Positions 1 to 64,000 of a stretch of 64,000 nucleotides of DNA are shown here, piece by piece. The DNA is from an uncultured Pseudomonadota bacterium (lineage in GTDB: Bacteria > Oederibacteriota > Muellerivitia > Muellerivitales > Muellerivitaceae). The stretch is from contig CAVYRH010000005.1 of assembly GCA_963770835.1 (NCBI GenBank), forward strand, positions 288,001-352,000. Reading direction: 5' to 3'. The number at the start of each line of letters is the position of its first letter. The first letter of the stretch is position 1. The notes beneath the pieces were generated by a model. That model searched no databases and was not told where the DNA came from. It was given only the letters and a program-made list of their open reading frames with translations. The position numbers were made by a program, and so were the translations under genes.

Positions 1-275
1 TTCCGCAAGCCGCGACTTCGAGTACCTTCAATTCAGCGAGAGGGACTTTTGCCAATCCAAGGGCCTCGCCTTGGCGGGCCGGGCTTAAGCGCTTTTCCTC
101 CATTTCTAAAATTCTCTCCCATCCGGCAAGGTTAACGCTCCGTTAAGGGTGGATTTTCCAGAAAATCCACTCATCCTCCCTTTGATTTTCCGGCCAAGAG
201 TTCCTTGAAATTTTCCAAACAAGTCTGTATAACCCCTTCATCCAAATACCGAACATCGCCTTTCCTCGCCACCCT

Positions 276-3200
276 TTGAAATTGGGGGATTCAAAGTTGT
301 CTACGAAGCCTCAATATCGATTTTCCTTAGCGCGGTTTTTCCTGCCCTTCGCATTTGGCCTTTTTGCCACCTCTCTTCACGCCCAAAGCGCCTCGGTGAC
401 CGCCTCCACGGCAATAGGGGATGACAGCACCGGTTCCTTAGGCGCGGCCATTACGGCCCTGGACGCCACTTCCAGCGGCGGCAACATTCAAATCACCTTC
501 CCCAACAACAGTTCCATTTCCTTACTCCAATTCATCGGCAACGGCACCCAGCCCATCACAATGATCAGCCCCAACGGGGGCGTTAGCTTTGGGCTCATCG
601 GTAACAATGCCAATAACGGGTCCACGAACTACAATTTCACCCAGCTCACCCTGGGCCTCAACGTGGGTTTTAACCTGACGAACTCCGGCCCCACCACCGT
701 TTCAACGGACACCAATGACAGCGCGGGCTTCAACATCACTTCATTGACCCTGAATTCGGGCTCCCAATTAAGCGTTACCTTCGGCCCCGGGCAAATCGGC
801 ACTTCCGACGCCAACGGCGCGGTGGGCGGGAACGCTTATGTCACTGTGGGAGGCGCTACTTCCCTCAATGGCGGCACCTTACAACTGCTGGGCGGTACGG
901 GCGGGCAGGGTGGAGTTAACGGTGGGTCCGGCAGCACGGGCGGAGCGGTCAGCCTAAGCCTGGGACCTCTCAGCGGCAGCGGAACCCTGAATCTCCAGGG
1001 CGGTACGGGCGGCCAGGGTAATTCGGGCGGCGGCTACGCCAACGGCGGCGACGGTGGTTCGGTTCTGGCCTTGATGGGGCCGGTCAGCCTTTCCAATTCC
1101 GCCCTCACGGTGGAGGGCGGCACGGCGGGGGCGGCCCAAAATGGCACGATCAGCAACGGGGGCTCGGGCGGAAGCGCCGGCGTCAGCATGCAATCCCTCT
1201 ATCTAAACGACACTTCCACACTGTTTGCCGGCGGGAATGGGGCGGTGGGTGGGGCAGGCGCCCAAGCCCAGAGCGGACAGAACGGCGGCAACGGCGGTTC
1301 GGGCGGGGCCTTAGGTGTGACCCTGGGCGATTTCACCATGACCGGTTCAAGCTATAGCTTGGGGGCCATTGGCGGTAACGGCGGGGCCGGCGGCGCGGGC
1401 GGGAACAGCAATACGACCACCACCAACGGCAACGGCGGGACTGGCGGCACGGGCGGAACCGGGGGCGGCGCCTTGTTCACGGCGGGGGCGGTTTCCATGG
1501 CCGGAACCAACCTGAGCCTGGAAGTCCTGGGCGGAAACGGCAACAGCGGTGGTAACGGGGGATACGCCAATCCCGACGGGTCCGGCGGCAGTGGTGGTAA
1601 CGCGGGCGATGGCGGGAACTCAGTTTTTGATTCCACCAGCCTGTCCCTCGCTGGCGCCTCCGTAACGGTTCAAGGGGGTGCGGGTGGAAATGGCGGGAAC
1701 GGCAGTACCGGCGGTAGTTGGGACATGGGCTCGAGCTACGCTGGCTTTACGGGTGGACAAGGGGGCCAAGGCGGTAACGGGGGCAGTGCGGGCCTGACAA
1801 CAACCTCCTCCCTTTCCCTGAGGTCGGCCGCAACCCTGACGGTTGTGGGCGGAACCGGGGGCAACGCGGGCCAAGGCGGTTCGGCCGGCAATGGGGATTA
1901 TGGCGCGGACGCCGGCGGCACCGGGGCCAATGGCAACGACAGCGGCGACGGGGGCCAGGGCGGCAATGGCGGCAACAGCTCCATCCCCGTGACGTCGATT
2001 TCATCCGGAACGACAACTATCTCGGATACCTCTCCCGGCCAAACCGGCGGCAACGCGAACCTTCAAACCTCCAATCTTTCCATGGGTGTTTCCGACCAAT
2101 TAACCCTGTCCGGCGGCAACGGGGGGGTGGGGGGGACTCCCGTGACCTCGGTTTCGGCGGGGGTCACCACCATCACGGCTAATTCGGGCGGCCCGGGTGG
2201 CGCAGCGGGTTATTATTCCGCCGGCGCCGGGTCCCCGGACACCAGTGGTTATGTCTCCTCCACAGGCGGTAATGGGGGCAACGGCGGATCAGGAGGCGGA
2301 GGCGGCTTGGGGGGCAATGGCGGCAACGGTGGAAACGCCTCCTTGAGCGCGGGGGCCGTTTCCCTAGGTTCCTACGACCTTTTGGCCGTCACCGGCGGCG
2401 CGGGCGGCATGCCCGTGACCACCGTTTCCTCCTCCGGCGGGCAGACGATCGTGACGGTTTATTCCGGCGGCAACGGCGGCGGCGGTAACGGCGGCAGCGT
2501 GGGGGGAACGGGCAGTTATGGCCGTAACGACGGTAACGGGGGCAACGGAGGGGCGGGCGGCACGGGAGGCTTCGGAGGGGATGGTGGGGCGGGCGGCAAT
2601 GCGTCCATGGCCGTTTCCAGCCTGACCCTCGCCGGGGACGGGGACATGGTGGACGTGACCGGCGGGGCGGGCGGCAATGGCGGGACAGCCGGATCGGGCG
2701 CCCAAGGCGGCTTGGGCGGATCGGATAATGGAGGCGTGGCCAGCTACAACCAAAGCGGCACCAATGGTGACGGGGGCTACGGCGGCAACGGCGGGGGCGG
2801 CGGTTTTGGCGGCGCGGGCGGGATCCTAACCCAAAGCATCAACAACTCAGGAGTCACCACGACGAATGTGGTCTCGGGCGGGAACGCGGCCTTGACCGTA
2901 TCCGGAACCCTTTTAATGCAGGGGTCGGGCGACGAGGTGAATGTGGCGGGCGGAGCCGGGGGAACGGGAGGGCTGGCCGGCAATGGAAACCAGGGCGCCA
3001 GCGGCGGCATGGGCGCCTCCAGCGATAACGCCGGTACCAGCGCACCCGGCGGAAACGGCGGCTACGGCGGGTTCGGCGGCTTTGGCGGCAATGGCGGCAA
3101 CGCAGGCGTGAGCCTGGGGATGCTTGACATGGCTGGGACCAATGAAATCTTCAATGTGACCGGAGGGGCGGGCGGAAACGGCGGCTTTGGCGGCGAGGGC

Positions 3201-6200
3201 GGCAACGGCGGCCCCGGAGGACAGGGAGCCGATGGCGGCAGCTGCAGCGGATGCTCGGGTGGCCAGGGCGGCAACAGCGGATACGGTTCAGCCGTCGCTT
3301 ATTTCAACAGCCAATTCAACTTCACCTCGGGTGGTTTTGGGGGCTTTGGTGGAAACGGCGGGAACGCCGGACTGACCGTGGGTTCGCTGTCCATGGGCGT
3401 ATCGGGCGACATCCTCAACGTGGCCGGCGGGGCTGGGGGCGGCGGCGGCTTCGCCGGAGCCGGCGGCAACGCCGTGACGGCCGGCGCGGGGGGCACGGGC
3501 CAAAATGGGGCGCCGGGCGGCAACGGCGCGCCGGGCGGCAATGGAGGAGCAGGCGGCGGGGGTGGAAACGGCGGCGCTGCAACCCTGGTGGCGGGCTTAG
3601 CCACAATGGTTTCGGGCACGGCGGTTTCGGTTACCGGCGGGAATGGAGGCGCGGGAGGCGGCGGCGGGAATGGGGGCAACGGCGGCACGGGCGGCGTGGG
3701 CGCCTCAGGTTCTTCCGGCTTAAACGGCGGTTTCGGCGGCAACGGCGGCGCGGGCAACAACGGCGGCGGAGCCGGCATGGGTGGCGAAGGCGGCATGGGC
3801 GGCAACGCCTCGGTCAGCCTGGGTTCCCTTAATATGGCCTCCAACTCGACCTTTGCGGTTCTGGGCGGAAACGGCGGCTACGGCGGCATCAGCGGTTCGG
3901 GCGGGGAAGGCGGCAACGGCGCCAGCGGCGGCAACGGCGGCGACGGATACCAGATTGTTACCACGGTCATCAGCGACACAGTGGCCATCATCGGCTTTAT
4001 TCCAACTGCGGGCCTATCGGCTGGGATCGTGGACCTGACCCTGGGCATCTACGTTCAGGCTGAGAACCAGGAACAACTTGAGGTCGTCCAGCCACCCCCC
4101 AACAGCGGGCTTCCTGATTACAACCCGGTTTCCCTGCAGGGCGGCAACGGCGGCAATGGCGGCAACGCCTTCTATAACGGAGTCACCTTGAACATGGCCT
4201 CGGGGGACAATTTCACCGTCGCGGGAGGTTACGGCTGGAACGGCAGCAACAACGGTTTCGGGGGTTCGGACGGAGTGACCGGAACCAACGGTTCGAACGG
4301 CAACAACATCGGCGGCGGTTTCGGCGGCGGGGCGGGGCCCGGGGGTGTCGGCGGTTCGTCGGGCGGGGGCGGCACCGCGGGCAGTGGCGGAAACGGCGGC
4401 TATGGCGGCAATGCCTGGGTGACTCTGGGCGCTGTGACCGAACTTGGCAACATGGGGGGCCAATCCACGACCTTCCTCGTGGGAGGCGGCGCGGGCGGCG
4501 TCGGCGGCAGTGGAATCTTCGGCCAGGGCTCGACGATTACGGTGGGCACGGGCGGCAACGGCGGCGCGGGCGGCAATGCGGCGGTTTCCATTAATTCCAT
4601 GGCCCTCGTCGGGGCCCAGGCCTGGGTGACGGGGGGAGCGGGCGGCCAAGGCGGCGCCAGCGTCAGCGAAAGCGGCGGGACCGGCGGATTGGGCGGCAAC
4701 GCGGCCATGACAGTGGGCTCCCTTTTCTCGGAAGCCAGTACGGTAGGTATCCTGGGTGGCGCGGGCGGTACGGCGGGCGCGGACGGCGGAAGCGGCGCGG
4801 CGGGTGGCGCGGCCAGCCTGATGGCGGGCGGCGTGACGCTGGTTTCCGGTTCCACGACCCTGGTGAACGGCACCGTGAACACCTATACCTCCCTTTTGAA
4901 CGTCCAGGGTGGAAAAGGCGGAAGTGTCCTGGCCGGGCAGGGGGGCCTCAGTGGGGCCAACGGCGGGAACGCCTTTGCCCAGATCGGCACCCTGGCGGTG
5001 CAGAATTCCACGGTTACTGTGGCGGGAGGGATGGGGGGCAACGCCGACAACGGCGGCATCAACGGCACGGGAGGCTCGGGCGGCGGGGCCACCCTGGTTT
5101 CCTCTAACCTCAACATCTTGTCGGGCTCCATCCTGGTGGCCGGCGGGGCGGGGGGAACGGGCGGCGGCGCGGGTGCGGGCGGCAATGGCGGCAACGCGAA
5201 TTGGGGCGGTGGCGGCAATGTGACCCTTTCCGGCCCTGTTAGCGTGATGGGCGGCCTAGGCGGCAACGGCGGCCAGGGCAATTCGGGCGCGTCGGGCAGC
5301 GGCGGTGCGGGCGGAAACGGCGGAAGTGTGGCCTTGGACATGCAGAACCTGACCATTGTCTCCGGAAGCCTCCTGAACATCGCCGGGGGCGGAGGCGGCA
5401 CGGACGATTATTCCAGCCAAAATTACGGCGGCGGAGCAGGCAACGGTGGAAGCGGCAGCCTGACTATTACCGGCACCCTGAGCCTCTCCAGCGGCGCCAC
5501 CTTGGACGTCTCGGCCGGCGAAGCGGGCCTGGCCGTGGGCAGCGACCCGGCGGGCACGAACGGCTCGGCCAGTGTTTCCATCGGCAACATCCTGGGCAAC
5601 GGCACCATCGACATCACGGGCCAGGGTCAATCCACCTTCCAGATCGGCGGTTTCGGGGGCTTCGGCGGGACGCTGGAGGGGACGACCCAAATGGACGTCA
5701 ACGGCGCCTACGTGACCTTGACCGGCAACAATACCTATAGCGGCGGCACCAGCATCTCCAACGGGGGAATCCTGACCGTTGCGGACGGTAATTCCTTGGG
5801 CGCGGCTGGGACGACAATCGACTTAAATGTGGGCACCCTGAGGATCGGGTCCGATTCCAATGTCAGCCAGCCCCTGGACATGGTGAACCGGGGTTTCGTG
5901 GACGCCATGGGCAACGCCGTCACCTTGTCCGGCGCCATCAGCGGCCCGGGCGCGCTCTGGCTTTATGGGAATGAGTACAGCGGCATTTATGGAGGCCCGG
6001 GGACCATCGCCCTGACGGGCGACAATACCTTCAGCGGCGGGCTGACAGTGAACATGTACACGACCTTGAACGCGGTCAACGACAATAATTTCGGGGCCGC
6101 TTCCAACCTGTTGGACATGATGGGCCAGTCCACCCTGCAGGCCGGGGCAAATTTCGATGTAAACCACGTGATTTCTCTCGACGAGGGCAGCGCCAGCCTG

Positions 6201-8534
6201 GACACCCAAAATTACGGCGTCACCTTGAGCGGGGCGGTGAGCACGGACAGCCCCAGCTATTACGGCACCCTCTATAAGAACGGCACCGGCACCCTCTACC
6301 TGCGGGGGAGCACCGGGCCCCTGGTCGGCTACCAGGTCAACGGGGGCTTCCTGAATATCCTCAACGATTCGGCCCTGGGAGTGAGCGAGCTGGCCGTCAA
6401 CCTCAACGGCGGCGGACTGCAATACGGCGACAGCACCTCTTCCAGCGTGACGGTCTATTTGAACCCCGGCAGCTCCGATTTCCTGGACACACAGGCCTAC
6501 AGCGTCACCTTGAACGGCCAGATCACCATCGATGTGACCGGCTCCACCGAAGCCTTGAGCAAGATGGGGTCCGGCACCCTTCTCTTGAACGGGCAGGCCA
6601 ACTTCACCGGCCCCTTGAGCATCCTGGCGGGGACCCTGCAACAGGGTTCGGTGACGGCGTTGGGAAATGCCTATGACCTGTTCGTCAATACGGGAGCGGT
6701 CTTTGACTTGAACCACTTCAACGGGACCCTCGGTTCATTGAGCGGAGGCGGTGCGGTTTCCATGGAAACGGCTGGCCTGGCCTTGGGGGATTTCAACTCG
6801 ACCACCTTCGGCGGGGTGATTTCGGGCACCGGCGGGCTGACCAAGCAGGGGACGGGCACCGAGGTTTTGGACGGAATCAACACCTACACGGGTGGAACGA
6901 CGGTATTGGCGGGCAACTTGGAGGTGGGGGATGTCAATGACCCCGGCGCGGTGATCGCGGGCGGGGTGACTGTGGCCGCAAACGGCACCCTTTCCGGCCA
7001 TGGAACCGTCCTTGGCGCCGTCAATAATAACGGGACCGTGTCGCCGGGAGGTACGGTGGGTGTGCTGACGGTGGGCAATTACAACCAGACAGCCAACGGA
7101 AGGCTGGACATGGAAATCTCACCTAGCCAAGGAAGCCTCCTCGACGTGACAGGGACCGCCCATTTGGGCGGGGCCCTGACCGTGACCGCCGACCCCGGTG
7201 GTTTTGGCGTCCGGGACAGCTATGTGCTGCTCACTTCCGGATCGTCCCTGCTTGGAACCTTCTCCTCATTCGGCGACAATCTTTCCGGAATGACGCCCAC
7301 GCTCTCCTACGGGACCGATGCGGTGACGCTGACCCTGACCCGGCTGAACGCCTTTTCGCCTTATGTCCAGACGCCAAACCAGGGATTGGTGGCCGATGCG
7401 CTCAACCAGAACATCCCCACGGCCCAGGGGGAGCTTTTGGCAAAGATGGGTGAGATAGTCAACCTTCCCTCGGGGCAATCACAGGTTTTAAATGAACTTC
7501 AAGGGCAGATTTACACGGCGCTGCCCAACGTGATGCTCAACAACTTGCAGTTCGAGGACAACCTATTGTTCTCGAGACTAGACGGCTCGGTGGGCCCGTC
7601 GATGAACCCAGCGCAAGCCGCCATGGTGGGAAGCATCCTGTCCGGAGACGCGAACCAGATGGGGCAGGCCGCCAACGCGGCTCCCCTGGCCTCGGTCAAG
7701 GCCCAGGGCCTTTGGATCCAGAACACCGACAACTTCGGGTCGGTGGCGGGGAACAGTGAAGTGACGGGCTTCAATCAGTCCGATTATGGCTTCCTGGGCG
7801 GCTATGACACCGAACTCCTGCCGGGCCTCACCGGCGGGCTGATGGGAGGATATGTCCACACCAACGTAACGGCCCAGGATGGCAGCGGCCAGACGGGGGT
7901 GGACGGAGTCCAATTCGGGGTCTATGGAAACCAAACTTTGGATAAGTTCGACATTCGTTTAGTGGCGGGGTATGGGACAAACCACTTCACCACGAACCGC
8001 ACCATTTCCATCGGCAGCGACCTAAACCTGGTTCAAGGAACCACCGACGGCAGCCAGATCATGGCGGCCCTGCAGGGGGATTACCGGATGGAGGTTTCAG
8101 GGGTTTCGGTGAAACCCCTCGTGGGAATGGAATACGCCCATCTCGGCGAGAACGCCTTTACGGAGACAGGTTCCAGCGGCTTGAACCTGGCCATGCCCAG
8201 CCAGTCCTACGATTCCTTGAGGCCCTATATCGGCGTGAACGGGGCCAAGGCCTATGGCTTGGGCGGGGACATGAAATTGACGCCGATGGTGAACCTCTCC
8301 GCCAGTGAGGAATTGATAAACAACGCAGGGCAGTTCCAGGCGGCCTTGGGCGGCGCGCCCGGAAACAGCTTCACGGTGACGGGAATCACACCTTCGGCCA
8401 CCCTTTTCGGAGTCGGAGCGGGCCTGGACCTAGCCTTCGGCGCCCCAGTCAATCTTTTTGCCTCTTATAAAGGATATTTCAGCGGGACAGAATCCCTGAA
8501 TACCTTCAGCGGTGGATTAAGCCTAAGTTTCTAA
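276..8534 (+). CDS. Giant autotransporter (type Va) with Gly-rich PGRS-like passenger, passenger-associated repeats and C-terminal beta-barrel
   Basis: 2752-aa ORF with N-terminal signal peptide, long GGxGGxGG tracts, repeats such as LTGNNTYSGGT and LTKQGTGTEVLDGINTYTGGTTV, and a C-terminal barrel-like region ending in Phe (GLSLSF). True start may be slightly downstream. Confidence 0.85.
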   Translation: MKLGDSKLSTKPQYRFSLARFFLPFAFGLFATSLHAQSASVTASTAIGDDSTGSLGAAITALDATSSGGNIQITFPNNSSISLLQFIGNGTQPITMISPNGGVSFGLIGNNANNGSTNYNFTQLTLGLNVGFNLTNSGPTTVSTDTNDSAGFNITSLTLNSGSQLSVTFGPGQIGTSDANGAVGGNAYVTVGGATSLNGGTLQLLGGTGGQGGVNGGSGSTGGAVSLSLGPLSGSGTLNLQGGTGGQGNSGGGYANGGDGGSVLALMGPVSLSNSALTVEGGTAGAAQNGTISNGGSGGSAGVSMQSLYLNDTSTLFAGGNGAVGGAGAQAQSGQNGGNGGSGGALGVTLGDFTMTGSSYSLGAIGGNGGAGGAGGNSNTTTTNGNGGTGGTGGTGGGALFTAGAVSMAGTNLSLEVLGGNGNSGGNGGYANPDGSGGSGGNAGDGGNSVFDSTSLSLAGASVTVQGGAGGNGGNGSTGGSWDMGSSYAGFTGGQGGQGGNGGSAGLTTTSSLSLRSAATLTVVGGTGGNAGQGGSAGNGDYGADAGGTGANGNDSGDGGQGGNGGNSSIPVTSISSGTTTISDTSPGQTGGNANLQTSNLSMGVSDQLTLSGGNGGVGGTPVTSVSAGVTTITANSGGPGGAAGYYSAGAGSPDTSGYVSSTGGNGGNGGSGGGGGLGGNGGNGGNASLSAGAVSLGSYDLLAVTGGAGGMPVTTVSSSGGQTIVTVYSGGNGGGGNGGSVGGTGSYGRNDGNGGNGGAGGTGGFGGDGGAGGNASMAVSSLTLAGDGDMVDVTGGAGGNGGTAGSGAQGGLGGSDNGGVASYNQSGTNGDGGYGGNGGGGGFGGAGGILTQSINNSGVTTTNVVSGGNAALTVSGTLLMQGSGDEVNVAGGAGGTGGLAGNGNQGASGGMGASSDNAGTSAPGGNGGYGGFGGFGGNGGNAGVSLGMLDMAGTNEIFNVTGGAGGNGGFGGEGGNGGPGGQGADGGSCSGCSGGQGGNSGYGSAVAYFNSQFNFTSGGFGGFGGNGGNAGLTVGSLSMGVSGDILNVAGGAGGGGGFAGAGGNAVTAGAGGTGQNGAPGGNGAPGGNGGAGGGGGNGGAATLVAGLATMVSGTAVSVTGGNGGAGGGGGNGGNGGTGGVGASGSSGLNGGFGGNGGAGNNGGGAGMGGEGGMGGNASVSLGSLNMASNSTFAVLGGNGGYGGISGSGGEGGNGASGGNGGDGYQIVTTVISDTVAIIGFIPTAGLSAGIVDLTLGIYVQAENQEQLEVVQPPPNSGLPDYNPVSLQGGNGGNGGNAFYNGVTLNMASGDNFTVAGGYGWNGSNNGFGGSDGVTGTNGSNGNNIGGGFGGGAGPGGVGGSSGGGGTAGSGGNGGYGGNAWVTLGAVTELGNMGGQSTTFLVGGGAGGVGGSGIFGQGSTITVGTGGNGGAGGNAAVSINSMALVGAQAWVTGGAGGQGGASVSESGGTGGLGGNAAMTVGSLFSEASTVGILGGAGGTAGADGGSGAAGGAASLMAGGVTLVSGSTTLVNGTVNTYTSLLNVQGGKGGSVLAGQGGLSGANGGNAFAQIGTLAVQNSTVTVAGGMGGNADNGGINGTGGSGGGATLVSSNLNILSGSILVAGGAGGTGGGAGAGGNGGNANWGGGGNVTLSGPVSVMGGLGGNGGQGNSGASGSGGAGGNGGSVALDMQNLTIVSGSLLNIAGGGGGTDDYSSQNYGGGAGNGGSGSLTITGTLSLSSGATLDVSAGEAGLAVGSDPAGTNGSASVSIGNILGNGTIDITGQGQSTFQIGGFGGFGGTLEGTTQMDVNGAYVTLTGNNTYSGGTSISNGGILTVADGNSLGAAGTTIDLNVGTLRIGSDSNVSQPLDMVNRGFVDAMGNAVTLSGAISGPGALWLYGNEYSGIYGGPGTIALTGDNTFSGGLTVNMYTTLNAVNDNNFGAASNLLDMMGQSTLQAGANFDVNHVISLDEGSASLDTQNYGVTLSGAVSTDSPSYYGTLYKNGTGTLYLRGSTGPLVGYQVNGGFLNILNDSALGVSELAVNLNGGGLQYGDSTSSSVTVYLNPGSSDFLDTQAYSVTLNGQITIDVTGSTEALSKMGSGTLLLNGQANFTGPLSILAGTLQQGSVTALGNAYDLFVNTGAVFDLNHFNGTLGSLSGGGAVSMETAGLALGDFNSTTFGGVISGTGGLTKQGTGTEVLDGINTYTGGTTVLAGNLEVGDVNDPGAVIAGGVTVAANGTLSGHGTVLGAVNNNGTVSPGGTVGVLTVGNYNQTANGRLDMEISPSQGSLLDVTGTAHLGGALTVTADPGGFGVRDSYVLLTSGSSLLGTFSSFGDNLSGMTPTLSYGTDAVTLTLTRLNAFSPYVQTPNQGLVADALNQNIPTAQGELLAKMGEIVNLPSGQSQVLNELQGQIYTALPNVMLNNLQFEDNLLFSRLDGSVGPSMNPAQAAMVGSILSGDANQMGQAANAAPLASVKAQGLWIQNTDNFGSVAGNSEVTGFNQSDYGFLGGYDTELLPGLTGGLMGGYVHTNVTAQDGSGQTGVDGVQFGVYGNQTLDKFDIRLVAGYGTNHFTTNRTISIGSDLNLVQGTTDGSQIMAALQGDYRMEVSGVSVKPLVGMEYAHLGENAFTETGSSGLNLAMPSQSYDSLRPYIGVNGAKAYGLGGDMKLTPMVNLSASEELINNAGQFQAALGGAPGNSFTVTGITPSATLFGVGAGLDLAFGAPVNLFASYKGYFSGTESLNTFSGGLSLSF

Positions 8535-8538
8535 GTCC

Positions 8539-9105
8539 TTATTTTCCAGCCAAGTCTTGGACCGAGGAATCGATCTGCTCGGGAGTCACCTTGGAGTCGA
8601 ATCTCTGGACCGCCTTCCCATCCTTGCCGATTAGGAACTTTGTGAAATTCCAGCCGATGTCGGACTTGCTGCCGGTACCGGGCTGGGCCCCCTTCAGGAA
8701 TTTGTAAAGCGGGTCGGCGTTATCGCCGTTGACCTCGATCTTAGCGAAAAGCGGGAAAGTGACGCTGTACTTGGTGGAACAGAAGGTCTTGATCTCCTCC
8801 GCTGTGCCGGGCTCCTGGGCCCCGAATTGGTTGCAGGGAAAGCCCAAAATCACGAATCCCTTGTCCTTGTACTTCTCATAAAGCTTCTCCAAACCTGCGT
8901 ATTGCGGGGTAAATCCGCAATGGCTGGCCACGTTGACGATGAGAAGCGTTTTGCCCTTGTAATGGTCCAGGGTGACCGGCTTCCCGTCGATGGTGCTCTC
9001 CTTGAACTGATAAACCGTGTCTTGCGTCATGTTGTCCCCCCAAACCCAAGAATGGACCACCCCAACCGCCAAAACTGCCGCCAACGTCAAAACGAGCTTT
9101 TTCAT
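8539..9105 (-). CDS. Glutathione peroxidase family protein (Cys type) with signal peptide
   Basis: Motifs VNVASHCGFTPQY, LGFPCNQFGAQEPG, WNFTKFLI. Start set at MKKLVL, which follows a GGAGG RBS. Confidence 0.92.
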   Translation of the reverse strand: MKKLVLTLAAVLAVGVVHSWVWGDNMTQDTVYQFKESTIDGKPVTLDHYKGKTLLIVNVASHCGFTPQYAGLEKLYEKYKDKGFVILGFPCNQFGAQEPGTAEEIKTFCSTKYSVTFPLFAKIEVNGDNADPLYKFLKGAQPGTGSKSDIGWNFTKFLIGKDGKAVQRFDSKVTPEQIDSSVQDLAGK

Positions 9106-9175
9106 GAAGACCTCCCGATGAATTGAATATAGTCTTGAATAACGAGAGGGTGAAATCAAGGTTACAAGAACTTTT

Positions 9176-10363
9176 TCAAACCACCTGTCCGGCTGCCCAC
9201 CCTGAAGACCAGGCCCATTGGAAGTTGTAGCCGCCTAATTGGCCGGTGACGTCCACGACCTCACCAATGAAGTAAAGTCCCGGAATCTTCTTGCATTCCA
9301 TGGTTTTGGAGGAAAGTTCGTCCGTATCCACCCCGCCCCGGGTCACCTCCGCTTTGGAGTAACCCATGGTGGAAGCGGGGGTTAAAGTAAAGCTTTGAAG
9401 GAGGCGGCTAAAGTCGCTGATCTTCTTGCCGGATAACTGAAGAAGGTTGGCGTGGGGCGGAAGTTCCAGTTCACAAAGCCTTTCGGCCAGCCGTTGGGGA
9501 AGGAGATCGCCTAAGAGGGTTTTCACCTCGGATTTGACCCCTTTCTCCTTTTTCTTCAAGAACCACTCTTCCAGGCTCCCGGGCTCAAAGGACGGCAGGA
9601 AATTGATCTCAACCGGGTCGTCGGTCTCCCAATAAAGGGAAGCCTGGAGTGCGGCCGGGCCGCTCAAGCCCGCGTGGGTGAAAAGCACGTTCTCCGGGAA
9701 AGACGCCTTGTTGCAGCTGACCAGGGCATCGACCGATACCCCGGTGAGGTCCCCGAAGCGCTTTAAATCCTCCTGGTTGAACCGGAACCCGTCCAGGGCC
9801 GGGGATGGGTAGACGACCTTGAGGGCGAATTGATGGGCGATGCGGTAACCAAAATCCGTGGCGCCGACCTTGGGGATGGAAAGGCCGCCCGTGGCGATGA
9901 CAAGGGAATCACAGGAAAAATCCCTTTGATCCGTTTTGATCTCAAACCCCCCGGGCTTCTGCACTTTCTCGCACTTGTGATTCATGAAAAAATGGACACC
10001 GGCTTTTTCGCACTCTGAAACCAGCATTTCGACGATGTCCTTCGCCGAATGGTCACAAAAAAGCTGACCAAGTTTCTTTTCGTGGAAGGGGATTTGGTGT
10101 TCCTTAACGAGATTTATAAAATCCGTGGGGGTGAAGCGGGACAAGGCGGATTTGCAGAAGTGGGGGTTTTGGGAGACATAGTTTTCCGGCCCTGCGCCCG
10201 TATTGGTGAAGTTGCACCGGCCCCCGCCGGAAATGAGGATTTTCGCCCCCACTTTATCGGCGTGGTCAAGGAGAGCCACCTTTCGGCCCCTTTTGCCCGC
10301 TTCCCGGGCGCACATTAGGCCCGCGCCGCCCGCGCCGATGACCACCACATCGAAGGTTTCCAT
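9176..10363 (-). CDS. HI0933/BaiN-family NAD(P)/FAD-dependent oxidoreductase
   Basis: GAGGAG dinucleotide motif, KILISGGGRCNFTN, AEVTRGGV, GEVVDVTGQLGGYNFQWAWSSG. Confidence 0.93.
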   Translation of the reverse strand: METFDVVVIGAGGAGLMCAREAGKRGRKVALLDHADKVGAKILISGGGRCNFTNTGAGPENYVSQNPHFCKSALSRFTPTDFINLVKEHQIPFHEKKLGQLFCDHSAKDIVEMLVSECEKAGVHFFMNHKCEKVQKPGGFEIKTDQRDFSCDSLVIATGGLSIPKVGATDFGYRIAHQFALKVVYPSPALDGFRFNQEDLKRFGDLTGVSVDALVSCNKASFPENVLFTHAGLSGPAALQASLYWETDDPVEINFLPSFEPGSLEEWFLKKKEKGVKSEVKTLLGDLLPQRLAERLCELELPPHANLLQLSGKKISDFSRLLQSFTLTPASTMGYSKAEVTRGGVDTDELSSKTMECKKIPGLYFIGEVVDVTGQLGGYNFQWAWSSGWAAGQVV

Positions 10364-10607
10364 GGGCCTATCCTATGCAAAACTCCATTTGAATCCATCG
10401 AAACAAGAGGTAGGGCGTCGTGCCTTTCTTCGGTATCCTGTGTTTTCCCGGGAATTGAAAAATTTACCAAGAGAAGTATTGCAAACCCCGGAAACTAGGT
10501 GACAATGTTGCCACGCCCGCTGGTTTTGAAGAACCGAATATCCGAGGGCGGGCGAGGTTGGCCATGAGGTGCAGGGGTTTTCGGACGATTGATTCCAGGG
10601 GCCATTT

Positions 10608-12917
10608 ATGAACGTCCCCAAAATATTTTTGCTTCTTTTTTCCGCGATATTTTTGACCACTGTACCCGGCTGGTCGGCGGTGGACGCGACCTCGACCCAG
10701 GCTACTTTTTCCTCGGTCACCGGAAATGTAACCCTCCAAGGCCCCAACTCCAAAAAGAAAACAACGGTCAACCTTAACTCCACGGCCCAGGAGGGCGACC
10801 GGGTCACCACCGGGAAAGATTCTTCGGCCACGCTGGTCCTCTTCGATGGCTCCCAACTGCAAATCGGCGCCCAATCCTCCCTTATCCTTTCCAGCCTTCA
10901 AAAACCCTCCGCGCTCGACAAGATTTTAAAATTCAGACTTTTGGTGGGCCGGGTTTTGGCGAAAGTAATGAAACTTACTTCGGCCAAATCCTCCTTTGAA
11001 ATCCAGGCGGGCGGGGTGGTTTGCGGCGTGCGGGGGACGGTCTACTCGATGCACTACCAACCCGAAGCCCAAACGGTGGATTTGTCCGTTACCGAGGGAA
11101 CGGTTTATACCTCGGTGAACGGCGGGCCCGCGAGCAACGTCAACGCCGGCCAGACCCTGCATCTCACCAAGGTTTCGGGTTCTAATTCCAATGGCAACTC
11201 GACATCGACCGGAACAGGGTCCAAGTCCAAAGGCCAGCAGCAGGCGTCTTCTACGAGTAATTCCGGCAATGGAACCGGCGGCGCCGGCACTACGCTGACA
11301 AACGGCGGAGTCGTTATCGGAAAGGGAACCGGCAACGGCGGAGCCGGGTTAGGCGCGAGCAATACCGCAGCTTATAGCAATCCTGGGGGAACCACGGTGG
11401 TTTACGGCGGGAGCACCACAGTGGTATACGGCGAAACCACCACTAAGGTTGTCAACGGGGTCACCGTGGTCACCTACGGCGAATCCACCACATTGAAAAA
11501 CGGCGGAGTCGGTTTAAGCCCAAACAAACTCTCATCCTATAGTGGGGGCATCACCACCTACTCAAACCCCATTACCAGTAAAAGCGGCCAGGATTCCTGG
11601 CTTGCCCCCGGCTCGGGTTCAGGCGGTGGCGGTTCCACCGGAACCTCGAATACCGGCGTCAACTCCACCGGGTCTTCCGGTAACGGCGCCAACACCAGCA
11701 ACGGAGCTAACGGGAACAGCGGCGGTCCTTCCACCTTCACTAATACTTTGACCAGCAAGGCCGGTCAGGATTCCTGGCTCGGCCCCGGCTCGGGCACCGG
11801 CGGTTCCCCCGGAGCCTCGAATACCGGGAACGGCAACGGCTCCGGCAAACACATCCGAAAAGCCAGCCCCTATCTGAGTATGGGCAATACGACTGGAAAC
11901 AACGGCTCGAACGGGAAAAACATCAACATCACCAGTTTCAGCTTTAACACCGGCGCCACTACGTTGACCTCCTCCCAATCCAACACCATCAGCGGTACCG
12001 TCAGCGCGACGGACAGTTGGTTGGGCCCGGGCTCAGGGAGCTCGAACTCCTCCAACGGGAATGGCGGCGCCACCAAGAGCAACGGCGTCAGTGCCACTGG
12101 TGCGACGGACGATTGGAACGCCCAGGGCCCGACGAATTCGACCTCCTCCCAATCCAACACCATCAGCGGTACCGTCAGCGCGACGGACAATTGGCTGGGC
12201 CCGGGCCCAGGGAGTTCGAACTCCTCCAATGGCAACAGCGGCAGCAGTTCCGCTTCCCCTACCATTGCCGGCCCCGGCAACAACATTAACTACAGCGGCA
12301 CTCTCACCATCAACTCCACCAGCACCCTCACCGTCACGGGCGGGAACCTGGGCAACATTGGCAACGGCGGCATCAGCTTCACCACCACCAGCCCCGCCAC
12401 ACTGACAGGCGTGAACCTGGGCAATAACGCGGGTACCGGCATTATTACCTTCAACCCCAACAGCATCGTCACCCTGACGGGTGTGAACCTCGGCCCTGCC
12501 CCAGGCAACGGCACCTTTACCTTCATTCCCAGCAGTACCGTCACCGTGACGGGTGTAAACCTCGGCCCGGGCCCGGGCAACGGCACCTTCACCCTCAACG
12601 GCAACAGTACGATCGGGTTCACCGGCGCGAATTCCGGTACAGGCAACAACCCCTATACCGTCACTGTCACCGTCACCGCAACCAACCCCGCCACCCTCAC
12701 GGGCCTCAACATTGGCCCTGGCCCCGGCAACGCCACAGTCACCTTCATCCCCACCAACCCCGTTCCCACCGTCAACAACCTTGATAACCCGGCCCTGACC
12801 GTGTTGGACACTACCTTCCAGTCGGGCATCCTGGTGAACGGCGAGAACGGCCTGGGCCTTGCCAACCGCAACCAGGTCATCCTTCTGCTGGTCCCTCCCC
12901 AAGAGGCCGTACCATGA
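10608..12917 (+). CDS. Secreted FecR-domain protein with long Gly/Ser/Thr/Asn-rich repetitive tail
   Basis: Signal peptide and FecR-like N-terminal domain (EGDRVTTGKDSSATLVLFDGS...VCGVRGT...VTEGTV), followed by internal repeats (DSWLGPGSG; TLTGVNLGPGPGN). Confidence 0.75.
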   Translation: MNVPKIFLLLFSAIFLTTVPGWSAVDATSTQATFSSVTGNVTLQGPNSKKKTTVNLNSTAQEGDRVTTGKDSSATLVLFDGSQLQIGAQSSLILSSLQKPSALDKILKFRLLVGRVLAKVMKLTSAKSSFEIQAGGVVCGVRGTVYSMHYQPEAQTVDLSVTEGTVYTSVNGGPASNVNAGQTLHLTKVSGSNSNGNSTSTGTGSKSKGQQQASSTSNSGNGTGGAGTTLTNGGVVIGKGTGNGGAGLGASNTAAYSNPGGTTVVYGGSTTVVYGETTTKVVNGVTVVTYGESTTLKNGGVGLSPNKLSSYSGGITTYSNPITSKSGQDSWLAPGSGSGGGGSTGTSNTGVNSTGSSGNGANTSNGANGNSGGPSTFTNTLTSKAGQDSWLGPGSGTGGSPGASNTGNGNGSGKHIRKASPYLSMGNTTGNNGSNGKNINITSFSFNTGATTLTSSQSNTISGTVSATDSWLGPGSGSSNSSNGNGGATKSNGVSATGATDDWNAQGPTNSTSSQSNTISGTVSATDNWLGPGPGSSNSSNGNSGSSSASPTIAGPGNNINYSGTLTINSTSTLTVTGGNLGNIGNGGISFTTTSPATLTGVNLGNNAGTGIITFNPNSIVTLTGVNLGPAPGNGTFTFIPSSTVTVTGVNLGPGPGNGTFTLNGNSTIGFTGANSGTGNNPYTVTVTVTATNPATLTGLNIGPGPGNATVTFIPTNPVPTVNNLDNPALTVLDTTFQSGILVNGENGLGLANRNQVILLLVPPQEAVP
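11966..12230 (+). repeat. Internal near-tandem duplication (about 90 bp, 174-bp period) in the FecR gene
   Basis: GACCTCCTCCCAATCCAACACCATCAGCGGTACCGTCAGCGCGACGGACA occurs at 11966 and 12140. Confidence 0.85.
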
Positions 12918-14029
12918 GGCCCTGGAAAACCCGGCTCCTATGCCTTTTCATTTGGATACTTTCCGGTGCGGTTTTCGCGGGCCAGTTGGGCCTGGGCTTC
13001 CAATACCAAAACTGGTCCACCAACAGCAGCGCGCCGTGGAATGGAAATGAATTCCTGGTGCCGCTCACACTCTCCTTCGACCCTGTTAAGGACTTCAACC
13101 TTTACGTCCAAGGCGAATTCGCCAACGGCCAGTACACCGACCCCATCAACAGTACCCAAAACCTCGGCGATTTTTCCGATACGGTGGTGGGCGGCAAGAT
13201 CGGCTTTCAAAGTTTTTCCGTTCCTTCCTTGGTGGACATCGCGGTCAATCTCCCGACGGGGAACCAGGCCTGGGAAACCGAAACGCAGAAGGCCAATATC
13301 CCCGCCGAATTCGTGGATTACCGGTACGTAGCCAAGGGCTTCGGCCTCAGCGGGATTTACGGGATCGCCCTGCCGGCAGGCGCCACCCAGTACGGAGTGG
13401 GCTTAGGTTATTTTTATTCCGGAGCCCTCAACCCTTTTTCCAATTCGGTGGATAACCTGAAGCTGGGGGACTCGATGTTCCTGTCCGTGAACCAGGTAAC
13501 TAAATTCCCTGCAAACCAAACCCAATCCATCACCGCCTCTGCCTATTACTTCCTGCCCACCCTCCAAGACAACCAGGATTACCTTTGGATGGGGCCCAAT
13601 CTCAACCTTTCCTACAGCTGGACCAATCCCGCGGCCTTTTCCTTCGAGGCTGGCGTCCAGTATTTCCTGCCAGCCCAGACGGCGGTCAACGGCCAATGGG
13701 TGGCCGAGCCCCATAACTCTTTAGGCGCCCGGCTTTACTTGGACCCCTCATGGGCCTTCGGCGATTTCCTCTTAACGGGTCGGGTGAAATACGTTTTAGC
13801 GAACGGCTATAATTCCAGCCCCAGTGATCTTTCTTATGACGGCGGGGGGTTTCTGCTGGGGATTGAACCTTCGTACAAAATCAAGCTGGATAAGGAATCC
13901 GCTTTGAGGGTTTCGGCTTCTTACGACTACATAAACGCCGATGGCTATGGGACCGATTCCCTGGGAAACCGCGTGGACGTTCTCTTTAACCGGTGGACGG
14001 TGGGGGCCGACTATGAAATCAAACTATAA
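12914..14029 (+). CDS. Putative outer-membrane beta-barrel protein
   Basis: Signal peptide, alternating amphipathic aromatic-rich strands, C-terminal WTVGADYEIKL. ATGA overlap with the FecR gene. Confidence 0.6.
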   Translation: MRPWKTRLLCLFIWILSGAVFAGQLGLGFQYQNWSTNSSAPWNGNEFLVPLTLSFDPVKDFNLYVQGEFANGQYTDPINSTQNLGDFSDTVVGGKIGFQSFSVPSLVDIAVNLPTGNQAWETETQKANIPAEFVDYRYVAKGFGLSGIYGIALPAGATQYGVGLGYFYSGALNPFSNSVDNLKLGDSMFLSVNQVTKFPANQTQSITASAYYFLPTLQDNQDYLWMGPNLNLSYSWTNPAAFSFEAGVQYFLPAQTAVNGQWVAEPHNSLGARLYLDPSWAFGDFLLTGRVKYVLANGYNSSPSDLSYDGGGFLLGIEPSYKIKLDKESALRVSASYDYINADGYGTDSLGNRVDVLFNRWTVGADYEIKL

Positions 14030-17000
14030 ATTTTACTTTTCGGTCCTCGCCCTGATGCTCCTCGTGGGCTGCCATTCGGCCAACAATACCAACGCTCCGG
14101 TCGCGCCCCTGCAGGGAACCAGCCTCACCATCAACATGCCCACCGATTCCATCAGCGGGTCGCTTTTGGGGGCCCCCGTTAACACGATTCTTTACTTCAT
14201 CACCGGCCCGGCGATGCAACCGGTTCAGGGAATTGTCGGCCCGATGAATACCCCTGCCAATTCGGGCGAAATCTCTTTCACCATACCCGTACCCCTGGGG
14301 AATTCCCGGCTCCTGGCCTTCCAATTGAACAACGCCACCAACCAACTGCCCCTGGCCGTGGGGGCGGTGGAAACGGATTTCACCTCCCAGCCCTCGGGGC
14401 CCCTCGTCGTCGAAATGGGGTCAGTCGCGAGGAATTGCTACAACATTTCCACGGCGCTTTATAACACCGGGTCTTATTTCACTTTCGAGACCGACGCCCT
14501 GGCGACTTCGGCACCCGTGTCCTATGACGTTAATTTTGTACCGGTCACCGTGGGTTCCACGGTGGGTTTTCAAATGAATGCCTCGGGTACGGACTCGGTG
14601 GCTTATATGGGAAACGGCAACCTAGTGGGTTTTGCGGCCGCGCCTTCCAGCGGTTATGCGGCTTCCTCCGGGGCGGCCAAGCAAGCTGCCGGGGCCTCGG
14701 GGACTCTGCTGCAGGCGGGGGATGTCTATTGCGTGCAATTGAACGGGGGAGGGCATGCCTGGGTACAGATCATCAACGGGGGTTCAGCCACTTCGGGGCC
14801 CTCATTCCGCTTCAGGGTGAACACCACGGCGTCTTATTACGCTTATGAGCAGACGACCATCGACAAATCGGGCAATTGCCCTACGGCCCTTCCTACCCTC
14901 ACTTCCACACCCACCCTGACGGCTACGGTGACTCCTACCTTCACCATCACCAACAGCCCGACGGTCACTGCCACCTGGACCCCTTCTTCTACGCCTACTC
15001 TGACGGACACAATCACTCCCACCGGGACGCCCACGAACAGCCCCACCGCCACCTCCACCAAGACGATCACTTCCACCCCGACCGTGACAAACTCGCCGAC
15101 CATTACACCCACACCCGGGACAGGGCCCATTACCGTCTCCGGTTCGGTTACCTATACCGGGTTTAACACCGTCGATACCATTCAAGCCCTCTGGTTGATC
15201 ATGGTGCCGACGGGTGGTGTGGGCCAGCAGGCGGAAACGTTCGTCACCGTCAACGGAGGGTCCTATACCCTCAACTCGACCCCCGGGAACTACAACCTTT
15301 TGGCTTTTTACGATTATGCCAGCGGGTATAACGGAGGCCCCCTCCCTGTCGGCGACGCCGTGGGTTATTACCAGGGGGCGGGAATGACCTTGGCTTGCCC
15401 AGCTCCCGGCACCCCTCCCATCACGGGATCAGTGAGTAACCTGAACGTCACCATCGGAAACTTAGACTGTTTCGGGAGCCCCACGCCCGTCATCACCCTC
15501 AATCCAACGGGGACCTTTACGCCCTCCTACACCCCAACGGTTTCACCCACTCCCTCGTCCACTTTTACGCCGAGCGCCACGAACACCCCCGGAGGCATCC
15601 CCATTACCGTTTCCGGTTCGGTGTTTACAGGTGGCTTCACGGGCGGCACCCTTTGGGCGGTTTTGGTGCCTGTCAGCGGCGGGACCTCGCAGGTGGTTGA
15701 GGCAATCACGAGCGAAGGAGCGCCTTACACCTTGGTCACGACAGCCGGTTCCTACAACTTGCTGGCTTTTTACGATTATGGAAATCAATTTTACTATGGA
15801 GGCGGCGTACCCTCGGGCTCCCAGTACAATTTTTATTACAGCACCGTTACCCCGGTTTGCACCCCGCCCGCCACTCCCTTTATCACGGGATCGGTGAGCG
15901 GCTTGGCCCTTACCGTCGTGGGGGGGGAATGCAGCGCCAATACCCAGACACCCTTGATCACCCCGGTTCCGACCAACACTCCCACTATCACCCCTACTCC
16001 AACCACCACTACCACCCCTACGCCTTCGGCCACCCCCACCAGCACCCTCGGCCCCGGGGACATCATCACCGTGGCGGGCAATGGGACGGCCGGTTTCGGG
16101 GGTGACAGCGGGAAAGCGGTCACCGCCGAGCTGAGTGGCCCCTCGGGAATAGCGGTGGACTCCTCGGGCAACCTCTATATCGCGGACTCTTTAAATAATC
16201 GGATCCGGAAGGTGGACACGAACGGAAACATCTCAACGGTGGCGGGAAACGGAACGGCGGGATATTCGGGCGACGGGGGCTTAGCCACTTCGGCGGAGCT
16301 GCTCCAACCCTGGGGAGTCGCCGTGGATTCCTCCGGAAATCTTTATATTTCCGACTGGCAGTACAATGTCATCCGGGAGGTCTCCGGCGGGATCATCAAC
16401 ACCATCGCGGGCTACAACCAAGCAACCCCCCCATCTTGCGCCTCCAATTGGACGGGTTTCCAGGGCGACGGCGGGCCGGCCACCTGCGGCGAGCTTCAAT
16501 ACTCCACCGGAATCGCCTTGGACTCCTCGGGCAACCTCTATATCGGGGACACGAATGACCACCGGATCCGCGAGGTCTCGGGCGGGATCATCAACACCAT
16601 CGCCGGCGGAGGCGTGGGTTCCGGTTTCACCGACGGCGAAGCGGCCACCCTCGCGGGCATGGCGGGCCCCTATCAGGCGGTGGTGGACTCCTCCTCCAAC
16701 ATCTACATTTCCGATTTATCAACCCAGGAAATCTATGAAGTTTCATCAGGAAATATAACGCTGTTGGCGGGAACCGGGTTGCAGGGTTACTCGGGCGACG
16801 GGGGGACGGCCACCTCGGCGGAGCTGGACAGCCCCAGGGGAATCGCGGTGGATTCCTCGGGCAACGTCTATTTCGCGGATGCTTACAACCAAGTGATCCG
16901 GAAGATCAGCGGCGGCATCATCTCCCTTTACGCGGGTTCGTCCACCATCGTGGGAAGCACCACCTCTGGCGTGGGGGGGTACTCGGGCGACGGAGGGCCG

Positions 17001-17108
17001 GCCACCTCCGCCAAGCTTAGTCAACCCGCGGGAGTCGCCGTGGATTCCGCCGGAAACCTTTATATCGCGGACACCAGCAACAACGTGATCCGAAAGGTGC
17101 TCCATTAA
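14013..17108 (+). CDS. Lipoprotein with Thr/Pro-rich linkers and C-terminal NHL-repeat beta-propeller
   Basis: Lipobox LVGC after MKSNYK. Repeated PxGIAVDSSGNLYIAD and GYSGDGGxATSA NHL units. Confidence 0.85.
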   Translation: MKSNYKFYFSVLALMLLVGCHSANNTNAPVAPLQGTSLTINMPTDSISGSLLGAPVNTILYFITGPAMQPVQGIVGPMNTPANSGEISFTIPVPLGNSRLLAFQLNNATNQLPLAVGAVETDFTSQPSGPLVVEMGSVARNCYNISTALYNTGSYFTFETDALATSAPVSYDVNFVPVTVGSTVGFQMNASGTDSVAYMGNGNLVGFAAAPSSGYAASSGAAKQAAGASGTLLQAGDVYCVQLNGGGHAWVQIINGGSATSGPSFRFRVNTTASYYAYEQTTIDKSGNCPTALPTLTSTPTLTATVTPTFTITNSPTVTATWTPSSTPTLTDTITPTGTPTNSPTATSTKTITSTPTVTNSPTITPTPGTGPITVSGSVTYTGFNTVDTIQALWLIMVPTGGVGQQAETFVTVNGGSYTLNSTPGNYNLLAFYDYASGYNGGPLPVGDAVGYYQGAGMTLACPAPGTPPITGSVSNLNVTIGNLDCFGSPTPVITLNPTGTFTPSYTPTVSPTPSSTFTPSATNTPGGIPITVSGSVFTGGFTGGTLWAVLVPVSGGTSQVVEAITSEGAPYTLVTTAGSYNLLAFYDYGNQFYYGGGVPSGSQYNFYYSTVTPVCTPPATPFITGSVSGLALTVVGGECSANTQTPLITPVPTNTPTITPTPTTTTTPTPSATPTSTLGPGDIITVAGNGTAGFGGDSGKAVTAELSGPSGIAVDSSGNLYIADSLNNRIRKVDTNGNISTVAGNGTAGYSGDGGLATSAELLQPWGVAVDSSGNLYISDWQYNVIREVSGGIINTIAGYNQATPPSCASNWTGFQGDGGPATCGELQYSTGIALDSSGNLYIGDTNDHRIREVSGGIINTIAGGGVGSGFTDGEAATLAGMAGPYQAVVDSSSNIYISDLSTQEIYEVSSGNITLLAGTGLQGYSGDGGTATSAELDSPRGIAVDSSGNVYFADAYNQVIRKISGGIISLYAGSSTIVGSTTSGVGGYSGDGGPATSAKLSQPAGVAVDSAGNLYIADTSNNVIRKVLH

Positions 17109-17150
17109 GGCCTGGCCAGGACTGTGATGAGTCCGTGGTTCTCTAGGATA

Positions 17151-17237
17151 CCTACGGGCATCGCGGTGGATGGAAACGGGTTCATCTACGTGGCTGACGC
17201 GGGTCTTTGGATCGTCGGGATATTCAACCCAGGGTAA
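17151..17237 (+). pseudogene. Orphan 3' fragment of another NHL-repeat gene
   Basis: Reads PTGIAVDGNGFIYVADAGLWIVGIFNPG-stop just after the stop codon of the intact NHL gene. Confidence 0.6.
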
Positions 17238-17267
17238 CCTTAAAAATCAAACGGCAAGGAGGCTTCG

Positions 17268-17855
17268 ATGAAGACATTGACTTGGGTTTTTATTATTTTC
17301 ATGGCGGTCTTGGGAGTTTGCCGCGCGCAAGACGATAATCCGGGCGACGGCAATCCAACGGCCACTGCCAAACCCAAATTCCAACCCATCGAGATCCAGA
17401 CCTTCGGGTGGGGGAACCACGCCACGAACGGGTTCTATTACAACGGTTTGCCCCTGACGGATCCGCGGGACTTCGAGCGGGTCATTGACCCCCTCAACGA
17501 CGCCCAGGCCAGCCAAATGCTCCGTTCCGCCGCGGACGAGAGCGGCTGGGGGACGGGCCTTTTGGTGGGGGGTATCGCGTTGGAAGCGGCGGGTTGGGTG
17601 GATTTCACCGTCGTGATGGCATCCTTGGCGTCCGATACCGGGGATAAAGGCCCCGATATAGGACCGTCCTTGATCATGATCCTGGGGGGAACCGGGATAT
17701 GGGTCGGGGGCCTGCTTTTGGATGTCAACGCGGGCAACGACCGCTACAACGCCGTCAATCGCTACAACTATGTGGTCCAGCATGGTAATGGCCTGTCCTT
17801 GATGTTCCTGCCTGATACCCAGAAACCGGGCTTAGCTTTTACCCAACGCTTTTAA
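17268..17855 (+). CDS. Hypothetical exported/membrane protein
   Basis: AAGGAGG RBS, signal peptide, two hydrophobic segments, C-terminal Phe. Confidence 0.7.
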   Translation: MKTLTWVFIIFMAVLGVCRAQDDNPGDGNPTATAKPKFQPIEIQTFGWGNHATNGFYYNGLPLTDPRDFERVIDPLNDAQASQMLRSAADESGWGTGLLVGGIALEAAGWVDFTVVMASLASDTGDKGPDIGPSLIMILGGTGIWVGGLLLDVNAGNDRYNAVNRYNYVVQHGNGLSLMFLPDTQKPGLAFTQRF

Positions 17856-17928
17856 TCCATCTAAACTTAAAATCGCCCGGAAAATATCTTTCATCGTCCG
17901 GCGCATTTCAAATTTATTGTTCTAAAGT

Positions 17929-17979
17929 TGTCCACGGCGGGGAACCCCGCACCCCAGAGCGGGGCAGTGGCATTGGACA
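17929..17979 (+). repeat. Array site S1 (28-bp dyad site carrying a 23-bp hairpin insert)
   Basis: TGTCCACGGCG-GGGAA[CCCCGCACCCCAGAGCGGGGCAG]T-GGCATTGGACA. Confidence 0.8.
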
Positions 17980-18008
17980 AACAAATTAACCAAATGAAGG
18001 AGGCGATT

Positions 18009-18491
18009 GTGCGGAGATCGAAATCGATAGGGAAGATCAGTTTGGCCCTGGGTCTAATTTTATTGGGCATGAATTATTTGGGCTGCTCAAGCTCTGATAA
18101 CGAAGCCGACAGCAAGGCCTACGTGGATAAAGTTGCGCCGGTCATATTCAAGGATTGGGATACGACTCTTATTTTGGCGGAAGCCGATCCGGATTTGAAG
18201 AATTACGCTGACACAAATAAAGAAGTCTTCGAGAAAGGTATCCAATCCTTCAAGGATGCGGTCGGTTCCATGAAAGCTTACAAAGGCGCAACCCTTTTGG
18301 GAAAACCCACCGAGGGACCGGACCATACAGTTGTTGCCGCTTATTCCGTTGAGGCTGATTTTGAGAAAGGGACCAGTAAGATTATGCTGACCACTACCCT
18401 CCGTGATGGGAAATGGCAGATGGGCCTTTTTAACCTAGATCCGCAGGCTGAGCTACAAAGGATGACAAAGGCCATGACCCCGAACCCCTAA
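18009..18491 (+). CDS. Hypothetical lipoprotein (module S1-S2)
   Basis: GTG start after AAGGAGG, lipobox YLGC. Confidence 0.7.
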   Translation: MRRSKSIGKISLALGLILLGMNYLGCSSSDNEADSKAYVDKVAPVIFKDWDTTLILAEADPDLKNYADTNKEVFEKGIQSFKDAVGSMKAYKGATLLGKPTEGPDHTVVAAYSVEADFEKGTSKIMLTTTLRDGKWQMGLFNLDPQAELQRMTKAMTPNP

Positions 18492-18557
18492 ACAACCGGA
18501 TGAGCCGGGAGTTTCTGCGGCCTTGCTAAACCATTAGTCTTTTGCTGACGAAAACTT

Positions 18558-18585
18558 TGTCCACGACGGGGACCCATCGTGGACA
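18558..18585 (+). repeat. Array site S2 (most symmetric copy)
   Basis: TGTCCACGACG-GGGACC-CATCGTGGACA. The right arm reverse-complements to TGTCCACGATG, a 10/11 match to the left arm. Confidence 0.9.
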
Positions 18586-19385
18586 TCGTGCCAGAGGAGG
18601 GTTTGCAGAGCCAGCAGGTGAGGGAGTAGGCCGATGAGGGTCAACCCAAGTCCTGACCAGGTAATCACCAGAGAGCCTGGAAGTCAGCCCCCGGCGTAGG
18701 ATCGAGAGGTCCTGCCCGAAACGGGGTCATAAACCTCATTTAGTGAGGGAACAATCCAGCAGTCCGCAACATCAAGTGAATCCTGCCGCTTCGTGAATGG
18801 GACACCGAAAGGTGCAAGGGGATGCCGAGCCGCGTGTCTACTGGCGAAGGCCACGATCCCGCTGAAGAATCTGGTAGCAAGCGGGGCAAGTCCTCCGGAG
18901 TATGGGGAACGGAATGTTGGAAAGGCTATGCAAGCAAGCTGGGAGATCCTACCCGCCAAAAGACTTGCCGCTATAAGGCTAAAACCGAAAAGAGGCAAGG
19001 GTGGGAGGAAGTCGGAGGGGGTCACAGTACCGATGAAGGGGTGGACAACAAAACCACCCTGAGGGAAGGACCCCTGCTTCAACCATGTGTCTCAAAGAAG
19101 GTAGGCGCTGGAGCATGCCCCAAAAGGGCCAACAACTCTGTAGTACCAAAGCGCGAGGCCTTTGACAACAGGCACTATGCCGAGCGGCCAAGGGGGAAGT
19201 CGAACCTGTAAAGCCGCCGGAGGAGAGGTTGTCGGAAAGCCGTATGATCGAAAAGGTCACGTACGGTTTGACGAGGGGGCGCTGGAAACGAAGTGATGAG
19301 GGAACCTCGTTGGGGCACGGAACCGGAAACGGGGAAACAGATCAAGGAACCCTCTGCACACCATCGCGCCAGTGCTCTACTCTGC
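18586..19385 (+). mobile_element. ORF-less group II intron (about 800 nt)
   Basis: Domain V AAAGCCGTATGATCGAAAAGGTCACGTACGGTTT (19236-19269, AGC triad). Domain VI GCGCTGG...CCAGTGCTCTACTCTGC. DII/DIII-like GGAAGTCGGAGGGGGTCACAGTACCGATGAAG...GAAGGACCCCTGC. EBS1-like loop in GCCGAGCC...GGCGAAGGC. A decayed IEP N-terminus lies at 19115-19192. Confidence 0.85.
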
Positions 19386-19462
19386 ACCCCGGCCCCGCAA
19401 GGGGGATTGCGAAGCTTGGCGGATGGATACACAATCGTATATACAGAAAAGGAGGTTTTCCA

Positions 19463-19696
19463 ATGAAAATTTTAATTGTCCTTCCCGATGAATTGGGGGC
19501 GGAACTAAAGCATTCCATTCCCGCGCGCCAAAGAAGCCGGTTTGTCGCGGAAGCGGTTGAAAAACAACTCCGGTCGATGAAATTCAAGAAAGTCCTTAAG
19601 AAAACAGCCGGAACATGGACGGATAAAAACCATCCTGATATGACAACCCAAGCCGGTATCAACCGCCACTTGGGCCGAATCCGGGGATGGAAATAA
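19463..19696 (+). CDS. Putative antitoxin (VapB-like, ribbon-helix-helix type)
   Basis: 77 aa after an AAGGAGG RBS, RSRFVAEAVEKQL, directly upstream of a PIN toxin. Confidence 0.7.
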   Translation: MKILIVLPDELGAELKHSIPARQRSRFVAEAVEKQLRSMKFKKVLKKTAGTWTDKNHPDMTTQAGINRHLGRIRGWK

Positions 19697-19705
19697 GCCA
19701 ATCCC

Positions 19706-20095
19706 ATGGCCTACCTGATTGATTCCGACGTCATTATTTGGGCCCTTCGTGGGCGCCCGTCGATAGTGAAACTCTTATTAAACCTCTCCGAGGAAGATTC
19801 CATAGCCTGTTCAGCCATAAATGTTCTGGAGGTAGAAGTCGGAGCCAAACCCCCTGAAATGAAAGCGGTCCGCCAACATTTGGGAAGCTACGAAATACTT
19901 CCGGTTCTCCCCTCAACAGCCCAAAAAGCAGCTGAAATTCTTCGTTCGTCTTCCCGCAAACCTCACCCGGGTGAATGGGCTGACGCGGTTATCGCCGCCA
20001 CGGCCCTACTTAATGATTTAACGTTGGTCACCTTTAACACCCGTCATTACCAATACCCAGGGCTTTCACTTCATACAATGAAGGACTTAATTTAG
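19706..20095 (+). CDS. vapC: VapC-family PIN-domain toxin
   Basis: YLIDSDVII...E...DAVIAATAL...LVTFNTRHY PIN motifs. Confidence 0.88.
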   Translation: MAYLIDSDVIIWALRGRPSIVKLLLNLSEEDSIACSAINVLEVEVGAKPPEMKAVRQHLGSYEILPVLPSTAQKAAEILRSSSRKPHPGEWADAVIAATALLNDLTLVTFNTRHYQYPGLSLHTMKDLI

Positions 20096-20117
20096 GGTTT
20101 TTGGGCGAACGGTAGGT

Positions 20118-20209
20118 TGTCCACGACCTGTCTCCCGACCTGTCCCCCGGAACTTTAGTGCAGGGGGAAGTTCAATGAACGTAGGGAGTACGGGGACCCA
20201 TCAAGGGCC
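20118..20209 (+). repeat. Array site S3 with 64-bp nested palindromic insert
   Basis: TGTCCACGA[20127-20190]CG-GGGACC-CATCAAGGGCC. Confidence 0.8.
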
Positions 20210-20257
20210 AAGAGAAAAAGCGTAAACCAATCTTCGTATAAAGGCATTAATTAAAAG

Positions 20258-20596
20258 ATGAAAAGGAAATATTCGGAATTTTTTGAGGCGAGAAATAGAT
20301 TGGGGCATCAGGTTTTTTGGATGTGGCTTTCCTTTTTCCCCCTCGTGTTTTTAATCGCGGTGTTCTCCAAATGGATCCCGGGAATTGCCGGATTACTTCT
20401 TTCCCTGTTCCTTTTTTATGTTCTTCTGACATTTGGGTTTGGTATCGCCTATTCTTTTTTAAAATGCCCGCGGTGTAAAAAAAAGTTCACTCGGTCTTTA
20501 GACATAAAATTTGAATCGGGCTTGGATTTACTGCGGATATTCAGGGGTAGGCAATGTTCTAATTGCGGGTTGATAATGCCCCGGCCCAAAAAGTGA
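20258..20596 (+). CDS. Small membrane protein with CxxC...CxxC zinc-ribbon-like motif (module S3-S4)
   Basis: Two TM segments then CPRC and CSNC; AT-rich. Confidence 0.65.
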   Translation: MKRKYSEFFEARNRLGHQVFWMWLSFFPLVFLIAVFSKWIPGIAGLLLSLFLFYVLLTFGFGIAYSFLKCPRCKKKFTRSLDIKFESGLDLLRIFRGRQCSNCGLIMPRPKK

Positions 20597-20609
20597 TGGA
20601 TTCAAGGGT

Positions 20610-20637
20610 TGTCCACGGCGGGGAGGCTTATTCGACA
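20610..20637 (+). repeat. Array site S4
   Basis: TGTCCACGGCG-GGGAGG-CTTATTCGACA, 13 bp after the upstream stop. Confidence 0.75.
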
Positions 20638-20975
20638 GGTGAAATTAAAAATAGGACCAAGCGAGGGAATGTGAGACAAAATTCTTTTAGATATTTTATT
20701 TTCTTCATTTTTTTAATGCAGGCTTTTTCTACATCCGCACAAACCTCTGTTTCCGTTGAAGATTCCATGAAAAGGTTGGCCACTGACCCGAATTTTATCG
20801 ATATTACCAACTTCAAAGGCGTCACGATCGACCTCAAATACTCCACAACGGATAACTTTACCGGAACCAACCTGTATGGGAATTTTAAAATAGCTTATCT
20901 TCATAAAATTGCCGCCGGGAAATTAAAAAAAGCAATTGATCTGCTTCAAGCCAGCCACCCCGGTTATCAATTTAT

Positions 20976-22267
20976 GGGCACCTCTAAAAATTCTGTTTGA
21001 AGGCTTTACGGTCACCTCAAACCAGTTTGCAACCCTCAACCAAAGGAGTTCGTGGAAATTTTTGGCCCGGAATCTCCCTTCGGCTACTCCCAGAACCTTT
21101 CCTTAGCCCCCAAAGTCTTTAAAATCTATGCGTTCACTGCCTCCGGACGCATTCGTCCCATTAAGTACGTAAATCGCTGCATGTTGTAAGCCAGGTTCCG
21201 CATTCCTATCTTCATCCGGGCCCTCACCTTGCCCACCACCCTCAACCAGTTTCCACCCATCGCCGTTTCCATGTGCCCGAACACATGCTCGACTCTCGCC
21301 CGAACCTTGGACCGCATCTTGTTCAACTTTTCCTGGAACTCCGTCATGGGATGATTCCGATTCGACTTGTAATGAATCTGGTTGTTATATCGCCTGCGCT
21401 TCAAGGTCTTGTTCTTCTTCTGTGACCGGTATGCGCTGTCTGCCCACACCTTCTTGCGGTTCTCCACGTCCAACAACTCCTCGAAAACCTCCCGGTCGGG
21501 TACCGAAGCCGCCGTCACCTCAAACTTCCGGACCAGCTTGTGTTTCTTATCCACGTTGATATGGTTCTTGTACCCGTAGTGATTCACGCCGTTTTTTTGC
21601 ACCCATCTCGCATCCACGTCTTTTTGCCTCATCTTATCGGTATCCCCCTTCCACTCCTGAGGTGTTTCCCCCTTCTTGATCTGGCCGTTTTCGTCTTTGG
21701 TGTTCCTCTGCCGGGGCACTTCCACTATCGAAGCATCGATGATCTGCCCTTCCTGGGCCTTCAGCCCGACCCGATCCAGGTGCCGGTTGAATTTCCCGAA
21801 CAACTGGTCAATCCAGCCGCCTTGGGCCAGCTTGTTGCGGTATAACCAGATGGTCTTGGCATCCGGCACATCCTTATCCATACCCAGCCCCAAAAACCTC
21901 ATGAAACTCAGCCGGTCCTGGATATGGAATTGTGTCCTTTCGTCCGCCAGGTTGTATAGGGCCTGTAAAACTAGCACCTTGAACATTAGTACTTCATCGT
22001 ACGGGGTACGCCCCGCCTCGCTTTTGCGTTCCTTATCGCGTAATGCCTTGCGCAACATACTGCGGAAATCCTCCCAGGGCACTACTCGGTTCAAGGCTTC
22101 CAGCGGGTCCCCCATTTCATCCAGGGATTTCAAGCGGTCTTGAAGGTCGAAGAATCCGGTTTGGCCCATTGCGGCACCTCGTTCAAGGATTTTTCAGCGT
22201 TTTCACGCGCTGTTTTCTCCTTGTACCTCCTTCACTTCGTCTCTACAACCAATTTTTAGACGTGCCC
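20976..22267 (-). mobile_element. IS5-family insertion sequence
   Basis: 17-bp IRs GGGCACCTCTAAAAATT / AATTTTTAGACGTGCCC (1 mismatch), TTAT target duplication. Confidence 0.92.
21126..22169 (-). CDS. IS5-family DDE transposase
   Basis: VPDAKTIW, IIDASIV, YGYKNH, WADSAY, RARVEHVF. Confidence 0.93.
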   Translation of the reverse strand: MGQTGFFDLQDRLKSLDEMGDPLEALNRVVPWEDFRSMLRKALRDKERKSEAGRTPYDEVLMFKVLVLQALYNLADERTQFHIQDRLSFMRFLGLGMDKDVPDAKTIWLYRNKLAQGGWIDQLFGKFNRHLDRVGLKAQEGQIIDASIVEVPRQRNTKDENGQIKKGETPQEWKGDTDKMRQKDVDARWVQKNGVNHYGYKNHINVDKKHKLVRKFEVTAASVPDREVFEELLDVENRKKVWADSAYRSQKKNKTLKRRRYNNQIHYKSNRNHPMTEFQEKLNKMRSKVRARVEHVFGHMETAMGGNWLRVVGKVRARMKIGMRNLAYNMQRFTYLMGRMRPEAVNA

Positions 22268-22721
22268 TTATCGTTTTTGATGCTTTGCGGCCCCGCTCCG
22301 TTCAATGGGAGCTATGGAATCGCGTTAAAGGCACGGCCCAGCAAAAGTTTGTGGCGACCCCCCAAATGGGCTCAAACCATAATTATGGTCTCGCCGTGGA
22401 TATCGGTCTTTTAGATGAGAATGGAAAATTGCTTGATATGGGCGCGCCCTTTGACGGTTTTACCCCTCTTTCAGAACCCCAACTGGAAAGTAAGTTTTTG
22501 AAAGAGGGGAAATTGACCCCAAAACAGGTGGGTAACCGGCTCATTCTTCGTCGGGCAATGGAAGGCGCCGGATTTATACAATTGCCCCATGAATGGTGGC
22601 ATTATGATGCCTTGAAATCGAAAGACATCCGCGGAAAAATGGAAATTGTGGAATAAAGTTATGTTTTGACTTTGAATAAACCGAAGGCCCATTTTAATCA
22701 AACCTTATGGAGCCGTGACCA

Positions 22722-24365
22722 TTGCCCCAAACTCCAGCCTTATCGGAAACCAAGACCGTTGAAAGGGTTGGGATTCAGCCGTTCCACCGCCTTTACTTTA
22801 AAGCCGCCGCAACCTGTTTCCAAATAAAACGGTCCATCGAAAACAAAAATAATTCCCGAAAACTATTTTCGAAAGGAAATGGGCCCGATTTCCCGTTCTT
22901 ATTGGCTGAATCAAGGTCTTCGATTTTCAGCGACCGGCTCCAAGAACGCCCGTTTGAAAACGGCAAACTTGAAAATCTTAGGATCGCCACTCAAGCCCTG
23001 GACAAACTTGTCGTGGATAAAGGCGCTGAGTTCAGCTTCTGGAATCAAATTGGCAAACCCACTGCAAGCCGCGGCTTCCAGGTGGGACGGGAAATCCGTT
23101 GGGGATGTATGATTCCAGGAGTGGGCGGTGGACTTTGCCAACTATCCGGCGCTCTTTTTGATTGCGCCTTACAAATTGAATCGCAGATCACCGAGGTTCA
23201 CTCCCATACCCGCCGCTTGCCAAATGTCATTTACCGGCCCGAGATGGACGCGACTGTATTTTGGAATTACGTTGATTTATGTTTTAGGCCCCATTTTGAT
23301 ATTCTCATTGAACCCGTTTTTTCCGAGGAATCCTTCATCTTGCGATTTTGGGGGAAATCGCCCCGGACGCCCCACCCCGATAAAACTCCAGGCATCGAAA
23401 AAGCTTTGGCGCATGACTGCCTGGATTGCGGTATCGAGGATTGCCATTATCATGAAAAAACTCAAATCGCCCTGAATTACAAAAACCTTATTTTCAGCCC
23501 CAGCCTTGGACCGCTATCTTTAGTTCAAAGGCTGAAATCCCGTTTTTTATCAATCGCCGCCAGAATTCTTAACCGTGTTTTGAGTTCCCTTTCTTTACCG
23601 GTTGGGAAAATCGCGATCTTTCGTAACCAAGCTTTAGCGTTTTTAGTTAAAACTGTTTATCCCTTCCAAAGATCAACGGCATTAATTTCCCAGGATTTAG
23701 CCCCTTTCCTTAAAAAGTGGCTTCAAAAAGGGAACGTCCCTTATGTCCTTAAGTTGGAACATTTACCGATGAGGGAACTTCAAAACCGGCTCGACATTCT
23801 AGCGGCGCTACATCCCGACGACTTAAGACTTCGGGACTACCGTGTTTCTGAATCTATTAATGAGCATGAGATGGATTGCATTAAAATCGCAAAATCATTA
23901 TTTACCGACCATCCCTATTTAAAAGAACTGTTCCCGGAGGCTGAGTTGAAGATGGATTTGCCGGCCCCCCCGGCCCCGGGTTTTCGAAAGAGCCCGGCGA
24001 AGATGATCCTTTTTCCCGGTCCCTGTTACGCCCGGGAGGGAACCCAGGAGGTGCTACACGCTGCCGGACGGTTGAATCTGGAAGTGCTATGTCCCCATTT
24101 CTCAGCCAAAGGGAAGCCCTTCTTAAAATATGTCGAAAAGGCGGAGATTCCCTGGGAAAAAGTTTTAGTTTACGTCCATCCTTGCGTGTTTGACCGCCCC
24201 AACGAGGTCCTCCTGCAAGTGGTACACCATGGAATTAGGATTGTTGGAACCCTCGGCATTCCTTATCGTGGGGTACTTTTCAGCCAGTGCGCCTTGGGGG
24301 ACGCGATGGATTTGGAGGATAAGCTTCGGCAAATCATAGACTTGAAAGGGGGTTCGTATGTTTAG
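22722..24365 (+). CDS. VanW-family domain protein with C-terminal extension
   Basis: FSFWNQIG, GGGLCQLSGALF, DATVFWNYVDL. Start uncertain. Confidence 0.75.
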   Translation: MPQTPALSETKTVERVGIQPFHRLYFKAAATCFQIKRSIENKNNSRKLFSKGNGPDFPFLLAESRSSIFSDRLQERPFENGKLENLRIATQALDKLVVDKGAEFSFWNQIGKPTASRGFQVGREIRWGCMIPGVGGGLCQLSGALFDCALQIESQITEVHSHTRRLPNVIYRPEMDATVFWNYVDLCFRPHFDILIEPVFSEESFILRFWGKSPRTPHPDKTPGIEKALAHDCLDCGIEDCHYHEKTQIALNYKNLIFSPSLGPLSLVQRLKSRFLSIAARILNRVLSSLSLPVGKIAIFRNQALAFLVKTVYPFQRSTALISQDLAPFLKKWLQKGNVPYVLKLEHLPMRELQNRLDILAALHPDDLRLRDYRVSESINEHEMDCIKIAKSLFTDHPYLKELFPEAELKMDLPAPPAPGFRKSPAKMILFPGPCYAREGTQEVLHAAGRLNLEVLCPHFSAKGKPFLKYVEKAEIPWEKVLVYVHPCVFDRPNEVLLQVVHHGIRIVGTLGIPYRGVLFSQCALGDAMDLEDKLRQIIDLKGGSYV

Positions 24366-25764
24366 AAATGTAATCCTTTGTATCGTGGGGTTTTTAACCC
24401 TTGCAGGAATCACAATGGGGAGGGCTGCCGCGGACCCCGTCCGGGTAATGGCCTTGAGCGCCACCAGTTCCAAGGACGCCCATTTTGACCTTGCGAGCCT
24501 TTTGGATTCCAGCGCCACCACCGGTTGGCAACCCGGCCTTTCCGGCAGCGGCGCAGAGGAGGGTGTCCTCCTCGAGTTTGAAAAACCCGTCAAGGTGGAT
24601 GAGATCCAGCTTTCCGGCACCGATACCTTCAAAGTTTCTTTGAACGGCCGTGAAAATGACAAGATGGGGAATGAATTCAAAATGAAAATCCCCGTGGAAC
24701 TCAAATCCCTTTTCATCCATGTGGCATCCCGCCCCAAGGGGCCAAGCGAATTGAAGGGGTTTAAGCTCCTGCGCAATGGCAACCCCATCGAACTCCAAAA
24801 GCCCTTGATTGTCCGGGGGGAAGTGACAGCCCAGAATGTCCTCGAACCCTTCATCGCCTACGGCCCTTTCCGGCTTTTCGACTCGAAAATCGATATGGCT
24901 TTCGCGATGGACGGGAACAAGATCAACCCTTCGGCGCCGATCCCGCTTTTCGACCTGACCTTTCCAAAATCCCTCCGGCTGAAAGGGTTTTATATCTGGA
25001 ACGGCTATCAGCGGTCGAATCAACACTACTATTCCAACGCCCGCCCGGAAGTTCTCACTGTGGCAAGCGGCGGCCAAAAAGCCCAATTCCCCCTGAAGGA
25101 CGACATGGGGGCCCAGTGGGTGGCCTTTCCGGGAAACGGATGGGATGCTTCCTCACTGCATTTCACGGCCGACAAGGTTTATCCAGGCACCACCTACAAG
25201 GACCTTGTGGTATCGGAGATTTCCTTCGTCACGGAAGACGGCCAAACCCTGCTGGTGGACGCGCAAAAACCGGTGGCGACGGTTTCAAAGGAAATGACGG
25301 GCCTTCTCGACCAATCTTTCAAGTCCTATCCCGACGACGAATACCATTTTGACATTAAGTTTCGAAGCGACGGCACTTTCGCCGCATTCCAGCACAAAAT
25401 CTCGCAGGCCAATACGGACCGCTGCATCTACGAGGGCAATTGGGAAATGAAGGACGCAAGTCATTTGAGGGTATTCGGGCGTTATTACGAGACCTCCCGG
25501 GAGCTGCAGGCCGCCTACGGCGTGGGCACTTCCACCGAGCAATCGGGTATTTTCCAGACTCAGATCCAGGTCACCTCCTTGGACCGCCTCACGCCATCCC
25601 AGAAGAAGGAAATCTACGATTTTGAGAAGGACCGGGCGACCCTACCGGATTTTCCACAAGATGAAGAAACCTTCTGGAAGGCGGCAAAAGAAAAGGGGGG
25701 GATGTTTTTTATCAAATCCAACCTGTTCTCACAGATTATGGTTGCCGATAATATTGAAAAATAG
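24358..25764 (+). CDS. Secreted protein with discoidin/NADase-type glycan-binding-like domains
   Basis: Signal peptide, LLDSSATTGW, IWNGYQRS...NARP, VYPGTTYKDLVVSEI. Confidence 0.55.
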   Translation: MFRNVILCIVGFLTLAGITMGRAAADPVRVMALSATSSKDAHFDLASLLDSSATTGWQPGLSGSGAEEGVLLEFEKPVKVDEIQLSGTDTFKVSLNGRENDKMGNEFKMKIPVELKSLFIHVASRPKGPSELKGFKLLRNGNPIELQKPLIVRGEVTAQNVLEPFIAYGPFRLFDSKIDMAFAMDGNKINPSAPIPLFDLTFPKSLRLKGFYIWNGYQRSNQHYYSNARPEVLTVASGGQKAQFPLKDDMGAQWVAFPGNGWDASSLHFTADKVYPGTTYKDLVVSEISFVTEDGQTLLVDAQKPVATVSKEMTGLLDQSFKSYPDDEYHFDIKFRSDGTFAAFQHKISQANTDRCIYEGNWEMKDASHLRVFGRYYETSRELQAAYGVGTSTEQSGIFQTQIQVTSLDRLTPSQKKEIYDFEKDRATLPDFPQDEETFWKAAKEKGGMFFIKSNLFSQIMVADNIEK

Positions 25765-27013
25765 CCGCCTCTTCCACGGCCTCCCGGCCGTCCTGACGGT
25801 TTTGGTCTTCGGGGCTTGGCTTTTTTCCCGGGCCTATCTGCCTGGTTCGGACGGCTATTACTTTCTCGACCAGGCTGTCGGAATCCTGAACTCGGGCTCG
25901 TTGCGCATCAAAAACCACGACCCGACGCCCTATTTCATCGCGGGACTCATCCGCCTGGGGATCCAGCCCGAACTCAGCGTAAAACTTCTTTTCCTGGCCG
26001 CAACCGGAATGTGGTTTTGGCTGGGCCGCAAGGCTGAAACGGCCCTTTTCTACCTGTTGGCTCCGCTTTTCCTCTTCCACTTGATCCAATTTCCAAAGCT
26101 GACCCTCGCCTTGCTCCTGGCGATCCAGGCTTTCCAATCCCTAGGATGGGGTTCCCGCATTACATGGCTTTCGGGGGCAACCCTCTTCCATCCCATCGGA
26201 TTGGCATCCTGGGCGCTGGCGAAGCTGAGGGATGTGAAACCCTGGGCGCCATGGATCGGTTCGGCGGCATTAGCCGCGGGGTTTGTGGTTTTCGGGTGGT
26301 TCCTCCGGAGCCAGTCCTTTTCCCTCACGCCCGTAGGCGTCAAGTTTTTGGTCAACCCCCATTTGCCCATCCTATTCCGTATTTGTTGCGGGCTTTGGAT
26401 GGGGCGAATGCTTTTCGCCCCACGCCAAGGCTGGCTGGTCCTGGGCCTGCTGGCGCCCAGTTCTTCCGGGGAGTTGTTCGGCAGCCTGGAACGGTGGGAC
26501 TTGGCACTGATACTTTTCTCGCCCTGGCTGCTTTCCCGGGAAAAATGGAACTTTTTTTGGGCCCCCCTGGCCCCCGTTGCAGCCGGATGGATGCTCCTGC
26601 CGATGCCCGTTTACGACTACTCAGTGCTGGACCAGGTGATCGACCTTTCCAAAAACTTGGACATGAAGATGTTGGTGGTGGACCAGACGGGCAAGTTCTA
26701 CTTCACGGCTAAAACCGGCATCGATGCTTATTTTTTCGAACCCGAAGACGGCTGGCCCAAGGAAACCACCTGGAGGCTGGCGCGGAATGTCTCCTCCGGG
26801 GAGCTCTTGCCCTACCTGGAGGGGCCCTGCGCTCCGGGTTCCAAAACCTGGTTTACCCTCAGGCCCGGGACCCTTTTGATACGGGAGGATTGCTGGGAGG
26901 AAATCAGGTCGAAGATCCTTCCAGGCGAGAACGAGGATCTTTACGGCAGGATATGGGACAATCAGTCCAATCCGTCCCACAAACGGCCACCGTTTTTGGA
27001 TATCCGTCATTAG
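25754..27013 (+). CDS. Multi-pass membrane protein (possible GT-C-like)
   Basis: Many hydrophobic segments, GSDGYY early loop. TTG start overlapping the upstream stop is inferred. Confidence 0.55.
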   Translation: MKNSRLFHGLPAVLTVLVFGAWLFSRAYLPGSDGYYFLDQAVGILNSGSLRIKNHDPTPYFIAGLIRLGIQPELSVKLLFLAATGMWFWLGRKAETALFYLLAPLFLFHLIQFPKLTLALLLAIQAFQSLGWGSRITWLSGATLFHPIGLASWALAKLRDVKPWAPWIGSAALAAGFVVFGWFLRSQSFSLTPVGVKFLVNPHLPILFRICCGLWMGRMLFAPRQGWLVLGLLAPSSSGELFGSLERWDLALILFSPWLLSREKWNFFWAPLAPVAAGWMLLPMPVYDYSVLDQVIDLSKNLDMKMLVVDQTGKFYFTAKTGIDAYFFEPEDGWPKETTWRLARNVSSGELLPYLEGPCAPGSKTWFTLRPGTLLIREDCWEEIRSKILPGENEDLYGRIWDNQSNPSHKRPPFLDIRH

Positions 27014-27027
27014 GCTACTGGGAAAAA

Positions 27028-27055
27028 TGTCCACGACGGAGACCCCAAGTGGGCA
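27028..27055 (+). repeat. Array site S5
   Basis: TGTCCACGACG-GAGACC-CCAAGTGGGCA, 14 bp after the upstream stop. Confidence 0.8.
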
Positions 27056-27236
27056 CCCTGAACGTGGAATCCCCGGCCCGATTGTTTGGGTAAAAGATAT
27101 CCCTCCCCTCAAGACCTGCCCCCATCACCGGTTTCCATCAAATAAATTCCCAACCTCTTTTGGACGGCGCTCCTGGGGGGTAAACTGGATGGGTGCCGCG
27201 GGCCTGAAAGCCCGCGTTTTCCGGAAAAGGTGAAGC

Positions 27237-29093
27237 TTGGCTTACCGCCCCTCTCATTTATTTTTCCGCCGAACGGCCCCGACTTTTTTTCTGGTTTGGG
27301 GCCTGGGCGTTTCCTGGGCCCAAACCCCGCCTGCGGGATACAGCCTTTTTTGGAGCGATGAATTCAACGGCGCCGTGGGCAGCGCGCCCAACGGGGCCAA
27401 TTGGACCTATGACACCGGTGACGGCGGCTGGGGCAACGCCGAGCTGGAAAATTACACGACCAGCCTCCAGAACTCCCAGATCATCGCGGACCCCAACGCC
27501 ACCGACGGAAAATCGCTGGCCATCATCGCCCTGGATACCGATCCCGGAAGCACGGCATACGGCACGGTGGGCCGGTACACCTCCGCCCGGCTTTTAACGA
27601 ACGCGGCGGGTTTTCAGGGCGTGACCTTCCAATACGGCTACATGGAAGCCCGCATCCAGATGCCCTATGGCGACGGCATTTGGCCGGCCTTTTGGATGCT
27701 GGGGACCAGCATCAATACGGGCACGGCCTGGCCCAATTGCGGCGAAACCGACATCATGGAAAATATCGGCAAAGCCTCGGACCAGCCCATCAACCACGGT
27801 TCGCTGCACGCGCCCAATTGGAACCCCACCGGCACCTACACCCTTCCGGGCGGGGCGCTTTACCACAACGCCTACCACACCTTCGGCGTGCTTTGGCAGC
27901 CGAACCAAATCGACTTTTACGTGGACGGGACGGATTACGAGACCCAGACCTTGGCCGGCGCCACGGCGGCCGGGGGCACCTGGGAATTCAACACCACCAT
28001 GTTCTTCCTGCTGAACATGGCGGTGGGCGGGAATTACCCAGGAAGCCCCGACGCCAGCACTTCCTTTCCGCAAACCATGCTGGTGGATTACGTGCGGGTC
28101 TACGAGCCCAACACCCCCACCGCGACGCCCAGCGCCTCGCCCACTTCCACGCCTTCCGGGACGCCCACGCCCAGTTCCACCCGGACCGCCACATCCAGCC
28201 CCACTTCCAGCCCTACGGCCACCGCATCGAGGACGGCTTCTTTCACTCCGACGGGCACGGCAACGGCTACGGCGTCCCCGACGGCCACGGCTATCCCCAG
28301 TGAAACTCCTTCCGCGAGCCCCACGGCGACCCGGACGAATACGACGGTCAACAGCCCCACAAATTCGGCCACTGCATCCCCAATAGCTTCGATGACCCCG
28401 TCCGCCACCAAAACGGCGACCGTTACGCCGTCCCTCACCGCTTCGCCGACGCCAACCGCCACACCCAGCGCGACCCCGGCCAATAGTTTGACGAACAGCC
28501 CGACTTTCACTCCAACCTCTTCGGCCACCACATCCCCAACCCCGACGGCTTCGAAGACCCCGACCGCCACCAAAACGGCCACCGTTACGCCGTCCCTCAC
28601 CGCTTCGCCGACGCCAACCGCCACCGGCACCCCCAGCGCGACCCCGGCCAACAGCTTGACGAACAGCCCGACCTTCACTCCGACCCCCTCGGCCACCGGC
28701 ATTCCCACCGCTTCGAACACGGTAACCCCAACGGGGACTTTTACCCCGACACCCAGCCTCACGATCACTTCCACACCGGCCCTTTCCCCCACCTCTTCGC
28801 CCGCCGGGGTGGTAATAGGGCTGCCTTATCCCAACCCCGTGATGGGCTCGGGGCCGGTGACCGTCCAGGTCCAAGCGCCCGCCGGTTCCACCATCGAATG
28901 GAGCGTCTTTACGGCGGCTTTCCGGAAAATAGTGGACGCCTCCCAGCCCGTCCCGGGGGACCACTTCGCCCTGGTTTGGGACCTGGAAGACCAATGGCGC
29001 AAACCCGTGGCCAGCGGTCTTTATTACCTCAGGGTCCAAGTGACCGGCCCGGCCAAGGCCTCCAAAGTCCTGAAGGTCCTGGTCCTCCGTTAG
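27237..29093 (+). CDS. GH16 glycoside hydrolase with Thr/Pro-rich stalk and C-terminal Ig-like domain
   Basis: WSDEF, WGNAELENY, YTSARL, GIWPAFW, GETDIME (ExDxxE), VDYVRVY. C-terminal PYPNP...WDLED...VASGLY. Confidence 0.9.
   Translation: MAYRPSHLFFRRTAPTFFLVWGLGVSWAQTPPAGYSLFWSDEFNGAVGSAPNGANWTYDTGDGGWGNAELENYTTSLQNSQIIADPNATDGKSLAIIALDTDPGSTAYGTVGRYTSARLLTNAAGFQGVTFQYGYMEARIQMPYGDGIWPAFWMLGTSINTGTAWPNCGETDIMENIGKASDQPINHGSLHAPNWNPTGTYTLPGGALYHNAYHTFGVLWQPNQIDFYVDGTDYETQTLAGATAAGGTWEFNTTMFFLLNMAVGGNYPGSPDASTSFPQTMLVDYVRVYEPNTPTATPSASPTSTPSGTPTPSSTRTATSSPTSSPTATASRTASFTPTGTATATASPTATAIPSETPSASPTATRTNTTVNSPTNSATASPIASMTPSATKTATVTPSLTASPTPTATPSATPANSLTNSPTFTPTSSATTSPTPTASKTPTATKTATVTPSLTASPTPTATGTPSATPANSLTNSPTFTPTPSATGIPTASNTVTPTGTFTPTPSLTITSTPALSPTSSPAGVVIGLPYPNPVMGSGPVTVQVQAPAGSTIEWSVFTAAFRKIVDASQPVPGDHFALVWDLEDQWRKPVASGLYYLRVQVTGPAKASKVLKVLVLR
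28402..28699 (+). repeat. 162-bp-period duplication within the GH16 Thr/Pro stalk
   Basis: CCGCCACCAAAACGGC(G/C)ACCGTTACGCCGTCCCTCACCGCTTCGCCGACGCCAACCGCC at 28402 and 28564. Confidence 0.85.
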
Positions 29094-29130
29094 AGCGGGT
29101 TCCGCGGAATTGAAAATGGATTTAATATCT

Positions 29131-29158
29131 TGTCCACGGCGGGGACCCGAATTGGACA
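29131..29158 (+). repeat. Array site S6
   Basis: TGTCCACGGCG-GGGACC-CGAATTGGACA. Confidence 0.88.
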
Positions 29159-29272
29159 ATGAAACAAGGTAATAAGCGAATAAATGAACATCACTTTTTT
29201 AACGGTGAATTGGATAATTAGCCAATTTGGAATACAATCTGAACAAGCAAATGTACGCAAAGGGGATCGATC

Positions 29273-29506
29273 ATGAATCTCGCCGTCAAAGTACCTGTGG
29301 ACCTTGAAAATCTCATCCAACAGCTTTCCGTGAAAGACAAAATCAAGCTGGCCCACGAGCTCGAAAGGCAGACCCGGCGTGAACGTTGGACCCCCCTTCT
29401 CAACCGCATCCAAAAAAGGACCGCAAAGAACCGTTTGAGCGAGAAGGAAATAGTGGCTTTGGTCAAGGAAACCCGCAGGGAATTACGTGGCAAGAGCCGT
29501 CATTGA
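29273..29506 (+). CDS. Putative antitoxin
   Basis: 77 aa, overlaps the downstream PIN toxin, ends LSEKEIVALVKETRRE. Confidence 0.65.
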   Translation: MNLAVKVPVDLENLIQQLSVKDKIKLAHELERQTRRERWTPLLNRIQKRTAKNRLSEKEIVALVKETRRELRGKSRH

Positions 29507-29879
29507 CACCAATATATTAATCAGCATTCTTCTTGGAAGCCGAAATTGTCTCGCCGTTCGAGGGGCTTTCTTGGATGGACTTTTCGAGATAATCACCTCA
29601 CCCGAACTCGTCACCGAGTTTAATGTCGCCTGCCGGAAACCCAAAATCTCAGCATTCGTCAATCCCCATGACATCTTGAATACCCTTGAGCTTCTTAATA
29701 GTGATGCTGAATGGATTTCCCCCGATATCAAAGTTGCCGCCAGCCGCGACTCCAAAGACAATCCTGTTTTGGAATGCGCTGTCGCCGGTCAGGCCGACTT
29801 TATTATTACAGGCGACAAGGATTTGCTTGACCTCAAGTCTTTCCGTGGAATTAAAATTATCACCCCCCGACAATTTTGA
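29487..29879 (+). CDS. PIN-family putative toxin
   Basis: RAVIDTNILIS, RDSKDNPVLECA, IITGDKDLL. Confidence 0.88.
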   Translation: MARAVIDTNILISILLGSRNCLAVRGAFLDGLFEIITSPELVTEFNVACRKPKISAFVNPHDILNTLELLNSDAEWISPDIKVAASRDSKDNPVLECAVAGQADFIITGDKDLLDLKSFRGIKIITPRQF

Positions 29880-29907
29880 TGGTTTTAAAAAGGGATTAAC
29901 TCTGGGC

Positions 29908-30021
29908 TGTCCACGACCTGTCTCCCGACCTGTCCCCCGAAACTTTAGTGCAGGGGAAGTTCAATGAACGTAGGGAGTACGGGGACCCGTTCGACAAGCT
30001 CATGGCAGGCCTCGTCGGACA
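29908..30021 (+). repeat. Array site S7 with two inserts (63 bp and 23 bp)
   Basis: TGTCCACGA[29917-29979]CG-GGGACC[CGTTCGACAAGCTCATGGCAGGC]-CTCGTCGGACA. Symmetry extends to GGGC/GCCC flanks. Confidence 0.82.
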
Positions 30022-30248
30022 GCCCATTTCGAAGAATGAAGATGTTTTTAAACTCCGCAACTTGGCTGGGGAAGGCCATCCCAGATCCTGGCTTCTGAAG
30101 AAATCCCCTGAATAAATAAGCTTTTTTCAACTAATGGGTGAATTTTGGGATTAAACCGGGGGTTCCCCGTCTAGAGGTTGGCGAATATAACGCTGATCCT
30201 GTATCTATCAAAACCTATTGGTTTATCAAGTTTTCGAAGGGGGAGAAT

Positions 30249-30971
30249 ATGGTGAGGAAACCTATTTGGGGGTTGATGATCTCTTGCGTGGCCTTGACCG
30301 GGGTAATTCTAACGGGCTGTATCAAAAAAATCAGCAGTCCTACCGCGCCCCAACCTCCCGCAACCGCCACGGTTGCTTTCACTTCAACCACTACCGCTTC
30401 CAACCAAACGCCCACCGCCACGCCAACGCTCACGGTGTTCAACACCTTTACGCCGACCCCTTGCGTGACGAATACGCCCACGACCGATCCGGGAACCAGC
30501 ACTCCCTCAGCCACGCCGACGCCTTGCGTCACCAACACGCCTGTGGCGACGAACACCTTTACGCCCACGCCCTGCGTCACCGACACGCCTGTTTCGACGA
30601 ACAGTTTCACCCCAACGAACACCACCTCGATCCAGACTCCCACGGCCACGCCGACCCCTTGCGTCACCGATACGCCCGTGGCGACGAAAACCTCCACCCC
30701 GACCTTAACACCCAACGCAACCAATACTCCCACCCACACTGCCACCAACACACCGTCCTCGACCCCCACGGTTACGGGAACTTGGTACACCTCAACCCCC
30801 ACGAATAGTCCCACACCCCGGTTCACGGCCACTCTTTGCATACCCTGCTCTTGGACCCCGTCCGGAACCATCACGCCGGCGGCGACGAATACGCCGACGG
30901 GTTCCTATACCCCCACCAATACCCCCACCCCAACGGGAACCTGGTTTACTCCAACCCCCACTCCGACTTGA
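30249..30971 (+). CDS. Lipoprotein composed almost entirely of Thr/Pro repeats (TPTPCVT)
   Basis: Lipobox LTGC, four TPTPCVT units, no globular domain evident. Confidence 0.7.
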
Positions 30972-30994
30972 TTCGCCATCGAATCCGTTTTGCC

Positions 30995-31030
30995 AAGCCC
31001 CACCCGGGGGTTCCCGGATGGGGCTTTTTT
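30995..31030 (+). terminator. Rho-independent terminator
   Basis: AAGCCCCA-CCCGGG...CCCGGA-TGGGGCTT hairpin followed by a T-run. Confidence 0.7.
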
Positions 31031-31034
31031 ATTT

Positions 31035-31217
31035 CGGAACTATGCACTAGACGTACTTTGCAGTAAAAACCCTCGCCCCTTGGGGGAGAGGGTAGGGTGA
31101 GGGGTGTCATTAGTCGTCAAATTCACCCTCATCCCAGCCTTCTCCCCTCAAGGGAGAAGGTGAAAATAGCAGCCAACAGGTTTTGCTTGTAAATGGTACG
31201 CCAAGTGCATAGTTCCG
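31035..31217. mobile_element. MITE (183 bp) with internal REP-like palindromes
   Basis: 22-bp terminal IRs CGGAACTATGCACTAGACGTAC / GTACGCCAAGTGCATAGTTCCG (2 mismatches), 8-bp duplication TTTTATTT. Confidence 0.85.
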
Positions 31218-31236
31218 TTTTATTTCATGTCAAAAT

Positions 31237-31264
31237 CGTCAATGGTGGGGACCCGCCATGGTCA
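31237..31264 (+). repeat. Array site S8 (divergent arms, conserved spacer)
   Basis: CGTCAATGGTG-GGGACC-CGCCATGGTCA. Confidence 0.6.
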
Positions 31265-31355
31265 AAGCGAGGCAAAACTTTTAACATTTCCGCAACCCCC
31301 TATTCCCGCCTGAGTTTATAATCCCGCTTCGTTTAATCCATTCAAGGCTATCGAA

Positions 31356-33296
31356 ATGCGCTACTGGCTCTTCGCCCTCTTTGTCATGATTAGCCGCTTC
31401 GCTTCCTCCCAGGAAACCGCCACCCCCACTCCCGCACCCAGTTCGAGCCCTACCCCGGGTTTCTACCAGATGAATGAAGTGGTCGTTTACGGGCAACAAT
31501 TGGGAAATAAAATTCTGGAAGGGCCGGACCTGGAAACCTTGGAAGCCGACGGACGCCTGGGGGATCTGCTGGGGGAACTGCCCTCCCTCGAATCCCAGGG
31601 CCTGGGCGGGGCCAAAAGTTTCAGCAACCCCTCGGTGCGGGGAGGGGATACGAACCAGACCGTGATTCTCCTGAACGGGCAAAGGGTGAACCAGGGTTTC
31701 GACCTGGGCACCCTGCCCACCGACGACATTCAAAGCATCGAGCTCATCAAGGGGCCGGGCGCGCTGGCCTATGCCCCCGATGCCACGGGCGGGGTCTTGA
31801 ACATCGTCACGCAAAACGGGGAATCCAAGGGGTTGCTGGGCGCCTCCACCGGCGACTTTGGCACCTACCAATTGCGCGCCGCCACCGGCACCTGGAAAGC
31901 CGGGCCCTGGAAAGCCGGGCCCTGGAAAGCCGGGCCCTGGGAAGCTTCCCTGGGGGGCAACTGGGACCAAACGAACGGCTATGCCGTCAACACCGACCAG
32001 GCCTCCGGCGAGCTGGATCATACCTCGCTCTTCCACTTGGGGGCGGGCCAACTGACCCTGACGGCCCAATACACCTACCGCAATGGCGGGGCCCCCAACG
32101 GCGACAGCCTGGCGGCGCAGGATATCGGCGAATTCGATACCGACGACCGGGGCGAAAAGCAAACCTTCACGGCGGCCCTCCAGGATGAACACCCGCTGGG
32201 CGACTGGGTCCTCGACAGCTCCTTTTCCTACAACTACGCCTATGTCTACCGCTTAAGCCCCCTGCAGGCGGACAACGCGGCGGGGGTCCCTCCCGTGGAC
32301 TTGAACAACTACGATACCTTCGACGGGGCCGCCTCGGCTTCCCTGAAACAGGAAGGCTGGGGCCTGACCCTGGGGCTGGAATTCCGCTCGGAGCAGGTGC
32401 AAGGCACCGAGGGCCTGGACAACGGGGGCACCCGGGAGAATAACGTGCTCTCCCTGGACGCGCGGGGCAGCCTCCGTCTCGCCCCCTCCCTGACGCTCGA
32501 TTGGAGCGGCCGGGTCGACTCTTTCACCGACTACAACACCACGGTTTTCAATCCCGAGGGGACGATCCGCTACGAGTGGGAGCCGGGCCTTTCCCTCTAC
32601 GCCGAGGCGAGCACGGGATACCGCCGGGCGGATTTCGACGAGCTTTACCACCCCAACATCCCCTTCGCCCCCGGCGGTCCCCAGGAATTCGGGGCGGGGG
32701 AAACGGGCAATCCCAACCTGCTTCCGGAAAGCTCGGTCAATGGGGAAGTGGGGGCGAATATGGCCTGGAAAAACCTGGCTTTCCAGGCGGATGGTTTCGC
32801 CGATTTTTATTCCAACCTCATCACCCCGGCACAGGACGGCAACGGGTTCTGGACCTTCGAAAACATCAGCCAAGCCCTTTTGCTCGGGGTCGAGGCAGAT
32901 TTGCGGTGGAGCCTGGCGCCCTGGTTTTCCCCCTACGGAAACTTTCTCTATGTCGATTCCCAGGACCAGCAAACCCAGCAGCCCATCCCCGACCGGTTGA
33001 AGGATAAATTCACAACTGGATTCCGGTCCGAAATCGCACCTGGAGTCGAATAGAACCTGTACACCCAATATGTGGAACATAATCCGGTCCTCTACCAGGG
33101 CGCCTATGATGAGGAAACACCCCTCATCACCACCCTCTCCTATTGGATCTGGAACACGGAATTCAGTGTCCGGGTCGATTCCGGCCTCAAGCTTTTCCTT
33201 AACGGCACCAACCTCTTTAACCGGTACTACGACACCCTCCAGGGCTTACCCATGCCCGGGCGCTACGTCGAGGCGGGAACAACTTGGGGGTTTTAA
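31356..33296 (+). pseudogene. TonB-dependent receptor (BtuB-like) with in-frame TAG at 33051-33053
   Basis: EVVVYG TonB-box-like motif, plug domain (SVRGG...IQSIELIKGPG...GGVLNIVT), GNPNLLPE. The same frame continues after TAG to NLFNRYY...PGRYVEAGTTWGF. Confidence 0.8.
31891..31940 (+). repeat. 15-bp tandem repeat (3.3 copies) inside the TonB receptor
   Basis: CCTGGAAAGCCGGGC x3, encoding WKAGP x3. Confidence 0.9.
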
Positions 33297-33315
33297 ATCG
33301 GAAGGAAATGGGTTC

Positions 33316-33343
33316 CGTCCACGACGGGGACCCGCATTGGTAG
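33316..33343 (+). repeat. Array site S9
   Basis: CGTCCACGACG-GGGACC-CGCATTGGTAG, 19 bp after the receptor stop. Confidence 0.8.
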
Positions 33344-33585
33344 GGCATCTTCCCAACAACCTTCATTTGTGATCTTCACGCCCCTCGGTTAAACTAACCA
33401 TCTTCTGTTCCACGGGCGGTCATTTAAATGCAAATTTTTTAGGATTTTAGAATGAAAAAAGTTTACGGTGATATCCGATCCATTTTAGTGTTGGGGCCTG
33501 CATCTGCTTTTCTTTTCTATATGTATATTGAAAAACAAACGTCTTTGTATCTTTTTTTAGTTTGGTTTTTCTTTTTTTTAAATGC

Positions 33586-34640
33586 GCCGAATTCACGGAG
33601 TAAGTGCAACACTTCGCCGGAAGACTTCCGCCGGAGTTTGAAAGCCCAGACACTTCTTAGGCCTGTTATTGAGGGACCTTTCGATTGCCTTGAGCTTCTT
33701 GGAGGACACTTTAGCAAGGTCAGTCTTTTTTGGCAAATAGCGGCGAACAAGACCAATGATATTTTCCACGGAACCTTTTTCCCAACTGTGGAAAGGAGCG
33801 CAGAAAAAGGATTTTGTACCAAGGACTTGATTGGTTTCCAGATGGTTGGTGTTTTCGGTTCCATTGTCATAGGTCAGACTCAGGCGAGCCTGTTGCGGGA
33901 AGCGGCTTAAAGTACGGTTAAGGCTATGACTCATTTGGAGAGCTGTCTTTCGTTTGAGCTTTCCCAGCTTGGAGAACCGGCTTTGACGCTCGACGAGAGC
34001 GCGTACAGCAGCCTTACTTTGACGGGAAACCATAGTGTCCGTTTCCCAATGGCCAAACTGCTTGCGATGCTTGACGGTCTCTGGTCTCTTGTCGATGGAA
34101 ACACGGCCTGGGATATGGCTTTTGGCGTGCCTGTGGCTGTGACCAAAGGCGAGCCGCCGCCGGTGGTGACGGACCAGGCAAGGAATCAGATCAGTGGCCT
34201 CAGCGTAAATCCACTGGTAGATGGCTTCGGGACCAATGGTTTGCTTAGGCCGCAGGTGGCCTAAACGGCCTGAAATGAGTTCGGGAGACCAACCGCGTTT
34301 CAATTGGCGACGGACGTAGGCACGAATTCGTTTTGTTTTCAGGCGTAAACGACGAGCCCGTTGTTGGTTACGGGCCACATACCGTTGATGGGCCCGATGG
34401 GAAAGATAGTAACCAGAACGGATGGGGGGAGCGTTGCGCTTGAGTTCCCTGGAGAGGGTGGAAGGAGACCTCTTCAAGGCGCGGGAGATGGCCCGAAGGC
34501 TAAGGCCTTTTCCCTTCAAGACGGATAAATGATCTCTTTCCTCAACACTTAAATGCTTGTAGTTCTTTTTCATGGCCGCATATCCTATGGATGCGGCCTT
34601 CTTCAGGCACTAAGTGTTGCACTTACTAATGGAACTCGGG
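33586..34640 (-). mobile_element. IS30-family insertion sequence
   Basis: Imperfect IRs CCGAATTCACGGAGTAAGTGCAACACTT / AAGTGTTGCACTTACTAATGGAACTCGG, TGC duplication. Confidence 0.9.
33593..34573 (-). CDS. IS30-family transposase
   Basis: YKHLSVEER HTH, WSPELIS, GHWETDT, TYDNGTE, SWEKGSVEN, LNNRPKKCLGFQTP. Confidence 0.95.
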   Translation of the reverse strand: MKKNYKHLSVEERDHLSVLKGKGLSLRAISRALKRSPSTLSRELKRNAPPIRSGYYLSHRAHQRYVARNQQRARRLRLKTKRIRAYVRRQLKRGWSPELISGRLGHLRPKQTIGPEAIYQWIYAEATDLIPCLVRHHRRRLAFGHSHRHAKSHIPGRVSIDKRPETVKHRKQFGHWETDTMVSRQSKAAVRALVERQSRFSKLGKLKRKTALQMSHSLNRTLSRFPQQARLSLTYDNGTENTNHLETNQVLGTKSFFCAPFHSWEKGSVENIIGLVRRYLPKKTDLAKVSSKKLKAIERSLNNRPKKCLGFQTPAEVFRRSVALTP

Positions 34641-35014
34641 TGCTTTATTTTTTTATTTTTTTTCTTTTTGGTCTTACAACGCGAAGGGTTTTAAAACCAA
34701 CTTAATAAAAACGAATGAGTATAGTTGGAGTGACGTGAAACAAATAAATTCCTTAAAATATTCAAATTTTGTTGTGATCGTGACGAAAGATAACTTCGTG
34801 CTTATTTTAACCGCTTCTTTTACCCGTCAATATTTCAAGGTTTTGGCGGATGTTGTTAAGTGTGTCCAAAAAAACAACCCATATGCCTTTATCCCTCCAA
34901 CGCTACTAAAAAAATTAAAAAAACCGCCAAAATTTTACATCTTCTGAGGCCCCAATATTAACCGAATGGTTTTGTTACAATGGCGTAGTTAAAAAGCGCG
35001 GGGAAGGCACTTCA

Positions 35015-35200
35015 ATGATTGTAACTAAAAGTCAAGTAGCGGAGATGGTTAAAGACCTGCCGGAGAAGGTGGATTTGGACGATCTGATGTACCGTCTTTA
35101 TCTCCTCAAAAAGATCGAAAAAGGTGAAGCGGACATCCGGGCAAAACGTACGATTTCGCATGAAGACTTGTTAAAGAAAATCAAAATAAAGAACCGTTAA
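35015..35200 (+). CDS. Small antitoxin-like protein with no adjacent toxin
   Basis: 61 aa, LPEKVDLDDLMYRLY...KIEKGEADIRAKRTISHED resembles antitoxins found upstream of RelE/ParE toxins. Confidence 0.5.
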   Translation: MIVTKSQVAEMVKDLPEKVDLDDLMYRLYLLKKIEKGEADIRAKRTISHEDLLKKIKIKNR

Positions 35201-35204
35201 AACC

Positions 35205-36272
35205 ATGAACTACCACATCGTCGTTCTGGCCGGGGACGGCATCGGGCCGGAGATCTGCAAGGAATCAAAGAAAATCCTCAACCGGGTCGGGGAAGTGTTC
35301 GGGCACAAGTTCGAATACGAAGCCCAGGACGCGGGCGGGATCGCCATCGACAAATACGATACCCCCCTGCCGGACCATACCCTAAAGGCCTGCCAGGCCG
35401 CCCAGGCGGTTTTGAAGGCCCCCATGGGTGGGCCTAAGTGGGACAAGATCGAAAACAAAAAGCGCCCGGAAGCGGGCATATTGGGCCTCCGCAAGGGACT
35501 GGACCTTTACGCCAACCTGCGGCCCGTGAAACTTTTCGACGCCCTTAAAGATGCTTCGACCCTTAAACCGGAAATCATCGATGGGGTGGATATGCTCATC
35601 GTGCGGGAACTGATTTCCGGCATTTACTTCGGCGAACCCCGGGGCATCCACGGGGAAGGGAAGGACCGTTACGGGGTCAATACCGAAATCTACAGGACTC
35701 CCGAGGTGGAACGCATCGTGGGGCTGGCTTTCGGGCTGGCCAAGCTTCGCCGGAAAAAAGTCACCAGCGTGGACAAGTTCAACGTGCTGGAATCCTCCCG
35801 CCTCTGGCACGACGTGGCCGAAGAGGTTTCCAAAAAGCACCCGGACGTGGCCTTCGAGCACCAAATCGTGGATAACGCCGCCATGCAGTTGATCTTGAAC
35901 CCCAAGCAGTTCGACGTGCTGGTGACCACCAATATGTTCGGCGATATCCTCTCCGATGAGGCCTCCATGCTGACGGGTTCCCTGGGGATGCTGCCCTCCG
36001 CCTCCTTGGGAGGGAAGGTTGGGCTTTTCGAGCCGTCCCATGGGTCGGCGCCGGATATCGCGGGGACGGGTAAGGCCAATCCACTGGCCATGATTTTATC
36101 CGTAGCCATGATGCTCCAATATGCCTTCAAGCGTCTAAAAGAGGCGGAGACGGTCGAGAAGGCGGTCGAGAAAGTGCTGAACGAAGGCCTGCGCACCGCA
36201 GACCTGGCCAAAAAGGCCGAAAAGGCTGTTTCCTGCAAGGAAATGGGCGACGCGGTTTGTAAGGCGATATAA
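35205..36272 (+). CDS. leuB: 3-isopropylmalate dehydrogenase
   Basis: [38 protein letters not shown]. Confidence 0.96.
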
Positions 36273-36292
36273 CCACGAAGGCACTCAGGGTA

Positions 36293-37159
36293 TTGAGAAA
36301 AGCAAAGAGCAAGGATTTGAAAATCGTGAGCCGTCACTATCTTATTCTGTATTTCTTAGCCGCATATGGGCTGGCTGGTTCCCTCTGCGCCCAGGCCCTG
36401 AGACCTACTAATGCTCCCTCGGCCACGCCTTTCCTCCTCGCGGCCCTTTCCCCCACCAGTACCTTGCCGCCGGCGGCCACATTCACCCCGACCCCGACTT
36501 TGACAGCCACGGCCACCGGCACCCTTTCGCCCTCGCTGACCCCCACGCCCACCCTGACCCCCACTTCCACGGGCACCTCCACCTTTACCTCCACCTGGTC
36601 CTGGACTTTCACCGTGACGGTCACGCCCACGGGTACCCTTTCGCCTTCCCTCACCCCCACGCCCTCTTCCACTCCCACGAAAACCGGCACTCCCACTGGA
36701 ACACCCACCATCACCGACACTCCCACCATTACCCCCACGGGAACCCTGTCGCCTTCCCTGACGCCGACTCCCAGTTCCACTCCCACGGAGACCGTTACCA
36801 AAACGCCCACCCGAACCCCCACTTCAACCGCCACGGCCACTTCTACACCGGGTGTGTTCCAGTTCTCCGTTTCGCCCAAGCCAAATGAGAAGGGGGAGAT
36901 TCATTTCGCATGGGGAACCACCTTTCACGCGGACCAGGCTTATATAAGGGTTTATACCAGCGGTTTCCGCCTGGTTTGGGTGGAGAACTTTAATAAGAAT
37001 GAAAAACCGGAGTACCTCGATTCCGGTACCCATGAAACTACTTGGAACGGGCTGGACGACCAGGGGCGGCGGATGCCCCCCGGAACTTACCTATGCTTCA
37101 TTTCGGTGACCACTGGAAAGAAAACCTATGAAACCAGCGGCAAGACGGAAGTTCCATAA
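36293..37159 (+). CDS. Secreted Thr/Pro-rich protein with C-terminal FlgD-Ig-like domain
   Basis: Signal peptide, TPT repeats, VYTSGFRLV...[16 protein letters not shown]. Start may be GTG 36326. Confidence 0.65.
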
Positions 37160-37396
37160 GAGGGGCTTTTTGCCGTGAACCGGCGTCCTTTGCGGCATTG
37201 AAACTCATCTCGAATATGTTATTCTTTCCCTTCCCAAAAGGCGGTTCGCAGTCGGCAGTTGACGGTTCGCAGCTACGACTTAAAGGCAAAACGCCGCCGA
37301 TATAACCGTTTTGAGGTTTTTCCCGCGCGGATTTCACGGAAAGTTTAAAGTGGCGCATAGAAAGCGCCGTGTGACCGGTCCATAAGGAACAAGGAA

Positions 37397-38476
37397 ATGA
37401 AAAATAAAAAAGTCGCCGTCATCGGCGCCACGGGAGTGGCGGGCCAGCAATTCCTGGCCTCCCTTTCCGGGCATCCCTTTTTTGAGGTCGTGGCCCTGGC
37501 CGCCAGTGAGCGGTCGGCGGGCAAGGCCTTCAAGGACGCCATTACCGACGCCCATGGGGCCTTCCGTTGGTACTGCCAGGAGCCCTTGGACCCGGCTTTC
37601 GCCAAAATGAAAGTGGAGGACGCCTCCAAGCTGGACGCCTCCAAGGTGGACCTCATCTTCACGGCCGTGGAGTCGGACGCGGCCAAGGATTTGGAACCCC
37701 GTTACGCCAAGACCACTCCGGTGGTCTCGACAGCCTCGGCTTTCCGCTATGAGGAAGACGTGCCCATCTTCATCCCCGGCGTCAACCTGGACCATGACAA
37801 GCTGATCGCCGTCCAAAAAAAGAACCGCGGCTGGAAAGGCTTCGTCACCCCCGTTCCCAACTGTACGACTATGGGGCTCGCGATGACCCTCAAGCCCCTG
37901 CACGACGCCTTTGGCGTACTGCAGGTGATCATGACCTCCCTGCAGGCCTGCTCCGGCGCGGGGCGCTCACCCGGCGTCATCGCCTTGGATATCATCGACA
38001 ACGTGGTTCCCTATATCCCCAAGGAAGAGGAAAAGGTGGAAATGGAAACCCAGAAGATCCTGGGCACCATCGTGGGGGAGAAAGTGGCCCCCGCGCCCTT
38101 CCCGGTCTCCGCCACCTGCACCCGGGTTCCGGTGTTGGAAGCCCACACGGAGGCGGTTTATGTTTCCCTGGGGAAACACGCCACCGTGGACGACGTCAAA
38201 AAGGTAATGCGCGATTATGGAAAAGAATTCGTGGCGCACAAGTTTCCTTCCTGCCCGCCACACCTGATTGAAGTTTCGGACGATCCTTTCCGTCCCCAGC
38301 CCCGGCTGGACCGGGACAGGGAAGGGGGAATGGTGACTTCCGTGGGGCGCGTCCGGGCGGACCACGCCCTGCCCAACGGGATCAAATATATGCTGGTTTC
38401 GCATAACACCAAGATGGGCGCGGCCAAGGGCGGCATGTTGGTGGCGGAATATTTGACGCACCAAGGCCACATCTGA
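37397..38476 (+). CDS. asd: Aspartate-semialdehyde dehydrogenase
   Basis: GATGVAGQ, PNCTT catalytic Cys, SGAG, TCTRVPV, HNTKMGAA. Confidence 0.93.
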   Translation: MKNKKVAVIGATGVAGQQFLASLSGHPFFEVVALAASERSAGKAFKDAITDAHGAFRWYCQEPLDPAFAKMKVEDASKLDASKVDLIFTAVESDAAKDLEPRYAKTTPVVSTASAFRYEEDVPIFIPGVNLDHDKLIAVQKKNRGWKGFVTPVPNCTTMGLAMTLKPLHDAFGVLQVIMTSLQACSGAGRSPGVIALDIIDNVVPYIPKEEEKVEMETQKILGTIVGEKVAPAPFPVSATCTRVPVLEAHTEAVYVSLGKHATVDDVKKVMRDYGKEFVAHKFPSCPPHLIEVSDDPFRPQPRLDRDREGGMVTSVGRVRADHALPNGIKYMLVSHNTKMGAAKGGMLVAEYLTHQGHI

Positions 38477-38579
38477 CGACAGTTGACAGTCGACAGTCCA
38501 CGGTTGACAGCTTAGCTTAAAGGCCGCTGGCTAGTGGTTGACGACCGTGAGCTGACTTTAATCTTTAAGGAGAGAAGCC

Positions 38580-39092
38580 ATGCAGGAGAGAAAAGGCGTT
38601 GTTACGTTTAAGGGAGGGCCTTTGACGCTGATCGGCCCCGATATCAAAGTGGGGGATAAGGCCCCCAATTTCAAAGTTTTGACCAACAGCTTGGGCGAGG
38701 TCACCCTGGACAACTTCAAGGGGAAGACTCTCATCCTTTCCGTGGCGCCTTCGCTGGACACGGGTGTTTGCTCGGCGCAAACCCACCGGTTCAACGAGGA
38801 AGCGGCCAAATTGCCGGCCTCCGTGGAGATCCTCACCATCTCGGCGGACCTGCCCTTCGCCCAGAGCCGCTTTTGCGGGGCGGAAAACATCAAGATCCAG
38901 ACCCTGTCGGACCACCGGGAAATGTCCTTCGGCGACGCCTATGGGACCCACATCAAGGAGCTGCGCCTGGAGGCCCGGGCCCTGTTCGTGGTGGGGAAAG
39001 ATGGTAAAATCAAGCACGTTGAATACGTGAAGGAAGCCACCACCCATCCGGATTATGACAAGGCGCTTGCGGCCGCCAAGGCCGACGCTTAA
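38580..39092 (+). CDS. tpx: Thiol peroxidase
   Basis: PSLDTGVC, ISADLPFAQSRFC. Confidence 0.95.
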   Translation: MQERKGVVTFKGGPLTLIGPDIKVGDKAPNFKVLTNSLGEVTLDNFKGKTLILSVAPSLDTGVCSAQTHRFNEEAAKLPASVEILTISADLPFAQSRFCGAENIKIQTLSDHREMSFGDAYGTHIKELRLEARALFVVGKDGKIKHVEYVKEATTHPDYDKALAAAKADA

Positions 39093-39175
39093 CCGCAACC
39101 GGCACAAAGGTTCCCAACCGCCGGTTGGCGGCTGGGAACCGATAGCCGGCAGCTCTATTTAAGGAATCCCCTAAA

Positions 39176-41671
39176 ATGTTCATCCCTGTCTTCCTTTTTT
39201 TGTTTGTCTTTGAAACCTACCTGCTGACCCATTGCGCCACCTTCAATATCAACGACTCGGGCGAAACCATCATGGTCTGCAAACTATTGACCATCAGCCA
39301 TTCCCCCGGCTATCCCCTCCACACCCTTTGGGGAAATGTCAATTGCCTCCTGCCCATCGGGCAGCCCATGTTCCGGGTGACCTTCGCCTCCCTGCTGACC
39401 TCCAGCCTCTCCGTGGTCATGATTTACCTGATCCTGCGGTTGCTGTTCAAAGGGATATTCGAGGCGCAGGCCTCCTCACCCGCCCCTGCCCAACCGGCAC
39501 CCGAAACGCCCCAACCCACACCCTGGCTCTGGGAAATTCCGGCGCTTTTTGGGGCCCTGGTTTTCGCCTTCTCGTACCAGCATTGGTTCCAAGCCGGCGG
39601 TGCCAAAGGGGGGGTCTATACCCTGAACACCCTGCTTTATACCCTTATCGTTTACTTCCTCTTTAAGATGCGCCAAAGCGGCTGGTTCCTGAAGTCCTTC
39701 TTCGTCATCGCCTTCCTCTTCGGCATGGGGTTGACCCACCACTGGCACGACCAGTTGGCCATGTTTCCGGGATATCTTTGGTTGATCCTGAACAACCAAA
39801 AGAAGGTTCCCTTGGACGACCTTTACCGATGGGTGGTTCATCCCGCCTTTTCCATTTCCCTGTCCGCGCTTTTCGTCCTGGCCTTCATTTTGGGGTGGCC
39901 CATAACTTCCTCCGCCTCGGATGGGTTCATCCTGGCGATGACCGTGGTCATCGGGGCCTTGGTTGTGGCGGTGACCGTCATCTTCATCAGCATTGCCATC
40001 CGTTTCCATGGGTGGTTTTTCCTGTTATTTACCGCCATGGGCTTCGCGATCATCGCGGTCATCTTTTTGACTTTTTTCAATTACTTGATTCCCCCCTTGT
40101 ACCTGTTCGGTATCGCGGCCTTTTTCGTGGCCATGGCCATCCTGCCCCGCATTTTCGGGTGGATCAATTCCATCCGCGCCATGGTTTTCGGGACCATCCC
40201 CCTGTCGGTTTATTTGTTCATGCCGATCCGTTCGGTGCAGAACCCCCTAGTGAACTGGTGGAACCCGGATAACTGGCAGCGGCTCAAGGAAACGATCCTT
40301 CGCAAGGGCTACCAGGACATTGGGGACAAGGATTTTTGGGCTTCCTACACCCGCAACGTCAAACGGTTTTGGTTCCACGCCCAGGACCAATACGGGGCGA
40401 TTTTCACCATCTTGGTCATTCTTCTCCTCATTTGGGGCCTTTATTGGCTTTTAAAGCGCCAAAAAACCACTCCGCCGGGTATTGTCTTGATGGCCGGTGG
40501 AATCCTGATGGGCGTTTGGATGTATTGCAAGCCGCTGGAAGGCTACCAGTGGACCTTGGACAACTTTTTTTCCACGATCTTCCTGATTATGGCCTTGTTC
40601 GCCGCCGCAGGCGTGGCGGGAATCCTGGAATGGATCGCCAAGGAACTCCCCTACCGCCAGACGGGTATTTTCGCGGGGGCTTTCTGCATGTCCCTGGCTT
40701 TGATGCCCCTGATCCTGAATTACCACGCCGACGACCAAAGCCGTTACGTCAGCTCCTACGACGAGGGCATGAACATGCTCAAGACCGTCAACCGCGACGG
40801 CGTCATTCTTTGCAACGGCGATATCGACATTCTCCCGCTGTGGTACCTGCAGTTCGTTGAGGGTAAAAGGCAAGAGGTTGTCAGCTTCACCATGCAGCTG
40901 ATTCCCTACGATTGGTACAGGGACCCTCTTTTCAAACGCTGGCCCTTCCTTTATGTCCCCATGCGCAAGGACGTTTACGGCCGGGAGGACATCCGCCCCG
41001 ACACGGTCGTGCAGGATATGATCGACCAGCATTCCAAGGACCGTTCCTTTTACTTTACCAACATCTTCACCGCGCCCTGGATGCGGGAGAAAAACCAGGC
41101 CCTGCCCGAGGGGTTCCTTTGGCGAATGGTAAACACCAAGGACCTCAGCTATCCCATCACTTCCGAGCGGATCAACCAGCTTTGGGATACCTACCGCCTG
41201 CGGTATTTGGACGCGCCCGACCGGGGTTATTGGGATGAGTACACGGATGTCATGAAGGACTCCTACGGTATCGGCTACGATTTCACAGGTTATTTCGCCT
41301 ACATGAATAAGATGCCGGACCTGGCCCTTTGGAGCTTCAACAACGCTCTCAAGTACCGGCAACCCCAGACCTTGGGGCGTATTTACATGATGCTGGGTGA
41401 AACCTACCTGGGGATGAACGATTTCGCGGCGGCGGTCAACAATTACCAGGAATCCCTGAAGCGGGACTCGCGGAACCCCGGCGTACCCTATATTTTTGCC
41501 CGGATGGGCGACGCCTACCGGCTAATGAATGATTACTCCAACGCCGATGCGGCCTACCACCAGTCCCTTCAGTTTAATCCCCAGCAAAAGGAAGCCTTGG
41601 ACGGCCTTCAGCTGCTGAACAGCGGTAAAAAAGAAATGCCAACAGGGGCGCAGGGATTCATTCGTCCGTGA
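39176..41671 (+). CDS. DUF2723/TMEM260-like membrane glycosyltransferase with C-terminal TPR
   Basis: DSGE...HSPGYPL N-terminal motif, many TM helices, GDIDILPLWYLQ, TPR-like C-terminus. Confidence 0.75.
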   Translation: MFIPVFLFLFVFETYLLTHCATFNINDSGETIMVCKLLTISHSPGYPLHTLWGNVNCLLPIGQPMFRVTFASLLTSSLSVVMIYLILRLLFKGIFEAQASSPAPAQPAPETPQPTPWLWEIPALFGALVFAFSYQHWFQAGGAKGGVYTLNTLLYTLIVYFLFKMRQSGWFLKSFFVIAFLFGMGLTHHWHDQLAMFPGYLWLILNNQKKVPLDDLYRWVVHPAFSISLSALFVLAFILGWPITSSASDGFILAMTVVIGALVVAVTVIFISIAIRFHGWFFLLFTAMGFAIIAVIFLTFFNYLIPPLYLFGIAAFFVAMAILPRIFGWINSIRAMVFGTIPLSVYLFMPIRSVQNPLVNWWNPDNWQRLKETILRKGYQDIGDKDFWASYTRNVKRFWFHAQDQYGAIFTILVILLLIWGLYWLLKRQKTTPPGIVLMAGGILMGVWMYCKPLEGYQWTLDNFFSTIFLIMALFAAAGVAGILEWIAKELPYRQTGIFAGAFCMSLALMPLILNYHADDQSRYVSSYDEGMNMLKTVNRDGVILCNGDIDILPLWYLQFVEGKRQEVVSFTMQLIPYDWYRDPLFKRWPFLYVPMRKDVYGREDIRPDTVVQDMIDQHSKDRSFYFTNIFTAPWMREKNQALPEGFLWRMVNTKDLSYPITSERINQLWDTYRLRYLDAPDRGYWDEYTDVMKDSYGIGYDFTGYFAYMNKMPDLALWSFNNALKYRQPQTLGRIYMMLGETYLGMNDFAAAVNNYQESLKRDSRNPGVPYIFARMGDAYRLMNDYSNADAAYHQSLQFNPQQKEALDGLQLLNSGKKEMPTGAQGFIRP

Positions 41672-42459
41672 GTGAGCGCAACATCCGTCTCACCGTCGAA
41701 TACGACGGGACGGCTTACTCAGGCTGGCAAAAACAGCCCCAGGCCCCCACGGTCCAGGGAGCCCTGGAGGACCGCTTAAAACTGATCTCCGGCCATCCGG
41801 TGGACCTTTTGGTGGCGGGCCGCACGGACGCCGGGGTGCATGCCCTGGGCCAGACCGCCAATTTCCACACCCGTTCCCCCCTGTCCGTCGGCCGCATCTA
41901 CCAAGTGTTGAACCAGCTTTTGCCCCATGACATCCGCATCGTGAAGGCGGAGGAAGTTCCCGCCACTTTCCACGCCACCTATCACGCCTCGGCCAAGCTG
42001 TACCGCTACGTCATCCGCAACGCCAAGGACTATACGGTCTTCGACCGCCACACCTATCATCACTTGCGCCTGCCGTTGGACCTTCCGGCCATGCGGGAGG
42101 CCGCCCGGCACTTGGTGGGAACCCATGACTTCACGGCCTTCCGGGGAACACTAGGGAAACGGGCAAACCCAAAGCGCACCTTATTGAAGATTGAGATCAA
42201 AAAGAAGGGCCCGGATGTGATCCTGGATTTCACCGGGGAGTCCTTCCTCCACCAAATGGTGCGCATCTTGAGCGGGACCCTGGTGTACGCGGGGACGGGA
42301 AAGATCGCCCCCGGGGACATACCGGCCATCCTGAAGTCCAAGGACCGGAAAAAAGCCGGGCCGACCCTGCCGCCCAACGGGCTTTTTTTGGTGAAGGTGT
42401 TCTACCCCAAAGTTTTCCCGCCGGTGAAAAAGCACAGGCCGCGAGAGGTGGAGGAATGA
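41668..42459 (+). CDS. truA: tRNA pseudouridine(38-40) synthase
   Basis: YDGTAYSGWQ, AGRTDAGVHA, GTHDFTAF, FLHQMVR. Confidence 0.96.
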   Translation: MSERNIRLTVEYDGTAYSGWQKQPQAPTVQGALEDRLKLISGHPVDLLVAGRTDAGVHALGQTANFHTRSPLSVGRIYQVLNQLLPHDIRIVKAEEVPATFHATYHASAKLYRYVIRNAKDYTVFDRHTYHHLRLPLDLPAMREAARHLVGTHDFTAFRGTLGKRANPKRTLLKIEIKKKGPDVILDFTGESFLHQMVRILSGTLVYAGTGKIAPGDIPAILKSKDRKKAGPTLPPNGLFLVKVFYPKVFPPVKKHRPREVEE

Positions 42460-43052
42460 AGCCGTCCATGGTTCTTTACCGGCTGGGAGCCCTGGGGGTT
42501 TTCTTGACCTTCGGCGTTTTGGGGGAGGAACCGCTGGCGGGATCCCTGCGGCAGGATCCTTCCGTTTGGCTGGGAACCGCCATCCTTTTCGGGTTCGCCG
42601 GATTAGCCGGGTTGTTTCTTCTCTCGGTGCGTTATGACTGGCTTCGGCGGGAGAACCGGACCTTGATGTTCTTTTCCCACGGCGCGGCCCTGATCGCCGT
42701 GCTTTGGCTGATCCTCTGGTGTTTTGTCTGGCTGGCGAAGATGATGGCCATGGGCGACAACGCGGAAATGTACATCAAGCACACCGCCTACCTGCACCTG
42801 TTCGGCGTGAGCTTCGCCATGGCGGGCTACGCCACGGGTTGGATGGCCCCCCGGCTGGGGGAGCGTTCGGCGAGGTTTTTGATGACCGTGGGCTGGGCCG
42901 TCAGCTACATGGCTTGGTTCAACCTGTTTTTGCAGCCCGCCCTGAAGTGGCTCTGGGCCCCCGCCATCGGCGGCCTTTTGGCGGCCTTGGGTGCCTTTTT
43001 GATGTCCCGGGAGCCAAAAAGCAACATTGTGACGGCAAAGTCACTGACGTAG
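42456..43052 (+). CDS. Hypothetical membrane protein
   Basis: About six hydrophobic segments, translationally coupled to truA. Confidence 0.6.
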   Translation: MKPSMVLYRLGALGVFLTFGVLGEEPLAGSLRQDPSVWLGTAILFGFAGLAGLFLLSVRYDWLRRENRTLMFFSHGAALIAVLWLILWCFVWLAKMMAMGDNAEMYIKHTAYLHLFGVSFAMAGYATGWMAPRLGERSARFLMTVGWAVSYMAWFNLFLQPALKWLWAPAIGGLLAALGAFLMSREPKSNIVTAKSLT

Positions 43053-43193
43053 AATGATCCGTCCAAAACACCAAAAAGCTTTATTAGCCACAGATGCACA
43101 CGGATAAACACAGATTAGAATTTTAAGAAAATCCGGTTTGTCGTCCGTGTGAATCCGTGTTCATCCGTGGCAAATCATTTTAAAGGATTTTCC

Positions 43194-44645
43194 GTGGCCT
43201 ATGCTTCTTTAGTGGAATTTGTCGAATTCCTCGAAAAAAAAGACGAACTGGTCCGCATCCAAGACGAGGTGGATCCGGTCCTGGAAATCACGGCTATCGC
43301 CGACAAGGTTTCCAAGTCCCCCCAGGGCGGCAAGGCGCTTCTTTTCGAGAAGCCCAAGGGAAGTTCCTATCCTGTCCTCATCAACGCTTTTGGTTCCTAC
43401 AAACGCATGAGCTGGGCCTTGGGTGTGGAGGATCTGGAGGAACACGCCGAGGCACTACGGGAACTTTTAGAGTTGAAGCCTCCCAAAGGTTTCGTCGAAA
43501 AGCTGAAATTCCTGCCCAAGTTGGCCGACATCGCCAAGTTCCCGCCGACGGAAGTGGGAAAGGGCGCCTGCCAGGAGGTAGTCGAAAACAAGCCGGATTT
43601 GACGACCCTTCCGGTTTTGAAATGCTGGCCCCAGGACGGGGGCCGGTTCATCACTTTTCCATTGGTCTATACCCAGGACCCGGAAACGGGCGTCCGCAAC
43701 ATCGGTATGTACCGCATGCAGGTCTATGACGCTACCACTACCGGCATGCATTGGCAGGTGCACCACGGCGGGGCGGGGCACCACCGCAAGGCGGAGAAGA
43801 TGGGGAAGCGACTGGAAGTGGCGGTGGCCTTGGGCGGCGATCCGGCCCTTACTTACGCGGCCACGGCGCCCTTGCCGGAAGGTATCGACGAACTGCTCTT
43901 CGCGGGTTTTTTAAGGAAAAAAGCGGTGGAACTGGTCAAGTGCAAGACCGTCGACCTCATGGTCCACGCCGACGCTGATTTCGTGTTGGAAGGCTATGTT
44001 GAAGCCGGGGAACGCCGGTTGGAGGGGCCTTTCGGCGACCATACGGGCTATTACAGCCTGGCGGACCAATACCCGGTTTTCCACGTGACTTGCCTTACCC
44101 GCCGCAAAAACCCCGTTTATCCCACCACTATCGTGGGCAAGCCGCCCATGGAGGATGGTTATTTAGGGAAGGCCACGGAACGGTTGTTCTTACCCCTAAT
44201 GCGGAAGGTGCTTCCGGAGGTTGTGGATATGGACCTGCCGGTGGAAGGCATCTTCCACAATTTGGCGATCGTCTCCATCGACAAGCAGTATCCGATGCAC
44301 GCCCGCAAGGTCATGTTCGCCCTTTGGGGCTTGGGGCAGATGATGCTCAATAAAATCCTGGTGATCGTGGACAAGGATACGAACGTGCATGACTACGGCC
44401 AGGTGCTGTGGCGGGTCGGCAATTGCATGGACGCCAAAAGGGATGTGGTGATTACCGAAGGTCCCCTGGACGTGCTGGACCACACCTCGCCCATGTGGGC
44501 CTGGGGCGGGAAGATGGGAATTGACGCCACGAAGAAATGGAAAGAAGAGGGGTTTAACCGGGAGTGGCCGGAAGAGTTGGTGATGAGCCAGGATGTCGAG
44601 AATAAAGTAATGCCGATCCTCAAAAAATATGGATTAATCAAGTAA
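43194..44645 (+). CDS. UbiD-family menaquinone biosynthesis decarboxylase
   Basis: RNIGMYR, EGPFGDHTGYY, KMGIDAT, and location in the mqn cluster. Confidence 0.92.
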   Translation: MAYASLVEFVEFLEKKDELVRIQDEVDPVLEITAIADKVSKSPQGGKALLFEKPKGSSYPVLINAFGSYKRMSWALGVEDLEEHAEALRELLELKPPKGFVEKLKFLPKLADIAKFPPTEVGKGACQEVVENKPDLTTLPVLKCWPQDGGRFITFPLVYTQDPETGVRNIGMYRMQVYDATTTGMHWQVHHGGAGHHRKAEKMGKRLEVAVALGGDPALTYAATAPLPEGIDELLFAGFLRKKAVELVKCKTVDLMVHADADFVLEGYVEAGERRLEGPFGDHTGYYSLADQYPVFHVTCLTRRKNPVYPTTIVGKPPMEDGYLGKATERLFLPLMRKVLPEVVDMDLPVEGIFHNLAIVSIDKQYPMHARKVMFALWGLGQMMLNKILVIVDKDTNVHDYGQVLWRVGNCMDAKRDVVITEGPLDVLDHTSPMWAWGGKMGIDATKKWKEEGFNREWPEELVMSQDVENKVMPILKKYGLIK

Positions 44646-44656
44646 AGGAACCTGAA

Positions 44657-45346
44657 ATGAGCCAGCAAATTCAGACGATGTTTTCGAATATAGCATCTAC
44701 CTACGACCGGGCGAACCACGTCTTGTCGTTCAATAAGGACGTCCAATGGCGCAAGGATGCGGTTCAACAGATGCTCAAGGACGGGTTCAAACCCAACCGC
44801 GTGTTGGACCTCTGCGCCGGCACGGGGGATTTCGCCCTGGCGGTCAGGGAGCAGGTGCCTGGCGCCCAGGTGATCCTGGCTGACTTTTCCAAGCCCATGC
44901 TTCTTTTGGCTAAACAAAAAACAGGGATGACACAGGGTTTTGAAATCCTGGAGGCTGATGCTTTGAAACTGCCTTTCCAGGACATGACCTTTGACGCGGT
45001 GGTTTGCGGGTTCGGCGTCAGGAACCTGGACGTATTGGAGAAGGGTTTGAGGGAAATTGCCCGAGTCTTGAAGCCCGGCGGGAAAGCCGCCATCCTGGAG
45101 TTTTTTAAACCGACGGGCTTCCTCAACCGGCTCGCCCATGCCTTTTACGTGGGAACCATTGTCCCAATTCGGGGCGGTGTCATTTCCGGCAACAAGGAAG
45201 CCTATGACTACCTCCAAAAATCCGCGAAGAATTTCACTTCCCTTAATGAATTCAAGGGACTCATGGAAAAATGCGGGTTCAAGGACGTTGCCTCTGAAAG
45301 CAAAACCATGGGGGTAGCCGTCAGCATCGTTGGGATTCGAAAGTAG
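44657..45346 (+). CDS. menG: UbiE/MenG quinone C-methyltransferase
   Basis: YDRANHVLS, LDLCAGTGD, FGVRN, AYDYL. Confidence 0.88.
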   Translation: MSQQIQTMFSNIASTYDRANHVLSFNKDVQWRKDAVQQMLKDGFKPNRVLDLCAGTGDFALAVREQVPGAQVILADFSKPMLLLAKQKTGMTQGFEILEADALKLPFQDMTFDAVVCGFGVRNLDVLEKGLREIARVLKPGGKAAILEFFKPTGFLNRLAHAFYVGTIVPIRGGVISGNKEAYDYLQKSAKNFTSLNEFKGLMEKCGFKDVASESKTMGVAVSIVGIRK

Positions 45347-45353
45347 GAGCCGC

Positions 45354-45935
45354 ATGAAGAAAATACTTGTCGCAGTCACCGGGGCTTCGGGCACCATCTA
45401 TGCCCGCAGGTTTTTCCAGCATTTTCCCTACGACGATTGGGAAGCGCACGCGGTGGTTTCCGAATCGGCGCGGATCGTGGCTTCCCACGAGGGTGGGCTG
45501 AATCTGCCACCCCATGTGAAGGAATGGGAAGAAAAGGATTTGACTGCCCCCTCAGCCAGCGGCTCCAACAAGTTCGAGGCCATGGTGGTTATTCCTTGTT
45601 CCACCACCACCCTGGGGAAATTAGCCCACGGCATCGCGGACAATTTGATTACCCGTTCCGGGGAGGTCTTCCTGAAAGAACGCCGCAAGCTCATCCTGGT
45701 GCCCCGCGAAACGCCCCTCTCCCTCATTCAGATCAAGAATATGGAGCTACTTACATTGGCAGGTGCCCATGTCATACCCGCCACTCCCAGCTTTTACGGT
45801 AACCCCAAAACCATTGAGGATGTGGTGGATACGGTGATCGCCCGGGTTTATGACCATGCGGGTATCCAGGCGGAAGTATCGAAACGTTGGAGGGAAGAAG
45901 AAACAGAGAAAAAAGAAAAACATTTGGAAGCTTAA
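45354..45935 (+). CDS. ubiX: Flavin prenyltransferase
   Basis: TGASG, ASGS, PCS, LKERRKLILVPRETP. Confidence 0.92.
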   Translation: MKKILVAVTGASGTIYARRFFQHFPYDDWEAHAVVSESARIVASHEGGLNLPPHVKEWEEKDLTAPSASGSNKFEAMVVIPCSTTTLGKLAHGIADNLITRSGEVFLKERRKLILVPRETPLSLIQIKNMELLTLAGAHVIPATPSFYGNPKTIEDVVDTVIARVYDHAGIQAEVSKRWREEETEKKEKHLEA

Positions 45936-45952
45936 TTTTTCAGGGGAAAAGT

Positions 45953-46666
45953 ATGAAAAGGTTATTTTTTACTTTTGCTGTGATGTTGTTTACTTTTCCC
46001 GTTTCGGCGGATGATTTGCAGCCTGAACCTCTAAACCAGGCGATCAAGGAATACAAGAAATTCTCTAAAACCGACGATGTTGATCCGGCGAATGACGTAA
46101 TTTGGAAACTTTATGTTCTCTTCAATGTAGGCTCGAATGCATCTTATGGATCGATTACGTCCGGTTCGTTATTCTTGGGAGCCGCTTCGTCTGGGATATC
46201 TTCGCTTGTGATTTTTCAGAAAACGGATAGTTATTCAAATCCTGACACTTTGTTGGCAGGATTGACCTCGGAACCTGATTTTTTTGTCTTGCTTCCCGTC
46301 AACAATCTTTATAACTATTTTCGTCCCATTCCCAAACCGGGTGATGTTATTGTCTTAAAGGGGAGAATTTCGGGCCATTTCAATTATCAAACTCATGCTG
46401 GTCAAAAAGTTTTTATCTTAAGCGCCCTCAATCTTTATTTGGAAGATGGGAAAAAACTTCCATTCGAACATTTTGACCCTCCGAGGGACTATTCTATAAT
46501 GCCTTCGGTTACGCCTGCGATTTTGACCCCCGAACCGGTGCCTGCTTCGATGGCTGGCCCGACAACGACTTCGACTAGTGTGGTTTTTACACCAGCTTCG
46601 CCAACGGCTGTTGCTTCATTTACTGCGACTCCAGGCTTCTTCAAATCCAGAACCGTAAACCAATAA
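45953..46666 (+). CDS. Hypothetical exported protein
   Basis: Signal peptide, Thr/Pro tail, lower GC than neighbours. Confidence 0.6.
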   Translation: MKRLFFTFAVMLFTFPVSADDLQPEPLNQAIKEYKKFSKTDDVDPANDVIWKLYVLFNVGSNASYGSITSGSLFLGAASSGISSLVIFQKTDSYSNPDTLLAGLTSEPDFFVLLPVNNLYNYFRPIPKPGDVIVLKGRISGHFNYQTHAGQKVFILSALNLYLEDGKKLPFEHFDPPRDYSIMPSVTPAILTPEPVPASMAGPTTTSTSVVFTPASPTAVASFTATPGFFKSRTVNQ

Positions 46667-46692
46667 ACCATTTTGAATAAAGGCATAGCAGG

Positions 46693-47565
46693 GTGACTCT
46701 TCAAAAACTCAAAACCCTTTCCGATCTTGTGGTTTTGCCCCACTCCGTATTCGCCCTTCCGTTCGCTTTGGCGAGTCTTTTGACCGCTACCCACGGCAGG
46801 CCGTCCCTTCACGTCCTATTTTGGGTCATTGTGTGTATGGTTTTGGCCCGGACAACGGCCATGGCTTATAACCGGCTGGTGGACGCGGACATCGACGCTA
46901 AAAATCCCCGGACCCAAAACCGGGACATTCCAGCGGGGCGCATTAAGCCCTGGCAGGTACGGCTTATGACGGTCATTTGTTCCCTTTGTTTTGTGCTGGC
47001 CTGTTATCCCTTGAATGTCCTGGCATTTAAGTTGTCCCCCCTGGCGCTCGTCATTGTCTTCTTTTATTCCCATACCAAGCGTTTCACTTGGGCTTCCCAT
47101 TTGTTCCTGGGGTTGGCGTTGGGGGTTGCCCCGGTCGGGGCCTGGATCGCGGCCACGGGTGCTTTCGCACCGGAACCTTTCTGGTTGATGGCCGCCGTTA
47201 TCTGTTTCCTGGCGGGTTTTGACATTCTCTACGCCACGCAAGATGAGGCTTTCGACAGGAAAGAGGGGCTCCAGTCCTGGGTCGTGCGCTGGGGCTTGCC
47301 TAATAGCCTGAAAGCCTCTCGATTCTTCCATGCCTGTATGTTAGGATTTCTGGCCGGTTTCGGGGTTCAGGCCGGGTTTTCGCCCATCTATTACTGGGGA
47401 ATCGGCGTTATCGGGGCGGTCCTGCTTTACCAACATAAAAATGCTTACAAGTTGGAAGCCGTCGGCGGCAGTTCGCAGTTTACCCTTTCTCCTTCCATGA
47501 TGAAGATGAACGGGTGGATTTCCATCCTCTATTTCGCTGTCGTAGGAGTCACCATTTGGTTCTGA
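46693..47565 (+). CDS. UbiA-family polyprenyltransferase (MqnP-like)
   Basis: HSVFALPF, NRLVDADIDAKNPRT, YSHTKRF, GFDILYATQD. Confidence 0.9.
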   Translation: MTLQKLKTLSDLVVLPHSVFALPFALASLLTATHGRPSLHVLFWVIVCMVLARTTAMAYNRLVDADIDAKNPRTQNRDIPAGRIKPWQVRLMTVICSLCFVLACYPLNVLAFKLSPLALVIVFFYSHTKRFTWASHLFLGLALGVAPVGAWIAATGAFAPEPFWLMAAVICFLAGFDILYATQDEAFDRKEGLQSWVVRWGLPNSLKASRFFHACMLGFLAGFGVQAGFSPIYYWGIGVIGAVLLYQHKNAYKLEAVGGSSQFTLSPSMMKMNGWISILYFAVVGVTIWF

Positions 47566-48680
47566 AAAAGCTTTTAAACCAGTCGCCCCTCAAAGACATC
47601 TATGAGAAAGTTGAAAAAAGCATCCGAATCACGGATGAGGATGCCCTCCGTCTTTACCAGACCAACGATCTTTATATTTTGGGAGCCATAGCCAACCTGG
47701 TTCGGGAAAGAAAAAACGGGAACGACACTTACTACAACATCAACCGGCATATCGACTACACCAACGTCTGCGCCACCACCTGCAAGTTCTGCGCTTTTTC
47801 CAGGTTTGAGGGGGAAGAAGGCGCCTTTGAGTTTACCCACCAGCAGATCGCCCAAAAAGCCAAGGAAGCCTTCGAAAAGGAACATATTACGGAGCTGCAC
47901 ATCGTCGGAGGCCTCCACCCGACTTATGATTTCGAGTGGTACGAGGACATGCTACGGCTCTTGAAGAAAACCGTGCCCAGTGTGCACCTGAAGTGCTTCA
48001 CGGCCGTGGAAATCAACTTCTTCGCCGACAAGTACAATCTGTCCTACGGGGAAGTGTTGAGCCGGTTAAAAGCGGCGGGGTTGGATTCCATGCCCGGCGG
48101 CGGAGCCGAGATTTTCCACCCAGAGGTAAGGGAGCAGATCTGCCCCGGCAAGGCTACGGCGGACCAATGGATTGAAGTACACCGCACCGCCCACGGTCTG
48201 GGGTTCAAGACCAACGCCACCATGCTTTACGGCCATATCGAGAAATACGAGCACCGGGTGGACCATATGCGGCGCTTGAGGGAACTGCAGGACGAGACCG
48301 GCGGCTTCCAAACTTTTATCCCCCTGGCCTTTCACCCCGACCACACGGCCATGGACCATTTCGCCCGGCCCTCTGGCATGGAAGACCTGAAAACCCTGGC
48401 CGTTGCCCGGGTTTACCTGGACAATTTTCCCCATATCAAGGCCTATTGGATCATGTTGGGCGTGAAGCTGTCCCAGCTTTCCCTTTCCTACGGCGTGGAC
48501 GACATCGATGGAACGGTGATCGAAGAAAAAATTTATCATATGGCCGGAGCGGATACCCCGGAGATCATGACGGTGGGGGACCTGCGGCGCCTGATCCGGG
48601 AAGCGGGCCGCACACCCGTGGAACGGGACACGTTGTACAAGGAACTTAAAACCATTCAGGAACCGGCACTCTCGAAGTAA
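47514..48680 (+). CDS. mqnE: Aminofutalosine synthase (radical SAM)
   Basis: CATTCKFC, LHIVGG, PGGGAEIF, HIKAYW, GTVIEEKI. True start probably somewhat downstream. Confidence 0.88.
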   Translation: MDFHPLFRCRRSHHLVLKKLLNQSPLKDIYEKVEKSIRITDEDALRLYQTNDLYILGAIANLVRERKNGNDTYYNINRHIDYTNVCATTCKFCAFSRFEGEEGAFEFTHQQIAQKAKEAFEKEHITELHIVGGLHPTYDFEWYEDMLRLLKKTVPSVHLKCFTAVEINFFADKYNLSYGEVLSRLKAAGLDSMPGGGAEIFHPEVREQICPGKATADQWIEVHRTAHGLGFKTNATMLYGHIEKYEHRVDHMRRLRELQDETGGFQTFIPLAFHPDHTAMDHFARPSGMEDLKTLAVARVYLDNFPHIKAYWIMLGVKLSQLSLSYGVDDIDGTVIEEKIYHMAGADTPEIMTVGDLRRLIREAGRTPVERDTLYKELKTIQEPALSK

Positions 48681-48704
48681 ATTTCAAGTTAAAGAGGATA
48701 TGGA

Positions 48705-49625
48705 ATGAGCGATACCACTGCCGATACCCCAGCTGCCGCGCCTGCCCCGGCGCCAAAACCGGCGGTGACGCCCGCACCTGTGGCGACAGCAACTCCCGCT
48801 GCGGCTCCCGCAGCCACTGCCACTGCGGCTCCGCCAACGGCTGCACAGCCGGTTAAATTCATTGCGAAGCCCATGAATATCGGCGTCATACCCTTCCTCA
48901 ACGTCCAGCCACTGATCTGGGATATGAAAAACCACCATCATTTATTTCCCGTTCCCCCCAGCCAAATGGGCGCCTTGCTCAAAAAAGGCCAACTGGATGT
49001 GGCCATTGCTCCCGTCGTGGTGAAATTCCTGAATCCGGAGCTCCAGATTGTTCCGGTGGCGGCCATCGGCTGCAAGGGGCCGGTCAAAAGTGTCCGCCTA
49101 CTGTCCCACGTTCCATTAGATCAAGTGACCCGGCTTTTCGCCGATTCGCGTTCCCAAACTTCGGTCCTTTTGACCCGTTTGATCCTGAAAAAATGGTATG
49201 GGGTCAAGAAACTGGAGGTGAAGCACGTGGAGACGGAAAGCTTTAAGCCCAACCAAACCAAGCCCTGGGAAGCATCCCTGCAGATTGGGGACATTGCTTT
49301 GGAATCAGCCCCTTCCGGCATGAACGTTTTGGACCTGGGCGAGGAATGGTTCCTTCGTACCCAAAAACCCTTCGTCTTCGCCGTCTGGATGGCCCGTAAC
49401 GTACAGGTTGCCCGTGAGATCGAAATGGACCTTTTGGCCGCCAAGACCGAGGGTCTCAAGCATATTCTGGAGATCGTCGATGGTTACCATGGCATCTGGG
49501 TTTTCCACCGGCCCCAAGCCAAGGAATACCTGGAAAAGAACATCGATTTCACCTATACCGCTAAAGAGGTCCAAGGCCAGTTGGAATTCGAGAAACTGCT
49601 GAAAGAAGAAGGTTTAATCCTTTAA
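48705..49625 (+). CDS. mqnA: Chorismate dehydratase with Ala/Pro-rich N-terminal extension
   Basis: IPFLNVQPL, GPVKSV, SQTSV, IGDIAL, DLGEEW...PFVFAVW. Confidence 0.88.
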   Translation: MSDTTADTPAAAPAPAPKPAVTPAPVATATPAAAPAATATAAPPTAAQPVKFIAKPMNIGVIPFLNVQPLIWDMKNHHHLFPVPPSQMGALLKKGQLDVAIAPVVVKFLNPELQIVPVAAIGCKGPVKSVRLLSHVPLDQVTRLFADSRSQTSVLLTRLILKKWYGVKKLEVKHVETESFKPNQTKPWEASLQIGDIALESAPSGMNVLDLGEEWFLRTQKPFVFAVWMARNVQVAREIEMDLLAAKTEGLKHILEIVDGYHGIWVFHRPQAKEYLEKNIDFTYTAKEVQGQLEFEKLLKEEGLIL

Positions 49626-49642
49626 TACCGAGGAAACGTTGA

Positions 49643-50719
49643 ATGTCCCTAGCCACCGTTGAAATGCTGCAAGAGAGGGTTTTAGACGGCCACGTGGTGG
49701 ACCGCCAGGAAGCGCTGGAGTTGTTCCAGGGTTCCAGCTTGAACGAACTGGGGGCCATCGCCGACACCCTGAAGGTCCGTTCCAAGGGCGACAAGATCGC
49801 CACCTACCTCATCGACCGCAACATCAATTACACCAATGTCTGCGTGACCTATTGCAAGTTCTGCGCCTTCTACCGAGAGCCCGGCGACACGAAGGAAGGC
49901 TACGTCAACGAGGCGGATAAGATCATCCACAAGATCGCGGAAGCCAAGGAAAAGGGCTGCACGCAGATTTTGCTGCAGGGCGGCCACCACCCGGATTTGA
50001 CGCTGGACTGGTACTTGAGCATGCTGTCGAAGGTCAAAAAGGCCCATCCGGATATCACCCTACATTCTTTCTCCCCCCCGGAACTGGTGCATTTCTCCGG
50101 TCTTTTCGGGATGACAGTTATCGAAATTCTTAAGAAATTCAAGGAAGCGGGCATGGACTCCATGCCGGGCGGCGGGGCCGAGATATTAGTGGACCGGGTG
50201 CGCAAGGAAATCGCGCCCCTGAAGGCTTCCACCGAGGAATGGCTGGGCGTCATGCGCGACGTGCATTCCCTGGGCATGCGTTCCACGGCCACAATGATGT
50301 TCGGCCACGTGGAAACCATCGAGGACCGTATTGAACACATTTTTCATATACGGGAACTTCAAGAGGAAACGGGCGGATTCCTGGGTTTCATCCCCTGGCT
50401 TTACCAGCCGGGCAACGAAAGCCTGGGGCTAAAAAGCGCCAGCGGTCAAGAATACCTGAAGACCCTGGCCCTTTCCCGCGTCATCCTCAACCATTGCCTG
50501 CCCAACCTGCAGGCTTCCTGGGTCACGCCTGGCAAAAAGATCGGCCAAATCGGCCTCAAGTACGGGGCCAACGACCTGGGCAGCATCATGCTGGAAGAAA
50601 ACGTAGTGGCTTCTACGGGCCTCAAATACCTGATGAGTCTGGAGGAAATGCGGCGCCTGATCAAGGAAATGGGTTATGAGCCCCATCAGCGCGATACTTT
50701 TTATAACCTGGTCAATTGA
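49643..50719 (+). CDS. mqnC: Cyclic dehypoxanthinyl futalosine synthase (radical SAM)
   Basis: DRNINYTNVCVTYCKFCAF, LLQGG, QASW, GANDLGSIMLEENVV. Confidence 0.92.
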   Translation: MSLATVEMLQERVLDGHVVDRQEALELFQGSSLNELGAIADTLKVRSKGDKIATYLIDRNINYTNVCVTYCKFCAFYREPGDTKEGYVNEADKIIHKIAEAKEKGCTQILLQGGHHPDLTLDWYLSMLSKVKKAHPDITLHSFSPPELVHFSGLFGMTVIEILKKFKEAGMDSMPGGGAEILVDRVRKEIAPLKASTEEWLGVMRDVHSLGMRSTATMMFGHVETIEDRIEHIFHIRELQEETGGFLGFIPWLYQPGNESLGLKSASGQEYLKTLALSRVILNHCLPNLQASWVTPGKKIGQIGLKYGANDLGSIMLEENVVASTGLKYLMSLEEMRRLIKEMGYEPHQRDTFYNLVN

Positions 50720-50744
50720 CGGAATTCCCAAGAAAGAAAAATTA

Positions 50745-51137
50745 ATGAAGGAATATAACGAGAGCCACGCCAAGTCGGGGCTCAACATAAAGCTTCCCAG
50801 TATTGAGACCTTTCCCAACCAGTTTCCGGCTTATACTATCCGTATCGAAATTCCCGAATATACGGCGGTTTGCCCCAAGACCGGCCTGCCGGATTTCGGC
50901 ACCATCATCTTGGAATATGAACCGGTGAAGAATGTTTTGGAATTGAAATCCCTGAAGGGCTATATCCTGGCTTACCGGAACATCGGCATTTTTTACGAGA
51001 ACGCCGTCAACCGAATGCTGCGGGATTTCGTGGCCGCCGCCAAGCCCAAATGGTGCCGGGTGACGGGGCAATTCGCCACCCGAGGTGGTATGCATTCCAC
51101 TATCTCAGTCCTTTACGGGAAACCGGTCAAGCGCTAA
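50745..51137 (+). CDS. queF: PreQ0 reductase (type I)
   Basis: PEYTAVCPKTGLPDFG, ELKSLK, RGG. Confidence 0.93.
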   Translation: MKEYNESHAKSGLNIKLPSIETFPNQFPAYTIRIEIPEYTAVCPKTGLPDFGTIILEYEPVKNVLELKSLKGYILAYRNIGIFYENAVNRMLRDFVAAAKPKWCRVTGQFATRGGMHSTISVLYGKPVKR

Positions 51138-51353
51138 CGTTTTTGGCGGTCTTTTGGGCCCTTTAAGCCTTGGATTAAATCGGATGAAAACCGTCTATAA
51201 GCCGAAGACCAACACTCCCTATTTAATTCCTGAAATGGTTCGCTCGAAAATCCGAAGGGGTGTATGATCTTTCCCATAGACCGGAAAAGGCTGACTTGTA
51301 CAATTGGCTGAAAACGTTTTTTGCCAATTTTTTGATGGTGGGAGTTTATTGAG

Positions 51354-51770
51354 ATGAAAAATTCCAAAATCCTTCTTCTGATCGGTATAGCCGTCCTGGC
51401 TCCCGCTTTTCTGTGGGCGGGGTCCACCATTACCCCTGAAAACGACTATCGCAAAGGGCTCGACCTTTACGCCAAGGGTAAGTATGAGGCGGCATTGGAA
51501 CGCTTCCAATTGGCCATCGATGAAAATTGGAACTTCTGGCAGTCCTATCAAATGGTGGGTTATTGCTATTTTGAACTGAGGGATAAAGAAAGTGCTCTCA
51601 ATGCCTTCGAAGAAAGCCTCAAAATCAAGCCCGACAATCCCAAATTGGTGAAGATCATCAACGATTTAAAAGCCGGAACCCTCGATATCCCCGTCCGGCC
51701 CGTGGAAGCTGAGGTCCAGCCTGTCGGGACCCCGGTTTATCTCCAGACGTATTACACCTATAACAAATAG
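51354..51770 (+). CDS. Exported TPR protein
   Basis: Signal peptide and two TPR-like helical pairs. Confidence 0.7.
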   Translation: MKNSKILLLIGIAVLAPAFLWAGSTITPENDYRKGLDLYAKGKYEAALERFQLAIDENWNFWQSYQMVGYCYFELRDKESALNAFEESLKIKPDNPKLVKIINDLKAGTLDIPVRPVEAEVQPVGTPVYLQTYYTYNK

Positions 51771-51856
51771 TTTCCGCCCTTCCAAACCCCCTTTGGAATT
51801 TTCCCGTTTCGGCTATAATTCCCCCATTCTTGAACTCCCCGTAAGGAGAACACTCC

Positions 51857-52756
51857 ATGGCCACTAAAACCGAATGGACCACCGACAGCTTTGGGCATGT
51901 TTACAAAGGCCACTCCCTTTACAAAGGAAGGACTCCCTTCCAGTCCATGGAGATTTTCGAGGACAAGACGTTCGGAACCCTGCTCTTTCTGGACGGTAAA
52001 ATCCAAATCTCCGACGGGGATGAAAACCGTTACCATCAGTACCTGGTGTCGGCTCCGCTTTTGGCCCACCGGAACCCCCAAAGCATCTGCATCATCGGTG
52101 GCGGGGACTGTTTCGCGATCGAGGAAGCCGCCAAGTTCAAGAGCCTGAAACGCATTCTGATGGTGGAGATCGACAAGGGAGTTGTGGATTTCTGCCGGAA
52201 GAATTATCCGGAAATCGGAAGATGCCTGAGGGATGAGCGGGTGGAGATCATCTACAAGGATGCCCGCAGATGGTTGCAAGACCATCCCGAAACCTTCGAC
52301 GTGCTCATCATCGACTTAACCGAGCCCCATGGGCCTTCCAAGATGCTTTACACCCAAGAATTCTACCGGCTTTGCAAGAAACGGATGAACCCCCAGGGAC
52401 TCATCGCCATTCACACGGACAACTATTATTTGTTTCCCGATTCTTTTGCCACCATCTATAAGACCTTCCGTTCCGTGTTCCCGAACATTCTGACCGCTCG
52501 GGTGGACATGCCTTGCTTCGGCATGGGCTGGACCTATCGCATCGCCTCCTCTTCGCCCATTTCGGTGAAACTGATGGAAACCAATATCAAGAAGCTGAAG
52601 AAGCAGGGAATCACCTTTGATTATTTCACACCTTCGACCTACTTGGTCCAGCCGACCAGTGAGGAATTAAAAAACCTTAAGACCCGGGGCCGTATTTCAA
52701 CGGACAAGAAGCCCTTCGATAAGTTCGAGAAGATGGAAAAATACGTAACGAAGTGA
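51857..52756 (+). CDS. speE: Spermidine synthase / aminopropyltransferase family
   Basis: LFLDGKIQ, YHQYL, IIGGGD, VEID, DVLIIDLTEP. Confidence 0.85.
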   Translation: MATKTEWTTDSFGHVYKGHSLYKGRTPFQSMEIFEDKTFGTLLFLDGKIQISDGDENRYHQYLVSAPLLAHRNPQSICIIGGGDCFAIEEAAKFKSLKRILMVEIDKGVVDFCRKNYPEIGRCLRDERVEIIYKDARRWLQDHPETFDVLIIDLTEPHGPSKMLYTQEFYRLCKKRMNPQGLIAIHTDNYYLFPDSFATIYKTFRSVFPNILTARVDMPCFGMGWTYRIASSSPISVKLMETNIKKLKKQGITFDYFTPSTYLVQPTSEELKNLKTRGRISTDKKPFDKFEKMEKYVTK

Positions 52757-52831
52757 ATCCGGAAATATCAAATATCCGTTTCGGAAATTATTTTTCCTTT
52801 ATTGAAAAAACTCTAATTGTGGGGGAATGGG

Positions 52832-53272
52832 ATGGATACCATCGGAAGCCTTGTTGACAAATTGTCGATTTTGGAAATCAGGAAGGACCATACAAAGGAT
52901 TCTGATTCGATAAGGGTATTAAATGAATCAGCCGAACGGCTAAAAAACGAGATTAATGAAATTATTTTAAAGATACTTAAAGGCGAAATTTGTGATGAAT
53001 GGACGATTAAACAGCCTAAACTTAAAAATTATGCCCACCAAGACAATAACATGGAAAAGTCCGAAGGTTTGGCAAAAGTAATACAGAATCTTATCGTGGC
53101 CAACATACAGCTATGGAATATTGAGGATACAAGACGAAACAAAAGTTTGGCCGATAATGTCAGGCTTGGAGCGGCCGACCAAGTATCCGTGTGGAATAAA
53201 AAACGCAATGACGCAATGGATAATATTGACAAAGAAATATGGCTATTGGTGGTTGCCAAAAAAGGTAAATGA
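52832..53272 (+). CDS. Hypothetical helical protein (DUF4254-like)
   Basis: TIGSLVDKLSILEI and NIQLWNIED...NKKRND motifs; AT-rich. Confidence 0.5.
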   Translation: MDTIGSLVDKLSILEIRKDHTKDSDSIRVLNESAERLKNEINEIILKILKGEICDEWTIKQPKLKNYAHQDNNMEKSEGLAKVIQNLIVANIQLWNIEDTRRNKSLADNVRLGAADQVSVWNKKRNDAMDNIDKEIWLLVVAKKGK

Positions 53273-54181
53273 TCCTGAAGCCGCCGAATCGGCAGTTGAC
53301 CCAAGGGCGTATTGCTATCCCCCATCCAGCCAATCACCAGATGGGGCATTACAATTTGTAACCTCTGAAAAACTCCCTGTTTTGGTTTGAAACTCTTCTC
53401 ACCAGGGTTTTCAACCCCGCTTGGAGATGTTTTTGTTTCTCCAAAGGTGTTGCACTTACTCCTAGAACTCCTTTTTCGACCCTTCTTGCGTCATCTGCCT
53501 CTGAAAAAACTCCCCTTAGCTCAGGCCGCCGCCAACTTTACGGCTCTTTTCCCATTAAATGCGATGCCACAGATCAACACCCAAATCTTGTTTCGGGCCA
53601 TCCCGTAGTACCTCATTCGTCCCATCGAACACCACCGCTTCAAGGTACTCATTGTCGCCTCGATCCCGCACCTCACACGGCCCCAAACCTTGTTTTGCTT
53701 TAATTGCCTCTGGGTCAGCTTCTGTCCCCGCCAAACACGATGTAACACTCGATTCCGAATCCCTCGTTCCTCCAAATATTCATCGTGTTGCGCCGACCGG
53801 TAAGCCTTGTCAGCAAATGCCTGTTCTACCCCGCGAGGAACCATGTCTTTGAAATGTTCGTGATCGTGTTCCTCAATATGACTTAGATCCATCTTTCGAA
53901 TCAGGCCGCTTTTCTCGTCCTGACCCACATGAACCTTCATCCCATCCACGGCTTTTCCTTGCCGGGAGGTGTAATGAACATCTTCATCCACCGGCTTTCC
54001 CTCTTGATCCTTGGATTCCGGTTTACAGGCTCCTTCCACCAGGGTGGAGTCCACAATGGCCCCTTTCTTGACCAAAAGGCCCTTCCGGTCCAAACCCTGT
54101 TGCACTGCCCCCCAAACCCGGTCTATCAAACCGGCTTCCCGAAGTCTTTCCCGAAACTTCACCAAAGTGGTGTCGTCGACG

Positions 54182-56122
54182 GTGCGTCCAGAAAAGGCAG
54201 GTGTGTTCAGCAAGAGATAGTCTTGCATGGGTAATAGCCAAAGCCCATTAGCTAGGATGGCAGGCAAGCGGGAAACCAAATGCCTGAAGCCCATCAACAA
54301 AGCCATCGAAAGGATGGTGAGCGAGTCGTCGGGCCGTAACGAAAGTAAATGCACAGGTGGCCCCGAAAACACTTGCCTCGGAGGCTGAGTCCGCCGTCGT
54401 GGGACGAAAGCATCATGGGACAGCGCGGAGAAATGGCTGAAGCGCTGGAACACTCCGACGGGGTGATAGCAACGGCACGAAGACAAGGACACGCCAAGCA
54501 ACTGGAGAAACCCTCCTTGCCCCAGGCAGAAATGCTTGGAGAAAGGTAGGCCGTATAACCGTGACGCGGGAAAACGGTCGAAGGTGAGAGGGTTTAGGAT
54601 GGGTTCATGGTAGCGATGAAGCGGGGTAATGCCCGTGGAGCGAAGGAACCCTGCTGTTGTTAAGTCCCTCGACAAAACGGAAGGCAGTGACGGTATGAAA
54701 AAGACGTCAATTAACCTGCAAGACCTGAGACGAGAGATATACGTCAAAGCGAAGGCTGAAAAGAACTGGAGTTTCTGGGGACTGTACACCCATGTTTGCA
54801 AGATGGAAACGCTTCAACAGGCTTACCGAATGGCTAAGGTAAATAACGGAGCCCCTGGAATAGATGGGGTGACGTTTGATGCCATTGAGGAGGCCGGAGT
54901 GGAGTCGTTTCTGGAAAGCATCCGGGGTGAATTAGTTCAAGGCACGTATAAGCCCGTTCGAAACCGGAAGAAGGAAATACCCAAGGGAAATGGGAAGGTA
55001 AGAGTCCTTGGGATACCCAACATTCGGGATAGAGTAGTCCAGGGAGCACTGAAGTTTATTCTGGAACCGATTTTTGAGGCCGATTTTCAAGAAGGGTCCT
55101 ATGGGTATCGACCCAAGCGGACCGCTCATGCGGCTGTGAACAGGGTAGCATCGGCAATCGTCTGTAGAAAAACCCGAGTCATTGATGTAGACCTCAAGGC
55201 ATATTTCGACACGGTAAGGCACGACCTTCTGATGAAGAAAGTTGCCCGAAGGGTTGAGGATGAAACGGTGTTGAGATTGTTGAGGATGATCCTGAAGGCC
55301 AGCGGCAAAAGAGGAGTCCCGCAGGGAGGGGTTATTTCCCCTCTTCTGGCTAATCTCTACCTCAACGAGGTGGATAAGATGCTGGAAAAGGCAAAAGAAG
55401 TGACTCGGCAAGGGAAGAACAACTATATCGAATATGCGAGGTTCGCTGACGATATGGTGATCCTTGTTAATGGATATCCGCAATGGGAATGGTTGGCAAA
55501 GGCTGCCTACCGAAGGTTACTTGAAGAATTGACCAAGCTCGACTTGCAAATCAACACGGACAAGACGCGGATAGCAGACTTAACGAAAGGTGAAAGTTTC
55601 GGGTTTCTGGGGTTTGACTTTCGACAGGTGAAAACCCGTCGAGGGAAATGGGGGGTGAAGTTCACGCCGAAAATGAAGGCGCGAGCAACACTTCTGGGTA
55701 AGCTCAAGGAAACATTTGGAAGCTTCCAATCTCAGCCGGTGCAGAGGGTGATTGAGATTATCAATCCCAAACTGCGTGGGTGGGTGAATTACTTTCGGAT
55801 AGGGAATTCTAGGCGCTGTTTTAACTACGTGGAAAGATGGGTCGAGAATAAAATCAGACGGCATATGATGCGTGCGAAGAAGCTCGACGGTTTTGGGCGG
55901 GATAGGTGGAGTAGGGAGTGGATATATAAGTATCTGGGGTTGTACAGAAGCTACCAAATACGATATTACCAAGAACCGAAAGCGCTACCCGTCTGATAGG
56001 TCACATAAACTTTGACAGGAAAGCAACAGGTGAGCGTAGTGCGGGAAATCCGCACGCTACGTTCGAGGAGGCGGGGACTGGAAACGGAGCCAGAAGGCCA
56101 CCGCACCAGTCCTCGACCCTAC
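54182..56122 (+). mobile_element. Group II intron with RT ORF
   Basis: 5' GTGCG, domain V GAGCGTAGTGCGGGAAATCCGCACGCTACGTTC (56032-56064), 3' end CTCGACCCTAC. EBS1-like CGTCG (54395-54399) pairs with upstream exon CGACG. Confidence 0.93.
54695..55996 (+). CDS. ltrA: Group II intron reverse transcriptase/maturase (no endonuclease domain)
   Basis: GAPGIDG, RVLGIP..RDRVVQ, SYGYRP, GVPQGGVISPLLANLYL, RFADD, FLGF, LRGWVNYF. Confidence 0.95.
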   Translation: MKKTSINLQDLRREIYVKAKAEKNWSFWGLYTHVCKMETLQQAYRMAKVNNGAPGIDGVTFDAIEEAGVESFLESIRGELVQGTYKPVRNRKKEIPKGNGKVRVLGIPNIRDRVVQGALKFILEPIFEADFQEGSYGYRPKRTAHAAVNRVASAIVCRKTRVIDVDLKAYFDTVRHDLLMKKVARRVEDETVLRLLRMILKASGKRGVPQGGVISPLLANLYLNEVDKMLEKAKEVTRQGKNNYIEYARFADDMVILVNGYPQWEWLAKAAYRRLLEELTKLDLQINTDKTRIADLTKGESFGFLGFDFRQVKTRRGKWGVKFTPKMKARATLLGKLKETFGSFQSQPVQRVIEIINPKLRGWVNYFRIGNSRRCFNYVERWVENKIRRHMMRAKKLDGFGRDRWSREWIYKYLGLYRSYQIRYYQEPKALPV

Positions 56123-56465
56123 TGGTACTCCCGGACCCCTTCACCCACGAACCGCTCAAAACTGCGCCGGTCGTGGATTTCTTGGACTACTTCCACATCC
56201 GACAGGCCGTACCAGGATTCCAGCAAAAGGCATTTAAACAAGATCAAAGGCGGGATGGGAGGTCTCCCCGTGTTGCCCCGGTACATTTCCATCAGCAATT
56301 TCTCGATCTTCGGAAAGTCCAGAACCTTATCCACTTCCTCTAGCATGGTCTTTTTGAGTCGCCGGTTCTTGTCCTCGTACATCCCGAAGCTGATTTGCAT
56401 GGAATCCCTCCGTCTGGAATGCTGCTATTATATTTCAGCATTTAGACGAAGGAGTTTTTCAGAGG

Positions 56466-57764
56466 TTACAATTTATTTAATCTTTCCAGGTGCAGCTTAA
56501 CATCCGCGACGATTTTCCCGACGTCCAGCGCCTCATAACATCTCACCTTTTGACAGGTCTTTGCCATCTTGTTAACGCAAGTGATATTGCGGCAGGGGCT
56601 TTCGGAAACGTAGGTTTTGGACCACACGTCCTGGTTGGCGGGAGGGAAGAGTGGATTGGTCGAATCATACCCCGACATACGGGCTGGGGTTGCGCCAAAA
56701 ACCGAGATGACAAAGGTTCGGTTCCTGAATTTCACATTTCCCGTTCTGGAGTATTTGCGAGCCGCCGCAATATGCAAGGGACCGGTATCACCGGAAATGA
56801 ATACATCGGCGAAATCCACTAAGGCGGCGTAAGCATCGATTGGCAGGGTAGACGGGACGACGACAACCTTCTTTTTTTCATCCGCCGACAATGTTTCCAA
56901 AAGTTTTTTTTCGACGTCCTTATGGACGAAAGCGGTTCCGAAAAGAACTATCGAATCTGTTTCCAGTATTTGTTTTAGCATGGCAGCTTGGTGCTCAAAA
57001 GGCATTAGGGTATACCGGGAGGCCGTGTCCGGGTTCATGAACACCAGGGGTTTCCCCGTGGGAACGCCGGATTCGCTTAATAAGGTCTTAGCTTTTTCGT
57101 GAGCTTCGTCGGAAAGAGTGACCGGGACGCCCGGAAAAGGCTTGTCGGGAAGGAAAGAAATCGTTTCCCTTAGGAGCTTTTCCACGAATAAGTAGGATTG
57201 GAAAAGAAAGTGGTTGATACCTGTTTGGTCGATCTCGTTTCTTACCAATTGGGGGGCGACGGTCAAGAAATTTAATATCTTCTGTCCTTGCGGGAAAAGA
57301 CGATCATCCTCAAAAAAAGGCGAGCAGTTAAAGCATAGGTCGTATTGATTCTCAACCACCAACTTTTGGATGCTTTCGATGTCGTTGGGATCCGGAAAAA
57401 CGCCGCCCGTGAAAACCGGGTAGAGGTTTGAAATGGCGGGGTTTCCCTCAATAAGACAGGCCACCGATTTCTTGATGACGTAATCGATACGAGCCGCAGG
57501 GAAGAAATCCCGGAAGGCTTGGACCGCGCCTTGCATCATGACCGCATCTCCGATGTGGATGTCAGGAATGACGAGGATTTTTTTGAATTGGGGAACGCCG
57601 CGAAGGTTTCTGAGGTTTTTGTGCCGGATGTGCTGGACCAAGAGCTTGTTTCCCAGGATGGGCGGGATCGTGCTGTTAAAAAACCAGGCCCCCCCCCGGG
57701 GAAACCAGGTGGTCAAAAGGCTCGTCCAATGGAAAATGGTTTTTTGTAATTTGTTGTCGAGCAT
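56466..57764 (-). CDS. Glycosyltransferase family 9 (heptosyltransferase-like)
   Basis: HIGDAVM, FISGDTGPLHIAAA, ISVFGAT, C-terminal Cys cluster. Confidence 0.85.
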   Translation of the reverse strand: MLDNKLQKTIFHWTSLLTTWFPRGGAWFFNSTIPPILGNKLLVQHIRHKNLRNLRGVPQFKKILVIPDIHIGDAVMMQGAVQAFRDFFPAARIDYVIKKSVACLIEGNPAISNLYPVFTGGVFPDPNDIESIQKLVVENQYDLCFNCSPFFEDDRLFPQGQKILNFLTVAPQLVRNEIDQTGINHFLFQSYLFVEKLLRETISFLPDKPFPGVPVTLSDEAHEKAKTLLSESGVPTGKPLVFMNPDTASRYTLMPFEHQAAMLKQILETDSIVLFGTAFVHKDVEKKLLETLSADEKKKVVVVPSTLPIDAYAALVDFADVFISGDTGPLHIAAARKYSRTGNVKFRNRTFVISVFGATPARMSGYDSTNPLFPPANQDVWSKTYVSESPCRNITCVNKMAKTCQKVRCYEALDVGKIVADVKLHLERLNKL

Positions 57765-57874
57765 AGGAGCTTCGCTACTTTAAGGAACCCGGCCAATTGG
57801 GTCAATACTTACCCGGCGGTTTGGGACGTAAAATTGCCTATAATCGTTTTTTTGCGGATGTTAACCTATAACCC

Positions 57875-59179
57875 ATGAGTCAGCGTCTCGTTCTTTTTTC
57901 CAAATACATCCTCACGATGGACCGGCCCCAGCCCATTGAGGATGGCTTTGTCCTGATCCAGGGCTCTCGCATCCTCCAAGTGGGAAAACGGAAGGACCTT
58001 TTTTTTCTCCCCTCGGTACGCATGCTGGACCTGGGCGACACGATCCTCCTACCCGGGTTCATCAACGCTCATTGCCATTTGGATTTCACTGGTTTCAAGG
58101 GTCGTGTGCGCTACCAGGGCGGCTTCCGGGAATGGCTGCGAAAAATGGCGGTCAAGTCCCGGGAAACAAGCCCCGCCGAATTCCGGCGGTCGATCCAAAA
58201 GGGAATCAAGGAAAGCCTGGATTACGGCACGACCACGATTTGCGATGTGGCCACCAGTTGGGAAAGCTATCCTCTGCTTCGCCAATCCGGATTGCGGGCC
58301 TTTGTTTTCCTTGAAATGATCGACCTGGGACAATCCTCCACACCAGCTTATTGCCGGCAATTCCAGGAGAAATTGCGGGCCATCACGCACACGGCGCCGC
58401 CCACCCCCACTTTTCGCTGGGGCCTGAGCCCCCATACGCCTTTTACCGCCTCGAAGGAGTTACTGGAGTGGACAGGAAAATACCTGAACGATCACCGGGA
58501 CGTTCCCACCACCATCCATGTAGGTGAAAGCCGTGAGGAAGGGAATTACTTCAAAAAGGGGTCAGGCCCCATGGCCGACCGGATCCGGGTCCTAAACCCG
58601 GATTGGAATATTCCCCGGCGCACTACGCCCGTTCAATATTTAAATGATTGCGGCTGGCTGCCGAAACTGGACCTGGGAGTCCACTTGAACGTCCTGGACC
58701 AGAGGGATATTAAACTCCTGGCCAAAAACCGCATCACTGTCGTTCATTGCCCTGGAAGCCACGGTTATTTCCATCATCCGACCTTTAAGTATCATTCTTT
58801 GCGCCGCCACCGAATTTCAGTGTGCTTGGGGACCGACAGCCTGGCGAGCAATCGATCCCTTTCCCTATTCCGCGAAATGAGGCTTTTTAAGAAGAACCAA
58901 CCTATGGTGTCTTCGGAAGAAATCCTATCCATGGTCACGGTCAAACCCGCCCAGGCCTTGGGGCTAGGACACCAGCTAGGGCGCATCAAGCCCGGTTACC
59001 TGGCAGATTTGATCGGCCTTCCCGTTCCGGCCCGGAAAAGGGCCAAGAATATAAGCCTCTTTGACCAGGTTTTGCGGTATCGGGGCACGGTTTCCTTTGC
59101 CATGGTCCAAGGGGAGCCGCGGTTAAGATTGACCGGTGGATCAACGATTCGGGGGCTTACCAGTTCTTTCCGTTCTTGA
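57875..59179 (+). CDS. Amidohydrolase (possible aminodeoxyfutalosine deaminase)
   Basis: PGFINAHCHL, SPHTPFT, HVGES, HCPGS, LGTDS. The specific function is inferred from the nearby mqn cluster. Confidence 0.8.
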   Translation: MSQRLVLFSKYILTMDRPQPIEDGFVLIQGSRILQVGKRKDLFFLPSVRMLDLGDTILLPGFINAHCHLDFTGFKGRVRYQGGFREWLRKMAVKSRETSPAEFRRSIQKGIKESLDYGTTTICDVATSWESYPLLRQSGLRAFVFLEMIDLGQSSTPAYCRQFQEKLRAITHTAPPTPTFRWGLSPHTPFTASKELLEWTGKYLNDHRDVPTTIHVGESREEGNYFKKGSGPMADRIRVLNPDWNIPRRTTPVQYLNDCGWLPKLDLGVHLNVLDQRDIKLLAKNRITVVHCPGSHGYFHHPTFKYHSLRRHRISVCLGTDSLASNRSLSLFREMRLFKKNQPMVSSEEILSMVTVKPAQALGLGHQLGRIKPGYLADLIGLPVPARKRAKNISLFDQVLRYRGTVSFAMVQGEPRLRLTGGSTIRGLTSSFRS

Positions 59180-59262
59180 CACAATGACGAAAACCCTTAT
59201 AATTCAGGCCCTTGTCCCTCTTTGGGACATGATGATTTGAGGAAAGAGTAGGATTGGGTTAC

Positions 59263-59721
59263 ATGCAAAAGACAATGCTCGCATCGAAAAAGGACATCCA
59301 TCGCCAATGGTGGATCGTCGACGCCAAGGACCAGGTTTTGGGAAGGCTGACTTCCCAAGTAGCCGCCATCTTGAGGGGTAAGCACAAGCGTACCTTTACG
59401 CCGCACGTGGAAAATGGGGACCATGTGGTCATCATCAATGCCGAGAAGATCGTCCTGACCGGTAATAAATGGGAAACGAAAGCCCACCACCGCACCTCCG
59501 GCCGACCGGGGGGCTTGTCCACCGAAGAGTATAAGCAAATCCGCCACACCCGCCCCGAGCGGATTCTAGAATACGCCATCAAGGGAATGCTGCCCAAGAC
59601 CTCCCAGGGTGACAAGATGTTCGGCCGCGTCAATATCTACAAGGGTGACACTCACCCCCACTCGGCCCAAAAGCCCCAGCCGCTGACCCTGGCTCACAAC
59701 GCCAAAAGAGGAGACGCTTAA
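59263..59721 (+). CDS. rplM: 50S ribosomal protein L13
   Basis: [36 protein letters not shown]. Confidence 0.97.
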
Positions 59722-60116
59722 TGCCCGCCACGAAGGAACAATTCGCCGCAACCGGACGCCGTAAAACCTCCGTTGCCCGGGTCATTTTAAGGCCGGGGAA
59801 GGGGCAATTCATCGTCAACGGCAAGCCTCTCGAGAAGTTTTTTCCCGAGATGAAACTAGCCGTCGTCCGGTCCCCCCTTGAAACCGTATCGGCCCTGGGA
59901 AAATACGACGTGTTCGCAAACCTGACCGGCGGCGGGGTCACGGGGCAGGCGGAAGCCTTGCGCCACGGTATCTCCCGCGCCCTCTTAAAAATCGACGCCG
60001 AGATGCGCAAGCCCTTGAAGGCCGCTGGATTCCTGACCCGCGACCCGCGCATGGTCGAGCGTAAGAAGTACGGGCGTAAGAAGGCTCGCCGCCGCTTCCA
60101 GTTCTCGAAGCGTTAA
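59721..60116 (+). CDS. rpsI: 30S ribosomal protein S9
   Basis: [33 protein letters not shown]...QFSKR. Confidence 0.98.
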
Positions 60117-60136
60117 TTTCGAGGACGTTTTTCCCG

Positions 60137-60171
60137 ATCCCGCGCATCTTTCAGGATGCGCGGGATTTTTT
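60137..60171 (+). terminator. Rho-independent terminator after rpsI
   Basis: ATCCCGCGCATC-TTTCAG-GATGCGCGGGAT followed by a T-run. Confidence 0.8.
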
Positions 60172-60187
60172 GTTTAAGAACATCGCC

Positions 60188-60634
60188 ATGGACCAAAAAG
60201 AACATAAACCCCAAGTGACGCCCAAGATCGCGGTGAATGCCGTAATTTTTAACGGCAAGGATGAGGTTCTTTTGGCCAAGCGCACGGACAACGGCCTTTG
60301 GTGCATCCCGGGCGGGCATGTGGATTTGGGGGAGACGCTGGCCCAGGCCTGCTTGAGAGAACTTTACGAGGAAACGGGTTTGAGGGCCGAGGTGGTCCGT
60401 CTGGTGGGGATTTACTCGGACACGAAGGGCTCCCTTCATATTGCCCAGGGGGCCGAATGGCACACGGTCCGGGTTTCCTTCCTCTGCAAGGTGACGGGCG
60501 GATCCATTCAGCCCAGCGAGGAAACCAGCGAGATCCGCTATTTCGACGTCAAGAAGTTGCCCCCGTTGATCACTGACCACGCAAGGCGTGTCCAGGACGC
60601 CTTGGAAAACAAGAGCGAAGCGGTCATCGCATAA
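60188..60634 (+). CDS. NUDIX hydrolase
   Basis: Nudix box GGHVDLGETLAQACLRELYEETG. Confidence 0.92.
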   Translation: MDQKEHKPQVTPKIAVNAVIFNGKDEVLLAKRTDNGLWCIPGGHVDLGETLAQACLRELYEETGLRAEVVRLVGIYSDTKGSLHIAQGAEWHTVRVSFLCKVTGGSIQPSEETSEIRYFDVKKLPPLITDHARRVQDALENKSEAVIA

Positions 60635-60654
60635 AACGCCCAAGGAAGGCCAAC

Positions 60655-61386
60655 ATGTCAAAGTCCAAATCCAAACCCCGCGTCGAAAGGCGGGCCATCG
60701 CCCGGCCCAAGAACGGGTTCTCCTCTCAGAACCCTTACATCGCCAACGACTTCAAGGAGCAGGATACCTGGCGGATGTTTCGCATCATGTCCGAGTTCGT
60801 GGAAGGCTTCGAGGCCCTGCGCAATATCCGTCCCGCCGTGACCATTTTCGGCTCGGCCCGCACGCTCCAAAACGCGGAGGATTTTCAATTGGCCCGCCTG
60901 ATTGGCTACAGCCTTTCCAAGAAGGGCTTTTCCATCATCACCGGCGGGGGCCCGGGCATCATGGAGGCGGCCAATATGGGGGCCCATGAGGCGGGGGGAC
61001 GATCGGTGGGCTGCAACATCGAACTGCCTTTCGAGCAAAAGCCCAATCCCTATATCAACCTGCCGGTGAACTTTCATTATTTCTTCATCCGCAAGGTCAT
61101 GTTCCTGCGCTACACTTCGGCGGTGGTTGTGATGCCGGGCGGGTTCGGTACCATGGATGAGTTGTTCGAGACACTAACCCTGGTACAAACCCACAAGATC
61201 GATCCCATGCCCATCATCCTGGTCGATAAAAAGTATTGGCAGGGGGGAATTGATTGGATCAAAAACACGATCCTGGGGGACCGCCATTACATCGACAAGG
61301 ACGACATGAACATCTTCCATGTGGTGGACAAACCTGAGGAAGTTGTCCAAATCATCACCAAGTATTACCGCTATAAAAAACTGTAG
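60655..61386 (+). CDS. LOG-family (TIGR00730-type) protein
   Basis: FGSAR, TGGGPGIMEAAN, PGGFGTMDE. Confidence 0.92.
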   Translation: MSKSKSKPRVERRAIARPKNGFSSQNPYIANDFKEQDTWRMFRIMSEFVEGFEALRNIRPAVTIFGSARTLQNAEDFQLARLIGYSLSKKGFSIITGGGPGIMEAANMGAHEAGGRSVGCNIELPFEQKPNPYINLPVNFHYFFIRKVMFLRYTSAVVVMPGGFGTMDELFETLTLVQTHKIDPMPIILVDKKYWQGGIDWIKNTILGDRHYIDKDDMNIFHVVDKPEEVVQIITKYYRYKKL

Positions 61387-61396
61387 AATCCAGGTT

Positions 61397-63562
61397 ATGC
61401 GCCAATCGCTATCCGCCACCCTCCTTTTCCTGGCCTTCCTAGTCGCTGTGGTTTCTCCAGTCCGGGCTGGCATTTCGTTCATCGACCTTTCCAAGGCCGC
61501 CAACATGGGTCCGGCCCAATCCTTCGATGAGGCCGTTCCGGGTGGGGAGGACCTCAAGGAGAAGGAAGGTTTTGCCAACATTCCGCAAGGACCTCAGACC
61601 TTGCGGGGCATCCCTTTTCTAATGCTGGAAACGGACGCCAACCAGGGCAACTCCTTTATTGCCTTGTATGGACGGCGGCACGGCATTTTTCCCCAGGCGG
61701 TAGCGATTAACGTCGGGGGCATCAAGGCCAAAAACCTTTATTTCCTCCATTCCTGCCGTTGGGGGGGAACGGCCTCCAACATCGCGGTGGCCGAATACGA
61801 CATTGTTTACGGGGACGGCCAAGTGGACGTCATCCCCCTGAAAGTAGGGGCGGAGCTGACGAATTTCACGGGTTCAGACGACACCCCCGAGAGTTACCTG
61901 GCCTGGTGGCACAAATACAAAAACATCGATATGGGCCTTAATTTGTTCGCATGGAAAAACCCCCAGCCGGACGTTCCCATCCAGACCATCCTCTTCAAAT
62001 CTATGAACAAAGCCCCGGTGCCCATGTTGTTCGCCATCACGGCTTCGGATATGGAAATCCCTATTTCTCCCACCTCGCCGAAACCGGAAAAAACCTTCCA
62101 GACCGACACCCGGGGCTGGTTTCCTTTCCAACCTTCGGACGCCTCCCCGGTGGGCACATCTATCGACATGAGCTTTCTCCTGGACGCGCCCGCCGGAAAG
62201 CACGGCGGTGTGACAACGGAGGGCGAGAAACTGGTTTTCGCGGACGGTACGGAGGCCCGCTTCTGGGGAACCCAGCTTTTGGGGGACTGGTGGAACCAAA
62301 CGGACGAACAATTGGCCGGGACCGCCGAACGGCTGGCGGCTTATGGTTGCAACCTCGTAATGTTCGACACGCTGCCCGATGGAGCCGGGGGACGGTTGCA
62401 GGATTTGTTGGCGGCCCTTAAACCCAGGGGAATTTACTTGGACCTGACCAGCTTGGTGAACCAAGAACTTCCGGACGGACTAGTAGCGGACCCGGCTGTT
62501 TTGAAGGATGGGGTGGATTGGACCATGACGGATGATTCTTTCAGCGCGGCCTCCCACAACCCCTCTGCCACCGGTGAGTTCCAGGACCTTCCCACGGTTT
62601 TAATGTCCAATATGCGCAATCCGTTGTTTTTGATCCTGGGCCGCCTGTTTGGAAGTCCCTATCGGGCTGGATGGAGCGAAGACTGGCCGAACGAATATTT
62701 GGGCGAGATCCCCCCCCTGATGGCCGCTTACGGATCCTTCGATGACTGGACTGCCTGTGTTGGAATGGGAATGGGTGGGACCCATTGGGGGGGCAGCCTC
62801 TCCCCGGCAGTGTCCCTTTACGATACGCCTCAACTTTTGATCCAATGGCCCGCTGCGGCCCTGGCCTTTTTGAGAAAAGACGTCAAACAAGGGCGATTTT
62901 ATGACCTGGAAAACGCCAAAGGAATGCTGGGTGACATGATCGGCGCGAATCAGGCCCCGGATATGGAAGACCTTCTGAAAGCTCTTGCCCATTGTTCCGG
63001 GGTCAACAAAAACGATCCTCGATTTAAGACCGATAGCGCGGGAACTTTAAAGGCGAAAATCAACCTCAAGCAGAAAAGCTTTGTTTCCGACACGGGCCAG
63101 ATCAGCTGGCAGGGAAACGTCGGGGTATTCCAAGTTTCCAGCCCGCGCTTTCAGGCGGCCGTTGGTTTCTTGGGGAACCGGAAACTGGTGAGCCCCGTTT
63201 GGCAAGTGGAGACCCCCAATTTCTTTGCGTCCCTATCCCTCGTTTCGCTGACCAAGACGAACCTTTGGGCTTCGGACCACATGCTTTTAACCGGGGTTAC
63301 GCGCATGGAAAACACCGGCCAGGTTTATAACGCGGCCAAGACGAAATTGATTTCCCTGGGGAAGGGTCCGATCCTTGTGGAACCTTTGCAGGCCAAGATC
63401 ACTCTTTTTCGTTATATGGCGGATCCCAAGCTCAGAATCCGTGCGTTGGATGCGAACGGTCAAAGCCTCCAAACAAAAGTTCACGTAAAATGGGTAAAAA
63501 ACAATCTGGTCTTTTCATGGGTTCCGGGAGCCTTTTACTTGGAAATATTTAATATCAAATAA
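61397..63562 (+). CDS. Large secreted protein, possibly carbohydrate-active
   Basis: Signal peptide, WKNPQPDVPIQTI domain, LLDAPAGKHG...FADG..ARFWG segment. Catalytic residues not confirmed. Confidence 0.55.
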   Translation: MRQSLSATLLFLAFLVAVVSPVRAGISFIDLSKAANMGPAQSFDEAVPGGEDLKEKEGFANIPQGPQTLRGIPFLMLETDANQGNSFIALYGRRHGIFPQAVAINVGGIKAKNLYFLHSCRWGGTASNIAVAEYDIVYGDGQVDVIPLKVGAELTNFTGSDDTPESYLAWWHKYKNIDMGLNLFAWKNPQPDVPIQTILFKSMNKAPVPMLFAITASDMEIPISPTSPKPEKTFQTDTRGWFPFQPSDASPVGTSIDMSFLLDAPAGKHGGVTTEGEKLVFADGTEARFWGTQLLGDWWNQTDEQLAGTAERLAAYGCNLVMFDTLPDGAGGRLQDLLAALKPRGIYLDLTSLVNQELPDGLVADPAVLKDGVDWTMTDDSFSAASHNPSATGEFQDLPTVLMSNMRNPLFLILGRLFGSPYRAGWSEDWPNEYLGEIPPLMAAYGSFDDWTACVGMGMGGTHWGGSLSPAVSLYDTPQLLIQWPAAALAFLRKDVKQGRFYDLENAKGMLGDMIGANQAPDMEDLLKALAHCSGVNKNDPRFKTDSAGTLKAKINLKQKSFVSDTGQISWQGNVGVFQVSSPRFQAAVGFLGNRKLVSPVWQVETPNFFASLSLVSLTKTNLWASDHMLLTGVTRMENTGQVYNAAKTKLISLGKGPILVEPLQAKITLFRYMADPKLRIRALDANGQSLQTKVHVKWVKNNLVFSWVPGAFYLEIFNIK

Positions 63563-63685
63563 AAGTGAATATTGGGTCATGCTATTTATCTGGAAACGCT
63601 TGCATGTATATTTTTCATACCAAAATCAAATCGATTTAACATCCCAGTTTGATTAAGGTATCATCTGTTTACCGTTTTATCTTCA

Positions 63686-64000
63686 ATGGAAAACGCAGCA
63701 ACCCGTCGAGGCAAAAAGATGAACCAGCCTTTTAATCCCAAACCTGAGCGGCGCAAGCATCCGAGGGCCAAATTCCAGGAAACTGTCGTAATCCACAATG
63801 TCGTGGAATCGAAATCAGGGAACGTTTTTGAGGTTCAAGGCACCCCCCTCATGGCAAAGGCCCAGGATGTCAGTGAAGGCGGTATCCGGTTAGAAATCGG
63901 AAACACGACGACCCTGAACAGGATCTTCAAACTGAATTTTCAAGTCCAAAAAGACAAGTCGGTGGACGTTTATTCCAAGCTGGCTTGGGCCAGTGAGGGC
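63686..64000 (+). CDS. PilZ-domain protein (runs off window end)
   Basis: ERRKHPR (RxxxR) and DVSEGG (DxSxxG) c-di-GMP-binding motifs. Confidence 0.75.
   Translation, partial: MENAATRRGKKMNQPFNPKPERRKHPRAKFQETVVIHNVVESKSGNVFEVQGTPLMAKAQDVSEGGIRLEIGNTTTLNRIFKLNFQVQKDKSVDVYSKLAWASEG

Follow-up and report, generated by a model that had tools for sequence, protein, structure and literature searches.

The row of nine sites between positions 17929 and 33343 of the window (the whole 64,000-nucleotide stretch of DNA that was analysed) is a real gene-cassette array. It is one of some 26 clusters of such sites, all part of a cassette system that is lineage-wide, and it has no recombinase gene of its own. 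We have very little doubt that a site-specific cassette system exists. The best explanation of the data, and in our judgement a likely one, would be such a lineage-wide system with a short serine recombinase working its sites. A system of this kind was not described in the literature that we searched.

The window's own genome (G000) was searched with a PWM seeded from five window sites, using a threshold of 20 bits. We found 87 intact copies of the 28-bp site scoring at least 20 bits and none in the reversed genome, which served as the control. The consensus is a 13-2-13 palindrome, TGTCCACGACGGG-GA-CCCGTCGTGGACA; a consensus search within the window gave one site against 0.00 expected, and a chance origin of the site is excluded. 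The copies form 26 clusters genome-wide, and the site is not special to this locus; it was present in 21 of the 24 family genomes. Most site positions were 92–99% conserved, with 97–99% at positions 12–15 and only 84% at position 16. GA stood at positions 14–15 in 498 of 522 sites, a count that is partly by construction because orientation was called by PWM score, and we infer that cutting occurs at this central GA. Four kinds of mobile element, group II introns and IS110 among them, use the site as a target.

In the window, the left arm was there at all nine positions, intergenic and in one orientation, as first described. Six sites are contiguous 28-mers, whereas S1, S3 and S7 are interrupted by inserts (as plain 28-mers they score −9.4, −23.6 and −23.6 bits) and S8 is weak (13.9 bits). 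The spacer GGGACC reported for six of the nine sites holds once the inserts are removed, not for the sites as they stand, and 11-6-11 is a possible way of writing the dyad, although its asymmetry is limited to the two bases at the centre. The distance from stop codon to site was 73, 66, 22, 13, 14, 37, 28, 265 and 19 bp for S1–S9, in agreement with the range of 13–73 bp given earlier for all but S8. The modules do differ in GC (0.43 to 0.63), and the cargo classes were backed by Pfam for two PIN toxins, a VanX-like peptidase, VanW, GH16 and a TonB receptor.

The features follow one another on the plus strand unless stated otherwise. S1 (17929..17979; 29.6 bits with its 23-bp hairpin insert omitted) precedes a putative lipoprotein cassette (17980..18557; ORF end 18491, no Pfam family) and S2 (18558..18585), which has one mismatch to the consensus. 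At the right end of S2 lies an ORF-less group II intron of type A (18586..19385; Rfam RF02003 and RF00029), whose 800 bases are skipped by one contig (depth 2); this intron type has many genome copies, almost every one of which follows a site or a right arm resembling that of a site. The next cassette (19386..20117) holds an antitoxin-like ORF and a PIN toxin (19706-20095; PF01850), and an 85% identical copy comes after a site in G002. S3 (20118..20209) is divided by a 64-bp insert (20128-20191) and is followed by a cassette for a 112-aa hydrophobic protein of no Pfam family (20258..20596) and by S4 (20610..20637; 28.7 bits), whose right arm is degenerate. A four-gene module (20638..27027) encodes the VanX-like peptidase, VanW, an F5/8-type-domain protein and a membrane protein; the vanX-like gene is broken by an IS (20971..22270, minus strand; DDE transposase 21126-22169) that is IS5-like by domain set, and a block similar to this module has no detectable sites in G001 (L174). 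Between S5 (27028..27055; 29.1 bits) and S6 (29131..29158; 39.4 bits) is the cassette for a GH16 protein with a Thr/Pro-rich stalk (27237..29093; PF00722), a homologue of which lies between two sites in G004 (L177). The second TA pair (cassette 29159..29907; ORFs 29273-29506 and PIN_3 29487-29879) is 79% identical from site to site in G020, which is another genus, with a site at each end and different neighbours; in G004 it has no site adjoining. This case and that of the block in G001, where modules lack bounding sites in other genomes, count against the preferred explanation. Two inserts divide S7 (29908..30021): the S3 insert in a 63-bp version and, within the right arm, a further small one. 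A cassette for a Thr/Pro-rich protein (30138..30971) is followed by a MITE-like multicopy hairpin element (31024..31217, no strand assigned, ends approximate; many copies in this genome and its relatives) and the decayed S8 (31237..31264; 8 mismatches, 13.9 bits). The last cassette encodes the TonB-dependent receptor (31356..33296; in-frame stop 33051-33053), and S9 (33316..33343), with a degenerate right arm, is the last site; no recombinase gene comes after it. The group II intron, the IS in the vanX-like gene and the in-frame stop of the receptor gene are additions to the first-pass annotation.

We then considered 373 intervals of at most 6 kb between neighbouring sites, taken from the own genome and the fetched loci. 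Both sites had the same orientation in 358 of them; the sites were clustered and co-oriented, not scattered in both orientations, the case that the first-pass annotation had named as refuting. The same-oriented intervals had a median length of 807 bp and mostly a single ORF (216/358); the ORFs were co-oriented in 330 of the 351 ORF-bearing intervals, the last stop lying a median of 20 bp ahead of the next site. The arrays of the own genome carry TA systems, acetyltransferases and proteins of no known family, and 31 of their 70 proteins had no Pfam match.

Identical cassettes were found next to differing neighbours with the break at the site, which bears out the earlier claim of a cassette system with its own non-attC sites. 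When 22 site pairs with a near-identical upstream flank were compared, the downstream flank was common to only 2, and among 22 pairs with a common downstream flank (introns left out) the upstream flank was common to only 3; the genomes compared are kin, and these counts of sites and pairs are not independent. Alignments of the shared flanks reached the very edge of the site in 19 of 21 and 19 of 20 pairs. Right-arm variants (positions 18–28) went with the cassette lying downstream in 26 of 30 informative cells and with the upstream one in 7 of 40. For the left arm the signal was weak (upstream 6/12, downstream 3/13). The random baselines were 0.10 and 0.04. The site halves travel with different flanks, and the exchange maps between site positions 11 and 18. 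These comparisons show that a cassette starts with the right half of a site, continues through one gene or a few and ends with the left half of the next site, and that cassettes have moved between arrays and between genomes by exchange inside the site.

A REP-like or RNA-hairpin palindrome could instead mark safe intergenic spots, the modules moving by illegitimate recombination or via introns and IS without a dedicated recombinase. By folding, the consensus does form a 12-bp hairpin (−22.4 kcal/mol), and the site comes right after stop codons and is targeted by IS110 and group II introns. We nevertheless find this explanation quite improbable, since the site halves go with different flanks, arm changes are uncompensated (only pair 10/19 stands out, with 25 compensated cells where the marginals predict about 22), no U-tract was seen 3' of the site, and the 11 Y1 transposase matches include a single copy, IS200-like, that lies inside an array. 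REP/RAYT palindromes are clustered around a Y1 HUH transposase and have a conserved hairpin; neither was found here, and membership of that family was rejected. Cas1-driven capture, with the palindrome as a CRISPR repeat and the gene-sized pieces as giant spacers, was considered in view of a module of cas1 and a small ORF that comes after a site at three places in the own genome. This idea is largely refuted and has next to no credibility: there was no cas1 match in 96 loci, the module has a right-arm variant of its own and acts like a single cassette, and the CRISPR mechanism duplicates the whole repeat, which would not split site halves between flanks.

The first-pass annotation had assigned the sites to an XerC/D-type tyrosine recombinase, and a 6-bp tyrosine-type overlap would still fit the site variants taken alone. 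A dif-like 11-6-11 site could be recombined by the lineage's single Xer, as in the dif-module islands of Acinetobacter. A divergent single Xer was found in 23 of 24 family genomes, in the one sister-family genome and in 0 of 15 others, a range that coincides with that of the site. By our tally, 21 of 24 testable clusters have sites that run from the origin toward the terminus. However, the common range is confounded by descent, and site polarity follows a strong gene-strand bias (on contig C11, 86/93 and 85/95 long ORFs point toward dif). The Xer also has its own AT-rich site, ATA(A/T)-N6-(T/A)TAT, which precedes the gene start in 24 of 26 loci and is missed only in the two where the gene's 5' end is lacking; this dif-like site is unrelated in sequence to the cassette site, and there were no cassette sites in those 26 xer loci. 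The Acinetobacter islands resemble our arrays in having 28-bp sites between small modules, TA cargo, chromosomal multi-module rows and site-targeting insertion sequences, but their sites resemble dif and are inversely oriented (PMC12907356, PMC10132070, in the parts available), whereas the cassette sites are direct repeats. A serine recombinase, moreover, is physically tied to the cassette site. The tyrosine-recombinase guess is probably wrong, and recombination by Xer seems very improbable.

The recombinase had been expected to be encoded outside the window, and we infer that it is: the candidate is the own genome's short serine recombinase (G000:C17:12078-12905; 275 aa), which lies on another contig. 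It belongs to a short clade of 19 protein clusters (275–283 aa, 68–100% identity) that form one branch (100/100). The catalytic and recombinase domains (PF00239 and PF07508) are kept with intact catalytic motifs, and all members stop just before the zinc ribbon, zinc ribbon and coiled coil being missing in 19 of 19. The dN/dS was 0.03–0.16 where measurable, among 9 genes, and an orphan C-terminal half was absent from the own genome and from 209 loci. Given the single branch, the intact motifs, the low dN/dS and the lack of an orphan half, the short clade is genuine and under purifying selection. The best fold matches of the predicted structure (pTM 0.48) were large serine integrases, and the sister group consists of full-length 507–515-aa integrases from the same order, of which 3 of the 4 examined end antisense to tRNA-like sequence (tRNA recognised by eye). 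The best NCBIfam matches were CcrB and CcrA, scoring 70 and 57 bits and so far short of the cut-offs of 900 and 700; these scores and the 275-aa length ruled out CcrA/B/C identity.

For 10 intact short-clade genes downstream DNA was available, and in all 10 cases a site was found 9–111 bp past the stop codon; one of these sites is truncated at a contig end, one is intron-split and one is co-directional. All 4 broken copies are likewise followed by a site. No site followed full-length or distant homologues from site-bearing genomes (0/12 loci) or other homologues (0/73 loci). In the portion of PMC3783163 available, the recombinase domain contacts 13 bp, and by analogy the 13-2-13 geometry would fit the domains that the short clade retains. 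According to the same source, deletion of the zinc domain of LI integrase weakened binding about 25-fold, and a coiled-coil deletion excised between all four site pairings tested, integration being at background only; a second study of such a deletion obtained small amounts of product only (PMC5499577, in part). Since engineered deletions bind weakly and integrate poorly, a natural short enzyme would need some compensation for the lost half.

It is also conceivable, though rather unlikely, that the cassette system is real and the short recombinase merely the integrase of an ArdC/RadC island family that exploits the site, cassettes being moved by another enzyme or by host recombination at the 28-bp repeats. 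The gene adjoins an ArdC/RadC module in G000 and G020, where it looks like an island integrase, and in G000 the recombinase-ArdC-RadC stretch is flanked by two sites; the site is also a target of four other kinds of element. Only 4 of 25 family genomes yielded an intact gene, with fragments in some others, and in the own genome it is at 1 of the 26 clusters. The gene was not found in G002, G012, G018 and G023, which are 89–99% complete with 14–40 sites each, and near-identical cassette ends are shared with G023. Against this, a site-integrating enzyme could move other site-bounded units in trans, the gene in G004 lies at an array end by housekeeping genes with no ArdC module, the site geometry matches the retained domains, and no other recombinase tied to the arrays was found. 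Given the cassette system, we think it quite likely that the short serine recombinase is the cassette enzyme.

On this preferred explanation, a dimer of the 275–283-aa enzyme, which is a large serine recombinase minus its zinc-ribbon and coiled-coil half, would bind the two 13-bp arms as double-stranded DNA and cleave around the central GA, and any other copy of the site could be the partner in the exchange. Between direct repeats, circles with one hybrid site each would be excised and could re-insert at another site; no circle was seen in the assembled contigs. The asymmetric GA would keep the cassettes co-oriented. With no attP/attB distinction, no primary attI-like site would be expected, and none was seen. 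The enzyme may act in trans on arrays like that in the window or arrive occasionally on an ArdC/RadC-bearing unit; the interrupted or decayed S1, S3, S7 and S8 probably lock cassettes in place.

Cassette arrays are known as the work of IntI on attC hairpins (PMC8618304, in part). As described there, integrons and CALINs likewise have tandem, co-oriented, mostly single-gene and reshuffled cassettes, a cargo of TA, acetyltransferase and unknown proteins, and arrays without an adjoining enzyme; integron sites also draw group II introns (PMC3001079, in part). Here, by contrast, the site is short and fixed in sequence, without compensatory pairing and with exchange at its centre, and the candidate serine recombinase is convergent, at the array's downstream end. 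Folded-hairpin recombination, an integron trait in which structure counts over sequence, was rejected on an indirect test, as the conserved sequence and uncompensated arms would not suit it. In the own genome (96% complete) all 12 PF00589 matches scored at most 79.7 bits on TIGR02249 (cut-off 265); for relatives, IntI was matched in 0 of 41, in a search in which control genomes gave no match either. A pair of attC core boxes (RYYYAAC...GTTRRRY) was near 2 of the 87 sites (random windows, 0.6%), none being part of the site.

SCC elements (CcrA/B/C) share the serine recombinase family, inverted half-sites around a central GA at which att sites exchange, and tandem accretion with internal att sites; in the available text of PMC13739063 they occupy one locus (rlmH) and carry ccr genes, whereas we see 26 clusters in the own genome, with many arrays per genome made of about 0.8-kb single-gene units without the enzyme. 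The CcrA/CcrB models span 442–542 positions, and our enzyme ends before the zinc domain. Large serine integrases (LI/A118, SPbeta, Bxb1, phiC31) have in common with it the catalytic and recombinase domains, the 13-bp half-site contact and the central dinucleotide (PMC3783163, in part). Unlike these, the short clade, without zinc domain and coiled coil, lacks the known basis of attP × attB directionality, and the sites, about 100 copies, are all of one symmetric type. The clade resembles engineered promiscuous deletion mutants, yet is natural and under purifying selection. On balance we favour a second, independently evolved integron-type system, in which a tRNA-targeting large serine integrase would have lost its zinc/coiled-coil half, become a direction-free recombinase for a symmetric 13-GA-13 site and come to shuffle single-gene cassettes by the hundred among many arrays, both inside genomes and between genera of the family. 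Such a system may also rearrange the chromosome between arrays.

If this is true, gene-cassette capture evolved more than once, here by means of a serine enzyme acting on a double-stranded site of fixed sequence, and an integron-like function was built from unrelated parts in an uncultured soil bacterium; attC-based tools would miss such arrays. The short clade would also offer a natural test of a question hitherto addressed with engineered mutants, namely if a large serine recombinase deprived of zinc domain and coiled coil is still able to work and to integrate. The 275-aa enzyme and 28-bp site could serve as a compact recombination tool, and the arrays are a pre-cut library of single genes, many without known family.

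Finally, we looked at the surroundings of the window array. DNA 86% identical to the gene of a 195-aa secreted protein (17268..17855, plus strand), a probable cassette whose upstream site is lost, comes after a site in G003 (L176). A homologue of the plus-strand block of FecR, a 371-aa protein and an NHL-repeat protein (10608..17108) sits between two sites in G002 (L175); around this block, probably an older cassette that has lost its sites here, none was detected in the window at PWM threshold 4. As homologues of both follow a site in these two relatives, the array probably once extended further left. To the right and outside the array are an IS (33586..34641, minus strand; HTH_38 and rve), IS30-like by domain set, and the housekeeping gene leuB (35205..36272, plus strand). 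When the leuB locus was compared across relatives, its content differed, which goes against the refuting case of identical module content named in the first-pass annotation. We also noticed that leuA is on another contig, where another site cluster comes after it.

A position weight matrix seeded with five of the window's sites was run on the 4.58-Mb genome with a threshold of at least 20 bits and the reversed genome as control. After convergence, 87 sites of at least 20 bits were found in the genome and 0 in the reversed control, and the consensus was the palindrome TGTCCACGACGGG-GA-CCCGTCGTGGACA. About 20 further sites were split or length-shifted, 10 of them being split by one group II intron that encodes a reverse transcriptase. 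The intact sites grouped into 26 clusters; several of these break off where a contig ends, and there may thus be fewer arrays than clusters. In the window, all nine positions named in the first-pass annotation (S1–S9, 17929..33343, plus strand) were confirmed in the same orientation; six of these 28-bp sites are contiguous, S1, S3 and S7 are interrupted by inserts, and decay is seen in S8. Within the cassette system the window's array is an old member, without an enzyme of its own. A 2752-aa open reading frame at window 276-8534 gave 0 Pfam matches.

Across all sites, a mirrored base bias was seen on both flanks about 8 bp beyond the 28-mer (a purine, two G/C-rich positions, then A/T-rich sequence), which suggests that binding extends past the palindrome. 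In a few sites the centre is reversed but the flanking genes still point in the direction of the array (fetched loci L172:1807, L127:7187, L297:4595 and L220); these may reflect template switching in the palindrome or an assembly error. The last six bases of the site were also considered as a −35 promoter box, which was rejected when no −10 enrichment was seen 16–18 bp downstream in 468 flanks.

An exact pattern search with one genome per species returned 96 stretches with the site; of the 80 listed, 60 had candidate division FCPU426 in their title and 20 bore loose labels. When 40 relatives were searched, the site was present in 21/24 family genomes, in the one genome of the sister family and in 0/15 others, and the reversed controls were all empty. 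Phages were rejected as carriers, as the viral contigs searched gave 0 matches and none of 41 viral loci with homologues had the site.

Direct repeats made up 358 of the 373 pairs of neighbouring sites in the genome plus the fetched loci, with a median interval of 807 bp; 216/358 intervals contained a single ORF, and ORFs were co-oriented with the site in 330/351. The cargo, for which cas1 and 69 of the 77 ORFs listed were scanned with Pfam, comprises toxin–antitoxin (TA) pairs of PIN, PemK, RelE and GNAT type, acetyltransferases and secreted proteins; 31 of the 70 array proteins of the window's own genome had no Pfam match. This cargo resembles that of integron cassettes. Defence systems were discarded as cargo after PADLOC matched 0/30 chosen cassette proteins, mostly ones without a Pfam match. 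In the window's genome (G000), the site is followed at G000:C3:47167, C15:17231 and C16:35972 by a 1.5-kb module made up of cas1 (346 aa, PF01867) and a small ORF resembling cas2; the three copies are >99% identical, one has an internal stop, their far end lacks a site, and part of a fourth copy is present at C3:60757.

Movement of the cassettes was seen in several comparisons. An 891-bp unit is present at four places with differing neighbours, and the window's second TA cassette has a 79% identical copy, from site to site, in one relative (G020) with other genes around it. Two cases run counter to this: no site adjoins that TA pair in G004 or the vanW block in G001. At the leuB locus, which the first-pass annotation proposed to compare, content differs across relatives: in most of them leuA and leuB are adjacent with no site between, and G002 has an array with different cassettes upstream of leuB. 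In the window's genome, leuB (window 35205-36272) and leuA (C11:89512-91095) are on different contigs, each bordering sites, possibly through rearrangement between arrays. We are in little doubt that a family-wide gene-cassette system without integron parts is real. In its working it is like an integron, but the tests for IntI and attC came out negative, in line with the first-pass statement that the sites lack attC core boxes, as did the tests for dif modules. With SCC (PMC13739063) it shares the GA core and the enzyme family, but not Ccr, the size or the single locus. In titles and the beginnings of abstracts, with few subscription papers covered, neither the site nor FCPU426 cassette arrays nor a cassette array with a serine recombinase was found described.

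The position of the exchange was examined by comparing flanks and variants of 522 distinct sites; sites flanked by IS110 were excluded when variants were tallied. Where the upstream flank was near-identical, the downstream flank was also common to only 2/22 site pairs; similarly, the upstream flank was common to 3/22 pairs with a near-identical downstream flank (intron-followed pairs left out). Right-arm variants tracked the downstream cassette in 26/30 cases versus 7/40 for the upstream one, and left-arm variants tracked the upstream cassette in 6/12 versus 3/13, a weaker signal; this places the exchange between positions 11 and 18. Conservation is 97-99% at positions 12-15 and 84% at position 16, a pattern that would suit, rather than prove, a 2-base core over a 6-base core. 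No compensatory changes were found between the arms, which favours a double-stranded site bound by protein rather than a hairpin substrate. No RNA data were listed among the public runs, and four of the nine runs, all consisting of contigs, were compared with the window. In a contig of depth 2, position 20624 is joined to 27043, with the break precisely behind the GA in both S4 and S5; we did not count it as evidence because its short side is 30 letters with 88% likeness and it may stem from another array.

The first-pass annotation favoured a tyrosine recombinase of XerC/D type. None of the 12 tyrosine recombinases of the genome scores even one third of the IntI cut-off, and one of them is a divergent single Xer whose range is the same as that of the site, so Xer was the leading idea at first. 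It was dropped because a canonical AT-rich 11-6-11 site of its own lies just upstream of the Xer start in 24/26 loci, and no cassette site was found near Xer in the loci examined. Gene direction switches at this AT-rich site, which, from its dif-like pattern, is presumably the chromosomal dif; the arrangement is like that of XerS/difSL. The family and its sister family seem to have this one divergent Xer in place of a canonical XerC/XerD pair (L130-L155; G000:C11:156015 region and relatives). A second conserved motif flanks xer on both sides (L130-L155), and a second near-copy of the palindrome lies at G000:C12:15230. Sites point from origin to terminus in 21 of 24 clusters tallied, the three misses all being in G014, yet general gene-strand bias accounts for this polarity, which was thus set aside as a mechanistic clue. 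Six related tyrosine integrases of ~365 aa, 56-80% identical (G000:C5:233290-242495, C10:70275, C1:7319, C2:210367 and C26:882152), recur in relatives, and several stand directly beside tRNA-like sequence. They were rejected as the enzyme, since only one is <1 kb from a site and none was matched in the 96 loci. Capture of cassettes by Cas1 was also considered and rejected.

The genome's only resolvase-domain gene (G000:C17:12078-12905) is convergent with a site 15 bp away. It belongs to a short clade of serine recombinases (19 clusters, 275-283 aa) all of which end immediately ahead of the zinc ribbon seen in relatives of ~510 aa. In a tree of 46 rows (19 short proteins and 27 chosen longer homologues) the clade forms one branch (100/100), whose sister group is full-length integrases of the same order, and it is under purifying selection. 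A site lies 9-111 bp after the stop codon in 10/10 intact short-clade genes with downstream DNA and follows 4/4 broken ones; in genomes that have the site, it follows 0/12 loci with other homologues. Excluded from the count were an intact gene and two partial ones that meet a contig end, as well as a short fragment 443 bp from a site. The link of the short recombinase to the site is strong, and we infer that it moves ordinary cassettes. Intact genes were found in 4/25 family genomes, in two of which ArdC/RadC adjoins them. Taken jointly, we consider it fairly likely that the cassette system is real and is driven by a serine recombinase that is naturally truncated.

For the LI integrase, PMC3783163 describes a recombinase domain with a 13-bp contact area and loss of site selectivity in excision without the coiled coil, in agreement with a 13-2-13 site that is used in a single form. 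It also reports that binding becomes about 25-fold weaker when the zinc domain is deleted, and that deletion of the coiled coil leaves no integration above background. A split integrase, with its C-terminal half restored by circularisation, was rejected: the gene's stop codon comes before the site, and an orphan half was looked for without success. No ancestral site with a matrix score of at least 0 was found beside full-length sister integrases at 7 loci. These integrases end antisense inside tRNA-like sequence (L194, L195, L207), which suggests that the short clade descends from an integrase targeting tRNA. In a subgroup of terminal sites, a distinct right arm is followed by a 14-15-bp palindrome overlapping the recombinase stop codon (L017, L056, L118, L044, L193, L198, L222), and the palindrome persists where the gene has been lost; such a terminal site may be a preferred site or offer an extra binding site.

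The site is itself a target of other elements, as are attC and pdif sites (PMC3001079 and PMC10132070, respectively). Type A group II introns insert at its right end, type B introns between positions 11 and 12, and an IS110-family element after either arm. Three copies of an insert of 63-64 bp, two of them in the window, sit after position 10, and no autonomous partner was found for this insert. Near positions 19-20 the site is interrupted by yet another element (L129:5649 and 9557, L114:6545), which is probably a third group II intron. The type B intron encoding a reverse transcriptase was also seen off-target inside an insertion sequence (window 54182-56120, G000:C26:594351), where the sequence is only partly like the left arm of the site. 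A hairpin MITE-like element at window 31024-31217 has dozens of copies in genomes of the same genus.
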